A stretch of 51,152 bases of DNA from NCBI GenBank assembly GCA_009777995.1, contig WRKT01000016.1:1-51152 (forward strand), given 5' to 3'. The notes below the pieces were generated by a model that did not search any database, had not been told where the DNA came from, and was given only the letters and a program-made list of their open reading frames with translations. How positions within the stretch are numbered: position 1 is the stretch's first letter; every line of letters starts with the position of its first letter. The stretch is from Treponema sp. (GTDB taxonomy: Bacteria > Spirochaetota > Spirochaetia > Treponematales > Breznakiellaceae). Positions 1-51,152 of the stretch are shown here, in pieces. The translations under genes and the position numbers were made by a program.

Positions 1-66
1 ATCTGCCCACAAATCGAAGCCATTGTTATCAAGCACCATCTACCTCCTATTAACTCTTAAGAGAAA

Positions 67-816
67 TTATTCAGAAGAAATAATGGGAAACTTTAATTTC
101 TTAAACAGGCGAGAACTACCGGGTGAAAATGTTGGATGCCCCCAGCCTACTAAAAACTTTGCTTTATTTTCAAAAGCCCACTTAATTGAGTATTGTGATA
201 AGGCTGTAGCATACCCCCTTTCCCGATATTCCGGTAATACATGAACAAAATCTAAGGCGGCGGCACCATTATCGTTAACAACTGCTGAGATAGCAACATG
301 TTTATCACTAACAAGCCCCAAAAAGCAATTAAACTTGCTTTCTTCTACAATATGATAATGGCTATCTGCATTAAATGACCCATAATCAAAACGGTTTATA
401 TCACACCATAATGTAAAATCTTTTTTTGTAGTAACCTGCCGAATAATTAAGTCTTGTGTCGTGTTTGAATAACACAGCATATCTTTCGCCATCATGATTC
501 CTAGCGCGAATTCTTTAAGTGGATAGAAAAGTATTTCTCCGTATATAGCCATACTTACTCTTTCCGAGCAAGCCATTGGCCATTCTGTATGAATATCCAA
601 ATCTTTAATTGTTTTAATTGTTTTATACAATTCAACGTCATCTAAATTTTCAAGTCGGATATTAAAGATTTCAGAAGGACCATTGGAACCTTCAACAGGA
701 AACATATATTCGTATATTCCATTATCCACAAGATTCATAAGCTTTGTGTCGGCAATGAGTCTGCGCCGAAAAATCAGCCATTCGTCAATGATCGTGAGTT
801 TTTCTTTTAGTGTCAT
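67..816 (-). CDS. GNAT family N-acetyltransferase
   Basis: 249 aa. The C-terminal acetyl-CoA-binding pattern (VHVLPEYRERGYATAL, motif A-like) is typical of the GNAT fold. Substrate unknown. Confidence 0.6.
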   Translation of the reverse strand: MTLKEKLTIIDEWLIFRRRLIADTKLMNLVDNGIYEYMFPVEGSNGPSEIFNIRLENLDDVELYKTIKTIKDLDIHTEWPMACSERVSMAIYGEILFYPLKEFALGIMMAKDMLCYSNTTQDLIIRQVTTKKDFTLWCDINRFDYGSFNADSHYHIVEESKFNCFLGLVSDKHVAISAVVNDNGAAALDFVHVLPEYRERGYATALSQYSIKWAFENKAKFLVGWGHPTFSPGSSRLFKKLKFPIISSE

Positions 817-919
817 GTAAATACTCCAATAATACCTTATACCATAAATTTTATCTCAAAAATGAACATTTTCGGACATTTTTATTGAAGTCTCATGAAA
901 GTTCCGGTTATAGGCAGTT

Positions 920-1840
920 TTACCCCGTTTTTATTTCACTTTTTTTCCACCATGTTGATGTTGCAAATGGGCGAAAACCTATGTTGTAATAAAATTGTTG
1001 AGATGAGTTGACTATAGCTCTTATGACACCAAATTCACTACAGCGTCTTATTCCTTCTAAGACAACCGATTTACCTAACCCCATTTTTCGATATGCCGGT
1101 TCAGTTGCCACAGGTTCAATTAAAACATTCTTTAACTTTTGGTCATACCAAATACCACAATGTGATACAAAATCTCCATTTGGTGCTACAATAAAGATTT
1201 TTAGTCTGAGATCTATATTTGGCCTATCCCATGCCTTTATATATCTTTTTTTTGAACACTTCTCCCAATAGAAAGAAAATGGGCCTTTCCCATTTATTTC
1301 ATTGTTAAATCCTTTCCACATCACCTGTCCGTATTTATATAGATCAAAGTCGTCTTCAAAGCTGGTTATTTTAAATCCCTCCGGCAGACAATAATTAATC
1401 TTTTCTTGATCTATTTGATATATTGAGGTTGACCATTTATCTTGTGTGGGATAAAAATTATTTCTTGCAGCTATACTTTGCATTTTTAGGTCATTGTCAA
1501 GAATTAAAACTCGTAATTCTCCATTTTTTACTAAATTATCTTTAGCATAAAGAAGCATTTCTTCTTTTAGTTTTTCATAGCCATTTAATGTCAAAATATA
1601 AATTGACCCTAGTGTAGTTTCATAGGCAGCTACTGCAACAAGTTTCTTGCCATCTTCCCACAACCCTATTTTTTCTAAGCTATCCGGATCAGCCCATTCA
1701 GCACCAAGACAAATAAACATCCAATCCCAAACACCAAAATGAAAATCATAAGAGTCAAGTTCGATTAAAAAATCCCGTACAATTTTATAATCATCGCCAT
1801 AGAGAGATGTGTTTCTGTATTGTCTAAATTTAACAGACAT
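920..1840 (-). CDS. GNAT family N-acetyltransferase (two-domain)
   Basis: 306 aa. GNAT motif A-like segment EPVATEPAYRKMGLGKSVVLEGIRRC near the C-terminus. Preceded by an AT-rich promoter-like region with two TATAAT boxes at about 1875-1905. Confidence 0.55.
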   Translation of the reverse strand: MSVKFRQYRNTSLYGDDYKIVRDFLIELDSYDFHFGVWDWMFICLGAEWADPDSLEKIGLWEDGKKLVAVAAYETTLGSIYILTLNGYEKLKEEMLLYAKDNLVKNGELRVLILDNDLKMQSIAARNNFYPTQDKWSTSIYQIDQEKINYCLPEGFKITSFEDDFDLYKYGQVMWKGFNNEINGKGPFSFYWEKCSKKRYIKAWDRPNIDLRLKIFIVAPNGDFVSHCGIWYDQKLKNVLIEPVATEPAYRKMGLGKSVVLEGIRRCSEFGVIRAIVNSSQQFYYNIGFRPFATSTWWKKSEIKTG

Positions 1841-2020
1841 AATAGCTCCTTTATAAAGTATAATCTTTTAATATAGTATAATGATTGGGAGGCCTATTGA
1901 CAAGATAACTAAAAAAGGAATAGGATACTCTATATTGTTAAATACTGTGAAGTAAAATCTAAGGTTTATAAAAATCAATTTCTCGCCCATTCAACAAATC
2001 TGATATACTCATGTAAGTCA

Positions 2021-2360
2021 GATATATATGGTGATGTGGTAATAAAAGCAGGTGTTCCCGAAGATAAAAGATTATTAACGGAAATTTCTACACTAAATTT
2101 TTATAACAATAAGTTTCACACATGTAAGCTGTACGAATATTCACTTGAAGATGGTTTTATACTGCTTAAAATATTATGATATAAAAAGGACCCATTACTG
2201 TAAATTAAATAATGATTATTCCGGAAAGTATCTTCTCCATGGAGACATGCATTATCGCAATATTCTATCGTATGGTGAAACATTTAAAGTCATTGACCCA
2301 CATGGGATTATTGGAGACCCGGTATTTGATATTACACGATTCCTTTCATATTATCTTTAA
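2021..2360 (+). pseudogene. Aminoglycoside/choline-kinase-type phosphotransferase (APH-like) remnant, frameshifted and truncated
   Basis: Frame A, about 2021-2169, reads DIYGDVVIKAGVPEDKRLLTEISTLNFYNNKFHTCKLYEYSLEDGFILLKIL and ends at TGA. ORF 2145-2360 in another frame contains the kinase catalytic loop LLHGDMHYRNIL and VIDPHGIIGDPVFDI (HGDxxxxN...D motif), then stops prematurely. There is no in-frame start and the total is about 130 aa against about 260-300 for intact APH. Coordinates are approximate. Confidence 0.5.
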
Positions 2361-2414
2361 TCCATTATTGACAAAAATACATTATTCTGATAATGTTGCA
2401 AGGAGGGATACGAG

Positions 2415-2861
2415 ATGAAGAAAAAACTGAGAATTGCAATAGTAGCTCACGACCAACGAAAAGCGGATATGGTTGACTGGACGCTTTATAACGCTGATAC
2501 ATTATCGAAACATTTCTTAATTTGCACCGGAACAACCGGAGGACTAATTAAATCAGCTTTTGAAGAAAAAGGAGTTAATGCAGAAATATTGTGTTTAAAT
2601 TCCGGCCCTATGGGTGGCGACGCTGAAATTGCAGCAATGGTTGTAAGGCATGAAATTAATCTGGCAATATTTTTAATCGATGACTTAAGTCCACAACCTC
2701 ATGAGGCCGATATTCTAATGTTACTTCGGCAATGCAGGATACATAATGTTCCCATCGCTTGTAACCGTTATAGTGCTGATTTAATGATTACAAGCACTTT
2801 ATGGGATAATTACGATTATGTACCTTTAATCCCAAAATACGAAAATTTCATTAGAAAGTAA
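2415..2861 (+). CDS. mgsA: Methylglyoxal synthase
   Basis: 148 aa. IAIVAHDQRK...LICTGTTGGLI...SGPMGGDAEIAAMVV...IFLIDDLSPQPHEADILMLLRQCRIHNVPIACN matches the MgsA signature (ALVAHD, ATGTTG, SGPxGGDQQ, PHDPDV). AGGAGG ribosome-binding site 8 nt upstream. Confidence 0.9.
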   Translation: MKKKLRIAIVAHDQRKADMVDWTLYNADTLSKHFLICTGTTGGLIKSAFEEKGVNAEILCLNSGPMGGDAEIAAMVVRHEINLAIFLIDDLSPQPHEADILMLLRQCRIHNVPIACNRYSADLMITSTLWDNYDYVPLIPKYENFIRK

Positions 2862-2940
2862 TTTCTATTATTTTTTTCTTGTTAATTTTGAGTTATTTTA
2901 AACTAATGTTTTTATGATCAAGTTCATTGTATGAGTTTTA

Positions 2941-3642
2941 TCATCTTGCTCCATGTTCCTCACATAATAGTGTGAATATATGTTCTATATTTTCAGCTGA
3001 ATTAAGCGGAATTGTTATAAAATGGCATTGTCGATAATCTATACCTTCAAATGTATAAGCCATAACAAAAGGACATTCATTGCATTGACAGCTCTTGCAA
3101 TCACTACACCTGAAATTATTTTTAATGTATTCCGGCATATTATTAATTATATTCATATACTTCGAACAATTTTGTAAAGGAATCCGAGCATAAATATTCC
3201 TGTTTTCCGGTGTTTTAGTTTCTACATCCATTCTTATGATAAAATCCTTCTTGCTTGGGTTATTGAATATTGCACTGTTACCACTAGAAACTTCGTCAAA
3301 TACATTGTATTCATTTTTGTACTCTATTGTGAAGGCAAATTTACCCTTCATTTTATGATAAAGTTGCAATGCAAACTCACCATAAGCAGTGCCTACGGTA
3401 TGAATAAAGTCTTGAAATGCAGTGTCCTGCACGGCGTATGGCATCAATATAGAATCAATAGAGCAATCAAATAACCGTGCTAAAAGCGGAAGCAATACGG
3501 TTTCCGGTAAAGTATGACCGTTTTCCCATTTACTGATTGCTTGAGCAGTTATACCTAACTTTTCAGCGAGTTCCTCCTGCGTTAGCCCATTTTGATTACG
3601 CAAACTAGCGATTTTTCTTCCTACGTTAATATTATCCAACAT
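2941..3642 (-). CDS. XRE-family HTH transcriptional regulator with Cys-rich C-terminal domain
   Basis: N-terminal HTH_XRE (GLTQEELAEKLGITAQAISKWENG). C-terminal roughly 160 aa domain carries the cluster CSDCKSCQCNEC plus a further Cys and His. I could not assign the domain. Confidence 0.7.
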   Translation of the reverse strand: MLDNINVGRKIASLRNQNGLTQEELAEKLGITAQAISKWENGHTLPETVLLPLLARLFDCSIDSILMPYAVQDTAFQDFIHTVGTAYGEFALQLYHKMKGKFAFTIEYKNEYNVFDEVSSGNSAIFNNPSKKDFIIRMDVETKTPENRNIYARIPLQNCSKYMNIINNMPEYIKNNFRCSDCKSCQCNECPFVMAYTFEGIDYRQCHFITIPLNSAENIEHIFTLLCEEHGAR

Positions 3643-3731
3643 AAAAGCCTCCTATGCTTCATAAAATTTCATTAATATTACCGGAAGCGAAAGTATATTG
3701 CCATGTATTACAAGTTGTTTTTTTCACAATA

Positions 3732-3752
3732 AACTTAACCTGTAGTTAAGTT
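3732..3752. promoter_or_regulatory. Inverted repeat AACTTAAC-ctgta-GTTAAGTT in the promoter region of the XRE regulator
   Basis: 8-bp perfect arms with a 5-nt spacer, read directly from the sequence. Lies in the 157-nt region upstream of the minus-strand XRE gene. The arms begin with the same AACTT as the second palindrome. Confidence 0.4.
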
Positions 3753-3789
3753 AAACATTAATCTCAATATTACGATATTGTTTATGTTT

Positions 3790-3813
3790 AACTTGTATAC
3801 TAGTATACAAGTT
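3790..3813. promoter_or_regulatory. Perfect 24-bp palindrome AACTTGTATACTAGTATACAAGTT overlapping the stop codon of the P-loop kinase gene
   Basis: Read directly from the sequence; 12+12 with no mismatch. It overlaps the last codons and stop of the minus-strand gene 3800-4348 and is not followed by a U-tract on either strand. Either an operator-like site or an atypical terminator. Confidence 0.45.
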
Positions 3814-4348
3814 CCTCCAGCCACTCGTAAACAGCACTCATTTCTGCCTCATAATCTTCGATAAATTCAAAAAGCTTGATATTATTCCTATTGCAGTCTG
3901 CCTTGCGCCTTAGGTTTTCACTGATATACTCTTCCATATCTTCGATAAAACCGCTTTCTCTATTCTCGATAATGCTCCTCTTCTCAAAAATAAGAGAAGA
4001 AAGGTTTTTCCTTATATAATTTTCCGAAAACGCCAGGGATAGCATAATTATTTTGCTTCTATATTCATCTTCCATATCTTCTATAGAAACAGGTAAATAA
4101 CAGCCTTCGATAATTAAATTCTGATTATTTTCAATATTTGTCTTAATAATTTCTCTTAATATGGGCCATAGCTTTTCTGTGATTAAGTCATCAGGCGATT
4201 CAGGTGTAAAGCCGCAGTTCTTATCACTTCGGTAAATACCCATTTTAAGATGATCGATTGAAAGGTAGGGTATCTTATATTTTTCAAGCAGCTTCTGCGC
4301 AAGTAATGTTTTCCCGGTACAGCTTGCCCCTGTTATGAGGATTATCAT
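3800..4348 (-). CDS. P-loop NTPase / small-molecule kinase (chloramphenicol-phosphotransferase-like, AAA_33-like)
   Basis: 182 aa. N-terminal Walker A MIILITGASCTGKTLLAQKL resembles CPT-type and zeta-like kinases. Overlaps the upstream GNAT stop by 4 nt, suggesting translational coupling. Confidence 0.55.
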   Translation of the reverse strand: MIILITGASCTGKTLLAQKLLEKYKIPYLSIDHLKMGIYRSDKNCGFTPESPDDLITEKLWPILREIIKTNIENNQNLIIEGCYLPVSIEDMEDEYRSKIIMLSLAFSENYIRKNLSSLIFEKRSIIENRESGFIEDMEEYISENLRRKADCNRNNIKLFEFIEDYEAEMSAVYEWLEELVY

Positions 4349-4887
4349 AAGCTTATTTGAATCCAGTATCTTTGGATAATGTCCTTGGATTCTTCATGGT
4401 AAATCTCGTTTTCAAGTGTGCCTAAGTTATTTTTTATAGTCCCTGCTGAGGCAGGGTTATCTTTGCTGCAAGTGATTAGAGCTCTATCTACTCCCATTTC
4501 CCTTAGTTTTTCAAGTCCAAGGCGTAAAATCTCTGTGGCATATCTCTTCCTTCTTTCCAATGGTCTTACGCTATATCCAATATGACCGCCCTTTTCGAGC
4601 ATCAGATCGTTTAAAGTATGTCGTATATTTATGGTTCCAATTATCTTATTATCCGGAATTCTTATTGCAAAATAAGTACTTGCAGGGAGCTTATCACTTC
4701 CGCTTATGCAATAGTTTGTCCCCTGCTCATTAATTTTAACCCACTCCTCATATAAATTGTCTGTTATGTGTTTTAATAAGCCCCCGCCACCATTTATCTT
4801 TGAGTCATGTTCGATAAATTCATTCACAAAATCTCTTATCTCATTCTCGTATTCGATCTTGGGCGGGACTAGAGTTAGAGTACTCAT
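4345..4887 (-). CDS. GNAT family N-acetyltransferase
   Basis: 180 aa. GYSVRPLERRKRYATEILRLGLEKLREMGVDRALITCSKDNPASAGTI fits the GNAT motif A/B region. Confidence 0.65.
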   Translation of the reverse strand: MSTLTLVPPKIEYENEIRDFVNEFIEHDSKINGGGGLLKHITDNLYEEWVKINEQGTNYCISGSDKLPASTYFAIRIPDNKIIGTINIRHTLNDLMLEKGGHIGYSVRPLERRKRYATEILRLGLEKLREMGVDRALITCSKDNPASAGTIKNNLGTLENEIYHEESKDIIQRYWIQISL

Positions 4888-4898
4888 TATGTTCTAAG

Positions 4899-5825
4899 CT
4901 AAAACCTATACGTAAAAACAACGGCAACTCTGCGAAACTCAAGGCGCACAGGTTTATCACTATCCAAAATTCTCCCTGTATAAAAAAGATCATCCCAGTT
5001 TGATTGCAGGTAATTGCGCTGTGTGTGAAACTGCACAGCAATTCCAATATCAATTTGCCTTGTTATAGTAAAGTTAAAAATTGAAGAAAAGGTCCAGTAA
5101 ATTTTATCGTGCCCCCAAGTAGCAGGAGTCGGTGTGCCGTCAAGGTATAGGTCTCTCTCCCCTTCTGCTACAAGGGCTACCATCGAAAGGAAGATTGGCA
5201 TTTGATACCCGAGGATAAAGTTTCCGTAATAATAAAAGCTATTTCGGTTCTCCCCTGCATCGCTTAAATAATACCAAGACTCTGTAAAGGCATCGGCACG
5301 AGAATAAGCCCTATAGCTCATTTCGTGGTAGGTTCTAAAAATCACATGGTTCCAGGCTCCGGGGAAGAAGGCTGCAAGGTCTGCCTGCAGTGCACCCCCG
5401 ATAAAGCCCTTCCAGTGTATTCCGTCAAAGGCTTCTCCCCTATGCTCTCTACCACCGTCCACAAGAGGCCAATTGAATCCTATCCCGTAAATATCTTCAT
5501 CAAAAAGATTTATATTCCAGCCCGATCCGATATTACCGCCCGCATTTAATTCAAGGAATGCTATCGGAGTAAAAATGAGTTCAGTCCTGCCAATAAAATT
5601 AATTGGCGTTAGATCTGCTCCGAGTGCGAGGGTTAGATTATTACCTTCTGTAAGAGGGCTTCCTCCCTGCATGAAGGGAAAGCGGAAGCGAGTAGTAAAA
5701 CCGAGCATTACATCGATGTTGGTTGTAGCGTTAATGGAAAGCTCATGAGATGTGGTTATACCCGTTTCGGCCCAAAGAACCGCTGTAAGAAAAATCAAAA
5801 CGAAAATTAAAAAAGCTTTTTTCAC
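4899..5825 (-). CDS. Putative outer-membrane beta-barrel protein
   Basis: 308 aa. Signal peptide MKKAFLIFVLIFLTAVLWA. Aromatic-rich alternating pattern and a C-terminal ...FTYRF ending in Phe, the classical OMP C-terminal signature. No family assignable. Confidence 0.5.
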   Translation of the reverse strand: MKKAFLIFVLIFLTAVLWAETGITTSHELSINATTNIDVMLGFTTRFRFPFMQGGSPLTEGNNLTLALGADLTPINFIGRTELIFTPIAFLELNAGGNIGSGWNINLFDEDIYGIGFNWPLVDGGREHRGEAFDGIHWKGFIGGALQADLAAFFPGAWNHVIFRTYHEMSYRAYSRADAFTESWYYLSDAGENRNSFYYYGNFILGYQMPIFLSMVALVAEGERDLYLDGTPTPATWGHDKIYWTFSSIFNFTITRQIDIGIAVQFHTQRNYLQSNWDDLFYTGRILDSDKPVRLEFRRVAVVFTYRF

Positions 5826-5839
5826 GACAATCCTCCGGT

Positions 5840-6727
5840 TTAATCTTCAAAAAACCGCTTTATGATTAGCGGGTATAGTGCAAAAATCCAAAGTATCATA
5901 AGGAAGTACCTGATAATGTCAGTTGCCAGGCTGACACCGACAATAAGTTTCATGCCTTCCTTAATTGCCATGACCCCTGCAAAGCCAAGAACAAACTTTA
6001 GTATATGGAAGGGAATGCTCCGCGAGCTTATCGAAAAGTTTATGAACCTGGTTTCTATTAGCATTCCGACAGCGAAGCCTATCGCAGCTCCTGCAGATTT
6101 CCCGCAGTCAATAAGATAGACTTCTTCGATTATTCCATTTGAGAATAAAATGCCTGCATAGATTATAGAGGCTGCAGCATATAGGATAATAAAAATCGCA
6201 CTGCCTAAAACAAGTCTTTCGCCCGGTATATCATCCCTAAAAAGTCTAAAGACTATAAAAACCATTAGCAGGGTAAATGCAACTGACGTCGCAACATCAA
6301 GGAGGGTATGTAATCCAAGGTACATCCTTGAAAATGCAACAAGAAAAACTATCGAAAAACAAATCACCTTTAATAAAACTTTTTTGAACTCAGCACCAAG
6401 CGAGCCGAATAAAGCTGCCGCGGCCTGGGTATGGCCCGATGGGAAGGAGTAACCTGTTGCACGAGCCATTGCCGACGGAACAGGGTTGAAGCCCGGGTCT
6501 ATAACCCAAGGGCGTTCAATTCTAAATGCGATCTTACCGCCTTGAACAGTAATGCTCGAAAGAAAGAATACCATGCCTGCCTTATAGGCAAACTGTTTGG
6601 AAATGCTCCAGAATATTGCACATACGACCACAAGGATCAGCTCTTCTTCGCCAAGTCGGGTTATAAGACCAATCAAAATGTCCAAAAAAGGAGAGCGAAT
6701 ACTTTCTATCATCCTTAATAATTCCAT
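5840..6727 (-). CDS. PAP2-family membrane phosphatase
   Basis: 295 aa, multi-TM. Contains the three PAP2 motifs in order: KxxxxxxRP (KIAFRIERP), PSGH (SFPSGHT) and SRxxxxxHxxxD (SRMYLGLHTLLD). Confidence 0.8.
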   Translation of the reverse strand: MELLRMIESIRSPFLDILIGLITRLGEEELILVVVCAIFWSISKQFAYKAGMVFFLSSITVQGGKIAFRIERPWVIDPGFNPVPSAMARATGYSFPSGHTQAAAALFGSLGAEFKKVLLKVICFSIVFLVAFSRMYLGLHTLLDVATSVAFTLLMVFIVFRLFRDDIPGERLVLGSAIFIILYAAASIIYAGILFSNGIIEEVYLIDCGKSAGAAIGFAVGMLIETRFINFSISSRSIPFHILKFVLGFAGVMAIKEGMKLIVGVSLATDIIRYFLMILWIFALYPLIIKRFFED

Positions 6728-6728
6728 G

Positions 6729-7289
6729 CTAACCTTCCTTACTTATAAAACGCAAAAAATCCTCTGCCTGCTTTTCCAGAAACGGAGCACTAACCGATAG
6801 CGTAAGGTGTCCGTTTTCGTCCATTTGCTGCTTCCCATTCGGTATTAAAACGCGTGGGGCATTCATCACCCTCATATTAAGGAAGCTGATAAGGGTTACC
6901 AAATGATCTTGGGCAATGCCCGTCCCTGAAATCCCGGGCGTTATTCCGCTCAATGCGGCCGGCTTGCCCGCAAGCACCTGTCCCTCGCTCTCGTTTATAG
7001 GTCTTGAAAGCCAATCGATAAGATTTTTTAAGACTCCCGGAAAAGAGTGATTATACTCAGGTGAAAAAAACCAGAGCCCGTCAGCAGATTTAACTATCTC
7101 CCTTACCCTCTTAACTGCATCAGGAGCAGGGTATTCGATGTCCTGGTTAAAAAACGGGACATCAGAAAATTCAAGAATTTCTAACTCTGCCCTGTCTCCA
7201 AGAACCTTTCCTGCCTGCACAGCAAGTTGCCCGTTAAAGGAACCTTTTCTTAGTGAGCCTACTATAGCTACAATTTTAACTTTTTTCAT
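6729..7289 (-). CDS. NAD(P)H-dependent FMN reductase family oxidoreductase
   Basis: 186 aa. MKKVKIVAIVGSLRKGSFNGQL is the typical N-terminus of FMN_red (SsuE/ArsH/ChrR-like) flavoproteins. Stop is 2 nt from the PAP2 start. Confidence 0.75.
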   Translation of the reverse strand: MKKVKIVAIVGSLRKGSFNGQLAVQAGKVLGDRAELEILEFSDVPFFNQDIEYPAPDAVKRVREIVKSADGLWFFSPEYNHSFPGVLKNLIDWLSRPINESEGQVLAGKPAALSGITPGISGTGIAQDHLVTLISFLNMRVMNAPRVLIPNGKQQMDENGHLTLSVSAPFLEKQAEDFLRFISKEG

Positions 7290-7338
7290 TGAGTATATCT
7301 AAGTTTATAAAGACTATTTTGTCAACGCACGTTTGCGG

Positions 7339-8016
7339 TCAGCCCCGGAGGCCCTTCTTTTTATAGACCGCCACAAAGAAAATCAGGAGAATAGCCAGAT
7401 TGGCAAAAATTACAAGCAGGGGGCGATTTATGCCTGCTTCAGGGTTAAACATGAAAATAAATGTTTGATATGAGTATATAAACTCCCCGATGCGGGCAAT
7501 GTTTTCATTAACGGCGGCAATAGGCGGCATTAAGGCAAGTAAAAGCATTACGGGGGAATAAATTGCCGTTGCCTGCTGCACATTCTTTGACATAATGCCA
7601 ATTGATGCACCAAGAATTGCAGAGACAATGCAACCGGAAACGGTTATAAGAAAGAAATGAAATAAAGTGACACCGGTATATCCGCTCTGATATGCAAAGA
7701 CAGAGAGGGGAAGCAGTGACATGGATATGGCAAAAATAGCAAGACCAAAGAGATATTGAAGGGGTTTAACACCTGCAATAACAAGGAAGCGAATACTCTT
7801 ATACTCTCTGTCTTCTGCAACTGTATTGCACATTGCTATCATTGGAGTGCTTCCCACAAACATGGCGGTAAACATTGCAACAAAGGGAACGACATCCCCC
7901 ATTACCTGCCCCATTATATAAGACATTGCAGGGTATAGTATAAAGAGAAGGGTGATGGAAACATTCCTTGGCAAGTCGTTCATCTGTTTTATGAAAATCG
8001 CTCTTACTGCATTCAT
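7339..8016 (-). CDS. ABC-2 type transporter permease
   Basis: 225 aa, hydrophobic, about 6 TM. Overlaps the upstream ATPase stop by 4 nt. Confidence 0.6.
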   Translation of the reverse strand: MNAVRAIFIKQMNDLPRNVSITLLFILYPAMSYIMGQVMGDVVPFVAMFTAMFVGSTPMIAMCNTVAEDREYKSIRFLVIAGVKPLQYLFGLAIFAISMSLLPLSVFAYQSGYTGVTLFHFFLITVSGCIVSAILGASIGIMSKNVQQATAIYSPVMLLLALMPPIAAVNENIARIGEFIYSYQTFIFMFNPEAGINRPLLVIFANLAILLIFFVAVYKKKGLRG

Positions 8017-8711
8017 TGTACCTTTACTCCTGTCATTTTCCTGAAGACTGAGCCAAGGTCAGGCACTGTCTTATAAGAATCGTGCCTGTCACAAATTTCC
8101 TTTGGGCTTCCGTATTCGACTATTACTCCATGATTTAAAAGGGCAACCTTATCGCATAAATCAACAGCTTCTTCCATATTATGAGTGGTAAGGAAGATTG
8201 TAGTCCCCTTATCCCGAAGCCCGCCAATCAATTGATGAATGCCCTTTGCAGTGGTCGGGTCAAGCGAAGCAGTCGGCTCATCGAGAAACAGAACCTTTGG
8301 TGAATGTAAAATCGCCCTTGCAAGGGCGAGTCTCTGCCTCATCCCCTTGGAGAGTTTTGAAACTTGAAGCTTTGCATCGTTTTCGAGCCCTACGCTTTTA
8401 AGGGCCTGCATCACCTTGGCCCTTTCAACACCGTAGATACCTGCGAAAAGATTTAGGTTTTCCGTTAGGCTTAGGCGTTTATAAAGGCCGTCTTCTTCGA
8501 GCATTAGCCCTGTTTCCATGGGAGTAGCACCAACTTCATGCTTTCCCCCTTCAGGTATTACCTGATTGGTAAGTATATTGATGATGGTGGTTTTCCCCGC
8601 TCCTGAGGGCCCAAGAAGACCGAAAATTTCACGTTCTGCTACGTGGAAGCTGACCTCCCTCAAGACAGTCTTATCGCCAAAACTTTTATTGATTTTATGC
8701 ATTGAAATCAC
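8013..8711 (-). CDS. ABC transporter ATP-binding protein
   Basis: 232 aa. Walker A GPSGAGKTT, ABC signature LSKGMRQRLALARA, Walker B LFLDEPT. Confidence 0.9.
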   Translation of the reverse strand: MISMHKINKSFGDKTVLREVSFHVAEREIFGLLGPSGAGKTTIINILTNQVIPEGGKHEVGATPMETGLMLEEDGLYKRLSLTENLNLFAGIYGVERAKVMQALKSVGLENDAKLQVSKLSKGMRQRLALARAILHSPKVLFLDEPTASLDPTTAKGIHQLIGGLRDKGTTIFLTTHNMEEAVDLCDKVALLNHGVIVEYGSPKEICDRHDSYKTVPDLGSVFRKMTGVKVQ

Positions 8712-9661
8712 TTAGTACTTCTCCATTTTGCAAAGAGGTTTGCAAGGCCCTCTTCAAGAGAAGTTTGGGAAAAACTGATATCTGCAATATTTGGCATTCC
8801 CGAAAGCTCCTCTAATAACTTAGCTGTATCATTATATGCAATTTCCTTACGACTGTCATCCTTAAAGGTGATAATGGCCCTTCTTGTGCATCCGAGTTCA
8901 TCACGCAAAGAGGCGAAACTCCCGTCGAAGGCAATCTTGCCGTTTGAGATTAATAAAATTCTCTTTGTCATTTCTTCAAGGTCGTCCATGTCATGACTTG
9001 TAACAATGATGGTTGTACCTTCATTTTGGTTAAGGGTTTTCAGAAAGCCTATCATTTGGCGTTTGGCAAGAACGTCAAGGCCGAGGGTGGGCTCGTCAAG
9101 GAGGATGAGGCTTGGGCGGTGGAGCAGCATCATGGCGAGGTCGGCCCTCATGCGCTGACCGAGGCTCAGCTCGCGTGCAAAGGTCTTAAAGAAGGGCCTT
9201 ATGTCCAGAAGATCGAGGACGAGGGCCTGCATTTCTTCAAAGTCCTTCTTTGGAATATCCCAGACCCTTTGCTTCCAGCGAAAGCTCGATGAAACAGGAT
9301 GATCCCACCAGAGCTCGGTGCGGTTACCGAAAAGGACTCCGAGTTTACGCATAAGGGGAATGCGGTTTTTTAGGGGCGACATTCCTAAAACAGAGATCTC
9401 TCCCCCGGTTTGTGCAAGCATGCCACCGAGCAGTTTTATCGTGGTGCTTTTTCCTGCACCGTTTGGTCCTGCATACGCAACAAGCTCCCCCTGCTCCAAT
9501 GTAAAAGAAACATCATCAAGGGCATTTATTGTCAGGTGCTTCGGCTTAAGGAAGTCCGCGAAGGAGGCGGGGGGCTGTTTTTGAGAGAATACCTTTGTAA
9601 CATTCTTAAAACTAACGGCGGTGTCCGCCGGGTGTATAACGGTTTGACCCGAGTTTGACAT
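8708..9661 (-). CDS. ABC transporter ATP-binding protein (second NBD of the system)
   Basis: 317 aa. Walker A GPNGAGKST, signature LSLGQRMRADLAMM, Walker B LILLDEPT, H-loop SHDM. The start overlaps the upstream permease by about 50 nt, so the start is uncertain. Confidence 0.9.
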   Translation of the reverse strand: MSNSGQTVIHPADTAVSFKNVTKVFSQKQPPASFADFLKPKHLTINALDDVSFTLEQGELVAYAGPNGAGKSTTIKLLGGMLAQTGGEISVLGMSPLKNRIPLMRKLGVLFGNRTELWWDHPVSSSFRWKQRVWDIPKKDFEEMQALVLDLLDIRPFFKTFARELSLGQRMRADLAMMLLHRPSLILLDEPTLGLDVLAKRQMIGFLKTLNQNEGTTIIVTSHDMDDLEEMTKRILLISNGKIAFDGSFASLRDELGCTRRAIITFKDDSRKEIAYNDTAKLLEELSGMPNIADISFSQTSLEEGLANLFAKWRSTK

Positions 9662-10523
9662 AAAACATTAATCCTTTCTTTAAAAATATAGCTGCAAGAA
9701 TCCAGATAATAACTGCAACAAGCAATGGATAAAAAACTGAGAGGCCAAGAGGCATTTTACCAAGCAAGGCCATTGCAGGGAACCATCCGAGTAATCCTGC
9801 AGGTATAACACTAATTAGAGTCCACTGCACGGCTACGGGCATCCCCGAAAGGGGGTAATTACAGAGGACCCCTGTAATATCATCAACAATAGTGGTGGCA
9901 ACTTCTTCAAAGGCCACCTGCCTCCTGAATGCAAGAGAAGAAAAAAGATAGGAAAGGCCCACTATAATGGAAAGACTTATAAGCAGGTATCCTATCATCC
10001 CAAAAACCCATAAAGGGCTAATGCTCATTCCCATTCCGTTTAGGGCAAAGAGGATGATTCCGATTCCGAATAGAATGTTCTGGCTTCCCGTGAAAGGAAT
10101 AAAGCCGTCTGTTGCAAGCTGAACGGAAAAGGGAAGGGGCTGAATGAACATATGATCGAGTTGGCCCCTCCCAATACGGCGGCTTATATGGCCGTTATTA
10201 TTTGAGAAAAATAATTGATATAGGCCGTTCACACAGGTGACATAACCGAGCATGAAGAGCACATCCCAGCGGCTCATACCGCCGACACCGTCAAAGCGCC
10301 ATGCAAGAAGAAAGATGCCGGAGACTGCTGCTATGTTCGAAAGCAGATCTGCTGCAATTGCCATAAGTGAGATTCTTGAATCGCGAAGGAGAAAGTCAAG
10401 GTCCATACGGGCAGAAAGAGCATAGAGTTCGATTAATCTTCTGAATGTAACTTTCTCTGTCATTTTGCGCGTTATTTTACCCTCCATACGAAACCATCTT
10501 TTCACGGCTCTTTGCGTAGGCAA
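9612..10523 (-). CDS. ABC-2 type transporter permease
   Basis: 303 aa, multi-TM. Start uncertain; internal Met codons at residues 13 and 21 would reduce or remove the 47-nt overlap with the upstream gene. Confidence 0.55.
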   Translation of the reverse strand: MPTQRAVKRWFRMEGKITRKMTEKVTFRRLIELYALSARMDLDFLLRDSRISLMAIAADLLSNIAAVSGIFLLAWRFDGVGGMSRWDVLFMLGYVTCVNGLYQLFFSNNNGHISRRIGRGQLDHMFIQPLPFSVQLATDGFIPFTGSQNILFGIGIILFALNGMGMSISPLWVFGMIGYLLISLSIIVGLSYLFSSLAFRRQVAFEEVATTIVDDITGVLCNYPLSGMPVAVQWTLISVIPAGLLGWFPAMALLGKMPLGLSVFYPLLVAVIIWILAAIFLKKGLMFYVKLGSNRYTPGGHRR

Positions 10524-11247
10524 GGAAGGCTAAGGGCCAAAGGCAGATATTCCAGAAGATTTGCAGGGGAATAATCGCTCCCGGGCTTGCCATCCCGACA
10601 AAGACAGAGAGGGGGGCCGCGGCAAGGCTCCCGAAGGGCAGGAGGTTAAAGATATCTCCCATACCCCAGGGCAGGAGGTCAAAGGGGATAACAGCCCCCG
10701 ACAGAAGCAGGATGACGGCATTCCGCAGAGTGTAGGCGAGCCAGTTGGCGTTTTTCATCCTAATTATGAAGCAGGAAAAAAGGAAATCTACTGCAAAACC
10801 AAGAGAAATCGAAAGAAAGAGACAGGGCCAGAATAATGCAGATGCAGGAATTATATTAATGCCAAGAAGGGGCAAAAGAAGAAGCAGGGGAAGACTGAAA
10901 AAAAGCAATTCGGGGAGCCATCCTCCAATGGTGGTTGTGACCAGTTGGCCGAAAATGCTTTGAGGGCGGCGGTAAAGGTCGATGATCTGCCCCTCGTAGT
11001 GCCAGGAGACTGCACCTGACTGCACGTTTAAGACAGATCGAAAGATTGCGGATATGCAGGTATAGGTTAAGAGCTGACTCAAAGAAAAGCCGCCAAGGTC
11101 TGCACCCCCTGCCGCAAGGGATTGCCAGAGGAATATCATGGGGAGGAGGAAGAACATATTAAAGAGATAGTTCGAGAATAAGGCTAAAATGCCGCCGTGG
11201 AGTTTCCCCGTTGCCGACATTTTTATTGTTGCAAAGATGCCATTCAT
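10477..11247 (-). CDS. ABC-2 type transporter permease
   Basis: 256 aa, multi-TM. First gene of the minus-strand operon. RBS-like AAGGAAAC lies upstream on the minus strand. Confidence 0.55.
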   Translation of the reverse strand: MNGIFATIKMSATGKLHGGILALFSNYLFNMFFLLPMIFLWQSLAAGGADLGGFSLSQLLTYTCISAIFRSVLNVQSGAVSWHYEGQIIDLYRRPQSIFGQLVTTTIGGWLPELLFFSLPLLLLLPLLGINIIPASALFWPCLFLSISLGFAVDFLFSCFIIRMKNANWLAYTLRNAVILLLSGAVIPFDLLPWGMGDIFNLLPFGSLAAAPLSVFVGMASPGAIIPLQIFWNICLWPLAFLAYAKSREKMVSYGG

Positions 11248-11277
11248 TGTGTTTCCTTAAAAAATTAATTATATAAG

Positions 11278-11297
11278 CTTGGCTCGCATGAGCCAAG
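11278..11297. promoter_or_regulatory. Perfect hairpin/palindrome CTTGGCTC-gcat-GAGCCAAG between divergent genes
   Basis: 8-bp perfect arms with a 4-nt loop, seen directly. Sits between the divergently transcribed ABC-2 operon (minus) and the SPFH gene (plus), so it is not a terminator for either. Candidate operator. Confidence 0.4.
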
Positions 11298-11300
11298 TGC

Positions 11301-11329
11301 TTGACAAAAAGAATTAAAGATATCATAAT
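11301..11329 (+). promoter_or_regulatory. Sigma70-like promoter for the SPFH gene (TTGACA-N17-CATAAT)
   Basis: TTGACA at 11301-11306, a 17-nt spacer, CATAAT at 11324-11329, then a TAGGAGG ribosome-binding site 6 nt before the ATG at 11360. Confidence 0.5.
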
Positions 11330-11359
11330 GATATCACAATAATATATAGGAGGATCTTC

Positions 11360-12397
11360 ATGGAAAGATCAAATTTAATTCATTATGAGGAAAAGGAAGC
11401 AAAAACAAGGAGCGGTATGGCCGCATTAATTCTAACGACCCTTGTGATACTCGCCGCCATTGCAGGAATAGTTTACGGCTCAATCCTACTTGCCCGCCTT
11501 GGCCCTGCCTCAGCAGCAGGCATTTTTCTTGTCGTTACAGGAAGCGTATACATTTCGGTTTTTAGCTGGTTCCCGTATATCGGTTTAAAAATAATTAAAC
11601 CAAACGAGGCGCTTGTGCTGACTCTTTTCGGGAAGTATTACGGAACGATTAAGAAAGAAGGGTTTTACTTTGTTAACCCCTTTGTTACCGCGGTTAACCC
11701 TGCCGCAGGAACCACCTCCACAAGCAGTGCCACCGTTACACCGCAGAAAGGCGCAACGACTGTGCCGGGAACAAGTGTCCAGGTTACAGGAATGCCTAGT
11801 TTTACCAGCAAAAAGATTTCACTTAAAGTTATTACGATGAACAACGACACACAGAAGGTAAATGATCAGCTAGGAAATCCCATCATCATAGGTATTGTTG
11901 TGGTGTGGAAGGTTATAAACCCGACAAAGGCAGTTTTTAACGTTGATAATTATAAAGAGTTCCTTTCAATTCAATGCGATTCAGCACTGCGAAACATTGT
12001 GCGGCTTTATCCCTACGATACTTATGGCGATGATAACGAGAAGACCCTCCGCGGAAGCAGTCAGGAAATTGCAATGAAGCTAAGAGACGAAATACAGTCA
12101 AAGGTTGAAATTGCAGGGCTTGATGTGGAAGAAGCACGTATCACCCATCTTGCCTATGCTCCTGAAATTGCGGCGGCCATGCTTCAGAGGCAGCAGGCTT
12201 CGGCAATTATCGATGCAAGGCAGATGATTGTAGATGGAGCTGTGGGCATGGTTGAAATGGCCTTGAAGAAATTGAGTGCAGGTAATATTGTAGATCTGGA
12301 CGAAGAGCGCAAGGCTGCAATGGTGAGTAATCTTCTTGTGGTGCTCTGCGGAAACAGGGATGCCCAACCGGTGGTGAATAGCGGTTCACTGTACTAA
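11360..12397 (+). CDS. SPFH/Band-7 (stomatin/prohibitin-like) membrane protein with low-complexity Thr/Ser insertion
   Basis: 345 aa. N-terminal TM helices, then an SPFH core (IIKPNEALVLTLFGKYYGTIKKEGFYFVNPF ... and a C-terminal coiled region AAAMLQRQQASAIIDARQ). The core is interrupted by the insertion AAGTTSTSSATVTPQKGATTVPGTSVQVTG. Confidence 0.75.
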   Translation: MERSNLIHYEEKEAKTRSGMAALILTTLVILAAIAGIVYGSILLARLGPASAAGIFLVVTGSVYISVFSWFPYIGLKIIKPNEALVLTLFGKYYGTIKKEGFYFVNPFVTAVNPAAGTTSTSSATVTPQKGATTVPGTSVQVTGMPSFTSKKISLKVITMNNDTQKVNDQLGNPIIIGIVVVWKVINPTKAVFNVDNYKEFLSIQCDSALRNIVRLYPYDTYGDDNEKTLRGSSQEIAMKLRDEIQSKVEIAGLDVEEARITHLAYAPEIAAAMLQRQQASAIIDARQMIVDGAVGMVEMALKKLSAGNIVDLDEERKAAMVSNLLVVLCGNRDAQPVVNSGSLY

Positions 12398-12411
12398 GCG
12401 GGGGATCAATT

Positions 12412-12603
12412 TTGAGCGATAAAAAGCCTGAGCCGAAATCGGGTCCGATACCGGAGACTAAAAAGCAAATCCCGCTTCGGCTCTCCCCTGCCCTTTGGAA
12501 GGATCTACAAACTTGGGCAGAAGATGATTTCCGCTCGCTTAACGGGCAAATTGAATATCTTTTGACCGAATGTGTGAAGAAACGAAAAGGAGCAAAAAAG
12601 TGA
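12412..12603 (+). CDS. Arc/MetJ-type ribbon-helix-helix DNA-binding protein
   Basis: 63 aa. ...PLRLSPALWKDLQTWAEDDFRSLNGQIEYLLTECV matches the Arc-family RHH pattern. Its stop overlaps the downstream AKR start. Confidence 0.55.
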   Translation: MSDKKPEPKSGPIPETKKQIPLRLSPALWKDLQTWAEDDFRSLNGQIEYLLTECVKKRKGAKK

Positions 12604-13730
12604 TATATCGCGATTTTGGGAAAACGGGCATCAAGGTCCCTGCCCTAGGCTTCGGGTGCATGCGCCTTCCGATGACAGAGAAAGACGGGAAGCAGATGGT
12701 AGATGATGAGCTTGCAACTCCCCTCATGAAGAGAGCTGTTGAGCTTGGTATCAATTTTTTTGACACGCACTGGTTTTACTGTAATTTTGACAGTCAGAGG
12801 GCGGTTGGGGCCGCCCTCCATTCCATACGAGATAAAGTACATTTATCATCAAAAATAATGCTTCACTTAATAGAAAAGCCGGAAGACTTTATCGACTACC
12901 TAAGGCGCGCCCTTGATCTGATGCAACTTGAATACATTGACTTTTATCATTTTCCTGCTTTGTCGTATAAGACTTATCAAGATAAGGTTTTAGGTTTAAA
13001 GCTAATAGACCAAGCGGAAAAGGCAAAGTCCATTGGCCTGATGCGTCATCTTTCAATGTCCTTCCATAGCGATGTTGATAAGATGCACGAGTTGATTGAT
13101 ACTGGCGCCTTTTCTACCCTGCTCGGGCAGTACAATATCGTGGATCGCAGGAACGAAGATATTTTTGCATATGCAAAGTCGAAGGGGCTGGGGACCATGG
13201 TGATGGGGCCGCTGATGGGAGGGGCCCTTAGTGACGGGGGACAGCAGTTCCTTGAGTGCATGGGTTCAGGGGCGAGCAGCGCAACGGAGATGGCCCTGCG
13301 TTTTGTATGGGGGCATCCCGGCGTGGACATGGTGCTTTCAGGGATGAATACCTTACAAGAGCTTGAAGAGAATGTCAGGTATGCAGAAAATGCCGACAGT
13401 ATCCCCGGCGAAGAGAGGCAGGCCCTAATCGAGAGAAGCCACGAGTTAAAAGAGCTTAATGACCTATACTGCACAAACTGTAATTACTGCCATGTATGCC
13501 CCGAAAAGATAAGCATAGGGTGGATATTTACACAGTACCTGCGTCATAAGATTTGGGGCCTTGACGAGTCTGTAAGGAAGCGCCTTGCAAGCGGAATAAT
13601 CTGGAACAATGTGCGTTATAAGGGCCCTGAAGCCTGCACCGAGTGCGGGCTCTGCCTCAATGCCTGTCCCCAGAAGATAAATATCCCTTCCGAATTAAAA
13701 CGGGTATGGCCTATATTATCAAAATTATAG
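12600..13730 (+). CDS. Aldo/keto reductase fused to C-terminal 4Fe-4S ferredoxin domain
   Basis: AKR N-terminus VIYRDFGKTGIKVPALGFGCMRLP. The C-terminus has two Cys clusters, CTNCNYCHVCPEKI and CTECGLCLNACPQKI. I chose GTG at 12600 (AAGGAG 7 nt upstream) over the track ATG at 12570, which would overlap the upstream gene by 34 nt. Confidence 0.75.
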   Translation: MIYRDFGKTGIKVPALGFGCMRLPMTEKDGKQMVDDELATPLMKRAVELGINFFDTHWFYCNFDSQRAVGAALHSIRDKVHLSSKIMLHLIEKPEDFIDYLRRALDLMQLEYIDFYHFPALSYKTYQDKVLGLKLIDQAEKAKSIGLMRHLSMSFHSDVDKMHELIDTGAFSTLLGQYNIVDRRNEDIFAYAKSKGLGTMVMGPLMGGALSDGGQQFLECMGSGASSATEMALRFVWGHPGVDMVLSGMNTLQELEENVRYAENADSIPGEERQALIERSHELKELNDLYCTNCNYCHVCPEKISIGWIFTQYLRHKIWGLDESVRKRLASGIIWNNVRYKGPEACTECGLCLNACPQKINIPSELKRVWPILSKL

Positions 13731-13789
13731 AACTGTGATATAATAATCCTTTGCACAGGTTAAAAAGACCCAAAAAAACGGAGGATTTT

Positions 13790-14605
13790 ATGAACACACA
13801 GGAAATGATGGACAGTGCCCTAAAACTGGCAGGGCTCGATAAAATGCCTGAGGATTGCGGTATTGATGTTGAGGGCAGTAATATCAAACGGGTTTTGATG
13901 GGAGTCGACATGGATACTGCCGAGCTCCTATTGGCAAAGGAACTCGGGTATGACTGTGTAGTATCACATCACCCTCGAAATACGAATCCGAATAAACTTG
14001 AAGTTCTAAACACCCATATTCATAAACTAGAGGCCCTTGGGGTGCCGAGAAATAAAGCTCAGAAAAGGCTTGAAGAGCGAAAGGAAGAGCTTCATTATAA
14101 TATGCACGTTTCAAATTCAAGACGAACCGAAAGTGCCGCGAAGCTTCTAAAAATGCCCTATATAAGCATTCACACACCTGCTGATATTATTGGCGAGGGA
14201 ATCGTGCAGAAATTCCTTGACGGAAAGTTCGCAGGGAAAAAGGATACTAAACTGCAGGAAATAGTTGATGCCCTTGAAGAAATTAGCGAATACAGGAACT
14301 CGGCAAGAAAGCCGGTAATCCGGGTCGGAAGCAAGGAGAGCTATGCAGGCAAGATATACGTTCTGATGTCGGGCCTAACGGGCCCGGGGCCGGATATTCT
14401 TAAAGAGTATTTTGAAGCAGGTGTCGGTACCCTTGTCATGATGCATATCCCTGAAAAGGACGCAAAGATAATTAAGGAGCAGAAGATAGGGAATGTTATT
14501 ATAGCAGGACATATGTCAAGCGATTCACTTGGTTTAAACAAGATAGCAGATAAGTGGAGAGAGGCAGGAGTTGAAGTAACAATGATGTCGGGAATAGTGG
14601 GTTGA
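13790..14605 (+). CDS. Nif3-like (NIF3/DUF34, YbgI family) metal-binding protein, copy 1
   Basis: GIDVEGSNIKRVLMGVDMDTAELLLAKELGYDCVVSHHP resembles the YbgI N-terminal motif (GLQVEG...GADAVIVHH), and C-terminal ...IIAGHMSSD resembles AAGHHATE. Start set at ATG 13790, after GGAGG, by analogy with the paralog. Family call is moderate. Confidence 0.55.
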   Translation: MNTQEMMDSALKLAGLDKMPEDCGIDVEGSNIKRVLMGVDMDTAELLLAKELGYDCVVSHHPRNTNPNKLEVLNTHIHKLEALGVPRNKAQKRLEERKEELHYNMHVSNSRRTESAAKLLKMPYISIHTPADIIGEGIVQKFLDGKFAGKKDTKLQEIVDALEEISEYRNSARKPVIRVGSKESYAGKIYVLMSGLTGPGPDILKEYFEAGVGTLVMMHIPEKDAKIIKEQKIGNVIIAGHMSSDSLGLNKIADKWREAGVEVTMMSGIVG

Positions 14606-15981
14606 GCTCACACCCTGACATTGAAGTAGAATCTCTAAAAGGTAAACGTTCTCTAATACTTGGCCTAACTTGGCCTGCACTTGCGGAAAGTATACTTGCT
14701 TCCCTTGTTTCCATGATTGACATGATCATGGTTGGGGCCCTTGGAGCCTTTGCAATAGGAGCTGTGGGTCTTGTAACACAGCCGAGGTTTGTGATGCTTG
14801 CTGCCTTTATGGCAATGAATGTCGGCTCAACTGCAATGGTGGCTCGTTTCAAGGGTGCAAGAGATAAAGAAAGTGCAGATATGGCCCTAAACCAGGCTCT
14901 GATCATGGCCACAGGTATTTCTGTAATACTATGCATTTCCCTTTTCTTTGGCGGAAACGGCCTTATACGTTTTCTTGCAGGCTCGAACATATCCGAAGAA
15001 ATGATCCTCGGGGCGAACGAATATCTTAGAATACAGGTCTACGGATTTCCTGCGCTTGCCCTAACATTTACAATCAATGCAGCCTTAAGGGGCTCGGGAA
15101 ATACAAGGGCGGCATTTTATAATAATGCAGTGGGTAATGTTGTAAAAGTTATAATGAACTACTGCCTTATTAGCGGAAACTTTGGTTTCCCTGCCCTCGG
15201 CCTTGCAGGCGCTTCCATCGCCACATGTATAGCACAATGCGTAACACTTGCGATGGCCCTTTCCAAGGTTCTTTCAGGCAAGGAATATATTCGTCTTGAC
15301 ATAAGAAAAATGCTCAATGTTAATTTTTCTATGATAAGGCGAATTTGGAGAATCGGCTTCCCTGCCCTTGTGGAACAGGTTTTCATGAGGGTCGGAATGA
15401 TGCTTTTCACAATAATCGTAACATCTCTTGGAGACCATTCGTATGCAGCCCACATGATTGCAATGAACTTACAGCAATTATCTTTTATGACAGGGATGTC
15501 CTTCGGTGCTGCCGCAACAACCCTTGTCGGGCAGAGCCTTGGGCGGGTTAGAGTGGACCTTGCGAAGACTTATGTAAAGATGACCCATAACCTATGCCTA
15601 ATAATTTCAATTCTGGTTTCGCTATTACTCTTTTTTGGGGGCGAGCTTATTGCGTCTCTTTATACCACCGACAGAGCCCTGTCTCTGCTTGCATCCAATA
15701 TGATTAAAATAATCGCCCTTGTTAATGTTTTTTCAAATGCAAGGTTTATTTATAACTCCGCTTTAAGAGGAGCGGGCGATTCACGGTTCGTAGCTTTAAT
15801 TACATTTGTCGGCATACTTATTTTACGGCCGTTAGTAAGCATTGTTCTTGTTTACTCCCTCTTCCCCTTTCAGCTCGGGCTTGCCGGTATTTGGATTGCA
15901 TTGAGTGCTGACGGTGTTGTTTGTTTCTTCCTTGCAAGGGCTCGTTTTGCAAGGGGTAAATGGGCTGAGATAAAGGTATAG
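14602..15981 (+). CDS. MATE family efflux transporter
   Basis: 459 aa, 12 predicted TM. Typical MATE N-terminus (LILGLTWPALAESILASLVSMIDMIMVG). TTG start overlapping the upstream stop. Confidence 0.8.
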   Translation: MSSHPDIEVESLKGKRSLILGLTWPALAESILASLVSMIDMIMVGALGAFAIGAVGLVTQPRFVMLAAFMAMNVGSTAMVARFKGARDKESADMALNQALIMATGISVILCISLFFGGNGLIRFLAGSNISEEMILGANEYLRIQVYGFPALALTFTINAALRGSGNTRAAFYNNAVGNVVKVIMNYCLISGNFGFPALGLAGASIATCIAQCVTLAMALSKVLSGKEYIRLDIRKMLNVNFSMIRRIWRIGFPALVEQVFMRVGMMLFTIIVTSLGDHSYAAHMIAMNLQQLSFMTGMSFGAAATTLVGQSLGRVRVDLAKTYVKMTHNLCLIISILVSLLLFFGGELIASLYTTDRALSLLASNMIKIIALVNVFSNARFIYNSALRGAGDSRFVALITFVGILILRPLVSIVLVYSLFPFQLGLAGIWIALSADGVVCFFLARARFARGKWAEIKV

Positions 15982-15983
15982 AG

Positions 15984-16490
15984 ATGATAAGAGAAGCCGT
16001 CTTAGATGACAGTTCCAGAATGGCAGAAATACATGTTTTCGGCTGGAGATGCGCATACAAGGACTTCATCTCCATGGAGCATCTTGTTAACGTATTAACA
16101 GTAAAAGTCAGGGAAGAAAGATTCCGTGAATACATTTCTGACCCGAATAATAAAGACAAGATTTTGATTTGCGAAGAAAGTAATATGATAAAGGGCTTTA
16201 TGACAATAGGAGATTGCAGGGATGAAGATAAGGGGCCTGATACATACGAGCTGCATGGAATATACATAGACCCCTTATTTCAAAGGCAAGGAATTGGCAC
16301 CGAGTTTGTTAGCAGGTGCATTGAAGAAGCAAAGAATCGGGGGAAAAAAGAAATAACTTTATGGGTCTTTCAAAAGAATGAAAACTCAATTAACTTCTAC
16401 AGAAAAATGGGGTTTATACCTGACGGGAAAGTTATAGTAAAATTGGTTTATAACGAGAACGCAATAAGAATGAGGATGGAGGTAATATGA
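15984..16490 (+). CDS. GNAT family N-acetyltransferase
   Basis: 168 aa. HGIYIDPLFQRQGIGTEFVSRCIEEAKNRG...NFYRKMGF is the GNAT motif A/B. Stop overlaps the next start (ATGA). Confidence 0.8.
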   Translation: MIREAVLDDSSRMAEIHVFGWRCAYKDFISMEHLVNVLTVKVREERFREYISDPNNKDKILICEESNMIKGFMTIGDCRDEDKGPDTYELHGIYIDPLFQRQGIGTEFVSRCIEEAKNRGKKEITLWVFQKNENSINFYRKMGFIPDGKVIVKLVYNENAIRMRMEVI

Positions 16491-17302
16491 ACACACAAGA
16501 TTTAATGAATTCTGCACTGGAACTTGCGGGGCTTAAGGAAATGCCCGAAGACTGCGGAATTATCGTTCCCGGTGATAATATTAAGAAGATACTTATGGGT
16601 GTTGATATGGACACCCCTGAGCTCCTTTTGGCAAGGCAGTTGGGTTATGACTGCGTTGTATCACATCATCCAAGGAATACTAATCCGAATATGCTCGAGT
16701 TATTAAAAAGGCATATTTATAAGCTTGAAGCTCTTGGAGTGCCTCGCAATAAATCTCAGAAGCTTCTTGAAGAGAGGAGGGAAGAACTAAGTTATAATAG
16801 TCATGTTTCAAATTCAAGGCGAAGTGAGAGTGCTGCAAAGCTCCTTGGAATGCCTTTTATGTGCCTGCATACCCCGGCAGATATAATCAGCGAAGCCACA
16901 GTGCAAAAGCACCTTGACAGTAAGTTTGCAGGGAAGGTCGAAACAAAGTTACAGGAAGTACTGGATGCCCTAAATGAATTAAACGAGTATAAGAACTCTG
17001 CAAGGAAGCCGGTAATACGAGTCGGGAACAAGGAAAGTTATGCAGGGAAGATCTACGTACTTATGGCAGGACTAACGGGGCCCGGGGCCGACATTACCAA
17101 GGAGTATTTTGAAGCAGGAGTCGGTACTTTAATTCGCATGCACATAACCGAAAAAGATGCGAAAGCAGTGAAAGAGCAGAAGATCGGGAATGTGATTGTT
17201 GCAGGGCATATGTCAAGTGACTCTATCGGCCTTAATAAGATTGCACAAATGTGGAGGGGTAAGGGCATAGAGATTACGCTGATGTCAGGTATTGTGGTTT
17301 AA
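16487..17302 (+). CDS. Nif3-like protein, copy 2 (paralog of 13790-14605)
   Basis: 271 aa. About 75% amino-acid identity to copy 1 over the full length. The DNA is clearly diverged with many synonymous changes, so the duplication is old. GGAGG ribosome-binding site. Confidence 0.55.
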   Translation: MNTQDLMNSALELAGLKEMPEDCGIIVPGDNIKKILMGVDMDTPELLLARQLGYDCVVSHHPRNTNPNMLELLKRHIYKLEALGVPRNKSQKLLEERREELSYNSHVSNSRRSESAAKLLGMPFMCLHTPADIISEATVQKHLDSKFAGKVETKLQEVLDALNELNEYKNSARKPVIRVGNKESYAGKIYVLMAGLTGPGADITKEYFEAGVGTLIRMHITEKDAKAVKEQKIGNVIVAGHMSSDSIGLNKIAQMWRGKGIEITLMSGIVV

Positions 17303-17303
17303 A

Positions 17304-18518
17304 ATGCCAAAGAGAAATGCTGCGATTGCAAACATAAAGGCAAGCTACTTATTCCCTGAAATTGCAAAACGGAGGAGGGAGTTTGAAGAAGCGAATCCCG
17401 GGCCTCCAATAATTAGCCTTGGAATAGGAAATACTACAGAGCCGATAATGCCTCATATTAATTCGGGGCTTATTGAAGGAGCCCGCAAACTTGGAACAGC
17501 AGAAGGTTATACAGGTTATGGTGATGAGCAGGGGATTCCGGTTTTAAGGGAAAGAATCGCAAGAATTTTTTACCCGGGTATCATAGCCCCCGATGAAGTC
17601 TTTGTTTCTGACGGTGCAAAGTGTGACATAGGCAGGCTCCAATTGCTCTTTGGCGCAGGCATTCCGGTTACGGTGCAGGACCCTTCCTATCCGGTTTATG
17701 TTGACGGATCGGTTTTTATCGGGGCGGCAGGCGCTTTTGAGGGCTCAGGTTATAAGGGCATCACATACCTTCCGTGTACTAAGGAAAACGGCTTTTTCCC
17801 CGATCTGTCAATGCTCCCCGAGGGCGGCTTAATTTATTATTGCTCGCCAAACAATCCGACAGGGGCAGTATCAAACAGAGAGCAGTTAACCCTCCTTATA
17901 AAGGCTGCGCATAAGACAAAATCAATAATAATTTTTGATGCTGCGTATTCACATTTTATTCGCGACAATGACTTACCAAAGAGTATTTTTGAGATACCCG
18001 GAGCAGGTACATGCGCCATCGAAATTAACTCTTTCAGTAAGACGACAGGTTTTACGGGGGTGCGGCTTGGTTGGTCCATAGTTCCGAAGGCTCTTAAGTA
18101 TAGTTCGGGAGAAAGTGTGAACGATGACTGGAATAGAATTTGTACGACGATTTTTAACGGAGCTTCAAACATAGCCCAGGCAGGGGGTCTTGCGGCTCTT
18201 GAAGATGATGGCCTTAAGGAGATGGAAAGGCTTTGTGATTTTTACCTTGAAAATACACGGCAAATAAAGACCACTTTGGAGAAGGGCGGAATTTCCTGTA
18301 CAGGAGGCGAAGCATCACCCTATGTATGGGCTCATTTCCCGGGGAGGGAAAGTTGGGAAGTTTTTTCAGAAATTTTAACAAAGTGCAGGTTAATAACGAC
18401 CCCGGGCAGCGGTTTCGGCCCTGCAGGCAATTCCTTCATACGCTTTTCCGGCTTCGGGCACAAGGAAAATGTTGAAGAGGCCTGCCTCCGGCTGGAACGC
18501 TATCTATTGAAAATTTAA
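17304..18518 (+). CDS. dapL: LL-diaminopimelate aminotransferase
   Basis: AGYLFPEIAKRR...ISLGIGNTTEPIMP...GYTGYGDEQG...VFVSDGAKCDIGRLQ...VQDPSYPVYVDGSV matches the DapL signature closely. Start taken at ATG 17304; the track TTG at 17292 overlaps the upstream stop. Confidence 0.9.
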   Translation: MPKRNAAIANIKASYLFPEIAKRRREFEEANPGPPIISLGIGNTTEPIMPHINSGLIEGARKLGTAEGYTGYGDEQGIPVLRERIARIFYPGIIAPDEVFVSDGAKCDIGRLQLLFGAGIPVTVQDPSYPVYVDGSVFIGAAGAFEGSGYKGITYLPCTKENGFFPDLSMLPEGGLIYYCSPNNPTGAVSNREQLTLLIKAAHKTKSIIIFDAAYSHFIRDNDLPKSIFEIPGAGTCAIEINSFSKTTGFTGVRLGWSIVPKALKYSSGESVNDDWNRICTTIFNGASNIAQAGGLAALEDDGLKEMERLCDFYLENTRQIKTTLEKGGISCTGGEASPYVWAHFPGRESWEVFSEILTKCRLITTPGSGFGPAGNSFIRFSGFGHKENVEEACLRLERYLLKI

Positions 18519-18580
18519 GCAAAAAGTGCTAGACTGCATTACTGCAATAGCGCATAAATCACGTATGGAGGTACGTTAGT

Positions 18581-19486
18581 ATGGTAAGAATACTGGCTAC
18601 AGACGGCATTGAAGCAAGTGCCGCAAAGGCTCTATCCGATTTAGGATTTGAGGTAGTACAGCAATTTTATGATGAAAATGAATTACCCGGAAAGGCCGCA
18701 GAATTTGATGTGGTGGTAGTTCGCAGTGCAACCAAGATTCGCAAACCCGTAATTGATGAGGCGAGCAAGAGCGGGAAGCTGAAGCTCGTAATAAGGGGAG
18801 GTGTAGGCATCGATAATATTGATGCCGTTTACGCAAAGGAAAAGGGCATCGAAGTCCGGAATACCCCAAATGCATCCAGCGTCTCTGTTGCAGAGCTCGT
18901 TATCGGTCATATGTTCAGCCTTACGCGTTTTATCTACGATGCAAATGTCACAATGCGAGCAGGAAAATGGGAAAAGAAACGCTATGAGGGCATTGAGCTT
19001 GCAGGAAAGACCCTTGGGTTAATCGGGATGGGCAGGATTGCCCGCTGTGCAGCGAAAATGGCAAGCGGCTTGGGCATGAAGGTGATCTATACAAATACAT
19101 CCGGTCATAAACCTGAGAATGAGCCGTTTAAGTATGTCTCACTTGATGAGCTATTGCAAAGCTCTGACTTTGTTTCTCTGCATGTACCAAAGGCAGATAA
19201 GCCAATCCTTGATAGTGCAAATATCGCAAAAATGAAGACAGGCGCCTATATAATTAATACAGCAAGGGCTCAGCTCGTAGACACTGCAGAACTGCTTAAA
19301 GCCCTTGACAGCGGTAAGATTGCAGGTGCAGGTCTTGATGTCTTTGACGAGGAACCGATTAAGGACGAGAAGGTTTATACCCATCCAAAGATTTCCATGA
19401 CCCCCCATGTGGGAGGCTCAACGGCAGAAGCTCAGAATCGAATTGGCGAGGAAATCGTTGCAATTATTAAGGAGAGATTTAAATGA
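18581..19486 (+). CDS. serA: D-3-phosphoglycerate dehydrogenase (short form)
   Basis: 301 aa 2-hydroxyacid dehydrogenase. NAD-binding GLIGMGRIA, catalytic region ...ARAQLVDTAELLKALDSGKIAGAGLDVFDEEP. Immediately upstream of serC with an ATGA overlap. Confidence 0.8.
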   Translation: MVRILATDGIEASAAKALSDLGFEVVQQFYDENELPGKAAEFDVVVVRSATKIRKPVIDEASKSGKLKLVIRGGVGIDNIDAVYAKEKGIEVRNTPNASSVSVAELVIGHMFSLTRFIYDANVTMRAGKWEKKRYEGIELAGKTLGLIGMGRIARCAAKMASGLGMKVIYTNTSGHKPENEPFKYVSLDELLQSSDFVSLHVPKADKPILDSANIAKMKTGAYIINTARAQLVDTAELLKALDSGKIAGAGLDVFDEEPIKDEKVYTHPKISMTPHVGGSTAEAQNRIGEEIVAIIKERFK

Positions 19487-20580
19487 AAACTTTATACAAT
19501 TTTTCGGCAGGCCCCTCGGTACTACCCAAGGAAGTGCTTCTTGATGCACAGAAGAATCTTGTAGACTTTGAAGGCTGCGGTATGTCAGTCATGGAGATGA
19601 GCCATCGTTCAAAAGAGTATGATATCATTATAAAAAAAACCGAAGAGCTTTTCCATGAAGTGATGGGTATCCCCGATAACTATAAGGTGCTTTTCTTACA
19701 GGGAGGGGCAACCCAGCAATTCGGCATGATTCCGATGAATCTTCTTGCAAAGAACGGAAAGGCCGATTATGTTATTACAGGAATTTTTTCAAATACTGCA
19801 TATAAAGAGGCGCAGCTTGTCGGAGGACCTACAGGTAAAACGATCTCGGCTGCAGGCAGTACCAAGGAAGAAAACTATAAGAGAATCCCTGAGCAAAACG
19901 AACTTAAACTTGACCCCGCTGCCGACTATTTGCATATTTGCGAGAATAATACGATTATAGGATCGAAGTGGAAGTACCTGCCTGATGCAGGGAAGGTACC
20001 CATAGTGTCCGACATGTCTTCCTGCATACTTTCAGAGCCGGTTGATGTTTCAAAATACGGGCTGATTTATGCAGGTGCACAGAAAAACATTGCACCTGCA
20101 GGGGTTACTATCGTAATAATCAAAAAAGATCTGATCTACGATCCCCTGCCGGGAACTCCCACAATGCTCAACTATAAGGTGCAAGCAGAAAACGATTCGA
20201 TGAAAAACACTCCTCCCTGCTGGCCGATCTATATTGCAAAGCTCGTTCTTGAGTATTTACAGAAGAATGGCGGTCTTGCTGCCATGAAAGCACATAACGA
20301 AGCGAAAGCAAAGGTACTCTACGATTTCCTTGATTCAACAGACTTTTATAAGAGTCATGTAGTGGCAAAAGATCGCTCAATTATGAACGTAACTTTCAGA
20401 ACAGAGAGCGATGAGCTTGACGATAAGTTTATAAAGGGAAGCGTTGCTGCAGGAATGTCCAACCTTAAGGGTCATAGGGATGTCGGAGGAATGCGCGCAT
20501 CCATTTACAATGCAATGCCCAAAGATGGTGTTGAGTATCTTGTCGATTTTATGAAGAAGTTTGAAAAAGAAAACAAGTAG
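19483..20580 (+). CDS. serC: Phosphoserine aminotransferase
   Basis: 365 aa. N-terminal YNFSAGPSVLPKEVL and the class-V aminotransferase pattern. Confidence 0.85.
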   Translation: MKTLYNFSAGPSVLPKEVLLDAQKNLVDFEGCGMSVMEMSHRSKEYDIIIKKTEELFHEVMGIPDNYKVLFLQGGATQQFGMIPMNLLAKNGKADYVITGIFSNTAYKEAQLVGGPTGKTISAAGSTKEENYKRIPEQNELKLDPAADYLHICENNTIIGSKWKYLPDAGKVPIVSDMSSCILSEPVDVSKYGLIYAGAQKNIAPAGVTIVIIKKDLIYDPLPGTPTMLNYKVQAENDSMKNTPPCWPIYIAKLVLEYLQKNGGLAAMKAHNEAKAKVLYDFLDSTDFYKSHVVAKDRSIMNVTFRTESDELDDKFIKGSVAAGMSNLKGHRDVGGMRASIYNAMPKDGVEYLVDFMKKFEKENK

Positions 20581-20595
20581 TTAAATGGAGTTAAA

Positions 20596-21834
20596 ATGAA
20601 AAAGGTAAAAGCTTTTCGTGCCCTGCGCCCTGCCCAAGGGTATGCAGATAAAATTGCTGCCCTCCCCTACGATGTAATGGACAGTAATGAAGCTCGTATA
20701 ATGGTAAAGGATAAACCCTTTTCTTTTTTACATGTTGATAAGGCAGAGATAGACCTTGATCCGGCTGTTGATATTTATGATGACAAGGTCTATGAAAAAG
20801 CTAAATCAAACTTCCTCGCCCTTAGGTCTTCGGATAAAATGCTTAAGGAAGAAAAGGACTGTTATTACATCTATAGACAGACCATGGACGGCAGGTCACA
20901 GACAGGTATTGTTGCCTGCCCCCATGTTGACGATTACCTTGAAGACAAGATCAAAAAGCATGAGCTGACCCGTGCAGACAAGGAAGCAGACCGCATACGT
21001 CACGTTGACACCCTTGATGCAAATACCGGCCCCATCTTCCTTACACACAGGCCCGATCCGCAGCTTGCAGAAATTGTTTCGAGTTGGGTTTCAAAGAGCA
21101 GTACGATATTCTCCTTCGTTGCTGACAATGTCAAACATGAGGGCTGGGTAGTCGACTGCGCCGAGTCTATTGAGAAGATTGCCGAATGCTTTAAGAGGAT
21201 CCCTGCGCTTTATATCGCAGACGGGCATCACCGTTGTGCCTCTGCCGTTCGTGTCGCACAGAAACGCAGGGAGGCAAAGCCTGATTATACAGGTGAAGAA
21301 GAGTTTAACTACTTCCTTTCGGTTATTTTTCCCTCAGATCAGCTCTTTATTTACGATTATAATAGACTAGTAAAAGACCTTAACGGATTAAGCGAGGCTG
21401 ATTTCTTTGAGAAGCTAAAAAAATCTTTCGATCTTGAGAAAGCCTCAAGTGCAGTTAAGCCGCCGAAAAAACATTCCTTCGGCCTCTTTACTAACGGCAA
21501 CTGGTATACGATGCATACCAAGAAGGAATGCATCGACGAAAGTGATCCGGTTCAAAGGCTTGATGTTTCCATTTTGCAAAACCTGGTTTTATCTCCGATA
21601 CTCGGCATCGATGATCCAAGGACAAATAAGCGCATTGACTTTGTTGGGGGCATAAGAGGTTTAACGGAACTTGAAAGACGGGTAAAAGCAGACATGGCTA
21701 TTGCTTTTTCAATGCATCCGACAACGCTGGACGATTTAATGGACATATCGGATGCAGGAAAGATAATGCCTCCAAAGAGCACCTGGTTTGAGCCAAAACT
21801 TCTCTCGGGGTTGTTTATTCATGATTTGACTTAA
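20596..21834 (+). CDS. DUF1015 family protein (conserved serA/serC neighbour)
   Basis: 412 aa. No assignable catalytic motif. From memory it is assigned to the DUF1015 family, which commonly sits next to serA/serC in other phyla. Confidence 0.5.
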   Translation: MKKVKAFRALRPAQGYADKIAALPYDVMDSNEARIMVKDKPFSFLHVDKAEIDLDPAVDIYDDKVYEKAKSNFLALRSSDKMLKEEKDCYYIYRQTMDGRSQTGIVACPHVDDYLEDKIKKHELTRADKEADRIRHVDTLDANTGPIFLTHRPDPQLAEIVSSWVSKSSTIFSFVADNVKHEGWVVDCAESIEKIAECFKRIPALYIADGHHRCASAVRVAQKRREAKPDYTGEEEFNYFLSVIFPSDQLFIYDYNRLVKDLNGLSEADFFEKLKKSFDLEKASSAVKPPKKHSFGLFTNGNWYTMHTKKECIDESDPVQRLDVSILQNLVLSPILGIDDPRTNKRIDFVGGIRGLTELERRVKADMAIAFSMHPTTLDDLMDISDAGKIMPPKSTWFEPKLLSGLFIHDLT

Positions 21835-21841
21835 GCCTTTC

Positions 21842-23209
21842 TTGAACCGATACTTCGGCTCCCGCTCCTTTTATAAGGAAGCCATAGCAATCGCTCTGCC
21901 TGTGATGATGCAGCAGCTTATCATGAGCATGGTCTCCCTGATCGACAACTTCATGGTTGCAGGTCTTGGAGACCTGAGCATGGCTTCCGTTAATGTTGTA
22001 AATCAATTTACTTTTATATTCATTGTCATAATCAATACCATCTGCCAGGCAGGCGGGATTTACATTGCTCAATTTAATGGCGCGAATGACAGCACAGGGA
22101 TGAAGCATGCCTATCGCTTCAAGGTTCTTCTAAGCATATTAATGGCCGTATTAGCCTTTAGCATCTTCAGAGCTTTTACAGAGCCATTGATTGCCTTGCT
22201 GACCATGGGAAATATTGATCAGGAAGGTATAATAATAATTGGCTCACATTACTTCAATTTAATTTCATGGACCTTCCTGCCTGTGGCCATTTCCTATTCT
22301 ATAGGAAGCAGCTTCCGCGAAATTGCAAAACCCGGAGTACCGCTCATAATTTCAGGTATTGCAACCTTAATAAATACATTCGGAAACTGGGTATTAATCT
22401 ACGGAAACCTTGGAGCACCTCGCCTTGAAGTTACAGGCGCAGCTTATGCAACGATTATTGCCAGATTCATTGAAGCTGTCCTGTTTATATTTTTTGCTAT
22501 TATACTAAAGGCTCCTTTTTATGTCAATTTTAGAAATTTGCTTTTTGCTAACATGAGATTATTTAAAGAAATCCTAAACAAGTCTGCAATGATCTTCGCT
22601 TCAGAAATGTCATGGGCAAGTTCTGAGACAGTCATGATTGCAATGTATAATCGCCGAGGAGGTGCAGAAGTCATCGCGGGAATGGCTGCAGGTTGGACAA
22701 TCTGTCACATAGTCTTTTTCATTTTCGGTGGCATCTGGGTTACGACAACAGTGCTGGTGGGCGGTACTTTGGGAGCAGGCAAGCTTGATGAAGCGAGGAG
22801 ACGGGCACAATGGCTTAGGTCGGGCTCGGTGGTTGCATGTATCATTCTTGCCTTATTTGGAGCTGTAGTCGCCTATTTCCTAATCCCGATTGTCTTTGTG
22901 AACTTAAGCCCGGTTGCAAGAGCCACCTGCCTTGGCCTAGTGCTCGTGATCCTTGCATACCTTCCTTTTTGGGGTTATCTCAATTCGCAGTTTGCAATTT
23001 CAAGAGCAGGAGGTGACACTGCAATGGGAATGTATGCAGACCTTACGGTTAATACAATCCTATTTACACCGGGGGCAATCATTCTTTCCTATTTTACAAA
23101 CTTCGGGCCTGTGCTGATGTTTACAATTTTAAAATTAACCGATTTTATTAAGATAATTATCTGCCGGCATTTTATTCGTAAGGAGAGGTGGGTAAAAAAC
23201 CTAACCTAA
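21842..23209 (+). CDS. MATE family efflux transporter
   Basis: 455 aa, 12 TM. N-terminal FYKEAIAIALPVMMQQLIMSMVSLIDNFMVAGLG is typical of MATE. The TTG start is uncertain. Confidence 0.75.
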   Translation: MNRYFGSRSFYKEAIAIALPVMMQQLIMSMVSLIDNFMVAGLGDLSMASVNVVNQFTFIFIVIINTICQAGGIYIAQFNGANDSTGMKHAYRFKVLLSILMAVLAFSIFRAFTEPLIALLTMGNIDQEGIIIIGSHYFNLISWTFLPVAISYSIGSSFREIAKPGVPLIISGIATLINTFGNWVLIYGNLGAPRLEVTGAAYATIIARFIEAVLFIFFAIILKAPFYVNFRNLLFANMRLFKEILNKSAMIFASEMSWASSETVMIAMYNRRGGAEVIAGMAAGWTICHIVFFIFGGIWVTTTVLVGGTLGAGKLDEARRRAQWLRSGSVVACIILALFGAVVAYFLIPIVFVNLSPVARATCLGLVLVILAYLPFWGYLNSQFAISRAGGDTAMGMYADLTVNTILFTPGAIILSYFTNFGPVLMFTILKLTDFIKIIICRHFIRKERWVKNLT

Positions 23210-23490
23210 TATCCGACAGAAAAACTGTCATAGCCCTTGGGTTCGATAATCTCAACTTCAACAGAATCTACCCGTGAAAATTGCGGCCCCTTGTTAAGCC
23301 ATTTGAGGAAAAGCTCGCAGCTCCCCGGCGAGCCCTCAGCCCAAACTTCGACATCACCGTTTGCGGCATTACTCACCCGGCCCTTAACTTTGAGCCTTTC
23401 AGCCTCCCTTGCTGCGGAGTATCGAAAGCCAACGCCCTGGACTCTGCCTATCACCCTTGCATAAAAGGCCGTGTATGACATTTTACCCAT
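23206..23490 (-). CDS. acyP: Acylphosphatase
   Basis: 94 aa. VIGRVQGVGFRYSA matches the acylphosphatase signature VxGxVQGVxFR. Confidence 0.85.
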   Translation of the reverse strand: MGKMSYTAFYARVIGRVQGVGFRYSAAREAERLKVKGRVSNAANGDVEVWAEGSPGSCELFLKWLNKGPQFSRVDSVEVEIIEPKGYDSFSVGY

Positions 23491-24468
23491 TTAAGCTTTC
23501 CTTGAAGAAATCATGGCAATATAAACGCCTGCAAGCACAAGGACCGCTCCAACCCACTGTAGTGGTTGCAAACGCTCTCCAAGCACAATAAAACCGCCGA
23601 TTACACTTACAACAGGAATCAGATTGATAAAAAAGGCAGAAGTCCCGATTCCTATATCCCTGAGTGCAATGGCGTAAAACCAATAACCAAGGGCTGAGCA
23701 AAAAATCCCAAGAAAGGCAATATGGGCCCATACATGGAAACCGGGGATCTGCCAGGGCAACTCAAGGAGAGTAAAGGGTAAAAATCCTATAAATCCAATA
23801 AGAGACTGCCAAAAAACTATGTAAATCATGGAGCGGCGCGCAAAAAGAGGCCGTGTAAGAAAGCAATAACTCACCCAGCTTAGGCAGGCACCTATCATAT
23901 AAAGATAACCCCTGGCAGTCCCTGATATGCTAAAGGAAATCCCTGCCACCATTGCTACCCCTGAAAGGGAAATTATAGCGCCTGCACCGGGTAAAATGGT
24001 TCTGTAAAAAGATGTTTTCTTTATATTATTTTCACTTTCCTTGTCCCGTATAAAGAATTTCCTTTCTACGGCTTCTGCAATCAGAATCATTGCAGGAACG
24101 CAGGCAGAAATTATTGAAGCCTCTGAAGCCGGGATCATGTGCACTGCGTTATTCTCGAAAAAGAAGAAAATAGTTACACCTGTAAGACCTGCTCCTGCAA
24201 GGAAAAAAATATCTTCCTTTCTAATCTTTTCATCCCTTGCATATTTTCTTTTTATTATGAACAGAAATAAAATGGCAATGCCAAAACGGAGAGCGCCAAG
24301 GGTCATTGGCGGGATAAATTCAACTGCAAGTTTTATCGAAATAAAGGAAAATCCCCAGAAAAAAACGCATGCAATAATGGCAAGCAAGGCCTTGTGTCGA
24401 ACAGTCATACCATAGAATAGCAGATTTACTTTTTTTTGAAAATCCGCATATAATAGTTCCATGAACAA
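23491..24468 (-). CDS. DMT-superfamily (EamA-like) transporter
   Basis: 325 aa, about 10 TM, two EamA-like halves. The track start is TTG and overlaps the divergent DUF362 gene. An internal Met at residue 3 or 21 (24462 or 24408) is the more likely start. Confidence 0.7.
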   Translation of the reverse strand: MFMELLYADFQKKVNLLFYGMTVRHKALLAIIACVFFWGFSFISIKLAVEFIPPMTLGALRFGIAILFLFIIKRKYARDEKIRKEDIFFLAGAGLTGVTIFFFFENNAVHMIPASEASIISACVPAMILIAEAVERKFFIRDKESENNIKKTSFYRTILPGAGAIISLSGVAMVAGISFSISGTARGYLYMIGACLSWVSYCFLTRPLFARRSMIYIVFWQSLIGFIGFLPFTLLELPWQIPGFHVWAHIAFLGIFCSALGYWFYAIALRDIGIGTSAFFINLIPVVSVIGGFIVLGERLQPLQWVGAVLVLAGVYIAMISSRKA

Positions 24469-25597
24469 GAAAGTAGGTATTGAACGATGCGCGTCTTATG
24501 ATATTGAATCGGTTTATAAGGCTTTGAAAAAGGCAGTTGAGCTTGCAAGCGATTTGAATGTTGCAGGAAAGAGTGTATTACTAAAGCCGAATATTCTCTC
24601 GGATTCTGCACCTGAAAAGGCTATTACAACCCACCCGGTATTTCTTGAGGCTGCCATTCGCCTAATAAAAGAGATGGGTGCATCAAAGATTCTGGTGGGG
24701 GACAGCCCCGGCATTCAGGGTCCGGGATTTATTGCGAAGGCATCGGGTATTTCTGATGTAATAAAGAAGTATGATATCCCCTGGGTGGATTTTACCAAGG
24801 AAAAGACAGAGGTATCGAGTCCCGATTTAAAATCGGTAAAAAAGTTCACCGTTGGAAAACATGGGGCTGATATTATTATCAGCCTTCCGAAGCTTAAAAC
24901 CCATCAGCTTATGTACTATACAGGGGCAATAAAAAACATCTTCGGCCTAATTCCGTCTATAGCAAAAAGCACCTACCATGCACGATATTCAAGCCGCGAG
25001 GCCTTTGCTTCAATGCTTGTAGACCTCTGCATCGCTGTAAAGCCTGACTACGCCTTCCTTGATGCAATAATTGGGATGGAAGGAGCAGGCCCCGCAGGAG
25101 GAAGTCCAAAACAGGTTGGCCTTATAATGGCATCTTCAAACCTTCTTGCAATTGACGTAGCAGCCACTACCGTTATGGGCTATCCTCCTCACGGTGTACC
25201 TGTGAATAAAGAGGCTCTTAGCCGCGGGATCTGGCTAAAAGACTTTAATGAGATCGAATATCCCGGCTTAAATCCAAAAGATCTGCAAATACCAAACTAT
25301 GTTAAAGTGCGTATTAAGAGGGCAAGGTCGCAGTTCCTTGATTTCATACTACCTAAGTCCTTAAGGAAATATAGGGATTCACGAATAGCAGGACCTGAGA
25401 TAAATCACGGTACCTGTGTGCGCTGTGCCGATTGTTTAAAGATCTGCAGTTCAAAGGCAATGAAGATCGAAGGCGAAGGGAAGGAAAGAAGGGTAATTAT
25501 TGATTATGAGCTATGCATCCGCTGTTTCTGCTGTCACGAAATATGCCCTGTTAAGGCCATTGACATAGCAAAAAACCCAAGGAATAGGGTTGATTAA
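24461..25597 (+). CDS. DUF362 domain protein with C-terminal 2x[4Fe-4S] ferredoxin domain
   Basis: 378 aa. The N-terminal roughly 300 aa have DUF362-like architecture. The C-terminus has CVRCADCLKIC and CIRCFCCHEICP clusters. Confidence 0.6.
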   Translation: MNKKVGIERCASYDIESVYKALKKAVELASDLNVAGKSVLLKPNILSDSAPEKAITTHPVFLEAAIRLIKEMGASKILVGDSPGIQGPGFIAKASGISDVIKKYDIPWVDFTKEKTEVSSPDLKSVKKFTVGKHGADIIISLPKLKTHQLMYYTGAIKNIFGLIPSIAKSTYHARYSSREAFASMLVDLCIAVKPDYAFLDAIIGMEGAGPAGGSPKQVGLIMASSNLLAIDVAATTVMGYPPHGVPVNKEALSRGIWLKDFNEIEYPGLNPKDLQIPNYVKVRIKRARSQFLDFILPKSLRKYRDSRIAGPEINHGTCVRCADCLKICSSKAMKIEGEGKERRVIIDYELCIRCFCCHEICPVKAIDIAKNPRNRVD

Positions 25598-26094
25598 TAT
25601 GAAAAACCTTCAGTTCTCCGCAGGGTTTGAATTCTTCCGCTGAAACTGAAGGTTAATAAATGTACCACTATATTTCCCGGTTGTTCACGAGCAGTCCAAT
25701 AATTATAGTGTATGCCTTCCTGTAATCTGCCCTTGTCATTTATATAAATATATCCTTCATTTGAGGAACCGAAAGACCTCTCAGAATAACCTTCAAGTGC
25801 AAGCCCCCTTGTAATATTCTTGAAAGGCCGCTCCTCATCATTTCCGCCTCTTGAAGGTGTTTGGCTTTCACCATAACCGGTAATAGTTATACTGTCCCGT
25901 CTAATAATAAGGCTCCCTGAATAAATACTTTCAGGATCATTTGTAACCCAAGTCCCCTGTAAATTACTCTCAAATAGATTTTCAAGAGTCCACCCTTCCC
26001 AATCACAAGAACTAAAAATCAATGAGAAGAGAAGTGCAAATAAAATAAATTTTATCTTCAAAGTAACTCGAATAAAATCGAACGATTTTTTCAT
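25594..26094 (-). CDS. Hypothetical lipoprotein
   Basis: 166 aa. Signal peptide with lipobox (LIFSSC). No recognisable domain. Confidence 0.5.
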   Translation of the reverse strand: MKKSFDFIRVTLKIKFILFALLFSLIFSSCDWEGWTLENLFESNLQGTWVTNDPESIYSGSLIIRRDSITITGYGESQTPSRGGNDEERPFKNITRGLALEGYSERSFGSSNEGYIYINDKGRLQEGIHYNYWTAREQPGNIVVHLLTFSFSGRIQTLRRTEGFSY

Positions 26095-26111
26095 AATTAA
26101 TTCTCCTTTTT

Positions 26112-28199
26112 TTAATCTCCGCCATGCAGTATCTCTACTGCTTCCTCGGCAGAAGAAGCATTAATAACTGCTTCAGAAACACTTCTATCATCAAAAATAG
26201 TACTTAGGGCAGCAAGGAACTCAAGATGAGGCACAAAACCTTTTTTAGGTGAAACAGTAAGGATGAAGAGTCTTGATTTTTCCCCGTCCATGGATCCAAA
26301 ATCCACCCCTTCCTTTTTTATCCCCATTGCCACCCTAAGATCGTCAACACCGTCTGTTTTAGCATTCGGCATTGCAATAGAGTTAATCATTCCGGTATGA
26401 ATGGTTTTTTCTCTTTCTGTTACATCCTGTATAACCATATCTCGGTCAAGAACCATATCATTTGCAACAAGTATATCAACAAGTTCTGCAATTATCTCCT
26501 CTTCGTTCTCGCCTTTAAGATCGATTGAAGTACATTCACTTTTTATAAGTGAGAATAATGGCTGCGCCTTTCTCTTGCCCTGCTCCACAGGCTCCGAGTC
26601 TAATAATTCTTTTTTCATTTGAGCAGGATCAGATTTATCTTTTAAGAGGCGAATTGACTCATTTAATTCTACAATTACTTCAAAAACAGCGGTTTTTACA
26701 AAGGTCATATTTGCTTCAGCGCTTTCAATCGTAACATTATGCCCTTCCTCACGAATAGTAAGAGAAATATCTTCCTTGCGAGCCTGAGAAAGTCCATCCT
26801 CCACACTCATCACCTGAACATAAAAGCCTTCGTTTCTAAGATCGGTAAGAAGGGTATTTGTTACAAGATCAGCGATTTCCACCGTTGGGAACTCCCAAGT
26901 CATTGACGAAGAGCCATCGCCTCTGCTTTGCTTGCGCGTACCAGAGCCGGGAATTTTCAGCATGGATGTAAGGAAAAGAGGCGCTGCCAGAGTTGTAATA
27001 AGGATCATCAAAACAACAACTGCAAAAAGCTCATGATCCAAAATCCCCATTGCAAGAGCTATACCTGCAATTATCAGGGTCATCTCGCCCCTCGGTGACA
27101 TCCCTGCTCCGATGCGCAATGCACCCTTTAAGTTAAATCCCATTAATAGGGAGAAACCGCCACAGCCTGCAACCTTTGCAATTATAGCTGCAATTGAATA
27201 AAGGAATCCGAATATTAAAACTCGAGGTGTTATCAAGTCACGGATATTTACCATCATCCCCATAACTGCAAAGAAAACAGGTACAAGCAATTCGTAAATA
27301 CCTCTTAAGCGTTCTTCGATCACAGGTGCTATATCGGTCTTGGAAAAAGAAAGCCCTGCGATATATGCACCAATAATCATGGCAAGACCCTGCATCTCAA
27401 AAACCCCTGCAAGAATAAGGGCAATACTTAAAGCCAGGATGGAAAAGGCAAAGCTGTTATTAAAAAGTTTTAAGATAGATGCAAGCCTTCTTGAGATAAG
27501 TAAGCCAATGGCTACAGCTCCAAGACAGATACCGATGGTTCTGCCTGCATTGGCTAGGATGGTAGGAACCAAGCCGATTGTATGCCCGCCTCCCGAAATT
27601 ACTGCAGTTAATCCGAGCACTACCGTAAGCAAAATAATTGAATTAACATCATCAAAAACAGAAGTTGCAAGTATGGTTACACCTTCAGGAGTGTCCATTT
27701 TTTTCTGATCTGCTAAGTGACGGGCAATTATACCGAGTGAATTAGAGCTGATAAGCACCCCAAGAAACAAACACTTGGGATCCATGAAGGAAGTTTGAAA
27801 AAAAACCATGCCCATTAAGGCGCCTGCCGTAATAGAGACAATGACCCCGCCAATGCTGATAAGGCTTCCTGCAAGAGAATAGCGAAGGAAGAGCTTAAGA
27901 TTCGTTTCCAGGCCTGAGATGAAAAGAAGTACAACAGAGGCAATGGTGGCAAAGGCATTCAACTCTGCGCTGATTTCAAGTGAAGGCGGACCAAGGGGAA
28001 AAATGCCATGAGGAAAGCCGGGAAACGAAATCCCTCCAAGTGCGTATGGGCCAATAATTATCCCTGCAATTAACTCCCCAAGGACCTGCGGCACTCCTGC
28101 CTTCTTTGCAAGACGCCCAAAAACGCGCACTGCAAGAAGTAAAAGACCAAGTTGAAGAACAAAGAGAGAAGCATGCTGTGCACTAGATTCAAAGTCCAT
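26112..28199 (-). CDS. Cation:proton antiporter (CPA/Kef-NapA type) fused to C-terminal PTS EIIA(Ntr)/EIIA-2-like domain
   Basis: 695 aa. The N-terminal roughly 400 aa have 12-13 TM with a CPA-type start (AGVPQVLGELIAGIIIGPYALG). The C-terminal roughly 150 aa resemble a PTS_EIIA_2 fold (...IHTGMINSIAMPNAK...SRLFILTVSPKK...HLEFLAALSTIF). Confidence 0.7.
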   Translation of the reverse strand: MDFESSAQHASLFVLQLGLLLLAVRVFGRLAKKAGVPQVLGELIAGIIIGPYALGGISFPGFPHGIFPLGPPSLEISAELNAFATIASVVLLFISGLETNLKLFLRYSLAGSLISIGGVIVSITAGALMGMVFFQTSFMDPKCLFLGVLISSNSLGIIARHLADQKKMDTPEGVTILATSVFDDVNSIILLTVVLGLTAVISGGGHTIGLVPTILANAGRTIGICLGAVAIGLLISRRLASILKLFNNSFAFSILALSIALILAGVFEMQGLAMIIGAYIAGLSFSKTDIAPVIEERLRGIYELLVPVFFAVMGMMVNIRDLITPRVLIFGFLYSIAAIIAKVAGCGGFSLLMGFNLKGALRIGAGMSPRGEMTLIIAGIALAMGILDHELFAVVVLMILITTLAAPLFLTSMLKIPGSGTRKQSRGDGSSSMTWEFPTVEIADLVTNTLLTDLRNEGFYVQVMSVEDGLSQARKEDISLTIREEGHNVTIESAEANMTFVKTAVFEVIVELNESIRLLKDKSDPAQMKKELLDSEPVEQGKRKAQPLFSLIKSECTSIDLKGENEEEIIAELVDILVANDMVLDRDMVIQDVTEREKTIHTGMINSIAMPNAKTDGVDDLRVAMGIKKEGVDFGSMDGEKSRLFILTVSPKKGFVPHLEFLAALSTIFDDRSVSEAVINASSAEEAVEILHGGD

Positions 28200-28308
28200 A
28201 TAAAATGATACATTTTATCGATGAATTTATCAACATATACTGCCATACATACAAATTTAGACAAAGCAGAGTATTCATTAGACCTGCAAAATTTGTTATG
28301 CTTATATA

Positions 28309-29535
28309 ATGGTTATTAGAATGGATTCGCTAATCCAGGTTCTTGCCCAGGCCCTGGATCTTGTGGAAATTGCCTTAATAGGAGCAACAACCAACCACGG
28401 TAAACGGATTGCAGTTTTATGCTCGGCAATGGGGAGGAGGCTTGGTCTTCCCATTGAGGAGCTCTCGGACCTTGTTTCTTGTGCTCTGCTCCATGACAAT
28501 GCCTTGACCGAGTACATTTTACTTCAGCAGGGCCGTGAGGAAGATAACCCAAACCTGGGGACTCACTGTGCAATAGGTCAGAGCAACGCAGAAATTCTTC
28601 CATTCAATAAGAGCATTGAAGGCTTTATTCTTTATCACCACGAGAGGGCTGACGGACAGGGCCCCTTTGGTCTAAGCGAAGGTCACTTTCCTCTGCAGGC
28701 AGAGCTTATAGCAATATCTGACATGATAGACGCGGAGCGTCATCTTGAGAGTATTGCCACCGGAAGCCTGGTTGATTTACGGAAAAATATAGAAGCAGAA
28801 ATTCACAACCGTTTTACAGAACGTGCAGGAAATGCCTTACTTGATGTTTTTGACGAGAACATGCTTAGCTCCTTACGGAATGATAAAATAACAGAAACGA
28901 CAAATAATATGATTCCGGTCTGGACCAGAGATATGAATGATCCTGCCCTTGTGCCGTTTGCAGAGTTTATCTCACATATTATTGACCGGAAATCGATAAC
29001 TACGGGGACACATACCGAGCAGATTGCAAACCGCATCTGGTTGATGTCAGAGTTTTACGGCTATGACATGACCGAGAAAATAAAACTCTTCCTTGCTGCT
29101 GCCCTCCACGATATTGGCAAGCTTGCAATCCCATCCGAAATTCTTGAAAAACCGGGCAAACTAAATAAAGATGAATTTGGAGTCATAAAAAACCATGTAA
29201 GCAAAACACACTCACTCCTTAGTGAAATGGAAGGACTCGGTCTGATTACCGAATGGGCATCGAATCACCACGAAAAGCTTGACGGCTCAGGATATCCAAG
29301 AGGCTTAAAAGCCGATCAACTCGATTTTAACTCAAGGTTAATGACCTGCATCGATATTTACCAGGCTGTAAGCGAGAAGCGCCCATATCACTCGGGGCGT
29401 GATCATGGGGAGACGATGCTCATTTTAAGGGAGATGGCCGATGCAGGCAAAATCGATTCAGGGATCGTTAACGATATTGATAAGGTAATGGCAGAGTTGT
29501 CAGGGAGAAATCTGCCAAGGCCAAAATTAAACTAA
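28309..29535 (+). CDS. Tandem HD / HD-GYP domain phosphohydrolase (putative c-di-GMP phosphodiesterase)
   Basis: 408 aa. The second domain has the full HD-GYP signature (AALHDIGKLAIP...HHEKLDGSGYPRGL). The first domain has a degenerate version (LLHDNAL...HHERADGQGPFGL). Confidence 0.75.
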   Translation: MVIRMDSLIQVLAQALDLVEIALIGATTNHGKRIAVLCSAMGRRLGLPIEELSDLVSCALLHDNALTEYILLQQGREEDNPNLGTHCAIGQSNAEILPFNKSIEGFILYHHERADGQGPFGLSEGHFPLQAELIAISDMIDAERHLESIATGSLVDLRKNIEAEIHNRFTERAGNALLDVFDENMLSSLRNDKITETTNNMIPVWTRDMNDPALVPFAEFISHIIDRKSITTGTHTEQIANRIWLMSEFYGYDMTEKIKLFLAAALHDIGKLAIPSEILEKPGKLNKDEFGVIKNHVSKTHSLLSEMEGLGLITEWASNHHEKLDGSGYPRGLKADQLDFNSRLMTCIDIYQAVSEKRPYHSGRDHGETMLILREMADAGKIDSGIVNDIDKVMAELSGRNLPRPKLN

Positions 29536-29826
29536 TACTTTCTTTTTATGAAATGCGGAAGGAACAAGTCTATAAGCTTCTTTTTTGTCAATTTTAGTTA
29601 CATATCTTGTTGCAATGCGTTCACCGCAGCCGGGGCAGAATATTGCCCCATGGAAAAGAGAGAAATCAATGCTCCCTGAGATAATTCTATCGTTATACAT
29701 TTTTACGAAATTACTCGTACCGACTTTTTGATATCTTGCAATGAAACACTTACAGTAAGCACAGCTCACTTCAAGGATATGGCTTCCCTTTATTTTTTTG
29801 CAATTCGGGTTTTCATGTATCTTCAT
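29527..29826 (-). CDS. Small Cys-rich (zinc-ribbon-like) protein at 3' end of ABC importer operon
   Basis: 99 aa. CxxC pairs (CAYCKC, CPGCGE). Overlaps the permease gene by 14 nt. No family assignable. Confidence 0.4.
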   Translation of the reverse strand: MKIHENPNCKKIKGSHILEVSCAYCKCFIARYQKVGTSNFVKMYNDRIISGSIDFSLFHGAIFCPGCGERIATRYVTKIDKKEAYRLVPSAFHKKKVLV

Positions 29827-31519
29827 GAGCTAATTTCGTGCCTCGCCCGTAAACAACATAAAGCACTAAACCTGAGATGACCATCATCATTACAGCATAA
29901 ACAAAGGTAATTGCAGTATTGTCTGCTGTAGCGGTATCGGCTATGGTCAAGTTCTGTATTTGTACTCCCAAAGGCAATTGGAGTGGATGGTATAATAATA
30001 CGGACATATCAAATTCGGTTAGAAGGCCATTAAAGTTTAGTGCGAAGACTGCAAGCATGGTCGGTAAAATAATTGGAAGTATTACTCTAAAGAATGTATA
30101 CAAGGTCTTAGCTCCAAGATTTTTTGCGGCATCTTCCAGGGCATCGTCTATTGCAAAGAAGGCTGCTCTTGTTATTCGCAAGGTAAAGGGTATGCGTATT
30201 ATTAAATAGCCAAGGATCATTATGAAAATGGAGCCTGTTAATACACGGTTGAGCATGAACCAGCGGGGCATATTATAAGTAGTAATTAACCCAAGAGCAA
30301 TCAGCATATTAGGCAATAACCAGGGTATCATCAATGTATATTCAATAAATGTACTTACCTTATTCTTAAACTTCGTTATTATACGGCAGACAGTCACCAC
30401 AAGAATTGCAGCACCAAGGGCGGCTGAAAACGAGAACATCAAACTTACAAGCACCGGCCTTAACGAACGCATATTCGTGAAAACATTAATATAGTTTTCA
30501 AGAGTAAAACTGCTTAACCTTAATTGCCCTGTTGCGATGGTCGGAGCATCGGTAAAGGAAAAAATAATAACTGCGATAACAGGTGCAACATAGATAAGAA
30601 AAAGACCGTAAGCATAAATATGTATCAATATATTCAATACCGGGTTATTTATCTTTTGCTTAATTATATTGGTTTTTACCTTGGATACAGAGAGATAATA
30701 ACCTCTTTTTTCCAACTGTGCTAAAATTCCAATCAGAGCTAGGGATGCAAGGCCAAGGATCATTGCCATAAAAACTGCAAGATCACGAGAACCTTGCATT
30801 CTTGAAAATGAAATAATCATCGGACTGATTGTTTGAAAGTTTCTGCCCCCAACAAGCAGGGGAGCAGAAGTCGCACCAAGGCCTGTAAGAAAGGTGAAGG
30901 TCGTAACTGCAAGCAGGGAAGGAGTCAGAACAGGAAGAACAACCCGCCTTAGAATTGTAAGCTGATTTGCTCCGAGGTTTTTAGCTGCCTCGATGGTTTG
31001 GAAATCCACTGCTCTCATTGCACTTCGCAGGAAGATCATGTGATTGCCTGTGGTGGCAAAGGTCATAACAAAAAGAACTGCCCAAAAACCTTCAAACCAT
31101 CCTGTATTAAAATTGGCAAAAATAGCGGCAAGGGTATTTGTAAAAAACCCTCCATGGCCGTATAAAAAACGATAACCTGAAACTAGAATTATTCCGCCAT
31201 AAATAAGGGTTGTCATATAACCATGGCGTAATATTTTTGATCCCCTGATACGGAAGTATTCAGTAATAAAAACTAAGCTTACCCCCACAAAACCGACTGT
31301 TATTGAAAGTATGGGTGCAAGAAGAAAACTATTTCGAAGGCTGTTAACAGCACGTTCAGAGTTGAACACACGGTCAATAGCCCTCATGGTAAATGAGCCA
31401 TTCTGCCAAAAGACAGAAAGGGCGGCATTTAAATTGGGAACAATTAGAAAGACAGTTATAAACCATAAAAGACAGGTATAAAGCAGACCCAGAATAATTT
31501 TCGACCTGGTAAGTTTCAT
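29813..31519 (-). CDS. ABC transporter permease, fused double-TMD (FbpB/ThiP-like)
   Basis: 568 aa with two tandem permease domains, each with an EAA-like loop (EAAKNLGANQL and DALEDAAKNLGAKTL). Confidence 0.8.
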   Translation of the reverse strand: MKLTRSKIILGLLYTCLLWFITVFLIVPNLNAALSVFWQNGSFTMRAIDRVFNSERAVNSLRNSFLLAPILSITVGFVGVSLVFITEYFRIRGSKILRHGYMTTLIYGGIILVSGYRFLYGHGGFFTNTLAAIFANFNTGWFEGFWAVLFVMTFATTGNHMIFLRSAMRAVDFQTIEAAKNLGANQLTILRRVVLPVLTPSLLAVTTFTFLTGLGATSAPLLVGGRNFQTISPMIISFSRMQGSRDLAVFMAMILGLASLALIGILAQLEKRGYYLSVSKVKTNIIKQKINNPVLNILIHIYAYGLFLIYVAPVIAVIIFSFTDAPTIATGQLRLSSFTLENYINVFTNMRSLRPVLVSLMFSFSAALGAAILVVTVCRIITKFKNKVSTFIEYTLMIPWLLPNMLIALGLITTYNMPRWFMLNRVLTGSIFIMILGYLIIRIPFTLRITRAAFFAIDDALEDAAKNLGAKTLYTFFRVILPIILPTMLAVFALNFNGLLTEFDMSVLLYHPLQLPLGVQIQNLTIADTATADNTAITFVYAVMMMVISGLVLYVVYGRGTKLAHEDT

Positions 31520-31521
31520 AA

Positions 31522-32520
31522 TTAATACCGCATTAAATGATCAGGGTCAAAACTAAGATTTACCTGTTCTCCCATCTTATAAAGAGGAGTGCCGCTGTTT
31601 TTCTCAATTACTTTAATTAGCTCCCCTGAAGCATTTAAAGTATACTTTATATAAAGCCCGTAATACTCAAAATTCTCTACGACAGCGGAACAGGAAAGAT
31701 GGTTCGCCTTTTTGTCGTTTACATGCATCCTCTCGAGGCGGATATAGCTGTTTTTTCCATTCCCTGTATCACCTGCACCGACTCGGCTAAGGAAATTATC
31801 ACTTAACTTATTAATATCTCCAATAAAGTTACAGACGAATTCAGTAGCCGAATGGTTATAGATTTCGTCCGGCGCACCGATCTGCTCAATGCTTCCATGG
31901 TTAAAAACTGCGATGCGATCCGAAAGGGTTAGGGCCTCTTCCTGATCATGGGTCACATAAATTGTGGTAATTCCGAATCTACGCTGTAACTCTTTCAGCT
32001 CGTTCCTAAGCTGAACACGCAGCTTAGCATCCAAATTTGAAAGCGGTTCATCAAGACATATAATGGAAGGAGATGTAACAAGTGCCCTTGCAATTGCAAC
32101 ACGCTGCTGCTGTCCTCCTGAAAGTTGACTGACTTTTTTGTTTAACTGCTCACTTTCAAGCTCTACCTTTTGTGAGATTTCATCGACCTTCATCTTGATT
32201 TCAGCTTTTGGAAGTTTCTTTACTCTTAAACCAAAGGCGATGTTTTCGAAAACACTCATTGTGGGGAATAAGGCATAGCTCTGGAAAACCATGCCAATAT
32301 TCCGCCTCTCAATTTCCAAGTAGGTGATATCCTTCCCGTCAACCGTAACAGTGCCATGATCGGGATGTAAAAACCCGGTTAAAGTCCGCAGGGTGGTGGT
32401 TTTTCCGCAACCGGAAGGTCCAAGGAGGGTAAAGAATTCCCCCTCAAGGACCTCTAGGCTGATTTTTTTTAAAGCAATAAAATCTCCAAATTTTATTTGG
32501 ATATCTTTTAGAACAATCAC
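31522..32520 (-). CDS. ABC transporter ATP-binding protein with C-terminal TOBE domain (FbpC/PotA-like)
   Basis: 332 aa. Walker A GPSGCGKTT, signature LSGGQQQRVAIARAL, Walker B ICLDEP, plus a roughly 100 aa C-terminal extension. Confidence 0.85.
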   Translation of the reverse strand: MIVLKDIQIKFGDFIALKKISLEVLEGEFFTLLGPSGCGKTTTLRTLTGFLHPDHGTVTVDGKDITYLEIERRNIGMVFQSYALFPTMSVFENIAFGLRVKKLPKAEIKMKVDEISQKVELESEQLNKKVSQLSGGQQQRVAIARALVTSPSIICLDEPLSNLDAKLRVQLRNELKELQRRFGITTIYVTHDQEEALTLSDRIAVFNHGSIEQIGAPDEIYNHSATEFVCNFIGDINKLSDNFLSRVGAGDTGNGKNSYIRLERMHVNDKKANHLSCSAVVENFEYYGLYIKYTLNASGELIKVIEKNSGTPLYKMGEQVNLSFDPDHLMRY

Positions 32521-32537
32521 ATTAACGCCGTTTATGT

Positions 32538-33539
32538 TTAGGGCATTATGTTCAGATAAATATGCTCACACCATTCGTCAATCCTTGCAGATACAACAGT
32601 CCAGTCTATATCTTGCACAGGCAGGCCCTCGAATCTTGGGTCAGGGTCAAAGAGCCTTAGGGCGTACTGTTTTTCAGGATTGAACCAGTCAAGGAAGCGC
32701 TGGGCCTCTCTGATATTCGTATTATTGTTTGCAAGGGCCACTGCTTCTATTACCTGAGGTACACCTACGGCCGGAAGCGCATAGCCTGCAGTAACACCAT
32801 ACTGTATCTCTCTTGAAAGGATGCCGTTACAGTGGAGCTGTCCCATTACAACATCATTATTTGTGTTGACCATTTGAGCAAATAAATCAGCAGCACCTGT
32901 ATTAGGTACGCCGTGTGCATAGAAGGCACGAATCTCGTTCCATCCTTGTTCGGATACGCCAAGGTATCCTCTCGGGTCAAGATGACGGCCAAGAATGCCT
33001 GCAATTACCATGCGGGTTGTGCCGCCTGTTAGGGCAGTTTCATATTGATAACGGCCATGGAAGCGGGGGTCTCTCCACAGATCAGGCCAATCTCTGGGAG
33101 CCTGAGCGGGGGGCATCTGCCCTGCATCGTATGTAAGTAAGATTGAAGTTGTGTTGAAAGCGTGATAATAGCCGTCTCTATGATTCAGTCCGGGTTGTAC
33201 TTGGCCTGCCCATACAGGGACATAGGGCGTAAGCGCATCATTCTCTATTAAGGATGCCCGCAAAAACACATTTAAACCATAAACTATATTAGCAACCGGA
33301 TTATGCCTCTCGGCAATGATCCTATCGGTAATAGCTCCACCCCCTGCGAACACCGCCACAAGGTTAAAGCCATCTTCGGCTGCCATTGCAGCAAGCCTGT
33401 CCATGGTATCTTGGTTTGAGTTGGAGTATATATAGATTGTAGAACCCCTCTCTCCCCCATCCTGTTGCTGAGACCTGCCGCCCGCAAAAAGTGAGCCGGC
33501 AATAATCAGACAAAATAGCAAAATAATACCTTTTTTCAT
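32538..33539 (-). CDS. ABC transporter periplasmic substrate-binding protein (Fe3+-type by operon architecture)
   Basis: 333 aa. Signal peptide MKKGIILLFCLIIAGSLFAGG; family-1 SBP size. The Fe3+ assignment is inferred from the fused permease and TOBE ATPase. Thiamine or another substrate is not excluded. Confidence 0.55.
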   Translation of the reverse strand: MKKGIILLFCLIIAGSLFAGGRSQQQDGGERGSTIYIYSNSNQDTMDRLAAMAAEDGFNLVAVFAGGGAITDRIIAERHNPVANIVYGLNVFLRASLIENDALTPYVPVWAGQVQPGLNHRDGYYHAFNTTSILLTYDAGQMPPAQAPRDWPDLWRDPRFHGRYQYETALTGGTTRMVIAGILGRHLDPRGYLGVSEQGWNEIRAFYAHGVPNTGAADLFAQMVNTNNDVVMGQLHCNGILSREIQYGVTAGYALPAVGVPQVIEAVALANNNTNIREAQRFLDWFNPEKQYALRLFDPDPRFEGLPVQDIDWTVVSARIDEWCEHIYLNIMP

Positions 33540-33587
33540 ATAAAAGTCTCCTTACTGTAGATGTGAACAGTTTATGAAAAAAGAGGA

Positions 33588-34019
33588 CTATTTGTCAAGA
33601 TTTTCCTGCTGTGAGTGTTGTGCCATTATAACCCTATGCTTGGTAATTTCCGCAATCAAATCGTAATCTATCGGCCTATCAAGGGGAAACTGAATTGCAC
33701 CCTTTGTTGTTTTATAGGATGCAAGCTGCTTTTCAAATGGGAGCTTACCAAGATCCCCCGGATAAATACCCACATGCTTTTTAAATGCTGCGAAATGAAT
33801 CAAGTTCTCCCCCAGCCAAAAGGTGGGCATACTCCAGGAAATTTTCTCAACTGCCTTTGGTGCGGCTTTCTTAATCGTTTTACGAATCTTTTCCAGAATT
33901 GGACGGACTTCTTCCGCTTGAGCAGCAATATACTCGTCAATGTCCGATATCGTATCACTGCAATAATGGCTTTGGTTTTGCGCCTTAAAGTCTCTTCCGC
34001 ATTTAGGACACTGCCACAT
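33588..34019 (-). CDS. DUF1801 (YdhG-like) domain protein
   Basis: 143 aa. N-terminal CPKCGRDF...HYC zinc-binding knuckle, then a YdhG-like region (EEVRPILEKIRKTIKKAAPKAVEKISWSMPTFWLGENLIHFAAFKKHVGIYP). Confidence 0.5.
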   Translation of the reverse strand: MWQCPKCGRDFKAQNQSHYCSDTISDIDEYIAAQAEEVRPILEKIRKTIKKAAPKAVEKISWSMPTFWLGENLIHFAAFKKHVGIYPGDLGKLPFEKQLASYKTTKGAIQFPLDRPIDYDLIAEITKHRVIMAQHSQQENLDK

Positions 34020-34022
34020 TAT

Positions 34023-35027
34023 CTAATCCTTTTCCTTAAGTAATGCATCGTTATTGAGCACTTTGAACGAAGTTGCTTTGGGGGCCATCAAGTCGCGTAC
34101 CACGATGCCTTCTTTATCAAGGCCGCTTGGATATTTTCCCCTTGCCTTTTCAAGCAATTCTTCGAGATTATAGGCAAATTTTTCTCCCTGCTCTTCCAAT
34201 GGAACAATAGAAAGCCCAAGGTCTTTACAAACCTTGCAGGCCTCTTCATAGGGCAAATACTTATTTGAATCCCAATCCTTAACATCAAAAACAAACCATT
34301 CAATTTCGGCCATGCGCAGCTTATTTTTCTGGATCCCGGGGCCGCAAATTTCGCCTGTCAAGACCAGATTTTTTCCATAATTTGCCAATTTCTCTTTTAA
34401 ACCATATTTATAAACGGGAAGCCAATATAGAGCGCCTTCTTCGTCTTTAATTTCCTTATTTCTGCTGCAACAGCCTATTTCCCCATCAATATAATAAACT
34501 ATGCCTGACGTTCCATCCATTTTTGTCGTGATATAATAGGGTTTCCCGCTTAACTTTTCCAATAATTCCGGCTCCGACTGTATACGAATTTCATCGGAAG
34601 CAGGAATTCCGTGGGGGCGCTCCCCGATTATGGTCCCTCCGGGATTTGAGGTTTCAGGGATATACCATTTTTTTACATTGAGCTTTTCAGTAACATCTAC
34701 ACCCTCCCCCGCTCCCACCAGCTCAGGGAATTTTTCAAGGGGAAGCAATAGACCCTGAGAAAGCTGCCCTCGCATTTTAGCAGTACGGATTCTGAAGCCT
34801 TTGCCATTATCTTCATTATCCCGGTATGACGAATTGCGCAAAAATTCATACCTCTCATCTTCAGGCAAAAAGCTGTCTACTTCAAAGTAAACTCCAAGGT
34901 CGCCTTCCTTAAACTCACCCTTTTTTGCAACACATTGCCATCCAAGTACATGGGCAAGCTCCAGAAAATCAGAATCGGGAATGGTGCTTATCATCTTTAC
35001 TCTTTGTATCGTAACCAATGAACGCAT
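34023..35027 (-). CDS. ATP-dependent RNA ligase, Rnl5 family (DraRnl/NgrRnl-like)
   Basis: 334 aa. Adenylyltransferase motif I KMDGTS, with the Lys at about residue 170, is consistent with the reported position in NgrRnl/DraRnl. The N-terminal domain (VTIQRV...GWQCVAKKGEFKEGDLGVYFEVDSF...RIRTAKMRGQLSQGLLLPLEKFPEL) matches, as I recall it, the distinctive N-terminal module of that family. Confidence 0.7.
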   Translation of the reverse strand: MRSLVTIQRVKMISTIPDSDFLELAHVLGWQCVAKKGEFKEGDLGVYFEVDSFLPEDERYEFLRNSSYRDNEDNGKGFRIRTAKMRGQLSQGLLLPLEKFPELVGAGEGVDVTEKLNVKKWYIPETSNPGGTIIGERPHGIPASDEIRIQSEPELLEKLSGKPYYITTKMDGTSGIVYYIDGEIGCCSRNKEIKDEEGALYWLPVYKYGLKEKLANYGKNLVLTGEICGPGIQKNKLRMAEIEWFVFDVKDWDSNKYLPYEEACKVCKDLGLSIVPLEEQGEKFAYNLEELLEKARGKYPSGLDKEGIVVRDLMAPKATSFKVLNNDALLKEKD

Positions 35028-35119
35028 AGCATCCTCCTTACATAGAATTTTTAACTATTATATGATATAGTATTATAAAAAGATATGGTTAGAATATTAA
35101 TAGCTCAAAGGAGGAGTAA

Positions 35120-37567
35120 TTGCTTAGGGAGTTAAGTTTGAAGGTCAAACCTAATGCCAATAAAAAGTTCCTTCTATTTTCGTGTATCCTTTTACTCATT
35201 ATCTTTACCATAGCTACTTCGGCATATACAATTTCGGTTCGCCAAATAAACAGATCATATATAGAACAACAGCTCTCAATCGCGGCAGAAACCATTAGAC
35301 TTCGTCTTGCAACAACGATAAATAACGAGCTTCCTCTTGTGATGAAACTTGGTGATACTCCGGTCATTCGCCAATACTTTCTAGATCCATCTGATCCATA
35401 TCTTAGGGATCGTGCACATGCCGAATTTGAACTTTATCGAGAGCATTTTAGAACGAGGCTCATTTTCTGGATTAACGATGTTGATAAAATTTTTTATTTT
35501 ACAGGGAATGACCCGTATCTTATGGACCCTGATGATCCTGAAAACTACTGGTATAATCTTACACTTTTCCAAACCGAAACCCATAATTTAAATATTAATT
35601 ATAACCCTGAGCTTAGGCAGATTTATCTCTGGATAAATGTTCCTGTATTCTCGGAGACCGGAGTGCCGGTTGGGATGCTTGGAACCGGCATTGATCTGAC
35701 CGAATTCTCGGATTTTGTGTCTACTGCATATAGAGAATTCGACAGAAACATAACATCATATATGTTTAATAAGTTTGATGAAATTACTTCCGCTATGGAC
35801 ATTGAGCTGATGCATAATAAGGTTCGCTTAGACGATCACCTTGGAGATGCCGGAGCAGAACTTCTTATGATTTCACGCACACTAATTGATGAAGAAGTCA
35901 GTACCATCACAAGCGGAGGGATAATATATCAGTTAAGATCGATACCTGCAATGGAATGGTATCTTGCAGTGAGCTATCCGGCTCCCGGTTTTCTTTCATT
36001 AAATCAATCAATGAATACTGTGTTTTTTGGAATGCTATCTCTAATTTTGTTAATGTTCATTATAATGAACGTTTATATTCACCGCTCAGAAAATACACTG
36101 GCAGAAAATAATCTGCGATTAATTGAGGCAAATCGCATAGCAGAGTCTGCATCGCAGGCAGCGTTAGAGGCATCTCAGGCAAAAAGTGATTTCCTTGCAA
36201 ATATGAGTCATGAAATACGCACACCCATGAATGCTATTACAGGAATGTCAGAGCTTCTTCTCCGCAGAGACCTTAACGAAGATGCCCGAAGCGATGTCAG
36301 GGACATAAAACAGGCTGCAACCAGTCTTATTTCGATCATAAATGATATTCTTGACTTTTCAAAAATAGAAGCAGGCAAGCTTGAAATTATACCTGTTAAG
36401 TATATGCTTTCATTATTAGTAAACGATGTCGTTAATATAATCCGAACACGCATATTAGAAAAGCCGGTTCAACTTATTATGAAGGTCGATGAAAAAATTC
36501 CTGACAATCTTTTTGGAGACGAGGTCCGCTTACGGCAAATTATCCTTAACCTTCTTTCCAATGCTGCAAAGTTTACAGACGAGGGTCAAATAGTTTTATC
36601 AATTACTATAGAAAGCCAAAAAGGAAAGCAAGTTTTCCTAAAAATAGCTATAAGCGATACAGGGAGAGGTATCAAATCTGATCAAATAGAGAAACTTTTT
36701 TCAGATTTTATGCAGATTGATACAAGAAAGAACCGGAGCATTGAAGGGACAGGACTTGGACTTGCAATCACCAAACGGCTTTGCGACGCAATGGGCGCAA
36801 GCATTTCTGTGACAAGTGAATACGGCAAGGGCAGCATTTTTACAATAATTATGCCGCAAATAATTGACGGATACAATACATCTCCTTCATTAATAAATAA
36901 GTCTGAAAATTTTAGCATTAAAAGCATATTCCCTGACGCAAGACTTCTTATTGTAGATGATACGCCAATTAATTTAAAAGTTGCGGAAGGCCTTTTATTG
37001 CCCTATAAAGCAAAAATTGACACTTGCCTAAGCGGAGAAGAGGCAATTGAGATAATTAAACAAAGGCAGGGCGAGCAAGCTTACGATCTCGTTTTCATGG
37101 ATCACATGATGCCTGAAATGGACGGCATTGAAACTACCGCCGCAATCAGAGCTTTGGGAGTGCAAGTGCCAATAATAGCATTAACCGCAAATGCAGTATC
37201 CGGAATGAGAGAAATGTTTTTGGAAAAAGGATTTAACGATTTTCTTGCCAAACCAATTGATGTCTCTAAACTTGACGAAATACTTAGTAACTGGGTCACA
37301 AGTAAGAAGAGAGACTCGCAATTCGGCAATTCCGACATAATTGAAGACATAAATTCTTTAGTAGAAGAATTAAAAAAATTACAAATAGCCTGTGAGGATT
37401 ATAATGCAAAATCTGCATATTCAATACTTGATATCATAAATGAAAAAGAGTGGAAGCCTGAAACAATTACTGCAATAAAAGAAATCCGGAATGCATTATT
37501 ACATAAAGATTTCGCAGGCACCTGTAAACTGATTGATGTCTTAATTGAAAATAAGAAGGCTTCATGA
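35120..37567 (+). CDS. Hybrid sensor histidine kinase (periplasmic Cache-like sensor, HisKA, HATPase_c, REC)
   Basis: 815 aa. TM, a roughly 260 aa extracytoplasmic domain, TM, H-box [13 protein letters not shown] boxes ([23 protein letters not shown]), receiver (LLIVDD...[14 protein letters not shown]...KP), and a roughly 100 aa helical tail. TTG start with AAAGGAGGA ribosome-binding site. Confidence 0.85.
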
Positions 37568-40500
37568 AATCGCGACCGGTATTTACTATAAAATTGATAG
37601 TCCCTTTGCTTTATACCGTCGCCATTATTGCTTTAGTCTTATATCAGTGGAATGAGCAAACAATTACAGTTAGACAAGGCGGCTCTAATCCATTATACCG
37701 CAACCTCATGGACTATCCTGCCTATATCCGGCATGGGTTTGATGTGTCAGATACCATTAGGATTCCACAGGAAAACAGCACATGGTTTCGTTTTTCTGCT
37801 CCTCAGCTAAGGATAATCAATTCTCCTCTGCCCGATCTTCCGCAAAGGACCTTCCTTTCAATTCGCGGCAGGGAAGCAGAGGAATTTACAATTATCATAC
37901 CCATAGAGTTTGACTCAACTGCATTGACTTCGGGAATTGAACCGGGGATTTATCTTGGTTATATAGGCGAGAACTGGGAGGTATACTTAAACGGACACCT
38001 CGTACAAAGACAAATGCACTTAAACGAGGCAGGTCAAATTATAAGCCGCAGGAACTGGAGAGGGGTACATTTCCCCTTTTCAGGCAGCATATTACTTGAA
38101 GGAACAAATATACTTGCTTTCAGAATCATTGGCGATCCTACATACGGTGTTACAGGGTTATATTACTCATCACCTTATTATATAGACGATTATAGTATAA
38201 TTAAACGACGACACCTTGATATTCTCTCTATGATTCTATGCGGCATTTTTGGCTATACAGGATTATATTACATGATAATCTTTCTTTCTGTAAGAAAGAA
38301 AAATGAGCTTTATAATCTTTATTATAGTATTTCTTCCATTATACTGTGTATTTATACGCTCATGTTCAGCGGAATAATAAATAATATAATTCCTAATTCA
38401 GATATAACGATTCGACTTGAATATGTATCATTATTTATGCTTGTTCCAATGCTCGGCTGTTTTATCGAGCATTTCGGAGCACAGAAAATAACAAAAATAA
38501 CGAGAGGTTTCCTCATTTTCTACGGATCATTGAGTCTGGCACAGATCTTTTTTAGCACCCAATTCGGCGATGACATTTTAATGATTTGGAGCGCCTCCGT
38601 TTTAATCTATTTTTCTTACATTTTCTTTTTTAATATAACGCGATACTATATCCGCAGAAGACGCAAAGAAAACATCGATACCTTAATAAGCAATATCCTT
38701 ATTGGCCTTGTGGTAGTCTACCTCTGTGGTATTTATGATGTTTTGGACATAATATTTTTCCATAATTCATCGAGCTTATTTTTATACAGCACCTTTATAT
38801 TCCACTTGGGCATGGCAATAACCCTATCGCAACGGTATCAGGAAATGTATGGTCAATTGGAAGAATCGAATATCATACTTGAAGAAAGAGTCCAAGAACG
38901 TACTTTGGAACTGGAAGAGCAGACAGCTATAGCTCTTGAAGCTTCAAAAGCGAAAAGTAATTTTCTTGCAATAATGAGCCATGAAATCCGCACCCCATTA
39001 AACGCAGTAATCGGTTTTTCGGAGATAGAACTTCGCAATGATCTTCCGTCTTCAATAAGAGAAAGCTTTACTCATATTCATCGATCAGGCTCCTTCCTTC
39101 TAGGAATAATAAATGAAATACTTGATATCTCCAAAATTGAATCAGGTAAACTCGATTTAATAAATGATGAATACGAAACTGCAAGCCTCCTAAGCGGAAC
39201 CATAAGCCTTAACAGGGTAAGAATTGGCGAGAAACCGATACAGTTCATCCTGGAAATAGACTCAGGGTTCCCGACAAAACTTATAGGGGACGAACTGCGA
39301 GTTAGACAAATACTTAATAATCTGCTATCCAATGCAATAAAATATACAAACGAAGGGACAGTAAAACTAGCAGCAAGCAGCGAAAAGACAGGAACCAACG
39401 AAGTCCGGATACAGTTTACGGTGACTGACACAGGCATCGGCATAGACTCGGAAAGCATGGAAAAGCTCTTCGATAATTATACACAGCTTGATACACAGGC
39501 TAATAGAAGAAACGAAGGAATCGGCCTTGGCCTTGCAATTACGAAAAGCCTTGCCGAGATGATGGGAGGCGGCATTTCTGTAGAAAGTGAATACGGCTCC
39601 GGCTCATGTTTTACTGCATGGATTATTCAGGAGCAAAATGACATAGAGATAATCGGAGAAGAAACGGCGGAAGCCTTACGGAGCTTCAGCTATGCATTTG
39701 ATATAAACCCTGAAAGTTCTATTCAGGAAAGAAACCAAATTGAATCAATTGATATACCTGAAGGCAGGATTTTGGTAGTAGATGATATACCTGAAAACCT
39801 GCTTGTCGTAAGAGGGTTCTTAAAACCTTATGGTCTTCAAATAGATACAGCAGGGTCAGGAAGGGAGGCCATTGAACTTATAGAGAAGACTAATATTTCC
39901 GGAGAAAGCTATCATCTTATTTTTATGGATCATATGATGCCCGAGATGGATGGCGTTGAAACCTTAAAAAATATCAGAAAATTAGGTGTCGAGACACCTA
40001 TGATCATTCTAACATCAAATGCATTAAGGGGCATGAATGAATTTTATATGGAACATGGGTTTCAAGATTACCTTTCAAAACCAGTAAACCCTAATGAGCT
40101 GGATAGTGTTTTAAGGAAATGGCTTATTAATGATAACTCCTCAATAGATGATAATATCAATTTTACTACTGCACTAAACACACAAAGACTGGATAAACTA
40201 AACCATTTTCGCTTTGCCTTTGATTCAGGTAGAGATATCGAACCTGCATTTTTTAAGAGATTTAACGCTTTAATTCAGACACTCAGAACAGTTAACAATG
40301 AGCTTGCAGAAGCTCTGATTGAAGCAGGAAATAATGAAGATGCCAAAAAGATCCGTGAAATACTTCCGGATTTTTTTAACATAATGGAGAATCAATTAAT
40401 AGAAAGCAGAAATAGGAGAATAGAGGAATTCGATTTTTTAGAAATTCTAAAGCGCATAAAAAAATTGATTGAAGATGATGAAATTACCGAAGCCGGGAAA

Positions 40501-40635
40501 ATATTAAAAGATATTGGGATGATGAACTTAAACCAAGAAGAACGAGACCTATACTTTATCCTATACGATTCCTTAATGGAAGATAAACTCGAAAAAACCA
40601 TCGAAGATATAGATAAGTTTTTAATGCAAGCATGA
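37564..40635 (+). CDS. Hybrid sensor histidine kinase with 7TMR-DISM (7TM receptor with extracellular DISMED2-like domain) input
   Basis: 1023 aa. Signal/TM, a roughly 190 aa extracellular domain, 7 TM helices, H-box [11 protein letters not shown], HATPase ([23 protein letters not shown]), receiver (ILVVDD...[14 protein letters not shown]...KP), and a roughly 270 aa C-terminal helical region without a recognisable Hpt HxxKG motif. ATGA overlap with the upstream kinase. Confidence 0.85.
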
Positions 40636-40742
40636 ATAAATATACCCATAGGGCCGGTAAAAAGTGTCCAAATGTCTAACCGTATATGGCCGCCTTTCCC
40701 CGGTTTTTTTCCCGGGAAAAGGATATACTTTAATATAGGCGT

Positions 40743-41372
40743 ATGATTAAAATTCTAATCGTAGAAGATCAAACCATGCTGCGTAACTCATTGGAATATC
40801 TTATAAACGGACAAAATGACATGGAAGTGGTGGGAACGGTGGATGACGCTGCCAAAGCACCGGGCCTATGCCGCGAATTACAGCCTGATCTAGTCTTGAT
40901 GGATGTGGTAACCAAGAATAATACAACCGGCATTCACGCAAGCGGAATACACTTTACAGCCGATATACGCAAGGAATTTCCGGATATAAAAATAGTAATT
41001 ATGACAGGGCTCCCCGAAATAACATTTGTAGAAGAGGCAAGGAGAGCAGGTGCTCATAGCTTTGTGTATAAGGAAATGGATAATGAGCATCTATTTCATG
41101 TTATTCGCACCACAATGAAAGGCTACTCTATCTATTCAGGCTCTTCAGATCACATGCCCTTTGCAGCAAGTTTTACGGAAAAAGAAATCGCAGTAATCCG
41201 CCTTGTATGCAAGGGGATGGCCCGCGATGAGATAGCGAAAAAAATGAATGTTTCAGAATCCATGATAAAGCAATATATTACCTCCATTCTGGATAAAACA
41301 GGGTTTGACAGTATTTCCAAATTTGCAATATACGCGGTGGGACAGGGTCTCGTTGCCCCGGATATCCATTGA
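40743..41372 (+). CDS. LuxR/FixJ-family response regulator (REC + HTH_LuxR) with atypical receiver
   Basis: 209 aa. The REC has a single acidic pair (ED), the phospho-acceptor LMDV, and a roughly 20 aa insertion (TKNNTTGIHASGIHFTADIRKEF). The C-terminal LuxR HTH is TEKEIAVIRLVCKGMARDEIAKKMNVSESMIKQYITSIL. Confidence 0.75.
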   Translation: MIKILIVEDQTMLRNSLEYLINGQNDMEVVGTVDDAAKAPGLCRELQPDLVLMDVVTKNNTTGIHASGIHFTADIRKEFPDIKIVIMTGLPEITFVEEARRAGAHSFVYKEMDNEHLFHVIRTTMKGYSIYSGSSDHMPFAASFTEKEIAVIRLVCKGMARDEIAKKMNVSESMIKQYITSILDKTGFDSISKFAIYAVGQGLVAPDIH

Positions 41373-41477
41373 CAAAGTGTTCTGTAAAAACCGGCCATAA
41401 GTACAGTACAAATTAGCCATAATTCACCAATTTCTTCAATTAAAAGGGTACTATTTCTCCTGATAACCGGCAAAAGT

Positions 41478-42722
41478 ATGGGGGTGATTATGATGAAAAA
41501 TGGTCCCGTTTTTAAGATAGGCGGTTTCTTTATTTTCTTCCTTTTCATTCTTCTTGCAGGATGTTCCGATGCTTATGATTCTTATATTGATGATAGGGGA
41601 ACGACAGGCACAATCATAATTAACCTTAATGGAGATAATGCACATAATAGAGCAACTACCGGCTTCCCTCCAAGGGACACACCTCTAGGAGGTGCAACCG
41701 GCCCGGATCTCGCAGACCTAACTTTCAAAGTCTTTCTCAATGGCAGCGAAGCAACAGGCAGCAGAACCCATGACGCAGGTATAGATGTTGTTAAGTTCAT
41801 AGTTCAAGCGGGCACATACGATATTCGTATAGAATTTTACGAGCCAATAGCCGGTGTTCCTGTACTCTATGCAACAGGGGAAGAGTACCATGTACAAGTA
41901 GCTGCAGGTGAAAATAAAACCATATCGATTACGATGCAAGAAGCCCTGACCGTTACTTTCGAGTATAACGACGGAAGGACTGTAAAAGTTCAGGCAGGCA
42001 ATGGGGACTACCTTCCTAAGCTCACCGCTCCAATAAGAGGCGAAACGGGCTGGTACGAATTTGAAGGTTGGTATCAGGATGACTCATTGACTGACCCTTG
42101 GGATTTTGACTTTCACACGGTTCTAATTGATACATCATTATATGCCAAGTGGATACCGCTAATGGACATCGGTGATGACGGCCCGGGCGGCGGCATAATC
42201 TTCCATGTTGATCTTGACGGTTTTCCTGTAGAAGGCTATGGCGACCCCGGTGATGCGGGTTATTTTCCGAGCTATACTGCGCATTATTTAGAAGCCGCGC
42301 CTCAAGATTCTTCTGTTGTTACATTTACTTTTGAATGGGGAGCAAACAATACATTAATACAAAACGGATTATCAACATACCCGGCAGATACAGATCCATT
42401 TTATAACACAATAGGCAATGGCAGAAAGGATACTCAGATTATTGTTGCATATTTAAGTACAACGACTGAAACAAACAGAGCTGCACAGGTTGCTGCTGCC
42501 GCTACATTTGGCAGTCAAAACGATTGGTTTTTGCCCAGTATTGGAGAATGGCGTTTATTATATGAACAAAGAGGTTTAGATAATATTAACCTTACTATTA
42601 CTTCTGATTACTGGTCTTCGTCACAGATCAGTGATACACAAGCATGGCGACAAATTTTTGCCACTGGTAACCAGAACGGTAAGACTTGGGCATTCAGAGC
42701 CCGCGCAATCAGAGCTTTCTAG
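41478..42722 (+). CDS. Lipoprotein with InlB B-repeat-like module and C-terminal DUF1566 (Lcl-like) domain
   Basis: 414 aa. Lipobox LLAGCSD. The mid-region TVTFEYNDG...YEFEGWYQD...WDFDFHTVLIDTSLYAKW resembles the Listeria-Bacteroides/InlB B-repeat. The C-terminus (...NDWFLPSIGEWRLLY...SDYWSSSQ) is DUF1566-like. Confidence 0.6.
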   Translation: MGVIMMKNGPVFKIGGFFIFFLFILLAGCSDAYDSYIDDRGTTGTIIINLNGDNAHNRATTGFPPRDTPLGGATGPDLADLTFKVFLNGSEATGSRTHDAGIDVVKFIVQAGTYDIRIEFYEPIAGVPVLYATGEEYHVQVAAGENKTISITMQEALTVTFEYNDGRTVKVQAGNGDYLPKLTAPIRGETGWYEFEGWYQDDSLTDPWDFDFHTVLIDTSLYAKWIPLMDIGDDGPGGGIIFHVDLDGFPVEGYGDPGDAGYFPSYTAHYLEAAPQDSSVVTFTFEWGANNTLIQNGLSTYPADTDPFYNTIGNGRKDTQIIVAYLSTTTETNRAAQVAAAATFGSQNDWFLPSIGEWRLLYEQRGLDNINLTITSDYWSSSQISDTQAWRQIFATGNQNGKTWAFRARAIRAF

Positions 42723-42727
42723 AAAAT

Positions 42728-42745
42728 AAACCTCGTATGAGGTTT
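42728..42745 (+). repeat. Conserved intergenic hairpin element copy 1 (AAACCTC-GTAT-GAGGTTT)
   Basis: Palindromic CTCGTATGAG core immediately after the stop of gene 41478-42722 and 25 nt before the AGGA ribosome-binding site of gene 42771. One of three copies. Confidence 0.6.
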
Positions 42746-42770
42746 CAAACACTATTTAAAGGATTTAATT

Positions 42771-43754
42771 ATGGCTTTTTGTACAAACTGCGGGGCAGAT
42801 GCTAAAGATATTAATTTTTGCCCAAAATGCGGGACCCGGGTGGGCAATGCACCGGCGGCTGCACCGGAGCCGGCTGCTCAAGCGGCACCCCAACCACGGA
42901 CTGTAACAGTCGGGCAGGTAAGAAAATGCCCATCCTGCGGCTCTCCGATTGAATCCTTTCAATCCAGATGCGGTGCCTGTGGTCATGAGATCAACTCTGC
43001 AGGGGTATCGGAGGCCATAAAAGAGTTTACCACGCAGATCAATTCTCTTGATGAAAAGATTGCAAGAGAAAAGGTGGTGCCTGAGAAAAAATCTTCCTCT
43101 TCTTCATCCAAGATGCCCAAAATGTCCAAGAGAACCCAAAGGTCCCTTGTAAGAACAGGCACTGCAGGTGTTGCAGGTGCTGTAATTAGCTCTACCCTTA
43201 CAAGCTCGAGTAGTAATAAATCCGGATCAGGCTCGGGAAAATCTGTTGTAGGAGGCTTCCTGCTTATAGGCTTCTTTGTAGGCGTTATTGCGCTAATCGT
43301 AAAAATTACAAAGAATTTCAGGAACGCAATCGCACGCCCTGTAATGTCACCATCGGAGAAGGTGAAAAAAAGCTATATAGAAAATTTTGTTGTACCAAAC
43401 ACCAGAGAAGACATGCTGGAATTTGTTCTCCTTGCATCATCAAAAGCTGAAAGCGTTATAGAACTCGGGTCAGGCGAAACAATGGGTGAAATATCAAGCG
43501 CACATTATTGGGCAAAGGTATGGGAGAACAAGTGCAGAAAGGTCGAAGACAGGGCCCTTATAGCCTTGCAGGGCGATTCCCAGACCCTTAGCCAAATCAA
43601 AAGCTTCCATGACAGATCAAAGGAAAAATTCTTAACAATTACAAAGGCAAAAAAGAAGGGGCAAGTTAAATCCATCATCCTCTTCATATTTATGCTTACC
43701 TTAATCGTAATAGTAACTTTATTCATCTTATTTTTATTGCTCATGTTTATTTAA
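42771..43754 (+). CDS. Double zinc-ribbon membrane protein (YdjG/TcaA-like architecture)
   Basis: 327 aa. Two zinc ribbons (CTNCGADAKDINFCPKCG and CPSCGSPIESFQSRCGACGHE), an Ala/Pro-rich linker, a Ser-rich low-complexity stretch, a TM helix (GFLLIGFFVGVIALIV), a soluble region, and a C-terminal TM helix. Confidence 0.6.
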   Translation: MAFCTNCGADAKDINFCPKCGTRVGNAPAAAPEPAAQAAPQPRTVTVGQVRKCPSCGSPIESFQSRCGACGHEINSAGVSEAIKEFTTQINSLDEKIAREKVVPEKKSSSSSSKMPKMSKRTQRSLVRTGTAGVAGAVISSTLTSSSSNKSGSGSGKSVVGGFLLIGFFVGVIALIVKITKNFRNAIARPVMSPSEKVKKSYIENFVVPNTREDMLEFVLLASSKAESVIELGSGETMGEISSAHYWAKVWENKCRKVEDRALIALQGDSQTLSQIKSFHDRSKEKFLTITKAKKKGQVKSIILFIFMLTLIVIVTLFILFLLLMFI

Positions 43755-43772
43755 ATACACAGGAGGAGTGTT

Positions 43773-45260
43773 ATGCCAATTTTCGGAAACAAGGACAAAT
43801 CAAACAAGGGCGGCGCATTTGCCGACATGATTATGAGCCCCGAGCAGAATAGGGATTGGCTCATTTACAAATGGCGGCCCGAGGGGGAAGAAGCAGGAAG
43901 TACAAGACGTGAAAATTCCATCCGCTATTCTTCGGGTCTTACGGTTAGACAGGGGGAAGTCGCTGTTTTCCAGTATGCAGGGACAGTTCCCGGCGGAAGT
44001 CAGGATTATATCGAAGGTTACTATAGCGATTCCATCAAAACAGCAAACCTTCCGATCCTTGCAAACATAGTTGGTGCTGCTTACGGAGGAGGCACTCCAT
44101 TTGCTGCCCAAGTTTATTTCATCAACCTTGCAGGTGTAAATCAGGTGCAATTCGGTGTTCCATATTTTAACATGTTCGATCCACGTCTTCCCGATCATCC
44201 TGTCGAGGTAACTGTTCGGGGAACCATCACTTTTAAAATAGTCGATTATGTAAACTTTGTTAACTTACAGTCTCTTGTCGATTTTGACATGAGTAAATTC
44301 AGCAACCAGGTGAAAAATGCTATCATCGACAATGTAAGAAATACAATGATGGACATTATGGTGAAGCTCGGACGGCCCCTTGCTCAAATCGAAACCTATA
44401 GGCGCGAGATAAAGGCAATTCTGGAGCCGGATTTGATGGCAAACTTGCTGAATATCTATGGTGTTACAATAGTGGATCTAAACCTTGCAGCCATAGAAAT
44501 CAACAAAGAATGTGAAGGGTATCAGAAGATGGCCAAGCTTACCCAAGTACAGGCAGAAACTCAGATCGAACTTGGTGCCCAGGGAATGAGAGATCAGTAT
44601 GCAATAAATATGCAGACTAACGCTGCGATGGCTGCTGCACAGGTTGAAAACCAGGCGGAGGCAATGCGCATTAATCGTGAGGAAAACCAATACGCCCAGA
44701 GAATGCAGACAGACCTTGGCGGTATGGAACTGCACAGGCTCAGGGCGCAGACAGAAATGGTTAGTGCAACTGCAGCCGGAATGGGTGCTATGGGCGCAGG
44801 TGGTTCCGGAGGCGGCGGCCTTAACCCGGGCGCGATGGTCGCAGGGATGGCAATGGGCAGCACTGTCGGACAGAGTATGGCCGGCATGATGGGCAACGCG
44901 CTTAACAATATGAACCAACAGATGCCGGGTATGACACCTCCGGGCTTACCGCCGCAGGGAGCTCCGCCGCCGATACCGGGTGCAGCCGCACCCCCGCCCC
45001 CGGGAGCTCCGGTTGCAGCACCGCCAAGCTTAATGTTCAGCGTTTCAGTGGACGGGCAAGTATACGGCCCGTTCGACATGAATGCCCTTGTTCAAATGGC
45101 AGGCGCAGGCCAAATAAACGCCCAAAGCATGGTATGGAGAGAGGGGATGCCTGCTTGGCAACAGGCAGGAGCTGTACCTGAGCTTGCCGCACTATTCGCA
45201 GGTGCTTCGCCTCCGTCGCCTCCGCCGCCTCCTCTTCCCGGAGGAAATCATGGGCTCTAA
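43773..45260 (+). CDS. SPFH-domain protein of the Band_7_1 / YdjI (so-called virion-core-protein-like) type, with C-terminal polyproline tract and GYF-like (DUF4339) domain
   Basis: 495 aa. The N-terminal roughly 260 aa match the YdjI-type SPFH pattern (LIYKWRPEGEE...TVRQGEVAVFQYAG...YFINLAGVNQVQFGVPYFNMFDP...TVRGTITFKIVDYVNF). Then a Q/A/M-rich coiled region, a G/A/M-rich stretch, the polyproline PPGLPPQGAPPPIPGAAAPPPPGAPVAAPP, and a terminal domain FSVSVDGQVYGPFDMNALVQMAGAGQINAQSMVWREGMPAWQQAGAVPEL. Confidence 0.7.
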   Translation: MPIFGNKDKSNKGGAFADMIMSPEQNRDWLIYKWRPEGEEAGSTRRENSIRYSSGLTVRQGEVAVFQYAGTVPGGSQDYIEGYYSDSIKTANLPILANIVGAAYGGGTPFAAQVYFINLAGVNQVQFGVPYFNMFDPRLPDHPVEVTVRGTITFKIVDYVNFVNLQSLVDFDMSKFSNQVKNAIIDNVRNTMMDIMVKLGRPLAQIETYRREIKAILEPDLMANLLNIYGVTIVDLNLAAIEINKECEGYQKMAKLTQVQAETQIELGAQGMRDQYAINMQTNAAMAAAQVENQAEAMRINREENQYAQRMQTDLGGMELHRLRAQTEMVSATAAGMGAMGAGGSGGGGLNPGAMVAGMAMGSTVGQSMAGMMGNALNNMNQQMPGMTPPGLPPQGAPPPIPGAAAPPPPGAPVAAPPSLMFSVSVDGQVYGPFDMNALVQMAGAGQINAQSMVWREGMPAWQQAGAVPELAALFAGASPPSPPPPPLPGGNHGL

Positions 45261-45615
45261 TACAGGCTTTTCAATGGACAGACTTTTAGAATTTGGCATG
45301 AATGCCGCAGTCGCAGGTCAGGTTATGCGTAACATGAACCAAACAATGAGCGAAACAATGCAACCTTGGCCTGCTTCGATGAAGGGGCCCGGAACAACCA
45401 TGCCTCCATCACATCTATATTATGTTGCTCTTGACGGTAAACAGGCGGGGCCTTTTTCCGAGACCGAGATTATAAGGCTTGTGAACGAAAAAAGGATCAC
45501 AAAGGATACATTGGTTTGGCATCAGGGGATGCCTGCTTGGAAGCGAGCTGAAGACCTGCCCGAGATGCTTCGTATAATTGCACTTGCACCTCCGCCGCTT
45601 AATGTTATCGCATAA
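45250..45615 (+). CDS. Small stand-alone GYF-like (DUF4339) domain protein
   Basis: 121 aa from ATG 45250 (GGAGG ribosome-binding site; overlaps the upstream stop). YYVALDGKQAGPFSETEIIRLVNEKRITKDTLVWHQGMPAWKRAEDLPEM, then PPPL at the C-terminus. The track start at 45184 is an alternative start codon in the same frame. Confidence 0.6.
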   Translation: MGSNTGFSMDRLLEFGMNAAVAGQVMRNMNQTMSETMQPWPASMKGPGTTMPPSHLYYVALDGKQAGPFSETEIIRLVNEKRITKDTLVWHQGMPAWKRAEDLPEMLRIIALAPPPLNVIA

Positions 45616-45624
45616 GAAGATTCT

Positions 45625-47208
45625 ATGGCAAAGAGAAGAAATACCGGCGGTACGAGAGTGATGCGGCTTACACAACAACAGATGATGATGATGGGGATGG
45701 GCGCTATGATTCGACCTAATATCAGGAGCAGAGGCATACAAGCCAAGGCGCCTCAACAGGAGCAGAGGCTTTTCTATGCTGTGCTCGACGGCAGACAGGC
45801 AGGGCCTTTTTCCATCGCAGAAATGTCACAGCTAATAAGTCAAGGAAGTATCGCAAGAGAAAGCCTTGTGTGGAAACAGGGAATGTCTGCATGGCAGCAG
45901 GCCCATATTACCCCTGAGATTATGATGCTTTTCCCGCAATCTGCAGTACCACCGGTAGGATCATTGCCGCCGCCTCCTCGCCCTATGCCACCTCAATCCA
46001 TGCCTCCGCCGCCAAAGCAGACCTGGGAGCATTACTATCTTCCGATAGAAGGCATCCTGAACGAATGCCCGGTTAACGAAGAAGATCATGAAGAAAATAT
46101 TTCTGCTGAAACGCAGGAGCAAGCTGCAATGATTCTGGAGATCTTAGCTGATTTCAGAATTGAAGCAGAAGTCACAGGAATTATCCGCGGGCCTGTAGTT
46201 ACAATGTACGAGATACTCCCTGCAGCAGGGGTTAAACTGTCAAAGATATCCGAGCTTGAAAACAATATCGCCTTGCGTCTTGCAGCTAAATCCCTTAGGA
46301 TACTTTCTCCCATTCCGGGGAAAAATGCAGTTGGTATTGAAGTACCAAACAGGAAACGCGAACTTGTAAGTTTTAGGAAAACTATTGAAAATTGCTTTGA
46401 GGGATATACTGCACATTCTCAAAAAGCTTTACCGGTATTTTTAGGAAAAACAATTACGGGTGATATTTTATCAGCTGATCTTGCTACAATGCCGCATCTC
46501 CTTGTAGCAGGTACAACAGGCTCAGGCAAGTCGGTGTGCATCAATTCTATTATCCTTTCGCTTCTTTACCTGTTTACTCCTGATCAATGCAGAATGATAT
46601 TTATTGATCCGAAGATTGTCGAGTTAAAATTCTACGATGGGATTCCCCATCTGATTACCCCCGTTATACATGAGAGTGAAGGTGCTCTCAGGGCTCTTCG
46701 CTATTGTGTCAGCGAAATGGAAAGGCGTTATGATGTGCTTGGCAAGGCTTCTGCAAGAAACACCAAATCGTTTAATAAAAATGCCGAAGAGAAGGGCTCA
46801 CCTCTTTTACCCTATTGGGTTGTTATAATTGATGAGTATGCAGACCTTATGGCAGTTTCAGGCAAGGAAACCGAAGGGCTCATAGCTCGACTTGCAGCAA
46901 AAAGCCGTGCTGTCGGCATCCACTTAATTCTTGCAACTCAAAGGCCGTCAACGAATGTGATCACGGGAATCATAAAGGGCAATATACCTGCACGCATCGC
47001 CTTTATGGTTGCATCTAACAATGACAGCCGAATAATTCTCGACTCATCAGGTGCAGAAAAGCTTCTTGGCAAAGGTGACATGCTCTACTCAAGTAATGAT
47101 GCACCGTTTCCAATTCGTGCACAAGGCGCTTATGTCTGCGAAGATGAGGCAGAGAAAGCCGCGACACATCTCAGGAGTCTTGGAAGGCCTGAATATGTGG
47201 ATATATAA
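45625..47208 (+). CDS. FtsK/SpoIIIE-family motor ATPase (alpha+beta domains only) with N-terminal GYF-like domain and polyproline tract; no TM anchor, no gamma domain
   Basis: 527 aa. Residues about 49-100 FYAVLDGRQAGPFSIAEMSQLISQGSIARESLVWKQGMSAWQQAHITPEI; polyPro PPVGSLPPPPRPMPPQSMPPPPKQ. Residues about 130-527 align along their length with the E. coli FtsK motor: Walker A PHLLVAGTTGSGKSV, MIFIDPK, GIPHL, Walker B VVIIDEYADL, ATQRPS, IPARIAF, GKGDMLY. The protein ends GRPEYVDI, exactly where the FtsK gamma domain would begin. Confidence 0.8.
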   Translation: MAKRRNTGGTRVMRLTQQQMMMMGMGAMIRPNIRSRGIQAKAPQQEQRLFYAVLDGRQAGPFSIAEMSQLISQGSIARESLVWKQGMSAWQQAHITPEIMMLFPQSAVPPVGSLPPPPRPMPPQSMPPPPKQTWEHYYLPIEGILNECPVNEEDHEENISAETQEQAAMILEILADFRIEAEVTGIIRGPVVTMYEILPAAGVKLSKISELENNIALRLAAKSLRILSPIPGKNAVGIEVPNRKRELVSFRKTIENCFEGYTAHSQKALPVFLGKTITGDILSADLATMPHLLVAGTTGSGKSVCINSIILSLLYLFTPDQCRMIFIDPKIVELKFYDGIPHLITPVIHESEGALRALRYCVSEMERRYDVLGKASARNTKSFNKNAEEKGSPLLPYWVVIIDEYADLMAVSGKETEGLIARLAAKSRAVGIHLILATQRPSTNVITGIIKGNIPARIAFMVASNNDSRIILDSSGAEKLLGKGDMLYSSNDAPFPIRAQGAYVCEDEAEKAATHLRSLGRPEYVDI

Positions 47209-47224
47209 AAGATAAGAGGTAAAA

Positions 47225-48046
47225 GTGAAGAGAGTGGTTGTTTTGTTGGTAGTTTGTTTACTCTTTGTGGGGTGTAACAGGAATCCTTTGACCGGTCAGA
47301 GGACTATAGCTCTTGTTAGTAACAACACACTTTTTCCTATGGCGTTTCAGCAATATGAAGATTTTTTGAATGAAAACACATTGGTAACAGGAACTGCAGA
47401 AGCAGAAATGGTAAGACGGGTGGGAGACAGAATCAGGCTGGCAGCGGAAAGCCTCCTGGCTGCCGAAGGTCATGAAAATTATCTGGATGATTATCAATGG
47501 GAGTATCATTTAGTTCAGAGTAATGAAGTTAATGCATGGGTTATGCCGGGTGGTAAGATTGTTATCTATACCGGCATACTCCCGCTGGCAGGCAACGAAG
47601 ACGGCCTTGCGGTGATCATGGGGCACGAAGTTGCCCATGCGATACTTAACCATGGGCAGCAAAGAATGAGTGCAAGCCTGCTTCGAGAAATTGGCAGGTT
47701 GGGTATTTCCATTGGCGCTTCACTCCTGGATCTTCCTTCCGACACTCAAAGATTGATCCTGGCTGCCTACGGTGTTGGCTCACACTTGGGTGCTATTCTG
47801 CCATTCAGCAGAAGCCATGAAAACGAAGCGGATTACTATGGTCTAATCCTAATGACAATCGCCGGTTATGACCAGAATGCGGCGGTCAGCTTCTGGGAAA
47901 GAATGGCAGCTTTGGGAGGAGGAGGTCTTGAATGGCTAAGCACCCATCCATCAAGTGAAAACAGAGCCGGTCAGCTTCAGGGTTGGATTCCCGAAACAAG
48001 AGAAATAGCTGACCAAATTAAGCTATCAATATCTTATGTACAATAA
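47225..48046 (+). CDS. M48-family (YcaL/LoiP/BepA-like) zinc metalloprotease lipoprotein
   Basis: 273 aa. Lipobox LLFVGC. NAWVMPGGKIVIYTGIL, HExxH as AVIMGHEVAHAILNH, and the third ligand region SRSHENEADYYG. This matches the periplasmic M48B pattern. GTG start. Confidence 0.8.
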   Translation: MKRVVVLLVVCLLFVGCNRNPLTGQRTIALVSNNTLFPMAFQQYEDFLNENTLVTGTAEAEMVRRVGDRIRLAAESLLAAEGHENYLDDYQWEYHLVQSNEVNAWVMPGGKIVIYTGILPLAGNEDGLAVIMGHEVAHAILNHGQQRMSASLLREIGRLGISIGASLLDLPSDTQRLILAAYGVGSHLGAILPFSRSHENEADYYGLILMTIAGYDQNAAVSFWERMAALGGGGLEWLSTHPSSENRAGQLQGWIPETREIADQIKLSISYVQ

Positions 48047-48064
48047 AATCTCGTATGAGGTTTT
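48045..48064 (+). repeat. Conserved intergenic hairpin element copy 2 (AAAATCTC-GTAT-GAGGTTTT), terminator-like
   Basis: 8-bp stem (one G-U pair) with a GTAT loop. It overlaps the M48 stop codon and is followed by AAAATATTTTT. 24 nt upstream of the AGGAGA ribosome-binding site of gene 48089. Confidence 0.6.
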
Positions 48065-48088
48065 AAAATATTTTTAGGAGAATTTTTT

Positions 48089-48508
48089 ATGAAAACCATG
48101 ATCAAAGTATTCGGAGTTATAGTATTTATCGCTGTAATTAGCTTATCAACGGCAACTGCCCAATCTGCACAAAACATTGGCAGAATAACCATTACCGAGA
48201 TACCGGCCCGGTATGACGGTAAATTTATAATGCTAACTGTAGACACAGGTGGTTCCGGTGCCAGAAATGTGGCATGGGGTACACGGACAATAAACGGCAC
48301 TTCGACTACCATCAACTTGCTTGACTGGGTTACTGACCAACCGACAACCATAAATGCAGGTAATTATGGGCTTAATATAATCCTTGCCGCCAACATGTCT
48401 GCCATTGCAAATGATCAGGAAGAGTTTATAGGCATTATAATGGCCAGAGCCCTTTCCGGAGAAACAGTTTCAGTAGAATGGGGTGAGTTCATGGATATGA
48501 CAAACTAA
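48089..48508 (+). CDS. Small secreted protein, unknown family (paralog A)
   Basis: 139 aa. SPase-I signal peptide (…STATAQS/AQ). Conserved core ITEIPARYDGKFIMLTVDTGGSGARNVAWGTRTI...LLDWVTDQPTTI..GNYGLNIILAANM. Confidence 0.5.
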   Translation: MKTMIKVFGVIVFIAVISLSTATAQSAQNIGRITITEIPARYDGKFIMLTVDTGGSGARNVAWGTRTINGTSTTINLLDWVTDQPTTINAGNYGLNIILAANMSAIANDQEEFIGIIMARALSGETVSVEWGEFMDMTN

Positions 48509-48550
48509 TCCATAACATGCATTAAATTGTTCGAAAGGAGGCGTAGTTTT

Positions 48551-49600
48551 ATGAAAAGGCTGAGTGTATTCTTGGTTTTGTCTTTATTCATTACAGTTTG
48601 TTTAATTGCACAAACTGCCCAAAGCCCCCGGGAACTGCGCCTTGGGGGAGTCCCTGTTTCGGGAACCCTGCAATCCGGCTCTGAAATATGGTACAGTGTA
48701 AGACCTTCTTCAAACGGATTCATAATAATCGAAACCACAGGTAATACAGATACTTATCTTGATGCCTATGATGAACGCAGAAACTTTCTTATGGAAGATG
48801 ATGATGGCGGCGAAGGTATTAATGCCCGTATAGAAATCTATGCTGAAGCCGGCAGAACATACCTGTTTAAACTGAGAGGTTTTGGGAGCCACTCAACAGG
48901 TCCATATCAGATATGGGCAAGCTCAGAACCTGTCCCTGTTGCTATACAGCTAATCTCCGGAACAGAGCGTCAGGTAAGCCATTTGCCCGGAGCAAGAAAC
49001 TGGTTCAGTGTCCGTACTACGGCAGCCGGCTATCTTGTCGTAGAAACTTTCGGCAATGAAATAGACACTTTCATGGATCTATATGATTCCGGATACAATC
49101 TTTTAAACCGGGATGATGATGGCGGCATGGGCCTTAATGCCCGAATTGAAATTCTTGCTGAGCCTAATCAAACTTATTACTTTATGGTTAGGGGATGGAG
49201 TGATATTACGGCAGGTTCATATACCATTCTGGCAGTTCATGAACCAATTCCTCAAGACACTGATCGTAACACCGAACGCGGAAGAGCTGTTGCCATAAGG
49301 CTTGGAGAAGCAATTCCTGTTTATTTCCGCGCTATAAATGAATCACGTTGGTACCGTTACGATATAACACGACCCGGAACTGTTTTTGTTGTGCAAACCA
49401 GGGGAAACCTGGACACTACATTGCTTCTCTATGACAGCCGTGGGGTACTTATCGCTGAAGATAATTATTCAGGCGATTACCCAAATAATGCACTGATTTA
49501 TGAAAGACTCAATCCGGGAACTTATTTAATTGAAGTAAGAACATATACAAATGGCGTAGGTGTTACAGGCCGCTGTACCCTTCATGCCGAAACACGTTAA
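48551..49600 (+). CDS. Secreted protein of three tandem PPC-like (bacterial pre-peptidase C-terminal-type) repeats
   Basis: 349 aa from ATG 48551 (AAGGAGG ribosome-binding site). Signal peptide. Three roughly 110 aa repeats share L..G....G.L......WY.V.....G...VET.GN.DT.L.LYD..G..L..DDDGG.G.NARIEI.A.....YY..VRG......G.Y.I. Confidence 0.5.
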   Translation: MKRLSVFLVLSLFITVCLIAQTAQSPRELRLGGVPVSGTLQSGSEIWYSVRPSSNGFIIIETTGNTDTYLDAYDERRNFLMEDDDGGEGINARIEIYAEAGRTYLFKLRGFGSHSTGPYQIWASSEPVPVAIQLISGTERQVSHLPGARNWFSVRTTAAGYLVVETFGNEIDTFMDLYDSGYNLLNRDDDGGMGLNARIEILAEPNQTYYFMVRGWSDITAGSYTILAVHEPIPQDTDRNTERGRAVAIRLGEAIPVYFRAINESRWYRYDITRPGTVFVVQTRGNLDTTLLLYDSRGVLIAEDNYSGDYPNNALIYERLNPGTYLIEVRTYTNGVGVTGRCTLHAETR

Positions 49601-49604
49601 TAAA

Positions 49605-49620
49605 AATCTCGTATGAGATT
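49605..49620 (+). repeat. Conserved intergenic hairpin element copy 3 (AATCTC-GTAT-GAGATT)
   Basis: Same CTCGTATGAG core, 4 nt after the stop of gene 48551-49600 and about 20 nt before the AGGA ribosome-binding site of gene 49646. Followed by an A-run rather than a T-run. Confidence 0.55.
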
Positions 49621-49645
49621 AAAAAAAACTTAAATAGGATTTTTT

Positions 49646-50071
49646 ATGAAAAGCATGATCAAAGCATTCGGAATAGTTTTACTAATTACAGTAATCGGTA
49701 TATCAATGGGAGCCTGTGCATCATCTGCAAGTCCAAGGGTAACTTATAATAGCGTAACCATTACAGATATACCGTCAGCGTTTGAAGGTAAGTTTGCAAT
49801 GCTAACCTTGGACACAGGCGGTTCAGGAGCCAGAACTCTTGCCTGGGGCACTCGGACCATAACCGGATCTTCAGCTACATTCAACTTGCTGGATTGGGTT
49901 ACAGATCGACCTACAACCATTAGAGAAGGCAATTATGGAGTTAACTTAATCATTGCGGCTAACATGACTGCAATTACCAATGATGAAGAGGAATATGTAG
50001 GCATTATCATGAGCAGAGCCTTTTTTGGAGAAACAGTTTTAATAGAGTTTGGCGAGTTGATGTCGTTCTAG
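49646..50071 (+). CDS. Small lipoprotein, paralog B of 48089-48508
   Basis: 141 aa. About 60-65% identical to paralog A across the mature region, but the signal peptide ends in the lipobox ISMGAC, so it is predicted to be lipidated while paralog A is not. Confidence 0.5.
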   Translation: MKSMIKAFGIVLLITVIGISMGACASSASPRVTYNSVTITDIPSAFEGKFAMLTLDTGGSGARTLAWGTRTITGSSATFNLLDWVTDRPTTIREGNYGVNLIIAANMTAITNDEEEYVGIIMSRAFFGETVLIEFGELMSF

Positions 50072-50080
50072 GGGAGAATT

Positions 50081-51152
50081 ATGAGCATAGAGAATGTAAA
50101 ACAGGAAGTCCAAGCGCTAGTAAATGCAAAGTTCGGTGCCAATGCGCCAATGTTATGGAATGTATACAACTCAAATCCCGGTTCTGATACGGTTGAGTAT
50201 TGGGAAAACATGCGCCAGTCCCTGACTGCACAACCGGTTGCAGCGCAAGAAACAGGAGCACAAGGGTCAAGTGCCCCATCACCCGCAGCGAGCGGGAAGC
50301 AGAGCGACGAATGGATCTACGAGGCGGCTGAAGGCTCGCCTGACTCAGCAGGCGGAATTGTTATAACAGGTTATAAGGGGAAAGGTGATGAGCTCCACAT
50401 CCCCGCCGAGATAGACGGAAAAACTGTTGTCCGCATAGGCAAGAGCGCTTTTGAGAAAGCATCATTCTCCGTTGTTACGATTCCTGAAGGCGTTACTGAA
50501 ATATGTCAGGAAGCCTTTTATAAGATGGAGTTCTTACGTCATGTTGATATTCCTGACAGCGTTGTTACCATAGGAGACGAGGCCTTTCAGAGCTGCGGCC
50601 TTAAAACTGTTCGTTTAGAGAAAGGCGGGGTAAAAACCATAGGCAAGGATGCTTTCAGAAATAACAATATTGAGGAGCTCAGCCTTCCCGGTGGACTTGA
50701 AACAATAGGAGACCAAGCTTTTGCTAAGAACAAGATAAAGAGCCTGCAAATCCCTGACTCGGTAAACTCCATCGGAGTGGAAGCCTTCTCCGGGAACGAC
50801 ATGGAGAATCTGATCCTAGGATTGGGACTTACAGTGATCGGGCCCAAGGCTTTCAGGAACAATAAAATCAAAACTATAATCATTCCTGATACGGTAAAGG
50901 AAGTCTGCGAGGAAGCGTTTTGGCAGAACAATATTGAATACGCAGTGATCCCCGATGCAGGACTTACCATCGGAGAAAAAGCTTTCGGAAAAGTAAAGCC
51001 CATTAAAGTTTCGGAATACAACGCAAAGGTTGCCTCGGGGAAAATCAAACCTCCTGAGCAAAAACCGAGCCAAAAGCCTGCCCCCAAATCTTCATCGAAT
51101 TTACCAGGCGGAAACGTGGCTGCAAGCGATGCCGACGGATTCCCCATCAGGG
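50081..51152 (+). CDS. BspA-type leucine-rich-repeat protein, 3'-truncated by window end
   Basis: ATG 50081 lies 9 nt after the upstream stop, with GGGGAG upstream. The ORF is open to the window end, more than 357 codons. From about residue 100 it has the repeated motif IP.SV..IG..AF..N.I..L.(I/L)P (for example IPEGVTEICQEAF, IPDSVVTIGDEAF, IPDSVNSIGVEAF, IPDTVKEVCEEAF), typical of BspA-like LRRs. It is absent from the ORF track only because it has no in-window stop. Confidence 0.7.
   Translation, partial: MSIENVKQEVQALVNAKFGANAPMLWNVYNSNPGSDTVEYWENMRQSLTAQPVAAQETGAQGSSAPSPAASGKQSDEWIYEAAEGSPDSAGGIVITGYKGKGDELHIPAEIDGKTVVRIGKSAFEKASFSVVTIPEGVTEICQEAFYKMEFLRHVDIPDSVVTIGDEAFQSCGLKTVRLEKGGVKTIGKDAFRNNNIEELSLPGGLETIGDQAFAKNKIKSLQIPDSVNSIGVEAFSGNDMENLILGLGLTVIGPKAFRNNKIKTIIIPDTVKEVCEEAFWQNNIEYAVIPDAGLTIGEKAFGKVKPIKVSEYNAKVASGKIKPPEQKPSQKPAPKSSSNLPGGNVAASDADGFPIR

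Follow-up and report, generated by a model that had tools for sequence, protein, structure and literature searches.

A Treponema gene for a predicted Rnl5-family polynucleotide ligase of the NgrRnl subtype

The biochemical and structural definition of the Rnl5 ligases dates from 2007-2020. We asked whether a Treponema sp. gene, picked out from its sequence as encoding such an enzyme, belongs to this family, and what its surroundings say about its job. The window, i.e. the whole stretch of DNA analysed, is 51,152 nucleotides long. The 334-aa open reading frame claimed at 34023-35027 proved to be real; it lies on the minus strand and has a strong Shine-Dalgarno sequence. The gene and its upstream signals are:

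34023..35027, minus strand: complete coding sequence of an Rnl5-type ATP-dependent RNA ligase, 334 aa plus TAG (from the list of open reading frames and a full-length phmmer match to NgrRnl, 5cot_A)
35033..35039, minus strand: Shine-Dalgarno sequence AAGGAGG, 5 nt 5' of the ligase ATG (read from the sequence)
35072..35100, minus strand: promoter-like TTAATA-17-TATAAT (consensus scan, 10/12 matches; a pattern match only)

GGAGG was the sole upstream element common to the orthologous spirochaete ligase loci. The promoter-like site falls within the 92-nt intergenic region that the ligase gene has in common with a divergent histidine kinase gene, and the total count of such sites in the region was not above shuffle expectation. 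GC content showed no anomaly.

The assignment to the Rnl5 type (NgrRnl/DraRnl-like) drew support from Pfam models, from alignment to NgrRnl, from the active-site residues and from the fold. Two domains were recognised:

34737..35018, minus strand: Rnl5 signature N-terminal OB-fold domain (PF21189, aa 4-97; the functional N-module runs on to about aa 125)
34083..34541, minus strand: nucleotidyltransferase (adenylyltransferase) domain (PF09414, aa 163-315, and Foldseek match to NgrRnl structures)

Both models scored well over gathering, the RNA_ligase model PF09414 with E=1.1e-28 and PF21189 with E=2e-37 (128 bits). The N-domain had been called distinctive in the original prediction, and the two strings quoted from it were found at aa 29-53 and aa 79-103. 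NgrRnl and DraRnl gave the identical two-domain result, with PF21189 scores of 102 and 40 bits, respectively. By phmmer the window ligase matched NgrRnl at full length (E=1.3e-61, alignment from residue 2), far beyond chance. Pairwise identity was 40.2% to NgrRnl over 328 aligned columns and 23.6% to DraRnl. Rnl5 enzymes are further defined by having no C-terminal appendage past the nucleotidyltransferase domain, ending about 30 aa beyond motif IV (PMC1807946, PMC4408790). The window ligase ends 28 aa past E306 of motif IV and 12 aa past K322 of motif V; with only 12 aa after K322, it therefore has no C-terminal appendage.

The NCBIfam equivalog TIGR02306 (RNA_lig_DRB0094) aligned to aa 6-277 and gave 133.4 bits, below its cutoff of 151.15, while NgrRnl scored 197.9 bits and DraRnl 523.8 bits. 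The seed of this model comes from the DraRnl side of the family; the window ligase belongs to the NgrRnl side, within which it is divergent. TIGR02307 (Rnl2) gave a marginal 22 bits against a cutoff of 197. Despite the sub-cutoff score, NCBI and JGI name the window ligase and its orthologs 'RNA ligase (ATP)' or 'TIGR02306 family', and NCBI already lists the identical protein under the name "RNA ligase (ATP) [Treponema sp.]". The window ligase is an ordinary member of the known Rnl5 family, correctly named in public databases, and the rarity and novelty that the original prediction had implied were overstated.

The predicted fold agreed with this. An AlphaFold2 model was obtained with moderate confidence (pLDDT 77, pTM 0.57), with low-confidence loops at 122-136 and 190-195 and an all-beta structure over aa 5-96. 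The block around K169 reached a pLDDT of 92 and the model matched NgrRnl, placing the motif I Lys inside an adenylyltransferase fold. When the model was searched against the PDB with Foldseek, the best 13 matches were all NgrRnl (E 1e-32 to 1e-30, 335-341 columns); the next ligase families were Rnl3, Rnl2 and Rnl1 at E~1e-7 (the first at 7e-8). Superposition on NgrRnl gave a full-length TM of about 0.6 and an rmsd of about 7 A, the TM being only 0.6 presumably because of inter-domain placement.

We then mapped the catalytic motifs. A KMDGTS motif with its Lys near position 170 had been predicted; the protein reads TTKMDGTS and the Lys is residue 169.

34512..34529, minus strand: motif I, T167-T-K169-M-D171-G172, aligned to NgrRnl Lys170/Asp172 and DraRnl Thr163/Lys165/Gly168
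34521..34523, minus strand: codon of K169, the predicted AMP-accepting nucleophile
34344..34367, minus strand: motif III, LVLTGEIC, with E226; NgrRnl Glu227 contacts the catalytic metal and the ribose 2'-OH
34098..34112, minus strand: motif IV, E306-GIVV; NgrRnl Glu312, DraRnl Glu305 in EGVVV
34062..34070, minus strand: motif V, S320-F-K322; NgrRnl Lys326, DraRnl SVK326

Motif Ia is SR (residues 188-189), and in motif IIIa F247 corresponds to NgrRnl Phe248, the adenine stacker. D171, the counterpart of NgrRnl Asp172, is a predicted ligand of the catalytic metal. In the N-domain, R2, D51 and K120 map to NgrRnl Arg4, Asp53 and Lys121, the residues holding the gamma-phosphate of ATP and a second metal. 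The roles of NgrRnl residues were taken from the NgrRnl-ATP-(Mn2+)2 crystal structures, and the NgrRnl E227A mutant is inert (PMC7261155). The window ligase keeps all residues with contacts to ATP or metal in the NgrRnl Michaelis complex; the conserved set comprises R2, D51, K120, S144, D145, R148, K169, D171, R189, E226, F247, E306 and K322, and its one substitution is S144, where NgrRnl has Thr145. Essential residues of DraRnl (T163, K165, G168, E230, E305, K326, R79 and Q31; PMC1807946) are conserved as well. Across 60 diverse family members (39-56% identity), D51, R148, K169, G172, E226, E306, G307, V309 and K322 were invariant. We conclude with high confidence that the gene product is a stand-alone Rnl5-family ATP-dependent polynucleotide ligase of the NgrRnl subtype, predicted to be catalytically competent.

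Both NgrRnl and DraRnl adenylylate themselves with ATP, seal nicks only if the 3'-OH strand is RNA, and prefer Mn2+ as metal (PMC1807946, PMC4408790). By homology, the window ligase would be expected to use ATP and to have the same metal preference and the same specificity for nicks with a 3'-OH RNA strand. In a mechanism drawn from these two enzymes, K169 would attack the alpha-phosphate of ATP, giving a covalent ligase-(lysyl-N)-AMP and PPi. [quoted passage not shown] AMP would then be moved onto the 5'-PO4 at a duplex nick, and attack of the RNA-strand 3'-OH on the adenylylated 5' end would seal it. Such a ligase would require ready-made 3'-OH and 5'-PO4 ends.

Comparison with characterised ligases placed the protein nearest to NgrRnl of Naegleria gruberi (PDB 5COT, 5COU, 6VT0-6VTG), which has 339 aa to its 334. 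The two are alike end to end, with an N-terminal OB domain and a nucleotidyltransferase domain, and both have the motif I Asp (KxDG) and the motif Ia Arg. They differ in host (eukaryal for NgrRnl, bacterial here), in the Thr/Ser exchange noted above, and in small indels affecting the 55-75 loop and region 255-300. DraRnl (DR_B0094), the founding Rnl5 member and seed of TIGR02306, has the same two-domain architecture and has in common with the window ligase T, K and G of motif I, the Glu of motifs III and IV, the Lys of motif V, and Gln31 and Arg79 of the N-domain. However, it carries His167 for D171, Lys186 for Arg189 and Lys26 for His26, and its gene is carried by a megaplasmid and shares an operon with the DEDDh-like DR_B0095 (PMC5397189), whereas the window ligase gene precedes a DUF1801 gene. 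Phage T4 Rnl2 and the kinetoplastid RNA-editing ligases have the nucleotidyltransferase core in common with it (Foldseek E~2e-7, about 240 columns), and the same in vitro chemistry, sealing of 3'-OH RNA/5'-PO4 duplex nicks, would be expected, but Rnl2 has a C-terminal nick-recognition domain and no N-terminal OB module. Rnl5-like proteins of phages (for example Microcystis phage Mic1, Burkholderia phage BcepSauron, Aeromonas and Pseudomonas phages; PHA02142) match at full length with the same architecture and 33-41% identity. Their genes reside in viral genomes, while the window gene stands amid ordinary chromosomal genes.

Genes for an ABC importer and for two-component kinases flank the ligase gene. 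As had been described, the pair of hybrid histidine kinase genes points away from the ligase; it starts at 35120 on the plus strand beyond the 92-nt intergenic region. The gene on the other side had been called convergent, which was incorrect:

33588..34019, minus strand: DUF1801/YdhG-like protein, 143 aa, with an N-terminal CxxC...HxC knuckle (PF08818, E=1.2e-16; DUF1801/DUF5655)

It lies on the same strand as the ligase, and its ATG is 3 nt past the ligase TAG. The shared strand and the 3-nt spacing therefore make the two genes a tandem that is probably co-transcribed; no terminator was found between them, and a Shine-Dalgarno-like AAGGAAAAGGA lies within the ligase 3' end. This arrangement would suit a functional two-gene operon of ligase and zinc-knuckle protein, like rnl-DR_B0095 of Deinococcus; DraRnl belongs to such an operon (PMC5397189), and the identical junction is found in the closest metagenomic relative (L090). 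We consider a functional operon very unlikely, as the pairing is not conserved. In a survey of 88 ligase loci, 6 of which are duplicate assemblies, none of the 82 other distinct loci had DUF1801 within +/-7 kb of the ligase. Conversely, a ligase adjoined DUF1801 in 1 of 80 DUF1801 loci, 46 of which have at least 900 nt of upstream sequence. DUF1801 is also unrelated to the DEDDh-like DR_B0095. The ligase-DUF1801 pairing is lineage-specific and is not a conserved partnership.

With B. subtilis YdhG/Fra as a model, DUF1801 could be an iron chaperone of the Fra/YdhG type belonging to the downstream ABC importer operon. This idea was not supported: of the 54 loci whose downstream sequence was long enough, 0 had the binding protein adjacent to DUF1801.

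We looked for genes that could prepare ends for the ligase. A Pfam scan of the roughly 45 real open reading frames of the window bore out the prediction that no Pnkp, Hen1 or RtcB partner is present, and RtcA-like proteins were likewise not found. No RNA-repair cassette (Pnkp-Hen1, RtcB-RtcA, or a ligase with an end-healing enzyme) lies beside the ligase in the window, no DEDDh-like gene of the DraRnl type follows it, and the window contains neither tRNA genes nor Rfam matches. Because the enzyme would need ready 3'-OH/5'-PO4 ends and no end-healing gene is nearby, nicks with a ribonucleotide 3' side are its likely substrate, and their sealing, in duplex RNA or in ribonucleotide-patched DNA, its likely cellular job.

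The second kind of nick raises the possibility that the enzyme acts in DNA repair and not in RNA repair, joining RNA-OH/pDNA nicks in chromosomal DNA after ribonucleotide gap filling as has been proposed for DraRnl. Deletion of DraRnl sensitises D. radiodurans to ionizing radiation, with ribo-patched DNA nicks as the proposed substrate (PMC5397189), and in vitro both NgrRnl and DraRnl ligate RNA-OH to pDNA when the template is DNA (PMC4408790). The lack of RNA end-healing or ribotoxin genes near the window ligase fits this role, as does an ortholog in Fibrimonadaceae (L056) directly downstream of an SbcC/Rad50-like ATPase. However, no DNA-repair genes flank the window ligase, DraRnl is only 24% identical to it, and several close Treponema relatives have RNA-metabolism neighbours (cca, rnc) and not DNA-repair genes. 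We therefore regard a dedicated role in DNA repair as possible but doubtful, and keep to the broader reading of nicks with a ribonucleotide 3' side.

Neighbours were next surveyed by unbiased clustering of +/-3 genes at about 80 related loci. No recurrent ligase partner was found, and no neighbour family occurred in more than 7 loci. The immediate same-strand neighbours were mixed (HtrA, threonine synthase, EF-G, SDR, YbjN, Bro-N, PIN7, HipA-like, TerD-vWA, SbcC-like, formyltransferase, DUF1576), and a Metallophos gene downstream of the ligase was confined to one ruminant-Treponema subclade.

The cca and rnc neighbours suggested a further reading, in which the ligase and an HD-domain CCA-adding enzyme together make up a tRNA/RNA 3'-end repair module and the two genes have simply been separated in the window lineage. 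At loci L001/L002/L003, L006-L008, L017 and L039 the ligase lies directly downstream of a CCA-adding enzyme (454-484 aa, PolyA_pol + PolyA_pol_RNAbd + HD + tRNA_NucTran2_2) encoded on the same strand 2 to about 170 nt away, and RNase III is found within 0.5-1.7 kb of the ligase in seven loci. Among the roughly 50 orthologs at least 70% identical, though, cca neighboured the ligase in only 6 loci and rnc in 7, all in one sublineage, and two loci (L010 and L011) carry cca downstream of the ligase on the opposite strand. The linkage is absent from the window, from the members in Fibrobacterota and Bacteroidota and from every relative of 46-56% identity. This distribution agrees with entry of the ligase gene into a housekeeping cca...rnc-acpP-rpmF region in a single ancestor, and a separated module is in our view very unlikely. 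Linkage to cca and RNase III was also rejected as a general Rnl5 context, being limited to one Treponema sublineage and variable in orientation. Within that sublineage, the position of the ligase directly behind the CCA-adding enzyme is a hint that the ligase may act in the repair of RNA 3' ends.

Finally, we examined the distribution of the gene. The description of the family as sporadic in bacteria held at species level, with at least 503 of 185,579 species genomes positive (a pattern-limited lower bound from a search with an 11-sequence close alignment), but the family itself is very large, with 8,731 clusters at 50% identity (E<=1e-3). The window ligase falls in a termite-gut clade with 100% bootstrap support whose members are 72-85% identical; the ortholog of Treponema primitia is 73% identical to it. 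Genomes of this clade belong to Spirochaetota, Fibrobacterota, Bacteroidota and probably Firmicutes and Synergistota, and the unit they have in common is a bare single reading frame with no common flanks. Misbinning was rejected as the full cause of the non-spirochaete labels, as the phylum of one Bacteroidota contig (L042) was verified by its DnaK; the spread of the clade over bins of several phyla, with this contig verified, points to an old transfer between phyla. Lineage-typical neighbours argue against misbinning of L052 and L056, while short 'Tannerella' contigs, which keep the GGAGG Shine-Dalgarno, are possibly misbinned.

The gene is under strong purifying selection. Unsaturated ortholog pairs gave dN/dS of 0.05-0.13; against the window ligase, pN was 0.10-0.19 and pS was saturated. 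Since synonymous sites are saturated, the similarity of the ligases reflects constraint and not recency, and we rejected a recent sweep behind 80% identity across contexts; the variation in synteny is at least partly ordinary decay.

A gene that crosses phyla in varying contexts could be carried by a prophage or another mobile element instead of being a resident chromosomal gene. Homologs occur in 347 phage records and 34 plasmids, the N-domain Pfam model carries a phage-protein name, and a Bro-N gene precedes the ligase in L012. Yet the window flanks hold no integrase, transposase, phage genes or tRNA, GC content is unremarkable, and the saturated dS indicates long residence and old divergence. 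A mobile cassette was rejected on anchored column conservation, which over 160 nt per side falls to zero exactly at the ends of the reading frame except for the Shine-Dalgarno, with no common flanking repeats. A phage vector was rejected too: the best homologs from phage genomes and IMG/VR contigs are just 41-47% identical, and none exceeds 47%. Mobile cargo is accordingly the least probable of the alternatives considered, and we treat the ligase as a resident gene. Whether it was handed from phylum to phylum within the termite-gut community and then kept by strong purifying selection in each recipient, which would imply a community-wide selective pressure, we judge evenly balanced. If so, the pressure could come, for example, from a stress, toxin or phage activity that nicks RNA or ribo-DNA and is common to the community.

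The enzyme itself adds little: Rnl5 is already defined, homologs number in the thousands, and annotation pipelines name this exact protein correctly. As no partner gene is conserved, genomic context will not reveal its pathway in this lineage. Two small leads into Rnl5 biology are the termite-gut clade that crosses phyla and the tandem of cca and rnl. Termite-gut Treponema, including the cultivable T. primitia, are spirochaetes with an NgrRnl-subtype Rnl5 under strong purifying selection, and in them the physiological Rnl5 substrate could be studied in a bacterial system much nearer than Deinococcus to NgrRnl, the enzyme with known structures.

The ligase gene was found where the original prediction had placed it, together with both N-terminal strings quoted there and the motif TTKMDGTS, whose Lys is residue 169. 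The exact protein is already in NCBI under the name 'RNA ligase (ATP) [Treponema sp.]'. The gene and its closest surroundings are:

34023..35027, minus strand: ligase gene, 334 aa
5 nt 5' of the ligase ATG: canonical Shine-Dalgarno sequence, AAGGAGG
92-nt intergenic region upstream of the ligase: promoter-like site TTAATA-17-TATAAT (pattern match)
33588..34019, minus strand: DUF1801 gene, tandem neighbour downstream of the ligase
35120..37567 and 37564..40635: two hybrid histidine kinases

The kinases are divergent from the ligase, as had been described. The DUF1801 gene had been called convergent; it actually lies on the same strand with its ATG 3 nt past the ligase stop codon, so the two genes form a tandem and are probably co-transcribed.

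A phmmer search of all PDB sequences matched the characterised Rnl5 enzyme of Naegleria gruberi, NgrRnl, over its full length (ligase residues 2-334 against 5-339, E=1.3e-61), and the families after it appeared only at E>1e-3. In Pfam, the Rnl5 N-domain model PF21189 was placed at aa 4-97 (E=2e-37) and the RNA_ligase model PF09414 at aa 163-315 (E=1.1e-28), while the models for DNA ligases, capping enzymes and Rnl1 all remained under threshold. NgrRnl and its Deinococcus radiodurans counterpart DraRnl were scanned likewise for calibration and gave the identical two-domain outcome. The C terminus lies 12 residues past the motif V lysine, and the ligase thus lacks the C-terminal appendage seen in other RNA ligase families; this absence is the signature organisation of Rnl5 (PMC4408790; PMC1807946). 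The accessory domain also differs from that of Rnl2.

Global alignment with NgrRnl gave 40.2% identity. Residues contacting ATP and two Mn2+ have been defined in the NgrRnl Michaelis complex (PMC7261155), and the single change among them is conservative (Thr145 to S144). Identical residues are Arg4 (R2 in the ligase), Asp53 (D51), Lys121 (K120), Asp146 (D145), Arg149 (R148), Lys170 (K169), Asp172 (D171), Arg190 (R189), Glu227 (E226), Phe248 (F247), Glu312 (E306) and Lys326 (K322). Across 60 aligned representatives of the family, each just 39-56% identical to the window protein, D51, R148, K169, G172, E226, E306 and K322 were invariant. An AlphaFold2 model (pLDDT 77; 92 for the block with K169) put the motif I Lys inside an adenylyltransferase fold, matching only NgrRnl at E~1e-32 over ~338 columns; Rnl3, Rnl2 and Rnl1 came next at E~1e-7. 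Pfam, the NgrRnl alignment, the active site and the fold agree that the original identification was right: the protein has all the features of sequence and structure that define the Rnl5 family.

We also aligned the ligase with DraRnl, using the sequence from the D. radiodurans megaplasmid (23.6% identity). Where NgrRnl and DraRnl differ, the ligase sides with NgrRnl at each position: motif I is KxDG (KxHG in DraRnl), motif Ia has Ser-Arg (Ser-Lys in DraRnl), and Lys26 of DraRnl is replaced by His. Of the known enzymes NgrRnl is the closest, and the ligase differs from DraRnl both in subtype and in operon partner. The NCBIfam equivalog TIGR02306, a label that JGI gives to ligase orthologs ('TIGR02306 family'), aligned over aa 6-277 only and scored 133 bits, below its cutoff of 151 bits (NgrRnl 198, DraRnl 524), because the model is DraRnl-seeded while the ligase follows NgrRnl. 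Given all other tests, this shortfall does not weigh against Rnl5 membership; NgrRnl-like members of the family are insufficiently covered by TIGR02306.

By homology, K169 would attack the ATP alpha-phosphate to form ligase-AMP, with D171, E226 and E306 holding the catalytic metal, K322 and R148 the phosphates, and R2, K120 and D51 of the N-domain orienting pyrophosphate with a second metal. AMP would then be transferred to the nick 5'-PO4, and attack by a ribonucleotide 3'-OH would seal the nick. In NgrRnl and DraRnl the N-domain is required in the first two of these steps and dispensable in the third, the sealing itself, RNA is obligatory as the 3'-OH strand and Mn2+ is preferred (PMC1807946; PMC4408790). 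The sole genetic datum on Rnl5 is that Deinococcus without DraRnl is sensitised to ionizing radiation; on this basis the sealing of ribo-patched DNA nicks was proposed as the role of Rnl5 (PMC5397189). No feature of the window separates RNA repair from ribo-DNA repair.

In the window, which belongs to a Treponema sp. MAG, Pfam identified the genes flanking the ligase as DUF1801, those of an ABC importer (SBP_bac_6, ABC_tran plus TOBE_2, fused permease), and the two hybrid kinases with a LuxR-type regulator. Scans of the remaining ORFs bore out the view that no Pnkp, Hen1 or RtcB partner is in the window, and found no RtcA, integrase, transposase or phage genes; there were also no tRNA genes or Rfam matches in the window. 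Partners were then surveyed in numbered L loci, 8 of them from three close orthologs and 80 from GTDB species genomes. Of these 88, 6 are duplicate assemblies that cover the same three places again, which leaves 82 other distinct loci. Not one of the 82 had DUF1801 beside the ligase, and the ligase lay upstream of a DUF1801 ortholog in one of 80 metagenomic DUF1801 loci (L090, a 1.2-kb contig and the closest relative). We therefore rejected the junction as a conserved pair and regard it as a lineage-specific accident of gene order. Unbiased clustering of three neighbours per side of the ligase gave families that each occur in at most 7 loci; taken with the DUF1801 counts, this makes the ligase a stand-alone gene. 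Its immediate same-strand neighbours across loci are functionally unrelated to each other.

The window DUF1801 protein (33588-34019, minus strand) has an N-terminal zinc knuckle (MWQCPKCG...HYC). It is abundant in termite-gut metagenomes, with at least 493 relatives, of which 80 loci 54-84% identical were kept (L090-L169). Like the ligase it is without fixed neighbours. An ABC binding protein adjoins it in none of the 54 loci that extend far enough downstream, and several copies adjoin histidine-kinase-like genes (L115, L120).

In one Treponema sublineage the ligase (rnl) is directly downstream of, and co-directional with, the gene of an HD-domain CCA-adding tRNA nucleotidyltransferase (cca):

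L001:6631-9005, cca-rnl tandem, 2-nt gap
L006:6537-9005, cca-rnl tandem
L017:4987-7378, cca-rnl tandem
L039:5098-7717, cca-rnl tandem

The two genes are 2 to about 170 nt apart. In seven loci RNase III lies within 0.5-1.7 kb of the ligase, and acpP and rpmF are near the tandems. At L010 and L011 cca and the ligase are on opposite strands, and the remaining loci surveyed lack the association. The tandem may be a hint of RNA 3'-end repair, or no more than the outcome of insertion into a housekeeping region.

A different arrangement recurs in ruminant and pig Treponema with ligases 46-47% identical (L070, L072, L073, L076, L078, L079, L080, L083, L084): an HTH_3 regulator upstream, the ligase, and a same-strand downstream gene. 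The latter encodes a calcineurin-like metallophosphoesterase in L070, L076 and L078, which resembles an end-healing/sealing pair, and a 201-aa protein without Pfam match in L072, L073, L083 and L084. Conflict- or stress-type genes were seen immediately beside a ligase ortholog in one case each: a PIN7 nuclease domain (L085:6234-6953, Lachnospiraceae), a HipA_C-like kinase (L063:8078-9238), TerD plus vWA-TerF (L057:5546-6790) and an SbcC/Rad50-like ATPase (L056:4652-6961).

All orthologs at least 70% identical came from termite-gut assemblies and formed one clade (bootstrap 100/100), 72-85% identical to the window ligase. Besides Treponema, its bins are Fibrobacterota, Bacteroidota, Gracilibacteraceae and Synergistales (L042, with its ligase at 6799-7803, L033, L049, L018, L020, L044, L050-L052, L056, L057, L058). 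Grouped by bin label, the sequences were monophyletic for Fibrobacterota (98/100) and, at 100/100 each, for 'Prevotellaceae' and 'Tannerella'; they are 76-83% identical to their best spirochaete match. L042, a 21-kb contig binned as 'Prevotellaceae', does belong to Bacteroidota, because the DnaK encoded 1.7 kb from its ligase (3129-5072) matches only Prevotellaceae and Bacteroidales (79-94%). Neighbouring genes include Fib_succ_major at L056 and a T9SS sorting-domain gene at L052. Within 65 nt 5' of the ATG, a GGAGG-type Shine-Dalgarno sequence is present in most copies from spirochaetes, Fibrobacterota and Firmicutes; at L033 and L042 (Bacteroidota, Prevotellaceae) this stretch is just A/T-rich, without GGAGG, in keeping with adaptation to translation initiation in Bacteroidota. 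GGAGG is retained in the 'Tannerella' contigs L018 and L020, which may therefore be misbinned or recent arrivals. The L042 DnaK, the L056 and L052 neighbours and the lack of GGAGG at L033 and L042 indicate an old inter-phylum transfer of the bare ligase ORF. The tree resolves no internal branching order and gives the transfer no direction. DNA similarity among ligase loci ends exactly at the ORF boundaries, and phage genomes and viral contigs held no homolog more than 47% identical, so no transfer vehicle is visible. Synonymous sites were saturated between the window ligase and its relatives, and dN/dS was 0.05-0.13 in unsaturated ortholog pairs; the high protein identity thus reflects strong constraint over long times and no recent sweep. 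Ordinary decay may lie behind much of the synteny variation.

Elsewhere in the window, 42771-48046 (plus strand) holds co-directional genes for a double-zinc-ribbon protein, SPFH (Band_7_1) with GYF_2, an FtsK/SpoIIIE ATPase with N-terminal GYF_2, and an M48 peptidase; the common GYF_2 suggests a functional module. Positions 1-5000 have a GC content of 32-37% (40-50% in the rest), encode three GNAT acetyltransferases, an HTH_3 regulator, an MGS-like protein and a small AAA_18 kinase-like protein, and may be foreign or fast-evolving. Two ORFs with partial NIF3/DUF34 matches, one N-terminal and the other C-terminal (13751-14605 and 16487-17302, plus strand), lie on either side of genes for a MatE transporter and a GNAT protein and could be divergent paralogs or an interrupted gene.

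The Rnl5 family comprises 8,731 clusters at 50% identity (2,548 with E<=1e-30), with ligase homologs in 347 phage genomes and at least 503 species genomes; it is not rare in absolute terms, and its presence in 35 bacterial genera of 10 phyla was already reported in 2014-2015 (PMC4408790). The identification is right yet ordinary, public annotation already naming the exact sequence correctly. What is mildly new is confined to the termite-gut clade that crosses phyla and the sublineage-specific cca-rnl tandem.

Follow-up and report, generated by a model that had tools for sequence, protein, structure and literature searches.

A GYF-tagged FtsK paralog beside an SPFH scaffold module in Treponema suggests a way to tether a DNA motor to the membrane

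How might an FtsK-type DNA motor without a membrane domain be brought to the membrane, and can the genes beside it provide the answer? This question is raised by five genes (Table 1) in a 51,152-nucleotide stretch of Treponema sp. DNA (contig WRKT01000016.1, hereafter the window), where the gene content is that of ordinary metabolism and transport. A first-pass annotation had proposed that the five genes form an undescribed system, in which a zinc-ribbon (ZnR) and SPFH membrane platform recruits the motor through GYF domains and polyproline tracts and a protease acts on the periplasmic side. The linkage of FtsK to the scaffold genes proved real, while the system is less novel than supposed, since the combination of SPFH and GYF domains has been known since 2007 (PMC2034487) and the core module is widespread.

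Table 1. Genes of the locus, with positions in the window.
Feature	Position	Strand	Description
Zinc-ribbon membrane anchor	42771..43754	+	327 aa; Pfam DZR/Zn_Ribbon_1
SPFH scaffold protein with GYF	43773..45260	+	495 aa; Pfam Band_7_1 + GYF_2
Small GYF protein	45250..45615	+	121 aa; Pfam GYF_2
TM-less, gamma-less FtsK paralog	45625..47208	+	527 aa; Pfam GYF_2 + FtsK_alpha + FtsK_SpoIIIE
M48 zinc-metalloprotease lipoprotein	47225..48046	+	273 aa, GTG start; Pfam Peptidase_M48

ORF calling reproduced the tight packing described at first, with all five ORFs on the + strand (42771-48046) and intergenic gaps of 18, -11, 9 and 16 nt, and the Pfam search matched the domain assignments made for each of the five proteins. 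No terminator-like sites were found on the + strand within 42771-48046. The flanking genes are also co-directional, at gaps of 48 and 42 nt, and the ends of the operon are thus not delimited. The concern that 43773-47208 might be a single frameshifted gene was ruled out, because the three GYF-bearing genes stay separate in every related locus; in several of these a gene for a 4-TM protein sits among them.

The FtsK paralog combines GYF_2 (56 bits), FtsK_alpha (99 bits) and FtsK_SpoIIIE (185 bits), with no Pfam match to FtsK_gamma (PF09397) and no predicted TM segment, the same architecture that had been described from the translation. Its N-terminus consists of a Met-rich motif, a GYF_2 domain (aa 47-102, nt 45763-45930) and a polyproline tract (aa 103-131, nt 45931-46017), followed by the alpha domain (aa 153-242) and the beta/RecA motor (aa 262-527). 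A hidden gamma domain 3′ of the motor can be excluded, since all proteins of the paralog clade (31-32) terminate 0-8 aa past the motor and the M48 gene begins 16 nt on; the ORF does not run on into TM- or gamma-encoding sequence, as had initially been feared.

Judged from its residues, the motor is intact. Walker A (AGTTGSGKS), Walker B (IIDEYADL) and the ATQRPS motif are present and, together with GAEKLLGKGDMLY, conserved across the paralogs, which keep 163 of the 235 columns invariant in canonical FtsK and differ from it at only five fixed positions, each conservatively. In the PDB the paralog matches the FtsK motors 2iuu/2ius (E ~1e-107), identity to the motor of canonical Treponema FtsK is 57-61%, and the NCBIfam FtsK equivalog model gives 382 bits (cut-off 1566). 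These figures bear on the possibility that the ATPase handles protein and not DNA, either as an enzyme like the FtsK/SpoIIIE-family ATPases of type VII secretion or by unfolding substrates for the M48 protease in the manner of HflK/C-FtsH. EssC/EccC models from NCBIfam do match the motor, SPFH cages are known to enclose an FtsH hexamer (7wi3 is among the fold matches of the SPFH protein) and the protease gene adjoins the FtsK gene. However, the EssC/EccC matches reach at most 117 bits, far under their cut-offs, the alpha domain is kept, as are almost all residues invariant in canonical FtsK, and the M48 protein is periplasmic and missing from most FtsK-bearing loci, so we regard a protein substrate as very unlikely.

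In a neighbour-joining tree that was midpoint-rooted and without bootstrap support, 32 TM-less, gamma-less FtsK paralogs form one Treponema/Spirochaetia clade apart from 87 canonical spirochaete FtsKs. Mean distance is 0.276 for the paralogs versus 0.158 for canonical FtsK, indicating faster evolution. Two of the four regions of canonical FtsK are missing, and mis-assembly is evident in one database relative (P0008), an FtsK in which the motor is duplicated; the gene could therefore be imagined to be a functionless, truncated piece of ftsK, left by a duplication now in decay or produced by faulty assembly or annotation. This explanation is hardly credible and effectively refuted by conservation, as 32 independent sequences from many samples have the same boundaries and intact catalytic motifs, the ORF is uninterrupted and the N-terminal tags are conserved domains.

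The neighbouring SPFH protein matches Band_7_1 (77 bits, cut-off 24) and GYF_2 (61.8 bits), and no TM segment is predicted in it. Its Band_7_1 domain (aa 45-248) leads into an 85-residue helix (aa 248-332), then a Gly/Met/Asn-rich segment that includes the invariant motif MAGMMGN, proline-rich tracts, a GYF_2 domain (aa 419-474, nt 45027-45194) and the C-terminal tail PPSPPPPPLP. Foldseek searches with the AF2 model returned as best matches the cages of stomatin, HflK/C, prohibitin, flotillin and QmcA, as well as the GYF domains of GltJ, GIGYF2 and Smy2. The model thus resembles cage-forming SPFH proteins, including HflK/C complexed with the FtsH hexamer, and by analogy with other SPFH proteins the Treponema protein probably oligomerises via the long helix.

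The small GYF gene overlaps the SPFH gene by 11 nt and has an alternative TTG start at 45184. Its product, in which no TM segment is predicted, has a Met/Asn-rich segment at the N-terminus and a short APPP tail, with a GYF_2 domain (66.4 bits; aa 54-109, nt 45409-45576) between them. It matches the GltJ GYF domain 7z3c in the PDB (E 8e-7) and shares 47% identity with the GYF domain that the FtsK paralog in the window carries. Proline tracts adjoin all three GYF domains of the window. Among relatives, such tracts flank the GYF domain in 82 of 85 SPFH-GYF proteins versus 22 of 1064 background ORFs, and a strict proline-rich motif is present in only 24 of 68 small GYF proteins.

The first gene encodes a protein with two hydrophobic/TM segments by prediction. 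The N-terminus carries a pair of zinc ribbons (aa 4-24 and 52-73), followed by a disordered linker rich in Ser. TM1 (aa ~160-183) and the C-terminal TM2 (aa ~300-327) then enclose a domain (aa ~190-300) that is all-helical in the AF2 model, with pLDDT ~88. The ZnR gene adjoins the SPFH-GYF gene in 77 of 90 loci and in some loci is split into ZnR_N and ZnR_C genes.

These three genes belong to a core module, usually completed by an unannotated ~115-aa 4-TM protein, which we detected in Spirochaetota, Bacteroidota, Clostridia, Fibrobacter and Collinsella. The Band_7_1 plus GYF_2 architecture is common to >2,700 proteins; 418 relatives were confirmed in GTDB genomes, and the fixed order of ZnR, SPFH-GYF, small GYF and 4-TM genes recurs in 80 GTDB loci, which span at least five phyla. 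The small GYF gene was found in 63 and the 4-TM gene in 62 of 90 module loci; the latter is missing from the window. Only one of the 80 GTDB module loci contains an FtsK gene. On the gene content of these loci, the FtsK gene is a rare, lineage-restricted addition to a widespread scaffold module.

Where the FtsK paralog does occur, it keeps company with the module, as the first-pass annotation had anticipated: in nine of nine paralog loci with enough upstream sequence (the window, L001, L004, L005, L007, L088, L089, L090 and L091), seven of them retrieved via the FtsK protein and all drawn from several related lineages and not a random sample, the SPFH module lies on the same strand with FtsK inside it or directly after it, while the flanks vary between loci. 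The FtsK gene sits between the small GYF and 4-TM genes or just past the 4-TM gene.

A further pattern concerns the N-terminal tags. The FtsK GYF domains are 58-83% identical to those of their own or a related module, and copy numbers agree: where FtsK has one GYF domain, so does the small protein encoded next to it, and where FtsK has two, the small protein has two as well. The motors of L088, P0030 and P0032 have only long polyproline tracts as a tag, and in L088, the one of the three with locus context, the motor adjoins two small GYF genes. In place of GYF, the L086 motor has a double zinc ribbon as its tag, and these ribbons are 55-70% identical to those of an adjacent TMEM43-like membrane protein and a small three-ribbon protein. 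It appears that the L086 motor can work with a non-SPFH partner, and SPFH itself may therefore not be essential to motor function.

This co-variation of the motor tag with the tags of its neighbours supports the tether idea. It also bears on an alternative in which the paralog is an SftA-like segregation or division accessory that is co-transcribed but not docked, its GYF tag targeting another proline-rich partner such as a divisome protein. Division proteins do recruit the soluble SftA to the septum (PMC5357621), GYF ligands differ from system to system (PMC11135422) and the L086 relative has no SPFH neighbour. Nevertheless, tag type and copy number track the adjacent genes across all four forms (one GYF, two GYF, polyproline only, zinc ribbon), the gene is placed among the module genes in L003, L004 and L005, and even the replacement tag of L086 is again common to the adjacent membrane protein. 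We consider the undocked alternative unlikely.

The M48 protein has a signal peptide with the lipobox LFVGC, an HEXXH at aa 134 and a Peptidase_M48 match of 107.5 bits; NCBIfam LoiP/BepA-like matches are weak. It is thus the periplasmic lipoprotease first supposed, but not a fixed member of the system, being absent from six FtsK-bearing loci (L001, L004, L005, L007, L088 and L089). In L090 and L091 an ortholog (67-70% identity) lies after the module, and in L008 and L009 orthologs (49-55% identity) lie after modules that have no FtsK. As judged from these neighbourhoods, the M48 gene is facultative and follows the scaffold module, not FtsK.

An anti-phage or conflict function is also improbable. 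Here the scaffold would hold the FtsK-type ATPase at the envelope, where it would detect or drive out incoming DNA, with M48 or membrane partners as effectors. The FtsK domain matches the PADLOC models SspH and mads8, toxin-antitoxin or transposase genes are often near the FtsK-bearing loci (MazE-PIN in L001, PemK/ParD in L004, Phd in L005, RelB in L086, an rve transposase and an FRG gene in L088), and the paralogs are patchily distributed and evolve faster than canonical FtsK. However, the PADLOC matches span the generic motor only, defence models match none of the other components, nucleases and other toxic effectors are absent, and toxin-antitoxin genes may simply be common in these genomes. 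No mobile or defence genes were found in the 51-kb window, and the core module, which is stable and widespread, is essentially absent from viral contigs.

We consider it moderately probable, on these comparative patterns, that the paralog is a sequence-blind DNA translocase docked via GYF–polyproline contacts to a YdjI-like sub-membrane scaffold. The inner-membrane ZnR protein would hold the soluble YdjI-type SPFH protein, as would the ~115-aa 4-TM protein in most relatives. The flexible SPFH tail, with its Gly/Met-rich motif, polyproline and GYF, would be the docking element, and the neighbouring small protein is made up of the same cassette. The chromosomal ftsK motor was duplicated in one Treponema/Spirochaetia subclade; the copy lost its membrane domain and its sequence-reading gamma domain and acquired this cassette at its N-terminus, with the gene inserted into the module. 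Multivalent contacts among the SPFH tail, small GYF protein and motor may then dock and concentrate the FtsK alpha-beta hexamer on the SPFH platform. The tether proposed initially thus gains comparative support, and a precedent in GltJ, whose GYF_2 domain binds a proline-rich sequence of AglZ with micromolar affinity (PMC11135422). The motor would still be an ATP-driven double-stranded-DNA translocase, presumably unable without gamma to read KOPS-like polarity signals or activate Xer recombination. Its likeliest role would be that of a membrane-tethered accessory pump moving or clearing DNA at scaffold-defined sites, analogous to soluble SftA alongside membrane-bound SpoIIIE, and the M48 lipoprotein may serve the scaffold, rather than the motor, as an optional partner on the periplasmic side. 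An FtsK copy that carries the docking tag of its neighbours suggests a new way to tether a DNA motor to the membrane.

Among known systems, Balaji and Aravind described the SPFH/Band 7 plus GYF architecture computationally in 2007, with the same domains, proline-rich stretches on the flanks and TM proteins as neighbours; neither the make-up of the operon (ZnR-TM, small GYF, 4-TM) nor an FtsK fusion appears in that paper (PMC2034487). The B. subtilis PspA-YdjGHI (SamGHI) system likewise has a soluble SPFH protein whose low-complexity C-terminal tail ends in a small adaptor domain, encoded beside a membrane protein with N-terminal zinc ribbons. YdjG and YdjH, both TM proteins, recruit YdjI, which in turn recruits PspA (PMC8581546; bioRxiv 10.64898/2026.02.06.704340). 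In Treponema the adaptor is GYF instead of a zinc finger, no PspA or TPM/YdjH-like gene was found near the operon, and the proposed clients are the small GYF protein and the FtsK motor. The YdjG analogy drawn at first is weak: zinc ribbons and TM segments are shared, but an all-helical domain between two TM segments replaces the NTF2-like domain described for YdjG (PMC11237479), and the modelled ZnR protein is not demonstrably YdjG-like.

HflK/C-FtsH and QmcA-YbbJ share the SPFH fold with a long helix and the pairing of SPFH and protease genes, and offer a precedent for SPFH organising a hexameric ATPase. Their SPFH proteins are membrane-anchored, periplasm-facing and paired with FtsH or NfeD, whereas that of Treponema is predicted to be cytoplasmic and TM-less, with a RecA-type DNA motor as the ATPase and a periplasmic M48 as the protease. 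GltJ of Myxococcus gliding has a homologous GYF_2 domain (7z3c) and also combines zinc-ribbon and GYF modules at the inner membrane, but in one polypeptide with a TonB-C domain and with MglA, MglB and AglZ as partners; no motility genes were found at the Treponema locus. Canonical FtsK of E. coli, P. aeruginosa and Treponema has the same alpha and beta motor with all ATPase motifs, plus the 4-TM N-terminal domain and the gamma (KOPS/XerD) domain that the paralog lacks. For a TM-less FtsK paralog the precedent is SftA of B. subtilis, a second FtsK-family translocase without a membrane domain that is localised through other proteins (PMC5357621). SftA retains gamma and is recruited by the divisome, unlike the gamma-less Treponema paralog with its GYF/polyproline tag and SPFH operon, and the two arose independently, the paralog clade branching among spirochaete FtsKs.

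The five plus-strand ORFs at 42771-48046, separated by 18, -11, 9 and 16 nt, encode the proteins described in the table, and every domain that the first-pass annotation had proposed for them was confirmed by Pfam. GYF_2 (PF14237) was found in three of the proteins, scoring 61.8, 66.4 and 56 bits (cut-off 25.8). The second protein is an SPFH protein both by its Band_7_1 domain (PF13421), which scores above the gathering threshold, and by its fold and long helix. Its AF2 model has an SPFH core with a pLDDT of about 80-88, then a helix of 85 residues, a tail that is disordered and a GYF domain modelled with confidence. Foldseek matched the model to the cage formers stomatin, HflK/C (the complex with FtsH included), prohibitin, flotillin and QmcA, and its GYF domain to those of GltJ, GIGYF2 and Smy2; the small GYF protein matches the GltJ domain in the PDB (7z3c, E-value 8e-7). 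The Gly/Met-rich segment of the SPFH tail has M359, G362, G366 and M369-A370-G371-M372 invariant in 20 diverse homologs; it looks like a glycine-zipper-type motif and may serve to contact the membrane or a partner protein.

The operon ends are unfixed because the genes on either side lie close by and run in the same direction. No terminator-like sites were found on the plus strand within the five-gene region, and a promoter and terminator scan, which does not cover spirochaete promoters, returned sites no more numerous than in shuffled sequence. The hairpin ahead of the first gene may mark the upstream operon boundary.

Features of the window and of related loci (L numbers, genome or metagenome contigs)
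Sequence	Position	Strand	Length (aa)	Feature
Window		+	327	ZnR protein: double zinc ribbon (Pfam); two TM segments (hydropathy)
Window		+	495	SPFH-GYF protein: Band_7_1, 77 bits (cut-off 24), and GYF_2; no TM segment (hydropathy)
Window		+	121	Small GYF protein: GYF_2 alone (Pfam); no TM segment (hydropathy)
Window		+	527	FtsK paralog: GYF_2, FtsK_alpha and FtsK_SpoIIIE, no gamma (Pfam); no TM segment
Window		+	273	M48 protein: Peptidase_M48; lipoprotein signal LFVGC; HEXXH at aa 134
Window	44790-44900			Gly/Met-rich segment of the SPFH tail (aa ~340-375)
Window	42728-42745			Perfect 7-bp hairpin AAACCTC-GTAT-GAGGTTT between the ZnR gene and the lipoprotein gene upstream of it (gap of 48 nt); lacks a plus-strand T-run
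Window	11360-12397	+		Second SPFH protein, classic Band_7 (PF01145, 94 bits), 30 kb upstream of the module
Window	34023-35027	-		RNA ligase with PHA02142-type OB-fold domain, adjoining a DUF1801 protein
Window	35120-41372			Two hybrid histidine kinases (one with 7TM sensor) and a LuxR/GerE-type response regulator, upstream of the module
Window	48089-48508	+	~140	Putative secreted/lipoprotein, no Pfam family
Window	48527-49600			PPC-domain protein
Window	49646-50071	+	~140	Clear paralog of the 48089-48508 protein, no Pfam family
L004	9642-9995			4TM gene
L005	8397-8747			4TM gene
L091	6162-6512			4TM gene
L086 (also L087)	5728-9829			Zinc-ribbon variant, in order: TMEM43-like protein (PF07787, two ribbons at its end), sigma-70 factor, FtsK motor P0024 with two zinc ribbons, 144-aa protein
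L086	1-5610			Regulator/kinase cluster similar to that of the window, preceding the ZnR-FtsK variant
L088	7722-9293			Motor gene of the polyproline-only subgroup
L089	1-2764			GerE-type regulator, preceded by a large ORF, upstream
L090	1-2747			GerE-type regulator, preceded by a large ORF, upstream
L001	9857-10491			MazE-PIN
L004	13524-14227			PemK/ParD
L005	10342-10638			Phd
L086	11080-11385			RelB
L088	9635-10442			Transposase genes

The five genes had been read as one module. The genes and domains are real, but they represent a widespread scaffold of three to four genes, joined here by a rare FtsK insertion and by a protease that is optional. The two-domain SPFH-GYF architecture has more than 2,700 relatives, and its combination with proline-rich flanks and TM-protein neighbors was reported in 2007 (Balaji and Aravind; PMC2034487). 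A GTDB scan with one genome per species gave 418 confirmed relatives, the best 80 of which have loci in Spirochaetia, Bacteroidota, Clostridia, Fibrobacter and Collinsella. When ORFs were called in the related loci and searched with the window proteins, the gene order proved fixed, from ZnR-TM to SPFH-GYF to a small GYF protein of ~115-120 aa, the last being missing from many Clostridia. Clustering of neighboring ORFs added a fourth member, 4TM, a protein of ~115 aa that has four hydrophobic helices and belongs to no Pfam family; it was not found in the window (best six-frame HMM E-value 0.29). Among the 90 loci holding SPFH-GYF, ZnR is present in 77, small GYF in 63, 4TM in 62, tagged FtsK in nine and M48 in seven; a tenth locus with an FtsK match (L038) holds a canonical FtsK 6 kb off on the opposite strand.

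The M48 domain of the protease scores 107.5 bits (cut-off 20.3) with the HEXXH site present, and the protein falls below the cut-offs of the LoiP and BepA equivalogs. It lies after the motor in the window, in L090 and in L091 (67-70% identity), is missing from L089, which is equally close to the window, and from L001, L004, L005, L007 and L088, and has orthologs of 49-55% identity following 4TM in the FtsK-less L008 and L009. The M48 lipoprotein proposed as a module member is thus present in the window but absent from most FtsK-bearing loci; within one spirochaete lineage it accompanies the module facultatively.

The FtsK paralog is rare, being found in one of the 80 loci of the unbiased GTDB set (L007; best 80 of 418), which makes it a lineage-restricted addition. 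Where it occurs, its linkage to the SPFH and zinc-ribbon genes, which the first-pass annotation had left to a gene-neighborhood check, holds throughout: all nine paralog loci with enough upstream sequence (window, L001, L004, L005, L007, L088, L089, L090 and L091) have the SPFH module upstream on the same strand, and L002 and L003 are cut contigs beginning with the small GYF gene. The outer flanks vary by clade (FGE-sulfatase genes, xanthine-dehydrogenase-like genes, a LUD-domain gene, transposases), so the association is not due to one syntenic block. Since the FtsK gene lies between small GYF and 4TM in L003, L004 and L005 and after 4TM in L001, L007, L088 and L091, it sits inside the module.

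Canonical FtsK is targeted to the septum by an N-terminal four-helix membrane domain, and its gamma winged helix reads KOPS and activates XerD. The window paralog is an FtsK/SpoIIIE motor (PF01580 and PF17854 at 185 and 99 bits, cut-offs 24 and 23) that scores 382 against the canonical equivalog NF007615 (cut-off 1566). No hydrophobic segment was found (maximum KD19 1.44), the N-terminus being a GYF domain instead, and Pfam gave no match to gamma (PF09397). The protein ends about 30 aa past the last motor motif, leaving 16 nt before the start of M48. A database search gave about 30 proteins (420-590 aa) that combine GYF_2, alpha and beta and lack gamma, from metagenomes or Treponema/Spirochaetia MAGs only, with the canonical spirochaete FtsKs (750-920 aa, 57-61% identity) ranking beneath them. 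In a neighbor-joining tree of motor regions, 32 short proteins form one clade with no canonical member within it. All of them stop 0-8 residues after the motor, indicating that gamma was lost in the ancestor of the clade and, therefore, that no frameshift or truncation is peculiar to the window contig; the same clade-wide ends speak against a continuation of the ORF into TM or gamma sequence. An artefact or pseudogene is excluded by the conservation data. One candidate for an evolutionary intermediate, P0008 (NCBI LBP69_02555, a 726-aa 'hypothetical protein'), was rejected: it has gamma and a high score, but is a canonical FtsK fragment with an internally duplicated motor segment, most likely an assembly artefact. 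When NCBI accession blocks were compared in search of a canonical ftsK belonging to the same MAG, the block of the window SPFH protein (MCL2007971.1) contained none of the nine canonical Treponema FtsKs compared. A metagenome scan with an alignment of the paralogs, its patterns being generic motor motifs, was uninformative, giving, among the matches listed, canonical FtsK loci only at no more than 59% identity.

The motor itself is intact. The paralogs keep Walker A, Walker B, ATQRPS and GAEKLLGKGDMLY, and 163 of 235 canonical-FtsK-invariant positions are retained at ≥90%; each of the five fixed differences is conservative. Among solved structures, the FtsK motors of P. aeruginosa and E. coli are closest (E about 1e-107). 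Scores against type VII secretion ATPases and TraB are far lower. We infer that the paralog is still a double-stranded-DNA translocase; the motor is so close to bona fide FtsK that a protein substrate is unlikely. Established FtsK biology implies that, having no gamma, it would be blind to polarity signals. The paralog is a natural experiment in what an FtsK motor does without that domain.

The strongest argument for docking of the motor on the scaffold comes from comparing sequences of the N-terminal part of the motor (its tag) with those of its neighbors. Both carry the same cassette, a Met/Asn/Gly-rich motif followed by GYF and then polyproline, and the FtsK GYF is 58-83% identical to a GYF from its own module or a sister one. 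The window FtsK GYF is closer to that of the small protein (47% identity) than the latter is to the SPFH GYF (33%). Motors with one GYF accompany small proteins with one (window, L007, L089-L091) and motors with two accompany small proteins with two (L001, L004, L005). Three motors (L088/P0029, P0030, P0032) have no GYF; they begin with a conserved helix, which precedes some 100 residues of polyproline. Locus context exists for L088 alone, where the motor adjoins two small GYF genes. The helix consensus of this subgroup is D-P-L-L-S-I-x-x-V-F-A-E-Q-L, and a similar Met/Gln-rich motif, M-F-A-x-Q-x-M-N-x-M-N, precedes GYF in other paralogs and in small GYF proteins. In the nearest non-GYF relative, P0024 (L086/L087; 70% motor identity), a double zinc ribbon replaces GYF. 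The adjacent TMEM43-like membrane protein carries this ribbon C-terminally (55-70% identity) and the small downstream 144-aa protein has about three copies of it. The variant is the window's logic with another tag and another scaffold. Taken together, the shared cassette and the ribbon variant mean that scaffold, small protein and motor share one tag in two unrelated tag systems. The most serious rival is that FtsK merely shares an operon with the SPFH module and does not physically dock, but co-transcription without docking does not account for the co-variation of tags.

GYF binding of proline-rich peptides has been demonstrated for GltJ and eukaryotic GYF domains, and the GltJ domain binds a proline-rich sequence of AglZ with micromolar affinity (PMC11135422). 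Proline-rich motifs lie beside GYF in 82 of 85 SPFH-GYF proteins and 6 of 7 motors, compared with 2% of background ORFs. These motifs and the tag co-variation indirectly support such binding by the window GYF domains. The central idea of the first-pass annotation, a GYF/polyproline tether that would dock FtsK, is strengthened by the tag matching. In evolution a minimal motor has repeatedly acquired GYF, polyproline or a zinc ribbon, each matching the tag of an adjacent membrane-associated scaffold. If confirmed, this would be a simple, modular principle by which a DNA pump is targeted, a minimal motor with an interchangeable docking tag, and FtsK would be the first identifiable client of a module of thousands of gut and environmental bacteria. 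GYF-polyproline pairs are small and soluble, so they are easily assayed.

A further reading, which we consider improbable, is that these loci represent an unrecognised class of tag-matched scaffold-motor machines, in which a sub-membrane SPFH assembly or a TMEM43-like protein would capture an FtsK alpha-beta hexamer and move DNA at or across the membrane, not for dimer resolution. SPFH would organise the hexamer as HflK/C does FtsH, ZnR-2TM and 4TM would provide the conduit or site of action, and as candidate roles the complex would export or take up DNA between gut treponemes, expel DNA that invades the cell or clear DNA during membrane repair. Another proposal, an anti-phage or conflict defence system, is favored by the toxin-antitoxin and transposase genes near FtsK-bearing loci and by the faster evolution of the paralogs relative to canonical FtsK; yet PADLOC gave only generic FtsK motor matches (SspH, mads8, HerA) and none for SPFH, GYF or M48, no toxic effector was found at the locus, the window context is ordinary chromosome and viral contigs hold virtually no module. 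A phage or mobile-element origin was rejected, viral contigs containing no FtsK paralog and two SPFH-GYF relatives only. The toxin-antitoxin or transposase genes in the table lie within a few kb of most FtsK-bearing loci, though they may be common in these genomes anyway, and L088 has an FRG-domain gene between its ZnR and SPFH genes.

Several features of the surroundings were also recorded. A regulatory link between the upstream two-component cluster and the module is possible; L089 and L090, with GerE-type regulators, are two of the window's closest relatives. Synteny of the window with L086, both having such a cluster upstream, was rejected, the kinases being 35-49% identical only and the downstream genes unmatched. 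In L089, as in the window, a PPC-domain protein is encoded nearby, there directly after the FtsK gene and here between the two paralogous ~140-aa proteins. G+C is 0.32-0.37 at 1-5000, 0.35-0.40 over the histidine-kinase genes (35000-41000) and 0.42-0.52 elsewhere, with the highest values over the proline-rich module parts (45-46 kb).

Among known systems, PspA-YdjGHI (SamGHI) has a soluble SPFH protein that relies on adjacent TM proteins for its association with the membrane; the window SPFH protein, which may behave likewise, has no TM segment either, and a TM neighbor is present in 77 of the 90 loci. YdjI is presumably a Band_7_1 (PF13421) member, as the first-pass annotation assigned it. 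The YdjG-type anchor proposed with it was not borne out. YdjG combines one TM segment and an NTF2-like domain with a pair of zinc ribbons and YdjH has a TPM domain, descriptions that fit no window protein, and PspA-YdjGHI includes a PspA (ESCRT-III) gene, whereas a scan of roughly 47 window ORFs gave no PspA domain; the link of the ZnR protein to YdjG is weak. Literature searches on GYF/FtsK/SPFH combinations, PF13421 and DUF4339 gave no description of the arrangement, in line with the claim that no SPFH and FtsK system had been described, although soluble FtsK paralogs and SPFH-GYF are each known separately. FtsK-family motors are usually positioned by their own membrane domain, and SftA by the divisome. 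Canonical FtsK shares alpha-beta with the window motor, which has neither its four-helix membrane domain nor gamma, and SftA, also TM-less, retains gamma and coexists with membrane-bound FtsK/SpoIIIE. An FtsK free of both domains, with an interchangeable docking tag that matches the adjacent membrane scaffold, appears to be a previously undescribed combination.

Follow-up and report, generated by a model that had tools for sequence, protein, structure and literature searches.

Background

An FtsK motor normally relies on a membrane domain of its own for its placement in the cell and on its gamma domain for steering. Trans-membrane DNA transfer is also driven by FtsK-type motors (SpoIIIE, TraB, TcpA), and FtsK domains are found in defence proteins. 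The roles assigned below to motor and DNA-loop residues are those described in a cryo-EM study of FtsK bound to DNA (PMC7321959). Bacillus subtilis has a second, non-essential FtsK translocase, SftA, which is devoid of transmembrane (TM) helices and reaches the membrane or the division site by means of its N-terminal region and partner proteins (PMC9320952). In the same organism, YdjI, a soluble SPFH protein, owes its membrane location to two TM proteins, YdjG and YdjH, which recruit it (PMC8581546); YdjG carries two Zn ribbons and a TM helix, and YdjI combines a Band-7 domain with a C-terminal Zn ribbon (PMC11237479). Regarding GYF domains, the bacterial GYF_2 domain of GltJ (PDB 7Z3C) has micromolar affinity for a sequence rich in proline (PMC11135422), and Balaji and Aravind had earlier proposed interactions between GYF domains and flanking polyproline and noted the SPFH+GYF architecture (PMC2034487).

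An FtsK motor with a GYF_2 domain and neither anchor nor gamma domain

The window, i.e., the whole stretch of 51,152 nucleotides of Treponema sp. DNA analysed here, encodes a 527-aa protein identical to NCBI MCL2007973.1, where it is named 'FtsK/SpoIIIE domain-containing protein'. The gene and its parts are arranged as follows.

45625..47208, + strand: GYF_2-polyproline-FtsK(alpha-beta) gene, ATG start, TAA stop, 527 aa
45625..45762, + strand: N-terminal segment, aa 1-46, basic then Met/Gln-rich, predicted disordered (AF2 pLDDT 30-35)
45763..45939, + strand: GYF_2 domain, aa 47-105 (Pfam, AF2 pLDDT 86-90, phmmer match to 7Z3C)
45940..46020, + strand: polyproline tract PPVGSLPPPPRPMPPQSMPPPP, aa 106-132 (about 104-134), disordered linker
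46021..46359, + strand: conserved TWExYxLPIxGILNE motif and FtsK alpha domain, aa 133-245 (Pfam, alignments)
46360..47205, + strand: FtsK beta (RecA-like ATPase) domain, aa 246-527, stopping at the beta/linker boundary
46510-46533, + strand: Walker A, G296-S303
46831-46836, + strand: Walker B, D403/E404
46906-46908, + strand: arginine finger R428 (P. aeruginosa FtsK R620)

Pfam searches located GYF_2 (PF14237) at aa 51-98 (E 3e-15, 56 bits against a gathering threshold of 25.8), FtsK_alpha (PF17854) at aa 153-242 (E 1.6e-28) and FtsK_SpoIIIE (PF01580) at aa 262-442 (E 1.8e-54), and returned no match to FtsK_gamma (PF09397) in the 527-aa protein. No TM helix was predicted, the best 19-residue Kyte-Doolittle window averaging 1.44 where a mean of 1.6 was taken to call one. 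When the full-length Treponema FtsK P0033 was searched against the 51-kb window by tblastn, the motor region alone was matched and no gamma-like sequence was found. In a phmmer search of the PDB, aa 109-526 aligned to the P. aeruginosa FtsK (PaFtsK) motor (2IUT/2IUU, E 1e-107); the identity of the motor is about 47% to PaFtsK and 57-61% to canonical Treponema FtsK. In this alignment the Walker A block MPHLLVAGTTGSGKSV is identical in the two proteins, and the C-terminus falls one residue past the end of the beta domain (PaFtsK chain residue 473 of 574), so that the missing part corresponds to the linker and gamma. Pfam, hydropathy, phmmer and tblastn thus bear out an earlier note on this DNA, which had described an FtsK alpha-beta motor without TM anchor or gamma domain, identical to FtsK in its Walker A block and stopping at the linker/gamma boundary.

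The AF2 model shows a confident GYF fold (beta-beta-alpha-beta, pLDDT 86-90) between disordered segments, followed by the folded alpha and beta domains, and the NMR structure of the GltJ GYF domain (7Z3C) was matched by phmmer against the PDB with E 9e-7. The GYF-like N-terminus and proline-rich tract that had been noticed earlier are therefore confirmed by the GYF_2 match and by the polyproline at about aa 104-134. The extreme N-terminus is weakly amphipathic, with a hydrophobic moment of 0.34, the value being about 0.5 in some relatives (MFAQQMMNMMNxF). The signal for an SftA-like amphipathic-helix anchor is thus weak in the window protein.

Conservation, clade structure and dispensability

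About 31 homologous clusters, 57-78% identical to the FtsK-like protein, were found in Treponema/Spirochaetia metagenomes. They end alike, at ...LGxPEYVxI within +-2-10 aa, and an N-terminal MA(K/R)(K/R)...QQMM motif is conserved in the family. The gene is intact in 12 close orthologues, where the dN of the motor is 0.10-0.15 and dS is saturated (>1), the ratio being read qualitatively (dN about 0.1 versus dS above 1). The FtsK-like gene is real and under strong purifying selection. Its stop codon is genuine, given the C-terminal end common to the 31 clusters and the lack of gamma-coding sequence nearby; a sequencing error hiding a fusion to gamma, already deemed unlikely, is made more so by the absence of gamma-coding sequence in any frame and by the M48 gene lying 16 nt further on.

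The gamma-less proteins constitute a single clade, sister to 87 gamma-bearing spirochaete FtsKs, in a simple neighbour-joining tree of the top hits rooted on one outgroup; their branches are longer than those of canonical spirochaete FtsK, and the clade is not nested inside the latter. The gamma domain is absent from all 31 clade members inspected for it and present in nearly all canonical FtsKs among the matches listed. P0008, a candidate gamma-bearing member, was rejected: it shares 83% identity with P0033 and is a canonical FtsK in which an internal segment is tandemly duplicated. The motor itself is preserved: K302/S303 of Walker A, D403/E404 of Walker B and the arginine finger R428 are invariant in 32/32 clade members, as are R440/S442/G448/K451 of DNA loop II and R469 of loop I. 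Of the DNA-gripping positions defined in PaFtsK (R632, S634, G640, K643, K657, R661), five out of six are invariant in the clade; the loop I K657 position is N or M there and is variable in canonical spirochaete FtsK too. The N-terminal adaptor is the variable element, consisting of a single or a double GYF, a pair of Zn ribbons, or polyproline only, the polyproline ligand being the sole adaptor in P0030 and P0032. Hence, the GYF-like N-terminus described earlier is a feature of the window protein, but it is not fixed across the clade.

The FtsK-like gene is missing from one syntenic contig (L028) and reduced to an in-frame 54-aa stub in another (L034), which indicates a dispensable paralogue, although both deletions, seen in contigs of metagenome Ga0099364, might conceivably stem from faulty assembly. 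Among the core-module loci (described below) of the 42-53%-identity group, 10 are informative, and 9 of these likewise have no FtsK-like gene. A scan of the genome contigs for ftsK yielded a single match, an irrelevant Desulfovibrionaceae FtsK, and none of the 17 canonical Treponema/Spirochaetaceae FtsK accessions compared at NCBI was adjacent to MCL2007971 or MCL2007973. The monophyly and sister position of the clade, together with the dispensability in L028 and L034, agree with the earlier view of a paralogue distinct from a degraded canonical FtsK. These sequence data are best explained by an accessory FtsK paralogue, a dsDNA translocase other than the principal one of the cell. The gamma-less clade is so far confined to uncultured Treponema/Spirochaetia.

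An operon encoding SPFH and GYF_2 proteins

The FtsK-like gene is the last of a four-gene operon with intergenic spacings of 18 nt, -11 nt and 9 nt. Its neighbours in the window are the following.

42771..43754, + strand: double zinc-ribbon membrane protein, 327 aa (Pfam DZR/Zn_Ribbon_1, hydropathy)
43773..45260, + strand: soluble SPFH (Band_7_1) protein, 495 aa, NCBI MCL2007971.1 (Pfam, hydropathy)
45250..45615, + strand: small GYF_2 protein, 121 aa, ATG at 45250 (Pfam GYF_2, 3e-18)
47225..48046, + strand: M48 peptidase lipoprotein, 16 nt downstream of the FtsK-like gene (Pfam Peptidase_M48, lipobox, hydropathy)

In the double zinc-ribbon protein, a pair of Zn ribbons at the N-terminus precedes a first TM helix (aa 159-177); a helical domain on the cytoplasmic side then leads to a second TM helix at the C-terminus (aa 302-320). 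Its gene is split elsewhere (L001, L005, L007) into a Zn-ribbon-TM gene and a gene for a TM protein of ~140 aa, and fused in L041. The SPFH protein contains Band_7_1 (aa 45-248, 2e-21), a coiled/low-complexity Gly-Met-rich region, a polyproline tract, a C-terminal GYF_2 (aa 424-471, 5e-17) and a second polyproline tail, with no TM helix by hydropathy. The last 11 nt of the SPFH gene, stop codon included, are shared with the gene for the small GYF_2 protein, whose product displays an N-terminal 'DRLLEFGM' motif, a Met-rich segment, GYF_2 and an APPP tail. With a Kyte-Doolittle maximum of 1.17, this product has no TM segment, as had been stated of the gene immediately upstream. The earlier conclusion that no split N-terminus lies upstream therefore stands, but it overlooked the conserved operon partners, i.e., the Zn-ribbon TM, SPFH-GYF_2 and small GYF_2 proteins. 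Scans of the 40.5-48.6 kb region for promoters and terminators gave sites no commoner than in shuffled sequence.

Seventy metagenomic loci with the small GYF protein were retrieved, and the FtsK-like gene was accompanied by the module in 20 of them. The SPFH gene is kept beside the FtsK-like gene in L005-L007 and L010-L029, and the full set of partner genes adjoins it in L001 and L005-L007; at L004, a contig-end locus, the small GYF gene alone is seen beside it. This linkage persists in lineages in which identity to the window's small GYF protein falls as low as 33%. The SPFH/GYF core module is also widespread without FtsK (e.g., in L041), which makes FtsK an addition to a pre-existing scaffold. 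A gene for a small 4-TM protein ('p117') that belongs to this FtsK-less core module adjoins the FtsK-like gene in most lineages; it was searched for in the window and is absent there. The locus is chromosomally syntenic across many relatives (HK-LuxR-...-M48-PPC). The M48 gene is probably a neighbour and not part of the module, since it is syntenic only in the window's own lineage; the genes downstream of the FtsK-like gene differ in other lineages.

Proline-rich tracts are present in 111/113 SPFH-GYF homologues and in 22/29 N-termini of the FtsK-like family, and the FtsK GYF domains of one lineage group with the C-terminal GYF domains of the SPFH proteins from the same modules.

Proposed function and alternative explanations

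The explanation that we favour, with a confidence somewhat above even, is that the FtsK-like protein is a KOPS-blind paralogue of the dsDNA translocase which GYF-polyproline contacts would hold, in trans, to a membrane scaffold of SPFH type. It would have arisen from a spirochaete ftsK whose alpha-beta hexameric ATPase motor was retained intact, whose gamma winged helix was lost, and whose anchor of 4-5 TM helices and linker gave way to a GYF_2 domain flanked by a short, disordered, Met-rich peptide and a polyproline tract. The other operon products would build a membrane-associated SPFH scaffold of the YdjG/YdjI (SamG/SamI) type. The co-occurrence of GYF domains and polyproline tracts suggests that GYF_2 binds polyproline within the operon, each soluble component providing both a GYF_2 reader and a ligand rich in proline. 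From the linkage of the genes and the logic of their domains, multivalent contacts of this kind are proposed to hold the FtsK hexamer to the SPFH assembly below the membrane. The motor had previously been predicted to need a partner for its localisation, and the conserved operon makes the three upstream genes the likely source of it. Having lost the gamma winged helix, the protein could neither read KOPS nor activate XerD, and translocation without KOPS guidance may reasonably be inferred. The tethered hexamer would thus pump duplex DNA, or clear it away, with no direction set by sequence, its most likely purpose being to keep DNA off sites of division or envelope stress that the SPFH complex organises.

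Alternatively, the FtsK-like protein might be a membrane-docked ATPase serving DNA import, export or expulsion in a transport or conflict system (conjugation-like, Ced-like, or anti-phage/anti-plasmid), with the membrane proteins of the operon as conduit or sensor. Such a role would agree with the known use of FtsK-type motors in trans-membrane DNA transfer and defence, with the matches of the motor to the PADLOC models SspH (1e-58) and mad8 (7e-31), with toxin-antitoxin or transposase genes near the locus in several relatives, with a presence/absence polymorphism typical of accessory systems, and with the small 4-TM protein encoded beside the FtsK-like gene in most lineages. We nevertheless consider it unlikely. 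The membrane proteins, including the 4-TM one that the window does not encode, are those of the FtsK-less core; many relatives keep the locus at a stable, syntenic chromosomal position, and neither relaxase, integrase nor pilus genes were found nearby. No partner protein convincingly matches a PADLOC model, and a known defence system was rejected because the models (SspH, mad8, HerA) match the FtsK motor alone. Members of the family were not found on IMG/VR viral contigs; phage origin was rejected, as IMG/VR holds only FtsK-like motors of <=49% identity without the GYF region.

It is similarly improbable that the motor is soluble and independent of the SPFH module, with its GYF domain binding another proline-rich protein (e.g., of the divisome) or its basic/Met-rich peptide binding the membrane like the SftA helix. 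The relatives with a hydrophobic moment of about 0.5 would fit membrane binding, but the N-terminus of the window protein, at 0.34, is weakly amphipathic and predicted to be disordered. At the same chromosomal position, the neighbours of the clade member P0024 are a sigma factor and a TMEM43-like membrane protein, with no SPFH/GYF genes; this tells for independence and against the tethering that we favour, since the motor can evidently work with other partners. Against independence from the module stand the linkage to GYF/polyproline genes, kept across lineages with as little as 33% identity in the small GYF protein, and the FtsK GYF domains, which are near-copies of those of the partners.

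That the protein is the only FtsK of the organism, its anchor and gamma truly lost and its recruitment to the septum mediated by the GYF domain, appears very doubtful. This reading draws on a motor 57-61% identical to canonical Treponema FtsK and on a second FtsK being neither in the 51-kb window nor tied to the same metagenome-assembled genome (MAG). It is opposed by the sister, non-nested position and longer branches of the clade, by the absence or deletion of the gene in the otherwise syntenic L028 and L034 and its absence from 9/10 informative loci of the 42-53%-identity group, and by a score of 382 versus a cut-off of 1566 in the FtsK equivalog model. Finally, although the gene comes from a MAG and one MAG FtsK (P0008) has a clear internal tandem-duplication artefact, the idea that a normal ftsK was truncated into a pseudogene, or garbled in sequencing or assembly, is effectively refuted by the identical start and stop in 31 clusters from many samples, the strong purifying selection, the invariant catalytic residues, and the M48 gene beginning 16 nt past the stop with gamma-coding sequence in no frame.

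If the tethered translocase that we favour exists, a gamma-less clade with neither anchor nor gamma would represent a natural DNA pump localised wholly in trans and operating without sequence guidance. It would also provide a testable client for GYF_2 domains and YdjI-type SPFH scaffolds, both poorly understood. Its reach is limited to uncultured Treponema/Spirochaetia so far, and the gene is dispensable. A broader and distinctly speculative reading, to which we give little credence, is that the SPFH-GYF operon might be a polyproline/GYF-wired sub-membrane docking platform with exchangeable clients, which in these treponemes captured a sequence-blind FtsK and became a flotillin-like, microdomain-coupled DNA pump outside chromosome dimer resolution; if true, its possible jobs would include DNA expulsion or import at the membrane (defence, gene transfer) or the clearing of envelope-damage sites.

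Comparison with known systems

The closest counterpart of the scaffold is B. subtilis YdjG-YdjH-YdjI (SamGHI, of the PspA system), the likeness resting on published descriptions (PMC11237479, PMC8581546) and not on direct sequence alignment to YdjG/YdjI. Both pair a double-Zn-ribbon TM protein with a soluble Band-7/SPFH protein whose low-complexity tail is accompanied by a small adaptor domain at the C-terminus, YdjI being brought to the membrane by its TM partners. In contrast, the treponeme operon has neither pspA nor a TPM-domain YdjH (no TPM_phosphatase or PspA domain was found in the operon proteins), the C-terminal adaptor of its SPFH protein is GYF_2 and not a Zn ribbon, and extra GYF_2 proteins have been added, plus the FtsK motor in the window's lineage. 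The SPFH comparison also included a 49%-identical homologue, P0185, with Band_7_1 and a Zn ribbon. With Myxococcus GltJ and its partner AglZ, the locus shares a bacterial GYF_2 adaptor, which in GltJ binds a proline-rich sequence and assembles a sub-membrane machine (PMC11135422); that machine, however, serves gliding motility, GltJ is itself a TM protein, and no ATPase is fused to its GYF domain.

SftA resembles the FtsK-like protein in being a TM-less member of the FtsK family, but it retains gamma (PMC9320952), which the treponeme protein does not, and it relies on an amphipathic helix and SepF/FtsA where a GYF_2/polyproline adaptor and linkage to an SPFH operon are found here. EssC/EccC, TraB and TcpA share, as weak matches, an FtsK-like P-loop domain without FtsK gamma; the protein scores 117 versus a cut-off of 778 with the EssC model, 97 versus 509 with EccCa and 45 versus 800 with TraB, and its gene lies at a syntenic chromosomal position free of mobility genes. 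Whereas those proteins have multiple ATPase domains or TM/wHTH modules of their own, this one has a single ATPase domain, still carries the alpha domain specific to FtsK and falls with chromosomal FtsK in the tree. With canonical FtsK of E. coli and P. aeruginosa (PRK10263; 2IUT, 2IUU, 6T8B), the alpha and beta domains align end to end and share the Walker A block, Walker B, the arginine finger and the DNA-gripping residues of loop II. Unlike it, the FtsK-like protein has neither the N-terminal division domain of 4-5 TM helices nor the gamma winged helix with its KOPS/XerD interface, scores 382 bits with the canonical equivalog (NF007615/PRK10263), and carries GYF_2 and a short polyproline tract in place of anchor and linker.

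A soluble FtsK motor with a GYF-domain N-terminus

The protein under study is encoded by a single uninterrupted reading frame:

45625–47208, + strand: FtsK-like ORF (ATG start, 527 codons, TAA stop)

Pfam searches located GYF_2 at aa 51–98 (E 3e-15), FtsK_alpha at aa 153–242 (E 2e-28) and FtsK_SpoIIIE at aa 262–442 (E 2e-54), and returned no match to FtsK_gamma. The NCBIfam FtsK equivalog was matched by the motor part alone (382 bits vs a cut-off of 1566), and the NCBIfam EssC, EccC and TraB models scored far under their cut-offs. Among solved structures, the best matches were the P. aeruginosa FtsK motor constructs 2IUU/2IUT (E ~1e-107), in an alignment spanning linker, alpha and beta in which MPHLLVAGTTGSGKSV is identical in both. 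This alignment ends at chain residue 473 of 574, one residue short of the query C-terminus; the missing portion therefore corresponds to the linker and gamma. A hydropathy scan detected no TM segment in the 527-aa protein or in the small GYF protein encoded upstream. A proline-rich tract lies at ~aa 104–134, and an AlphaFold2 model based on the family alignment contains a confident GYF fold (aa 47–105, pLDDT 86–90), flanked by disordered segments (aa 1–46 and 106–130) and followed by folded alpha and beta. When the entire window was searched by tblastn with a full-length Treponema FtsK, 46033–47202 was the sole match; thus, no anchor or gamma coding sequence is concealed nearby. Taken together, the Pfam, NCBIfam, structural, hydropathy, tblastn and AlphaFold2 results confirm the earlier note, which had described an anchor-less, gamma-less FtsK motor with an identical Walker A region, a GYF-like N-terminus plus proline-rich tract, and a C-terminus at the beta boundary. 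An identical protein is deposited as NCBI MCL2007973.1 under a generic annotation ('FtsK/SpoIIIE domain-containing protein [Treponema sp.]'), and the window is the whole 51,152-bp contig of the MAG holding it.

Conservation of the motor and probable paralogy

A homologue search covering 5.8 billion proteins retrieved ~31 clusters sharing this architecture (57–78% identity), every one of metagenomic or MAG origin and labelled Treponema or Spirochaetia. The next matches were canonical spirochaete FtsKs (53–61% identity across the motor alone), nearly all of which carry the gamma domain (PF09397). All members of the gamma-less clade share, within a few residues, the C-terminal end ...LG(K/R)PEY(V/I)x(I/L/M), and most start with MA(K/R)(K/R). 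In 12 intact orthologues, all from one metagenome, dN was ~0.10–0.15 for the motor and 0.12–0.25 for the GYF domain, with dS saturated. Of the functional residues defined by FtsK-DNA cryo-EM (PMC7321959), Walker A K302/S303, Walker B D403/E404, the arginine finger R428, loop II R440/S442/G448/K451 and loop I R469 are invariant in 32/32 clade sequences; the sole exception is a loop I lysine (K657 of P. aeruginosa FtsK), replaced by N or M, at a position that is variable in canonical spirochaete FtsK too. With these residues invariant, the motor looks, as far as sequence can tell, like a competent dsDNA translocase. An artefactual ORF or pseudogene is effectively excluded by the verified reading frame, the common end of the ~31 clusters, the 12 intact orthologues and the invariant functional residues.

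The earlier note had proposed a phylogenetic placement. An NJ tree built from 369 columns of the motor region in 120 sequences, with P. aeruginosa FtsK as the root, placed the gamma-less proteins in a single long-branched clade, sister to 87 gamma-bearing spirochaete FtsKs. Contigs of the window's lineage keep the gene order HK, LuxR, Zn-ribbon, SPFH, small GYF, FtsK, M48 and PPC. In the related contig L028 the FtsK gene is missing, and a 134 bp spacer joins the small GYF gene to the M48 gene (L028:3884–4018); in L034, a clean in-frame deletion leaves a 54-aa FtsK stub in which the initial 26 codons run into the final 28, MAKRRNTTGIRNTRLTQQQMMMMGMG followed directly by QGAYVCENEAERAAIHLRSLGKPEYVSI and a stop (L034:281–445). 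Since these close relatives dispense with the gene, it is unlikely to be the organism's sole FtsK, and we strongly infer that it is a paralogue beside another FtsK. A canonical Treponema FtsK from another MAG (P0008; L008:92–2272, GCA_031275865.1) has a ~280-aa tandem duplication inside the motor, running from GIEVPNKKR to MSRAVGI; this duplication, at a contig end, is probably an assembly artefact.

The FtsK gene closes an SPFH/GYF operon

The FtsK gene is the last of a tight four-gene operon (gaps of 18, -11 and 9 nt), preceded by:

42771–43754, + strand: Zn-ribbon TM protein (two N-terminal Zn ribbons, two TM helices)
43773–45260, + strand: soluble SPFH (Band_7_1) protein (C-terminus Gly/Met-rich, polyPro, GYF_2, polyPro)
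45250–45615, + strand: small GYF_2 protein (121 aa, APPP tail)

GYF_2 is consequently found in three successive proteins (SPFH, small GYF and FtsK). The earlier note had rightly read the small protein as lacking a TM segment but overlooked this operon context of Zn-ribbon TM, SPFH-GYF and GYF genes. On unrelated contigs with differing outer neighbours, a matching set adjoins the FtsK gene: a Zn-ribbon TM protein, a second TM protein of ~140 aa (the two form a single fused protein in the window), SPFH-GYF, one or two GYF proteins and, usually, a ~117-aa 4-TM protein. A metagenome scan seeded with the module-specific small GYF protein retrieved 70 loci, with an FtsK motor next in 20 and none along the flanking sequence available for at least 9; on one of the latter, the 83-kb contig L041, the module (Zn-ribbon/TM, SPFH-GYF, GYF, 4-TM) gives way to unrelated genes on the opposite strand. 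SPFH-GYF homologues were also found in MAGs labelled Bacteroidaceae and Opitutaceae. Given the core module without FtsK and these homologues in other taxa, the SPFH/GYF membrane module is the older and more widespread unit, onto which some spirochaete lineages have added FtsK as an accessory.

The four-TM protein (~115 aa), which matches nothing in Pfam, is part of the core module with or without FtsK (L010:7363–7704, L017:828–1169, L020:7357–7698, L005:9642–9995, L041:7363–7707). The window lacks its gene, as do most of the window's closest relatives. Type-A GYF domains are preceded by a conserved Gly/Met-rich motif, G(M/L)(N/D)PxxMxxGMxxGxxxGxQMAGxM, found in the window at 44760–44930 (SPFH aa ~330–385) and at the N-termini of GYF proteins in loci L001, L005 and L007. 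It resembles a glycine zipper, has a hydropathy of 1.52, slightly below the TM threshold, and may mediate membrane contact or self-association.

Exchangeable N-termini and a proposed tethering model

Every soluble operon protein combines a GYF_2 reader with a polyPro ligand, and flanking Pro-rich tracts are present in 111/113 SPFH-GYF homologues and 22/29 FtsK N-termini. The GYF of the window FtsK is closest to the small-protein type; in one lineage FtsK has two GYF domains, which group with the GYF at the C-terminus of the SPFH proteins in those modules. Two other clade members (P0030 and P0032) have a polyproline region of ~60–90 aa and no GYF, that is, ligand without reader; their N-terminus also contains a conserved helix, LLSIxxVFAEQLKxARR. 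In the clade member P0024 (L080:5728–9383), two N-terminal Zn ribbons replace GYF; its gene occupies the same chromosomal position, after HK-HK-LuxR, but is preceded by a TMEM43-like (PF07787) membrane protein and a sigma-70 factor, with SPFH/GYF genes absent beside it. On this comparison of sequences, the alpha-beta motor stays constant, and the N-terminus looks like an interchangeable targeting tag that fits whichever membrane-associated partner is encoded next to it.

In the most economical model, the motor hexamer would be anchored in trans to an SPFH assembly beneath the membrane by multivalent binding between GYF domains and polyPro tracts; lacking gamma, the motor would move duplex DNA with neither KOPS direction nor XerD activation. 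Its job in the cell may be to clear DNA from septa or from sites of envelope stress, to transfer DNA, or to act in defence. The motor may work independently of the SPFH module, as the other partners beside P0024 would allow, but the conserved operon linkage and the adaptors common to FtsK and its partner proteins speak against this. A role in DNA transport or defence is possible, yet PADLOC results for the partner proteins, mobility genes and viral contigs lend it no support. Many predicted viral/prophage contigs in IMG/VR (L082–L161) encode FtsK-like motors with 36–49% identity over aa ~130–527, none with the GYF region.

Other features of the contig

An RNA ligase of phage-like architecture, whose N-terminal domain is an OB-fold of the PHA02142 type (PF21189 + PF09414; 34023–35027, - strand), is flanked by an ABC transporter operon and histidine-kinase genes, and a second SPFH protein of a different type, classic Band_7 (PF01145), lies at 11360–12397 (+ strand). 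Two paralogous ~140-aa secreted or lipoproteins without a Pfam match (48089–48508 and 49646–50071, + strand) share the motif TITxIPxxxxGKFxMLTxDTGGSGARxxAWGTRTIxGxS and enclose a protein with PPC (pre-peptidase C-terminal) domains, the trio being syntenic in relatives such as L034. Positions 1–4000, encoding GNAT acetyltransferases and an HTH_3 regulator, have a G+C of ~0.33–0.34, compared with 0.40–0.51 in the remaining contig.

Comparison with known systems

YdjI (SamI) of B. subtilis, a soluble SPFH protein, is recruited to the membrane by two TM proteins, YdjG and YdjH (PMC8581546); YdjG combines two Zn ribbons with a TM segment, and YdjI a Band-7 domain with a C-terminal Zn ribbon (PMC11237479). 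The first two proteins of the window operon reproduce the YdjG/YdjI pattern, with GYF_2 rather than a Zn ribbon as the C-terminal adaptor; one SPFH homologue (P0185, 49% identical) has a Zn ribbon in place of GYF_2. Since the operon lacks both a TPM-domain YdjH and the pspA of the YdjG/H/I-PspA system, it is a relative of that system rather than the same one. The SPFH+GYF architecture has been on record since 2007, when binding of bacterial GYF to its own flanking proline-rich stretches was also proposed (PMC2034487). In GltJ-AglZ, a bacterial GYF_2 domain directly binds a proline-rich sequence (PMC11135422), and the 527-aa protein gives a significant sequence match to the GltJ GYF structure, 7Z3C. 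A small full-text literature search, covering the sources in part, found no account of GYF fused to FtsK or of an FtsK linked to SPFH. In function, SftA comes closest, likewise a dispensable TM-less FtsK paralogue, recruited via its N-terminus and partner proteins (PMC9320952), although it retains gamma and uses an amphipathic helix. The finding is taxonomically narrow and concerns a dispensable gene with a putative role; within these bounds, GYF-FtsK is a novel architectural and contextual variant of a well-known motor family, with a plausible mechanism of recruitment.
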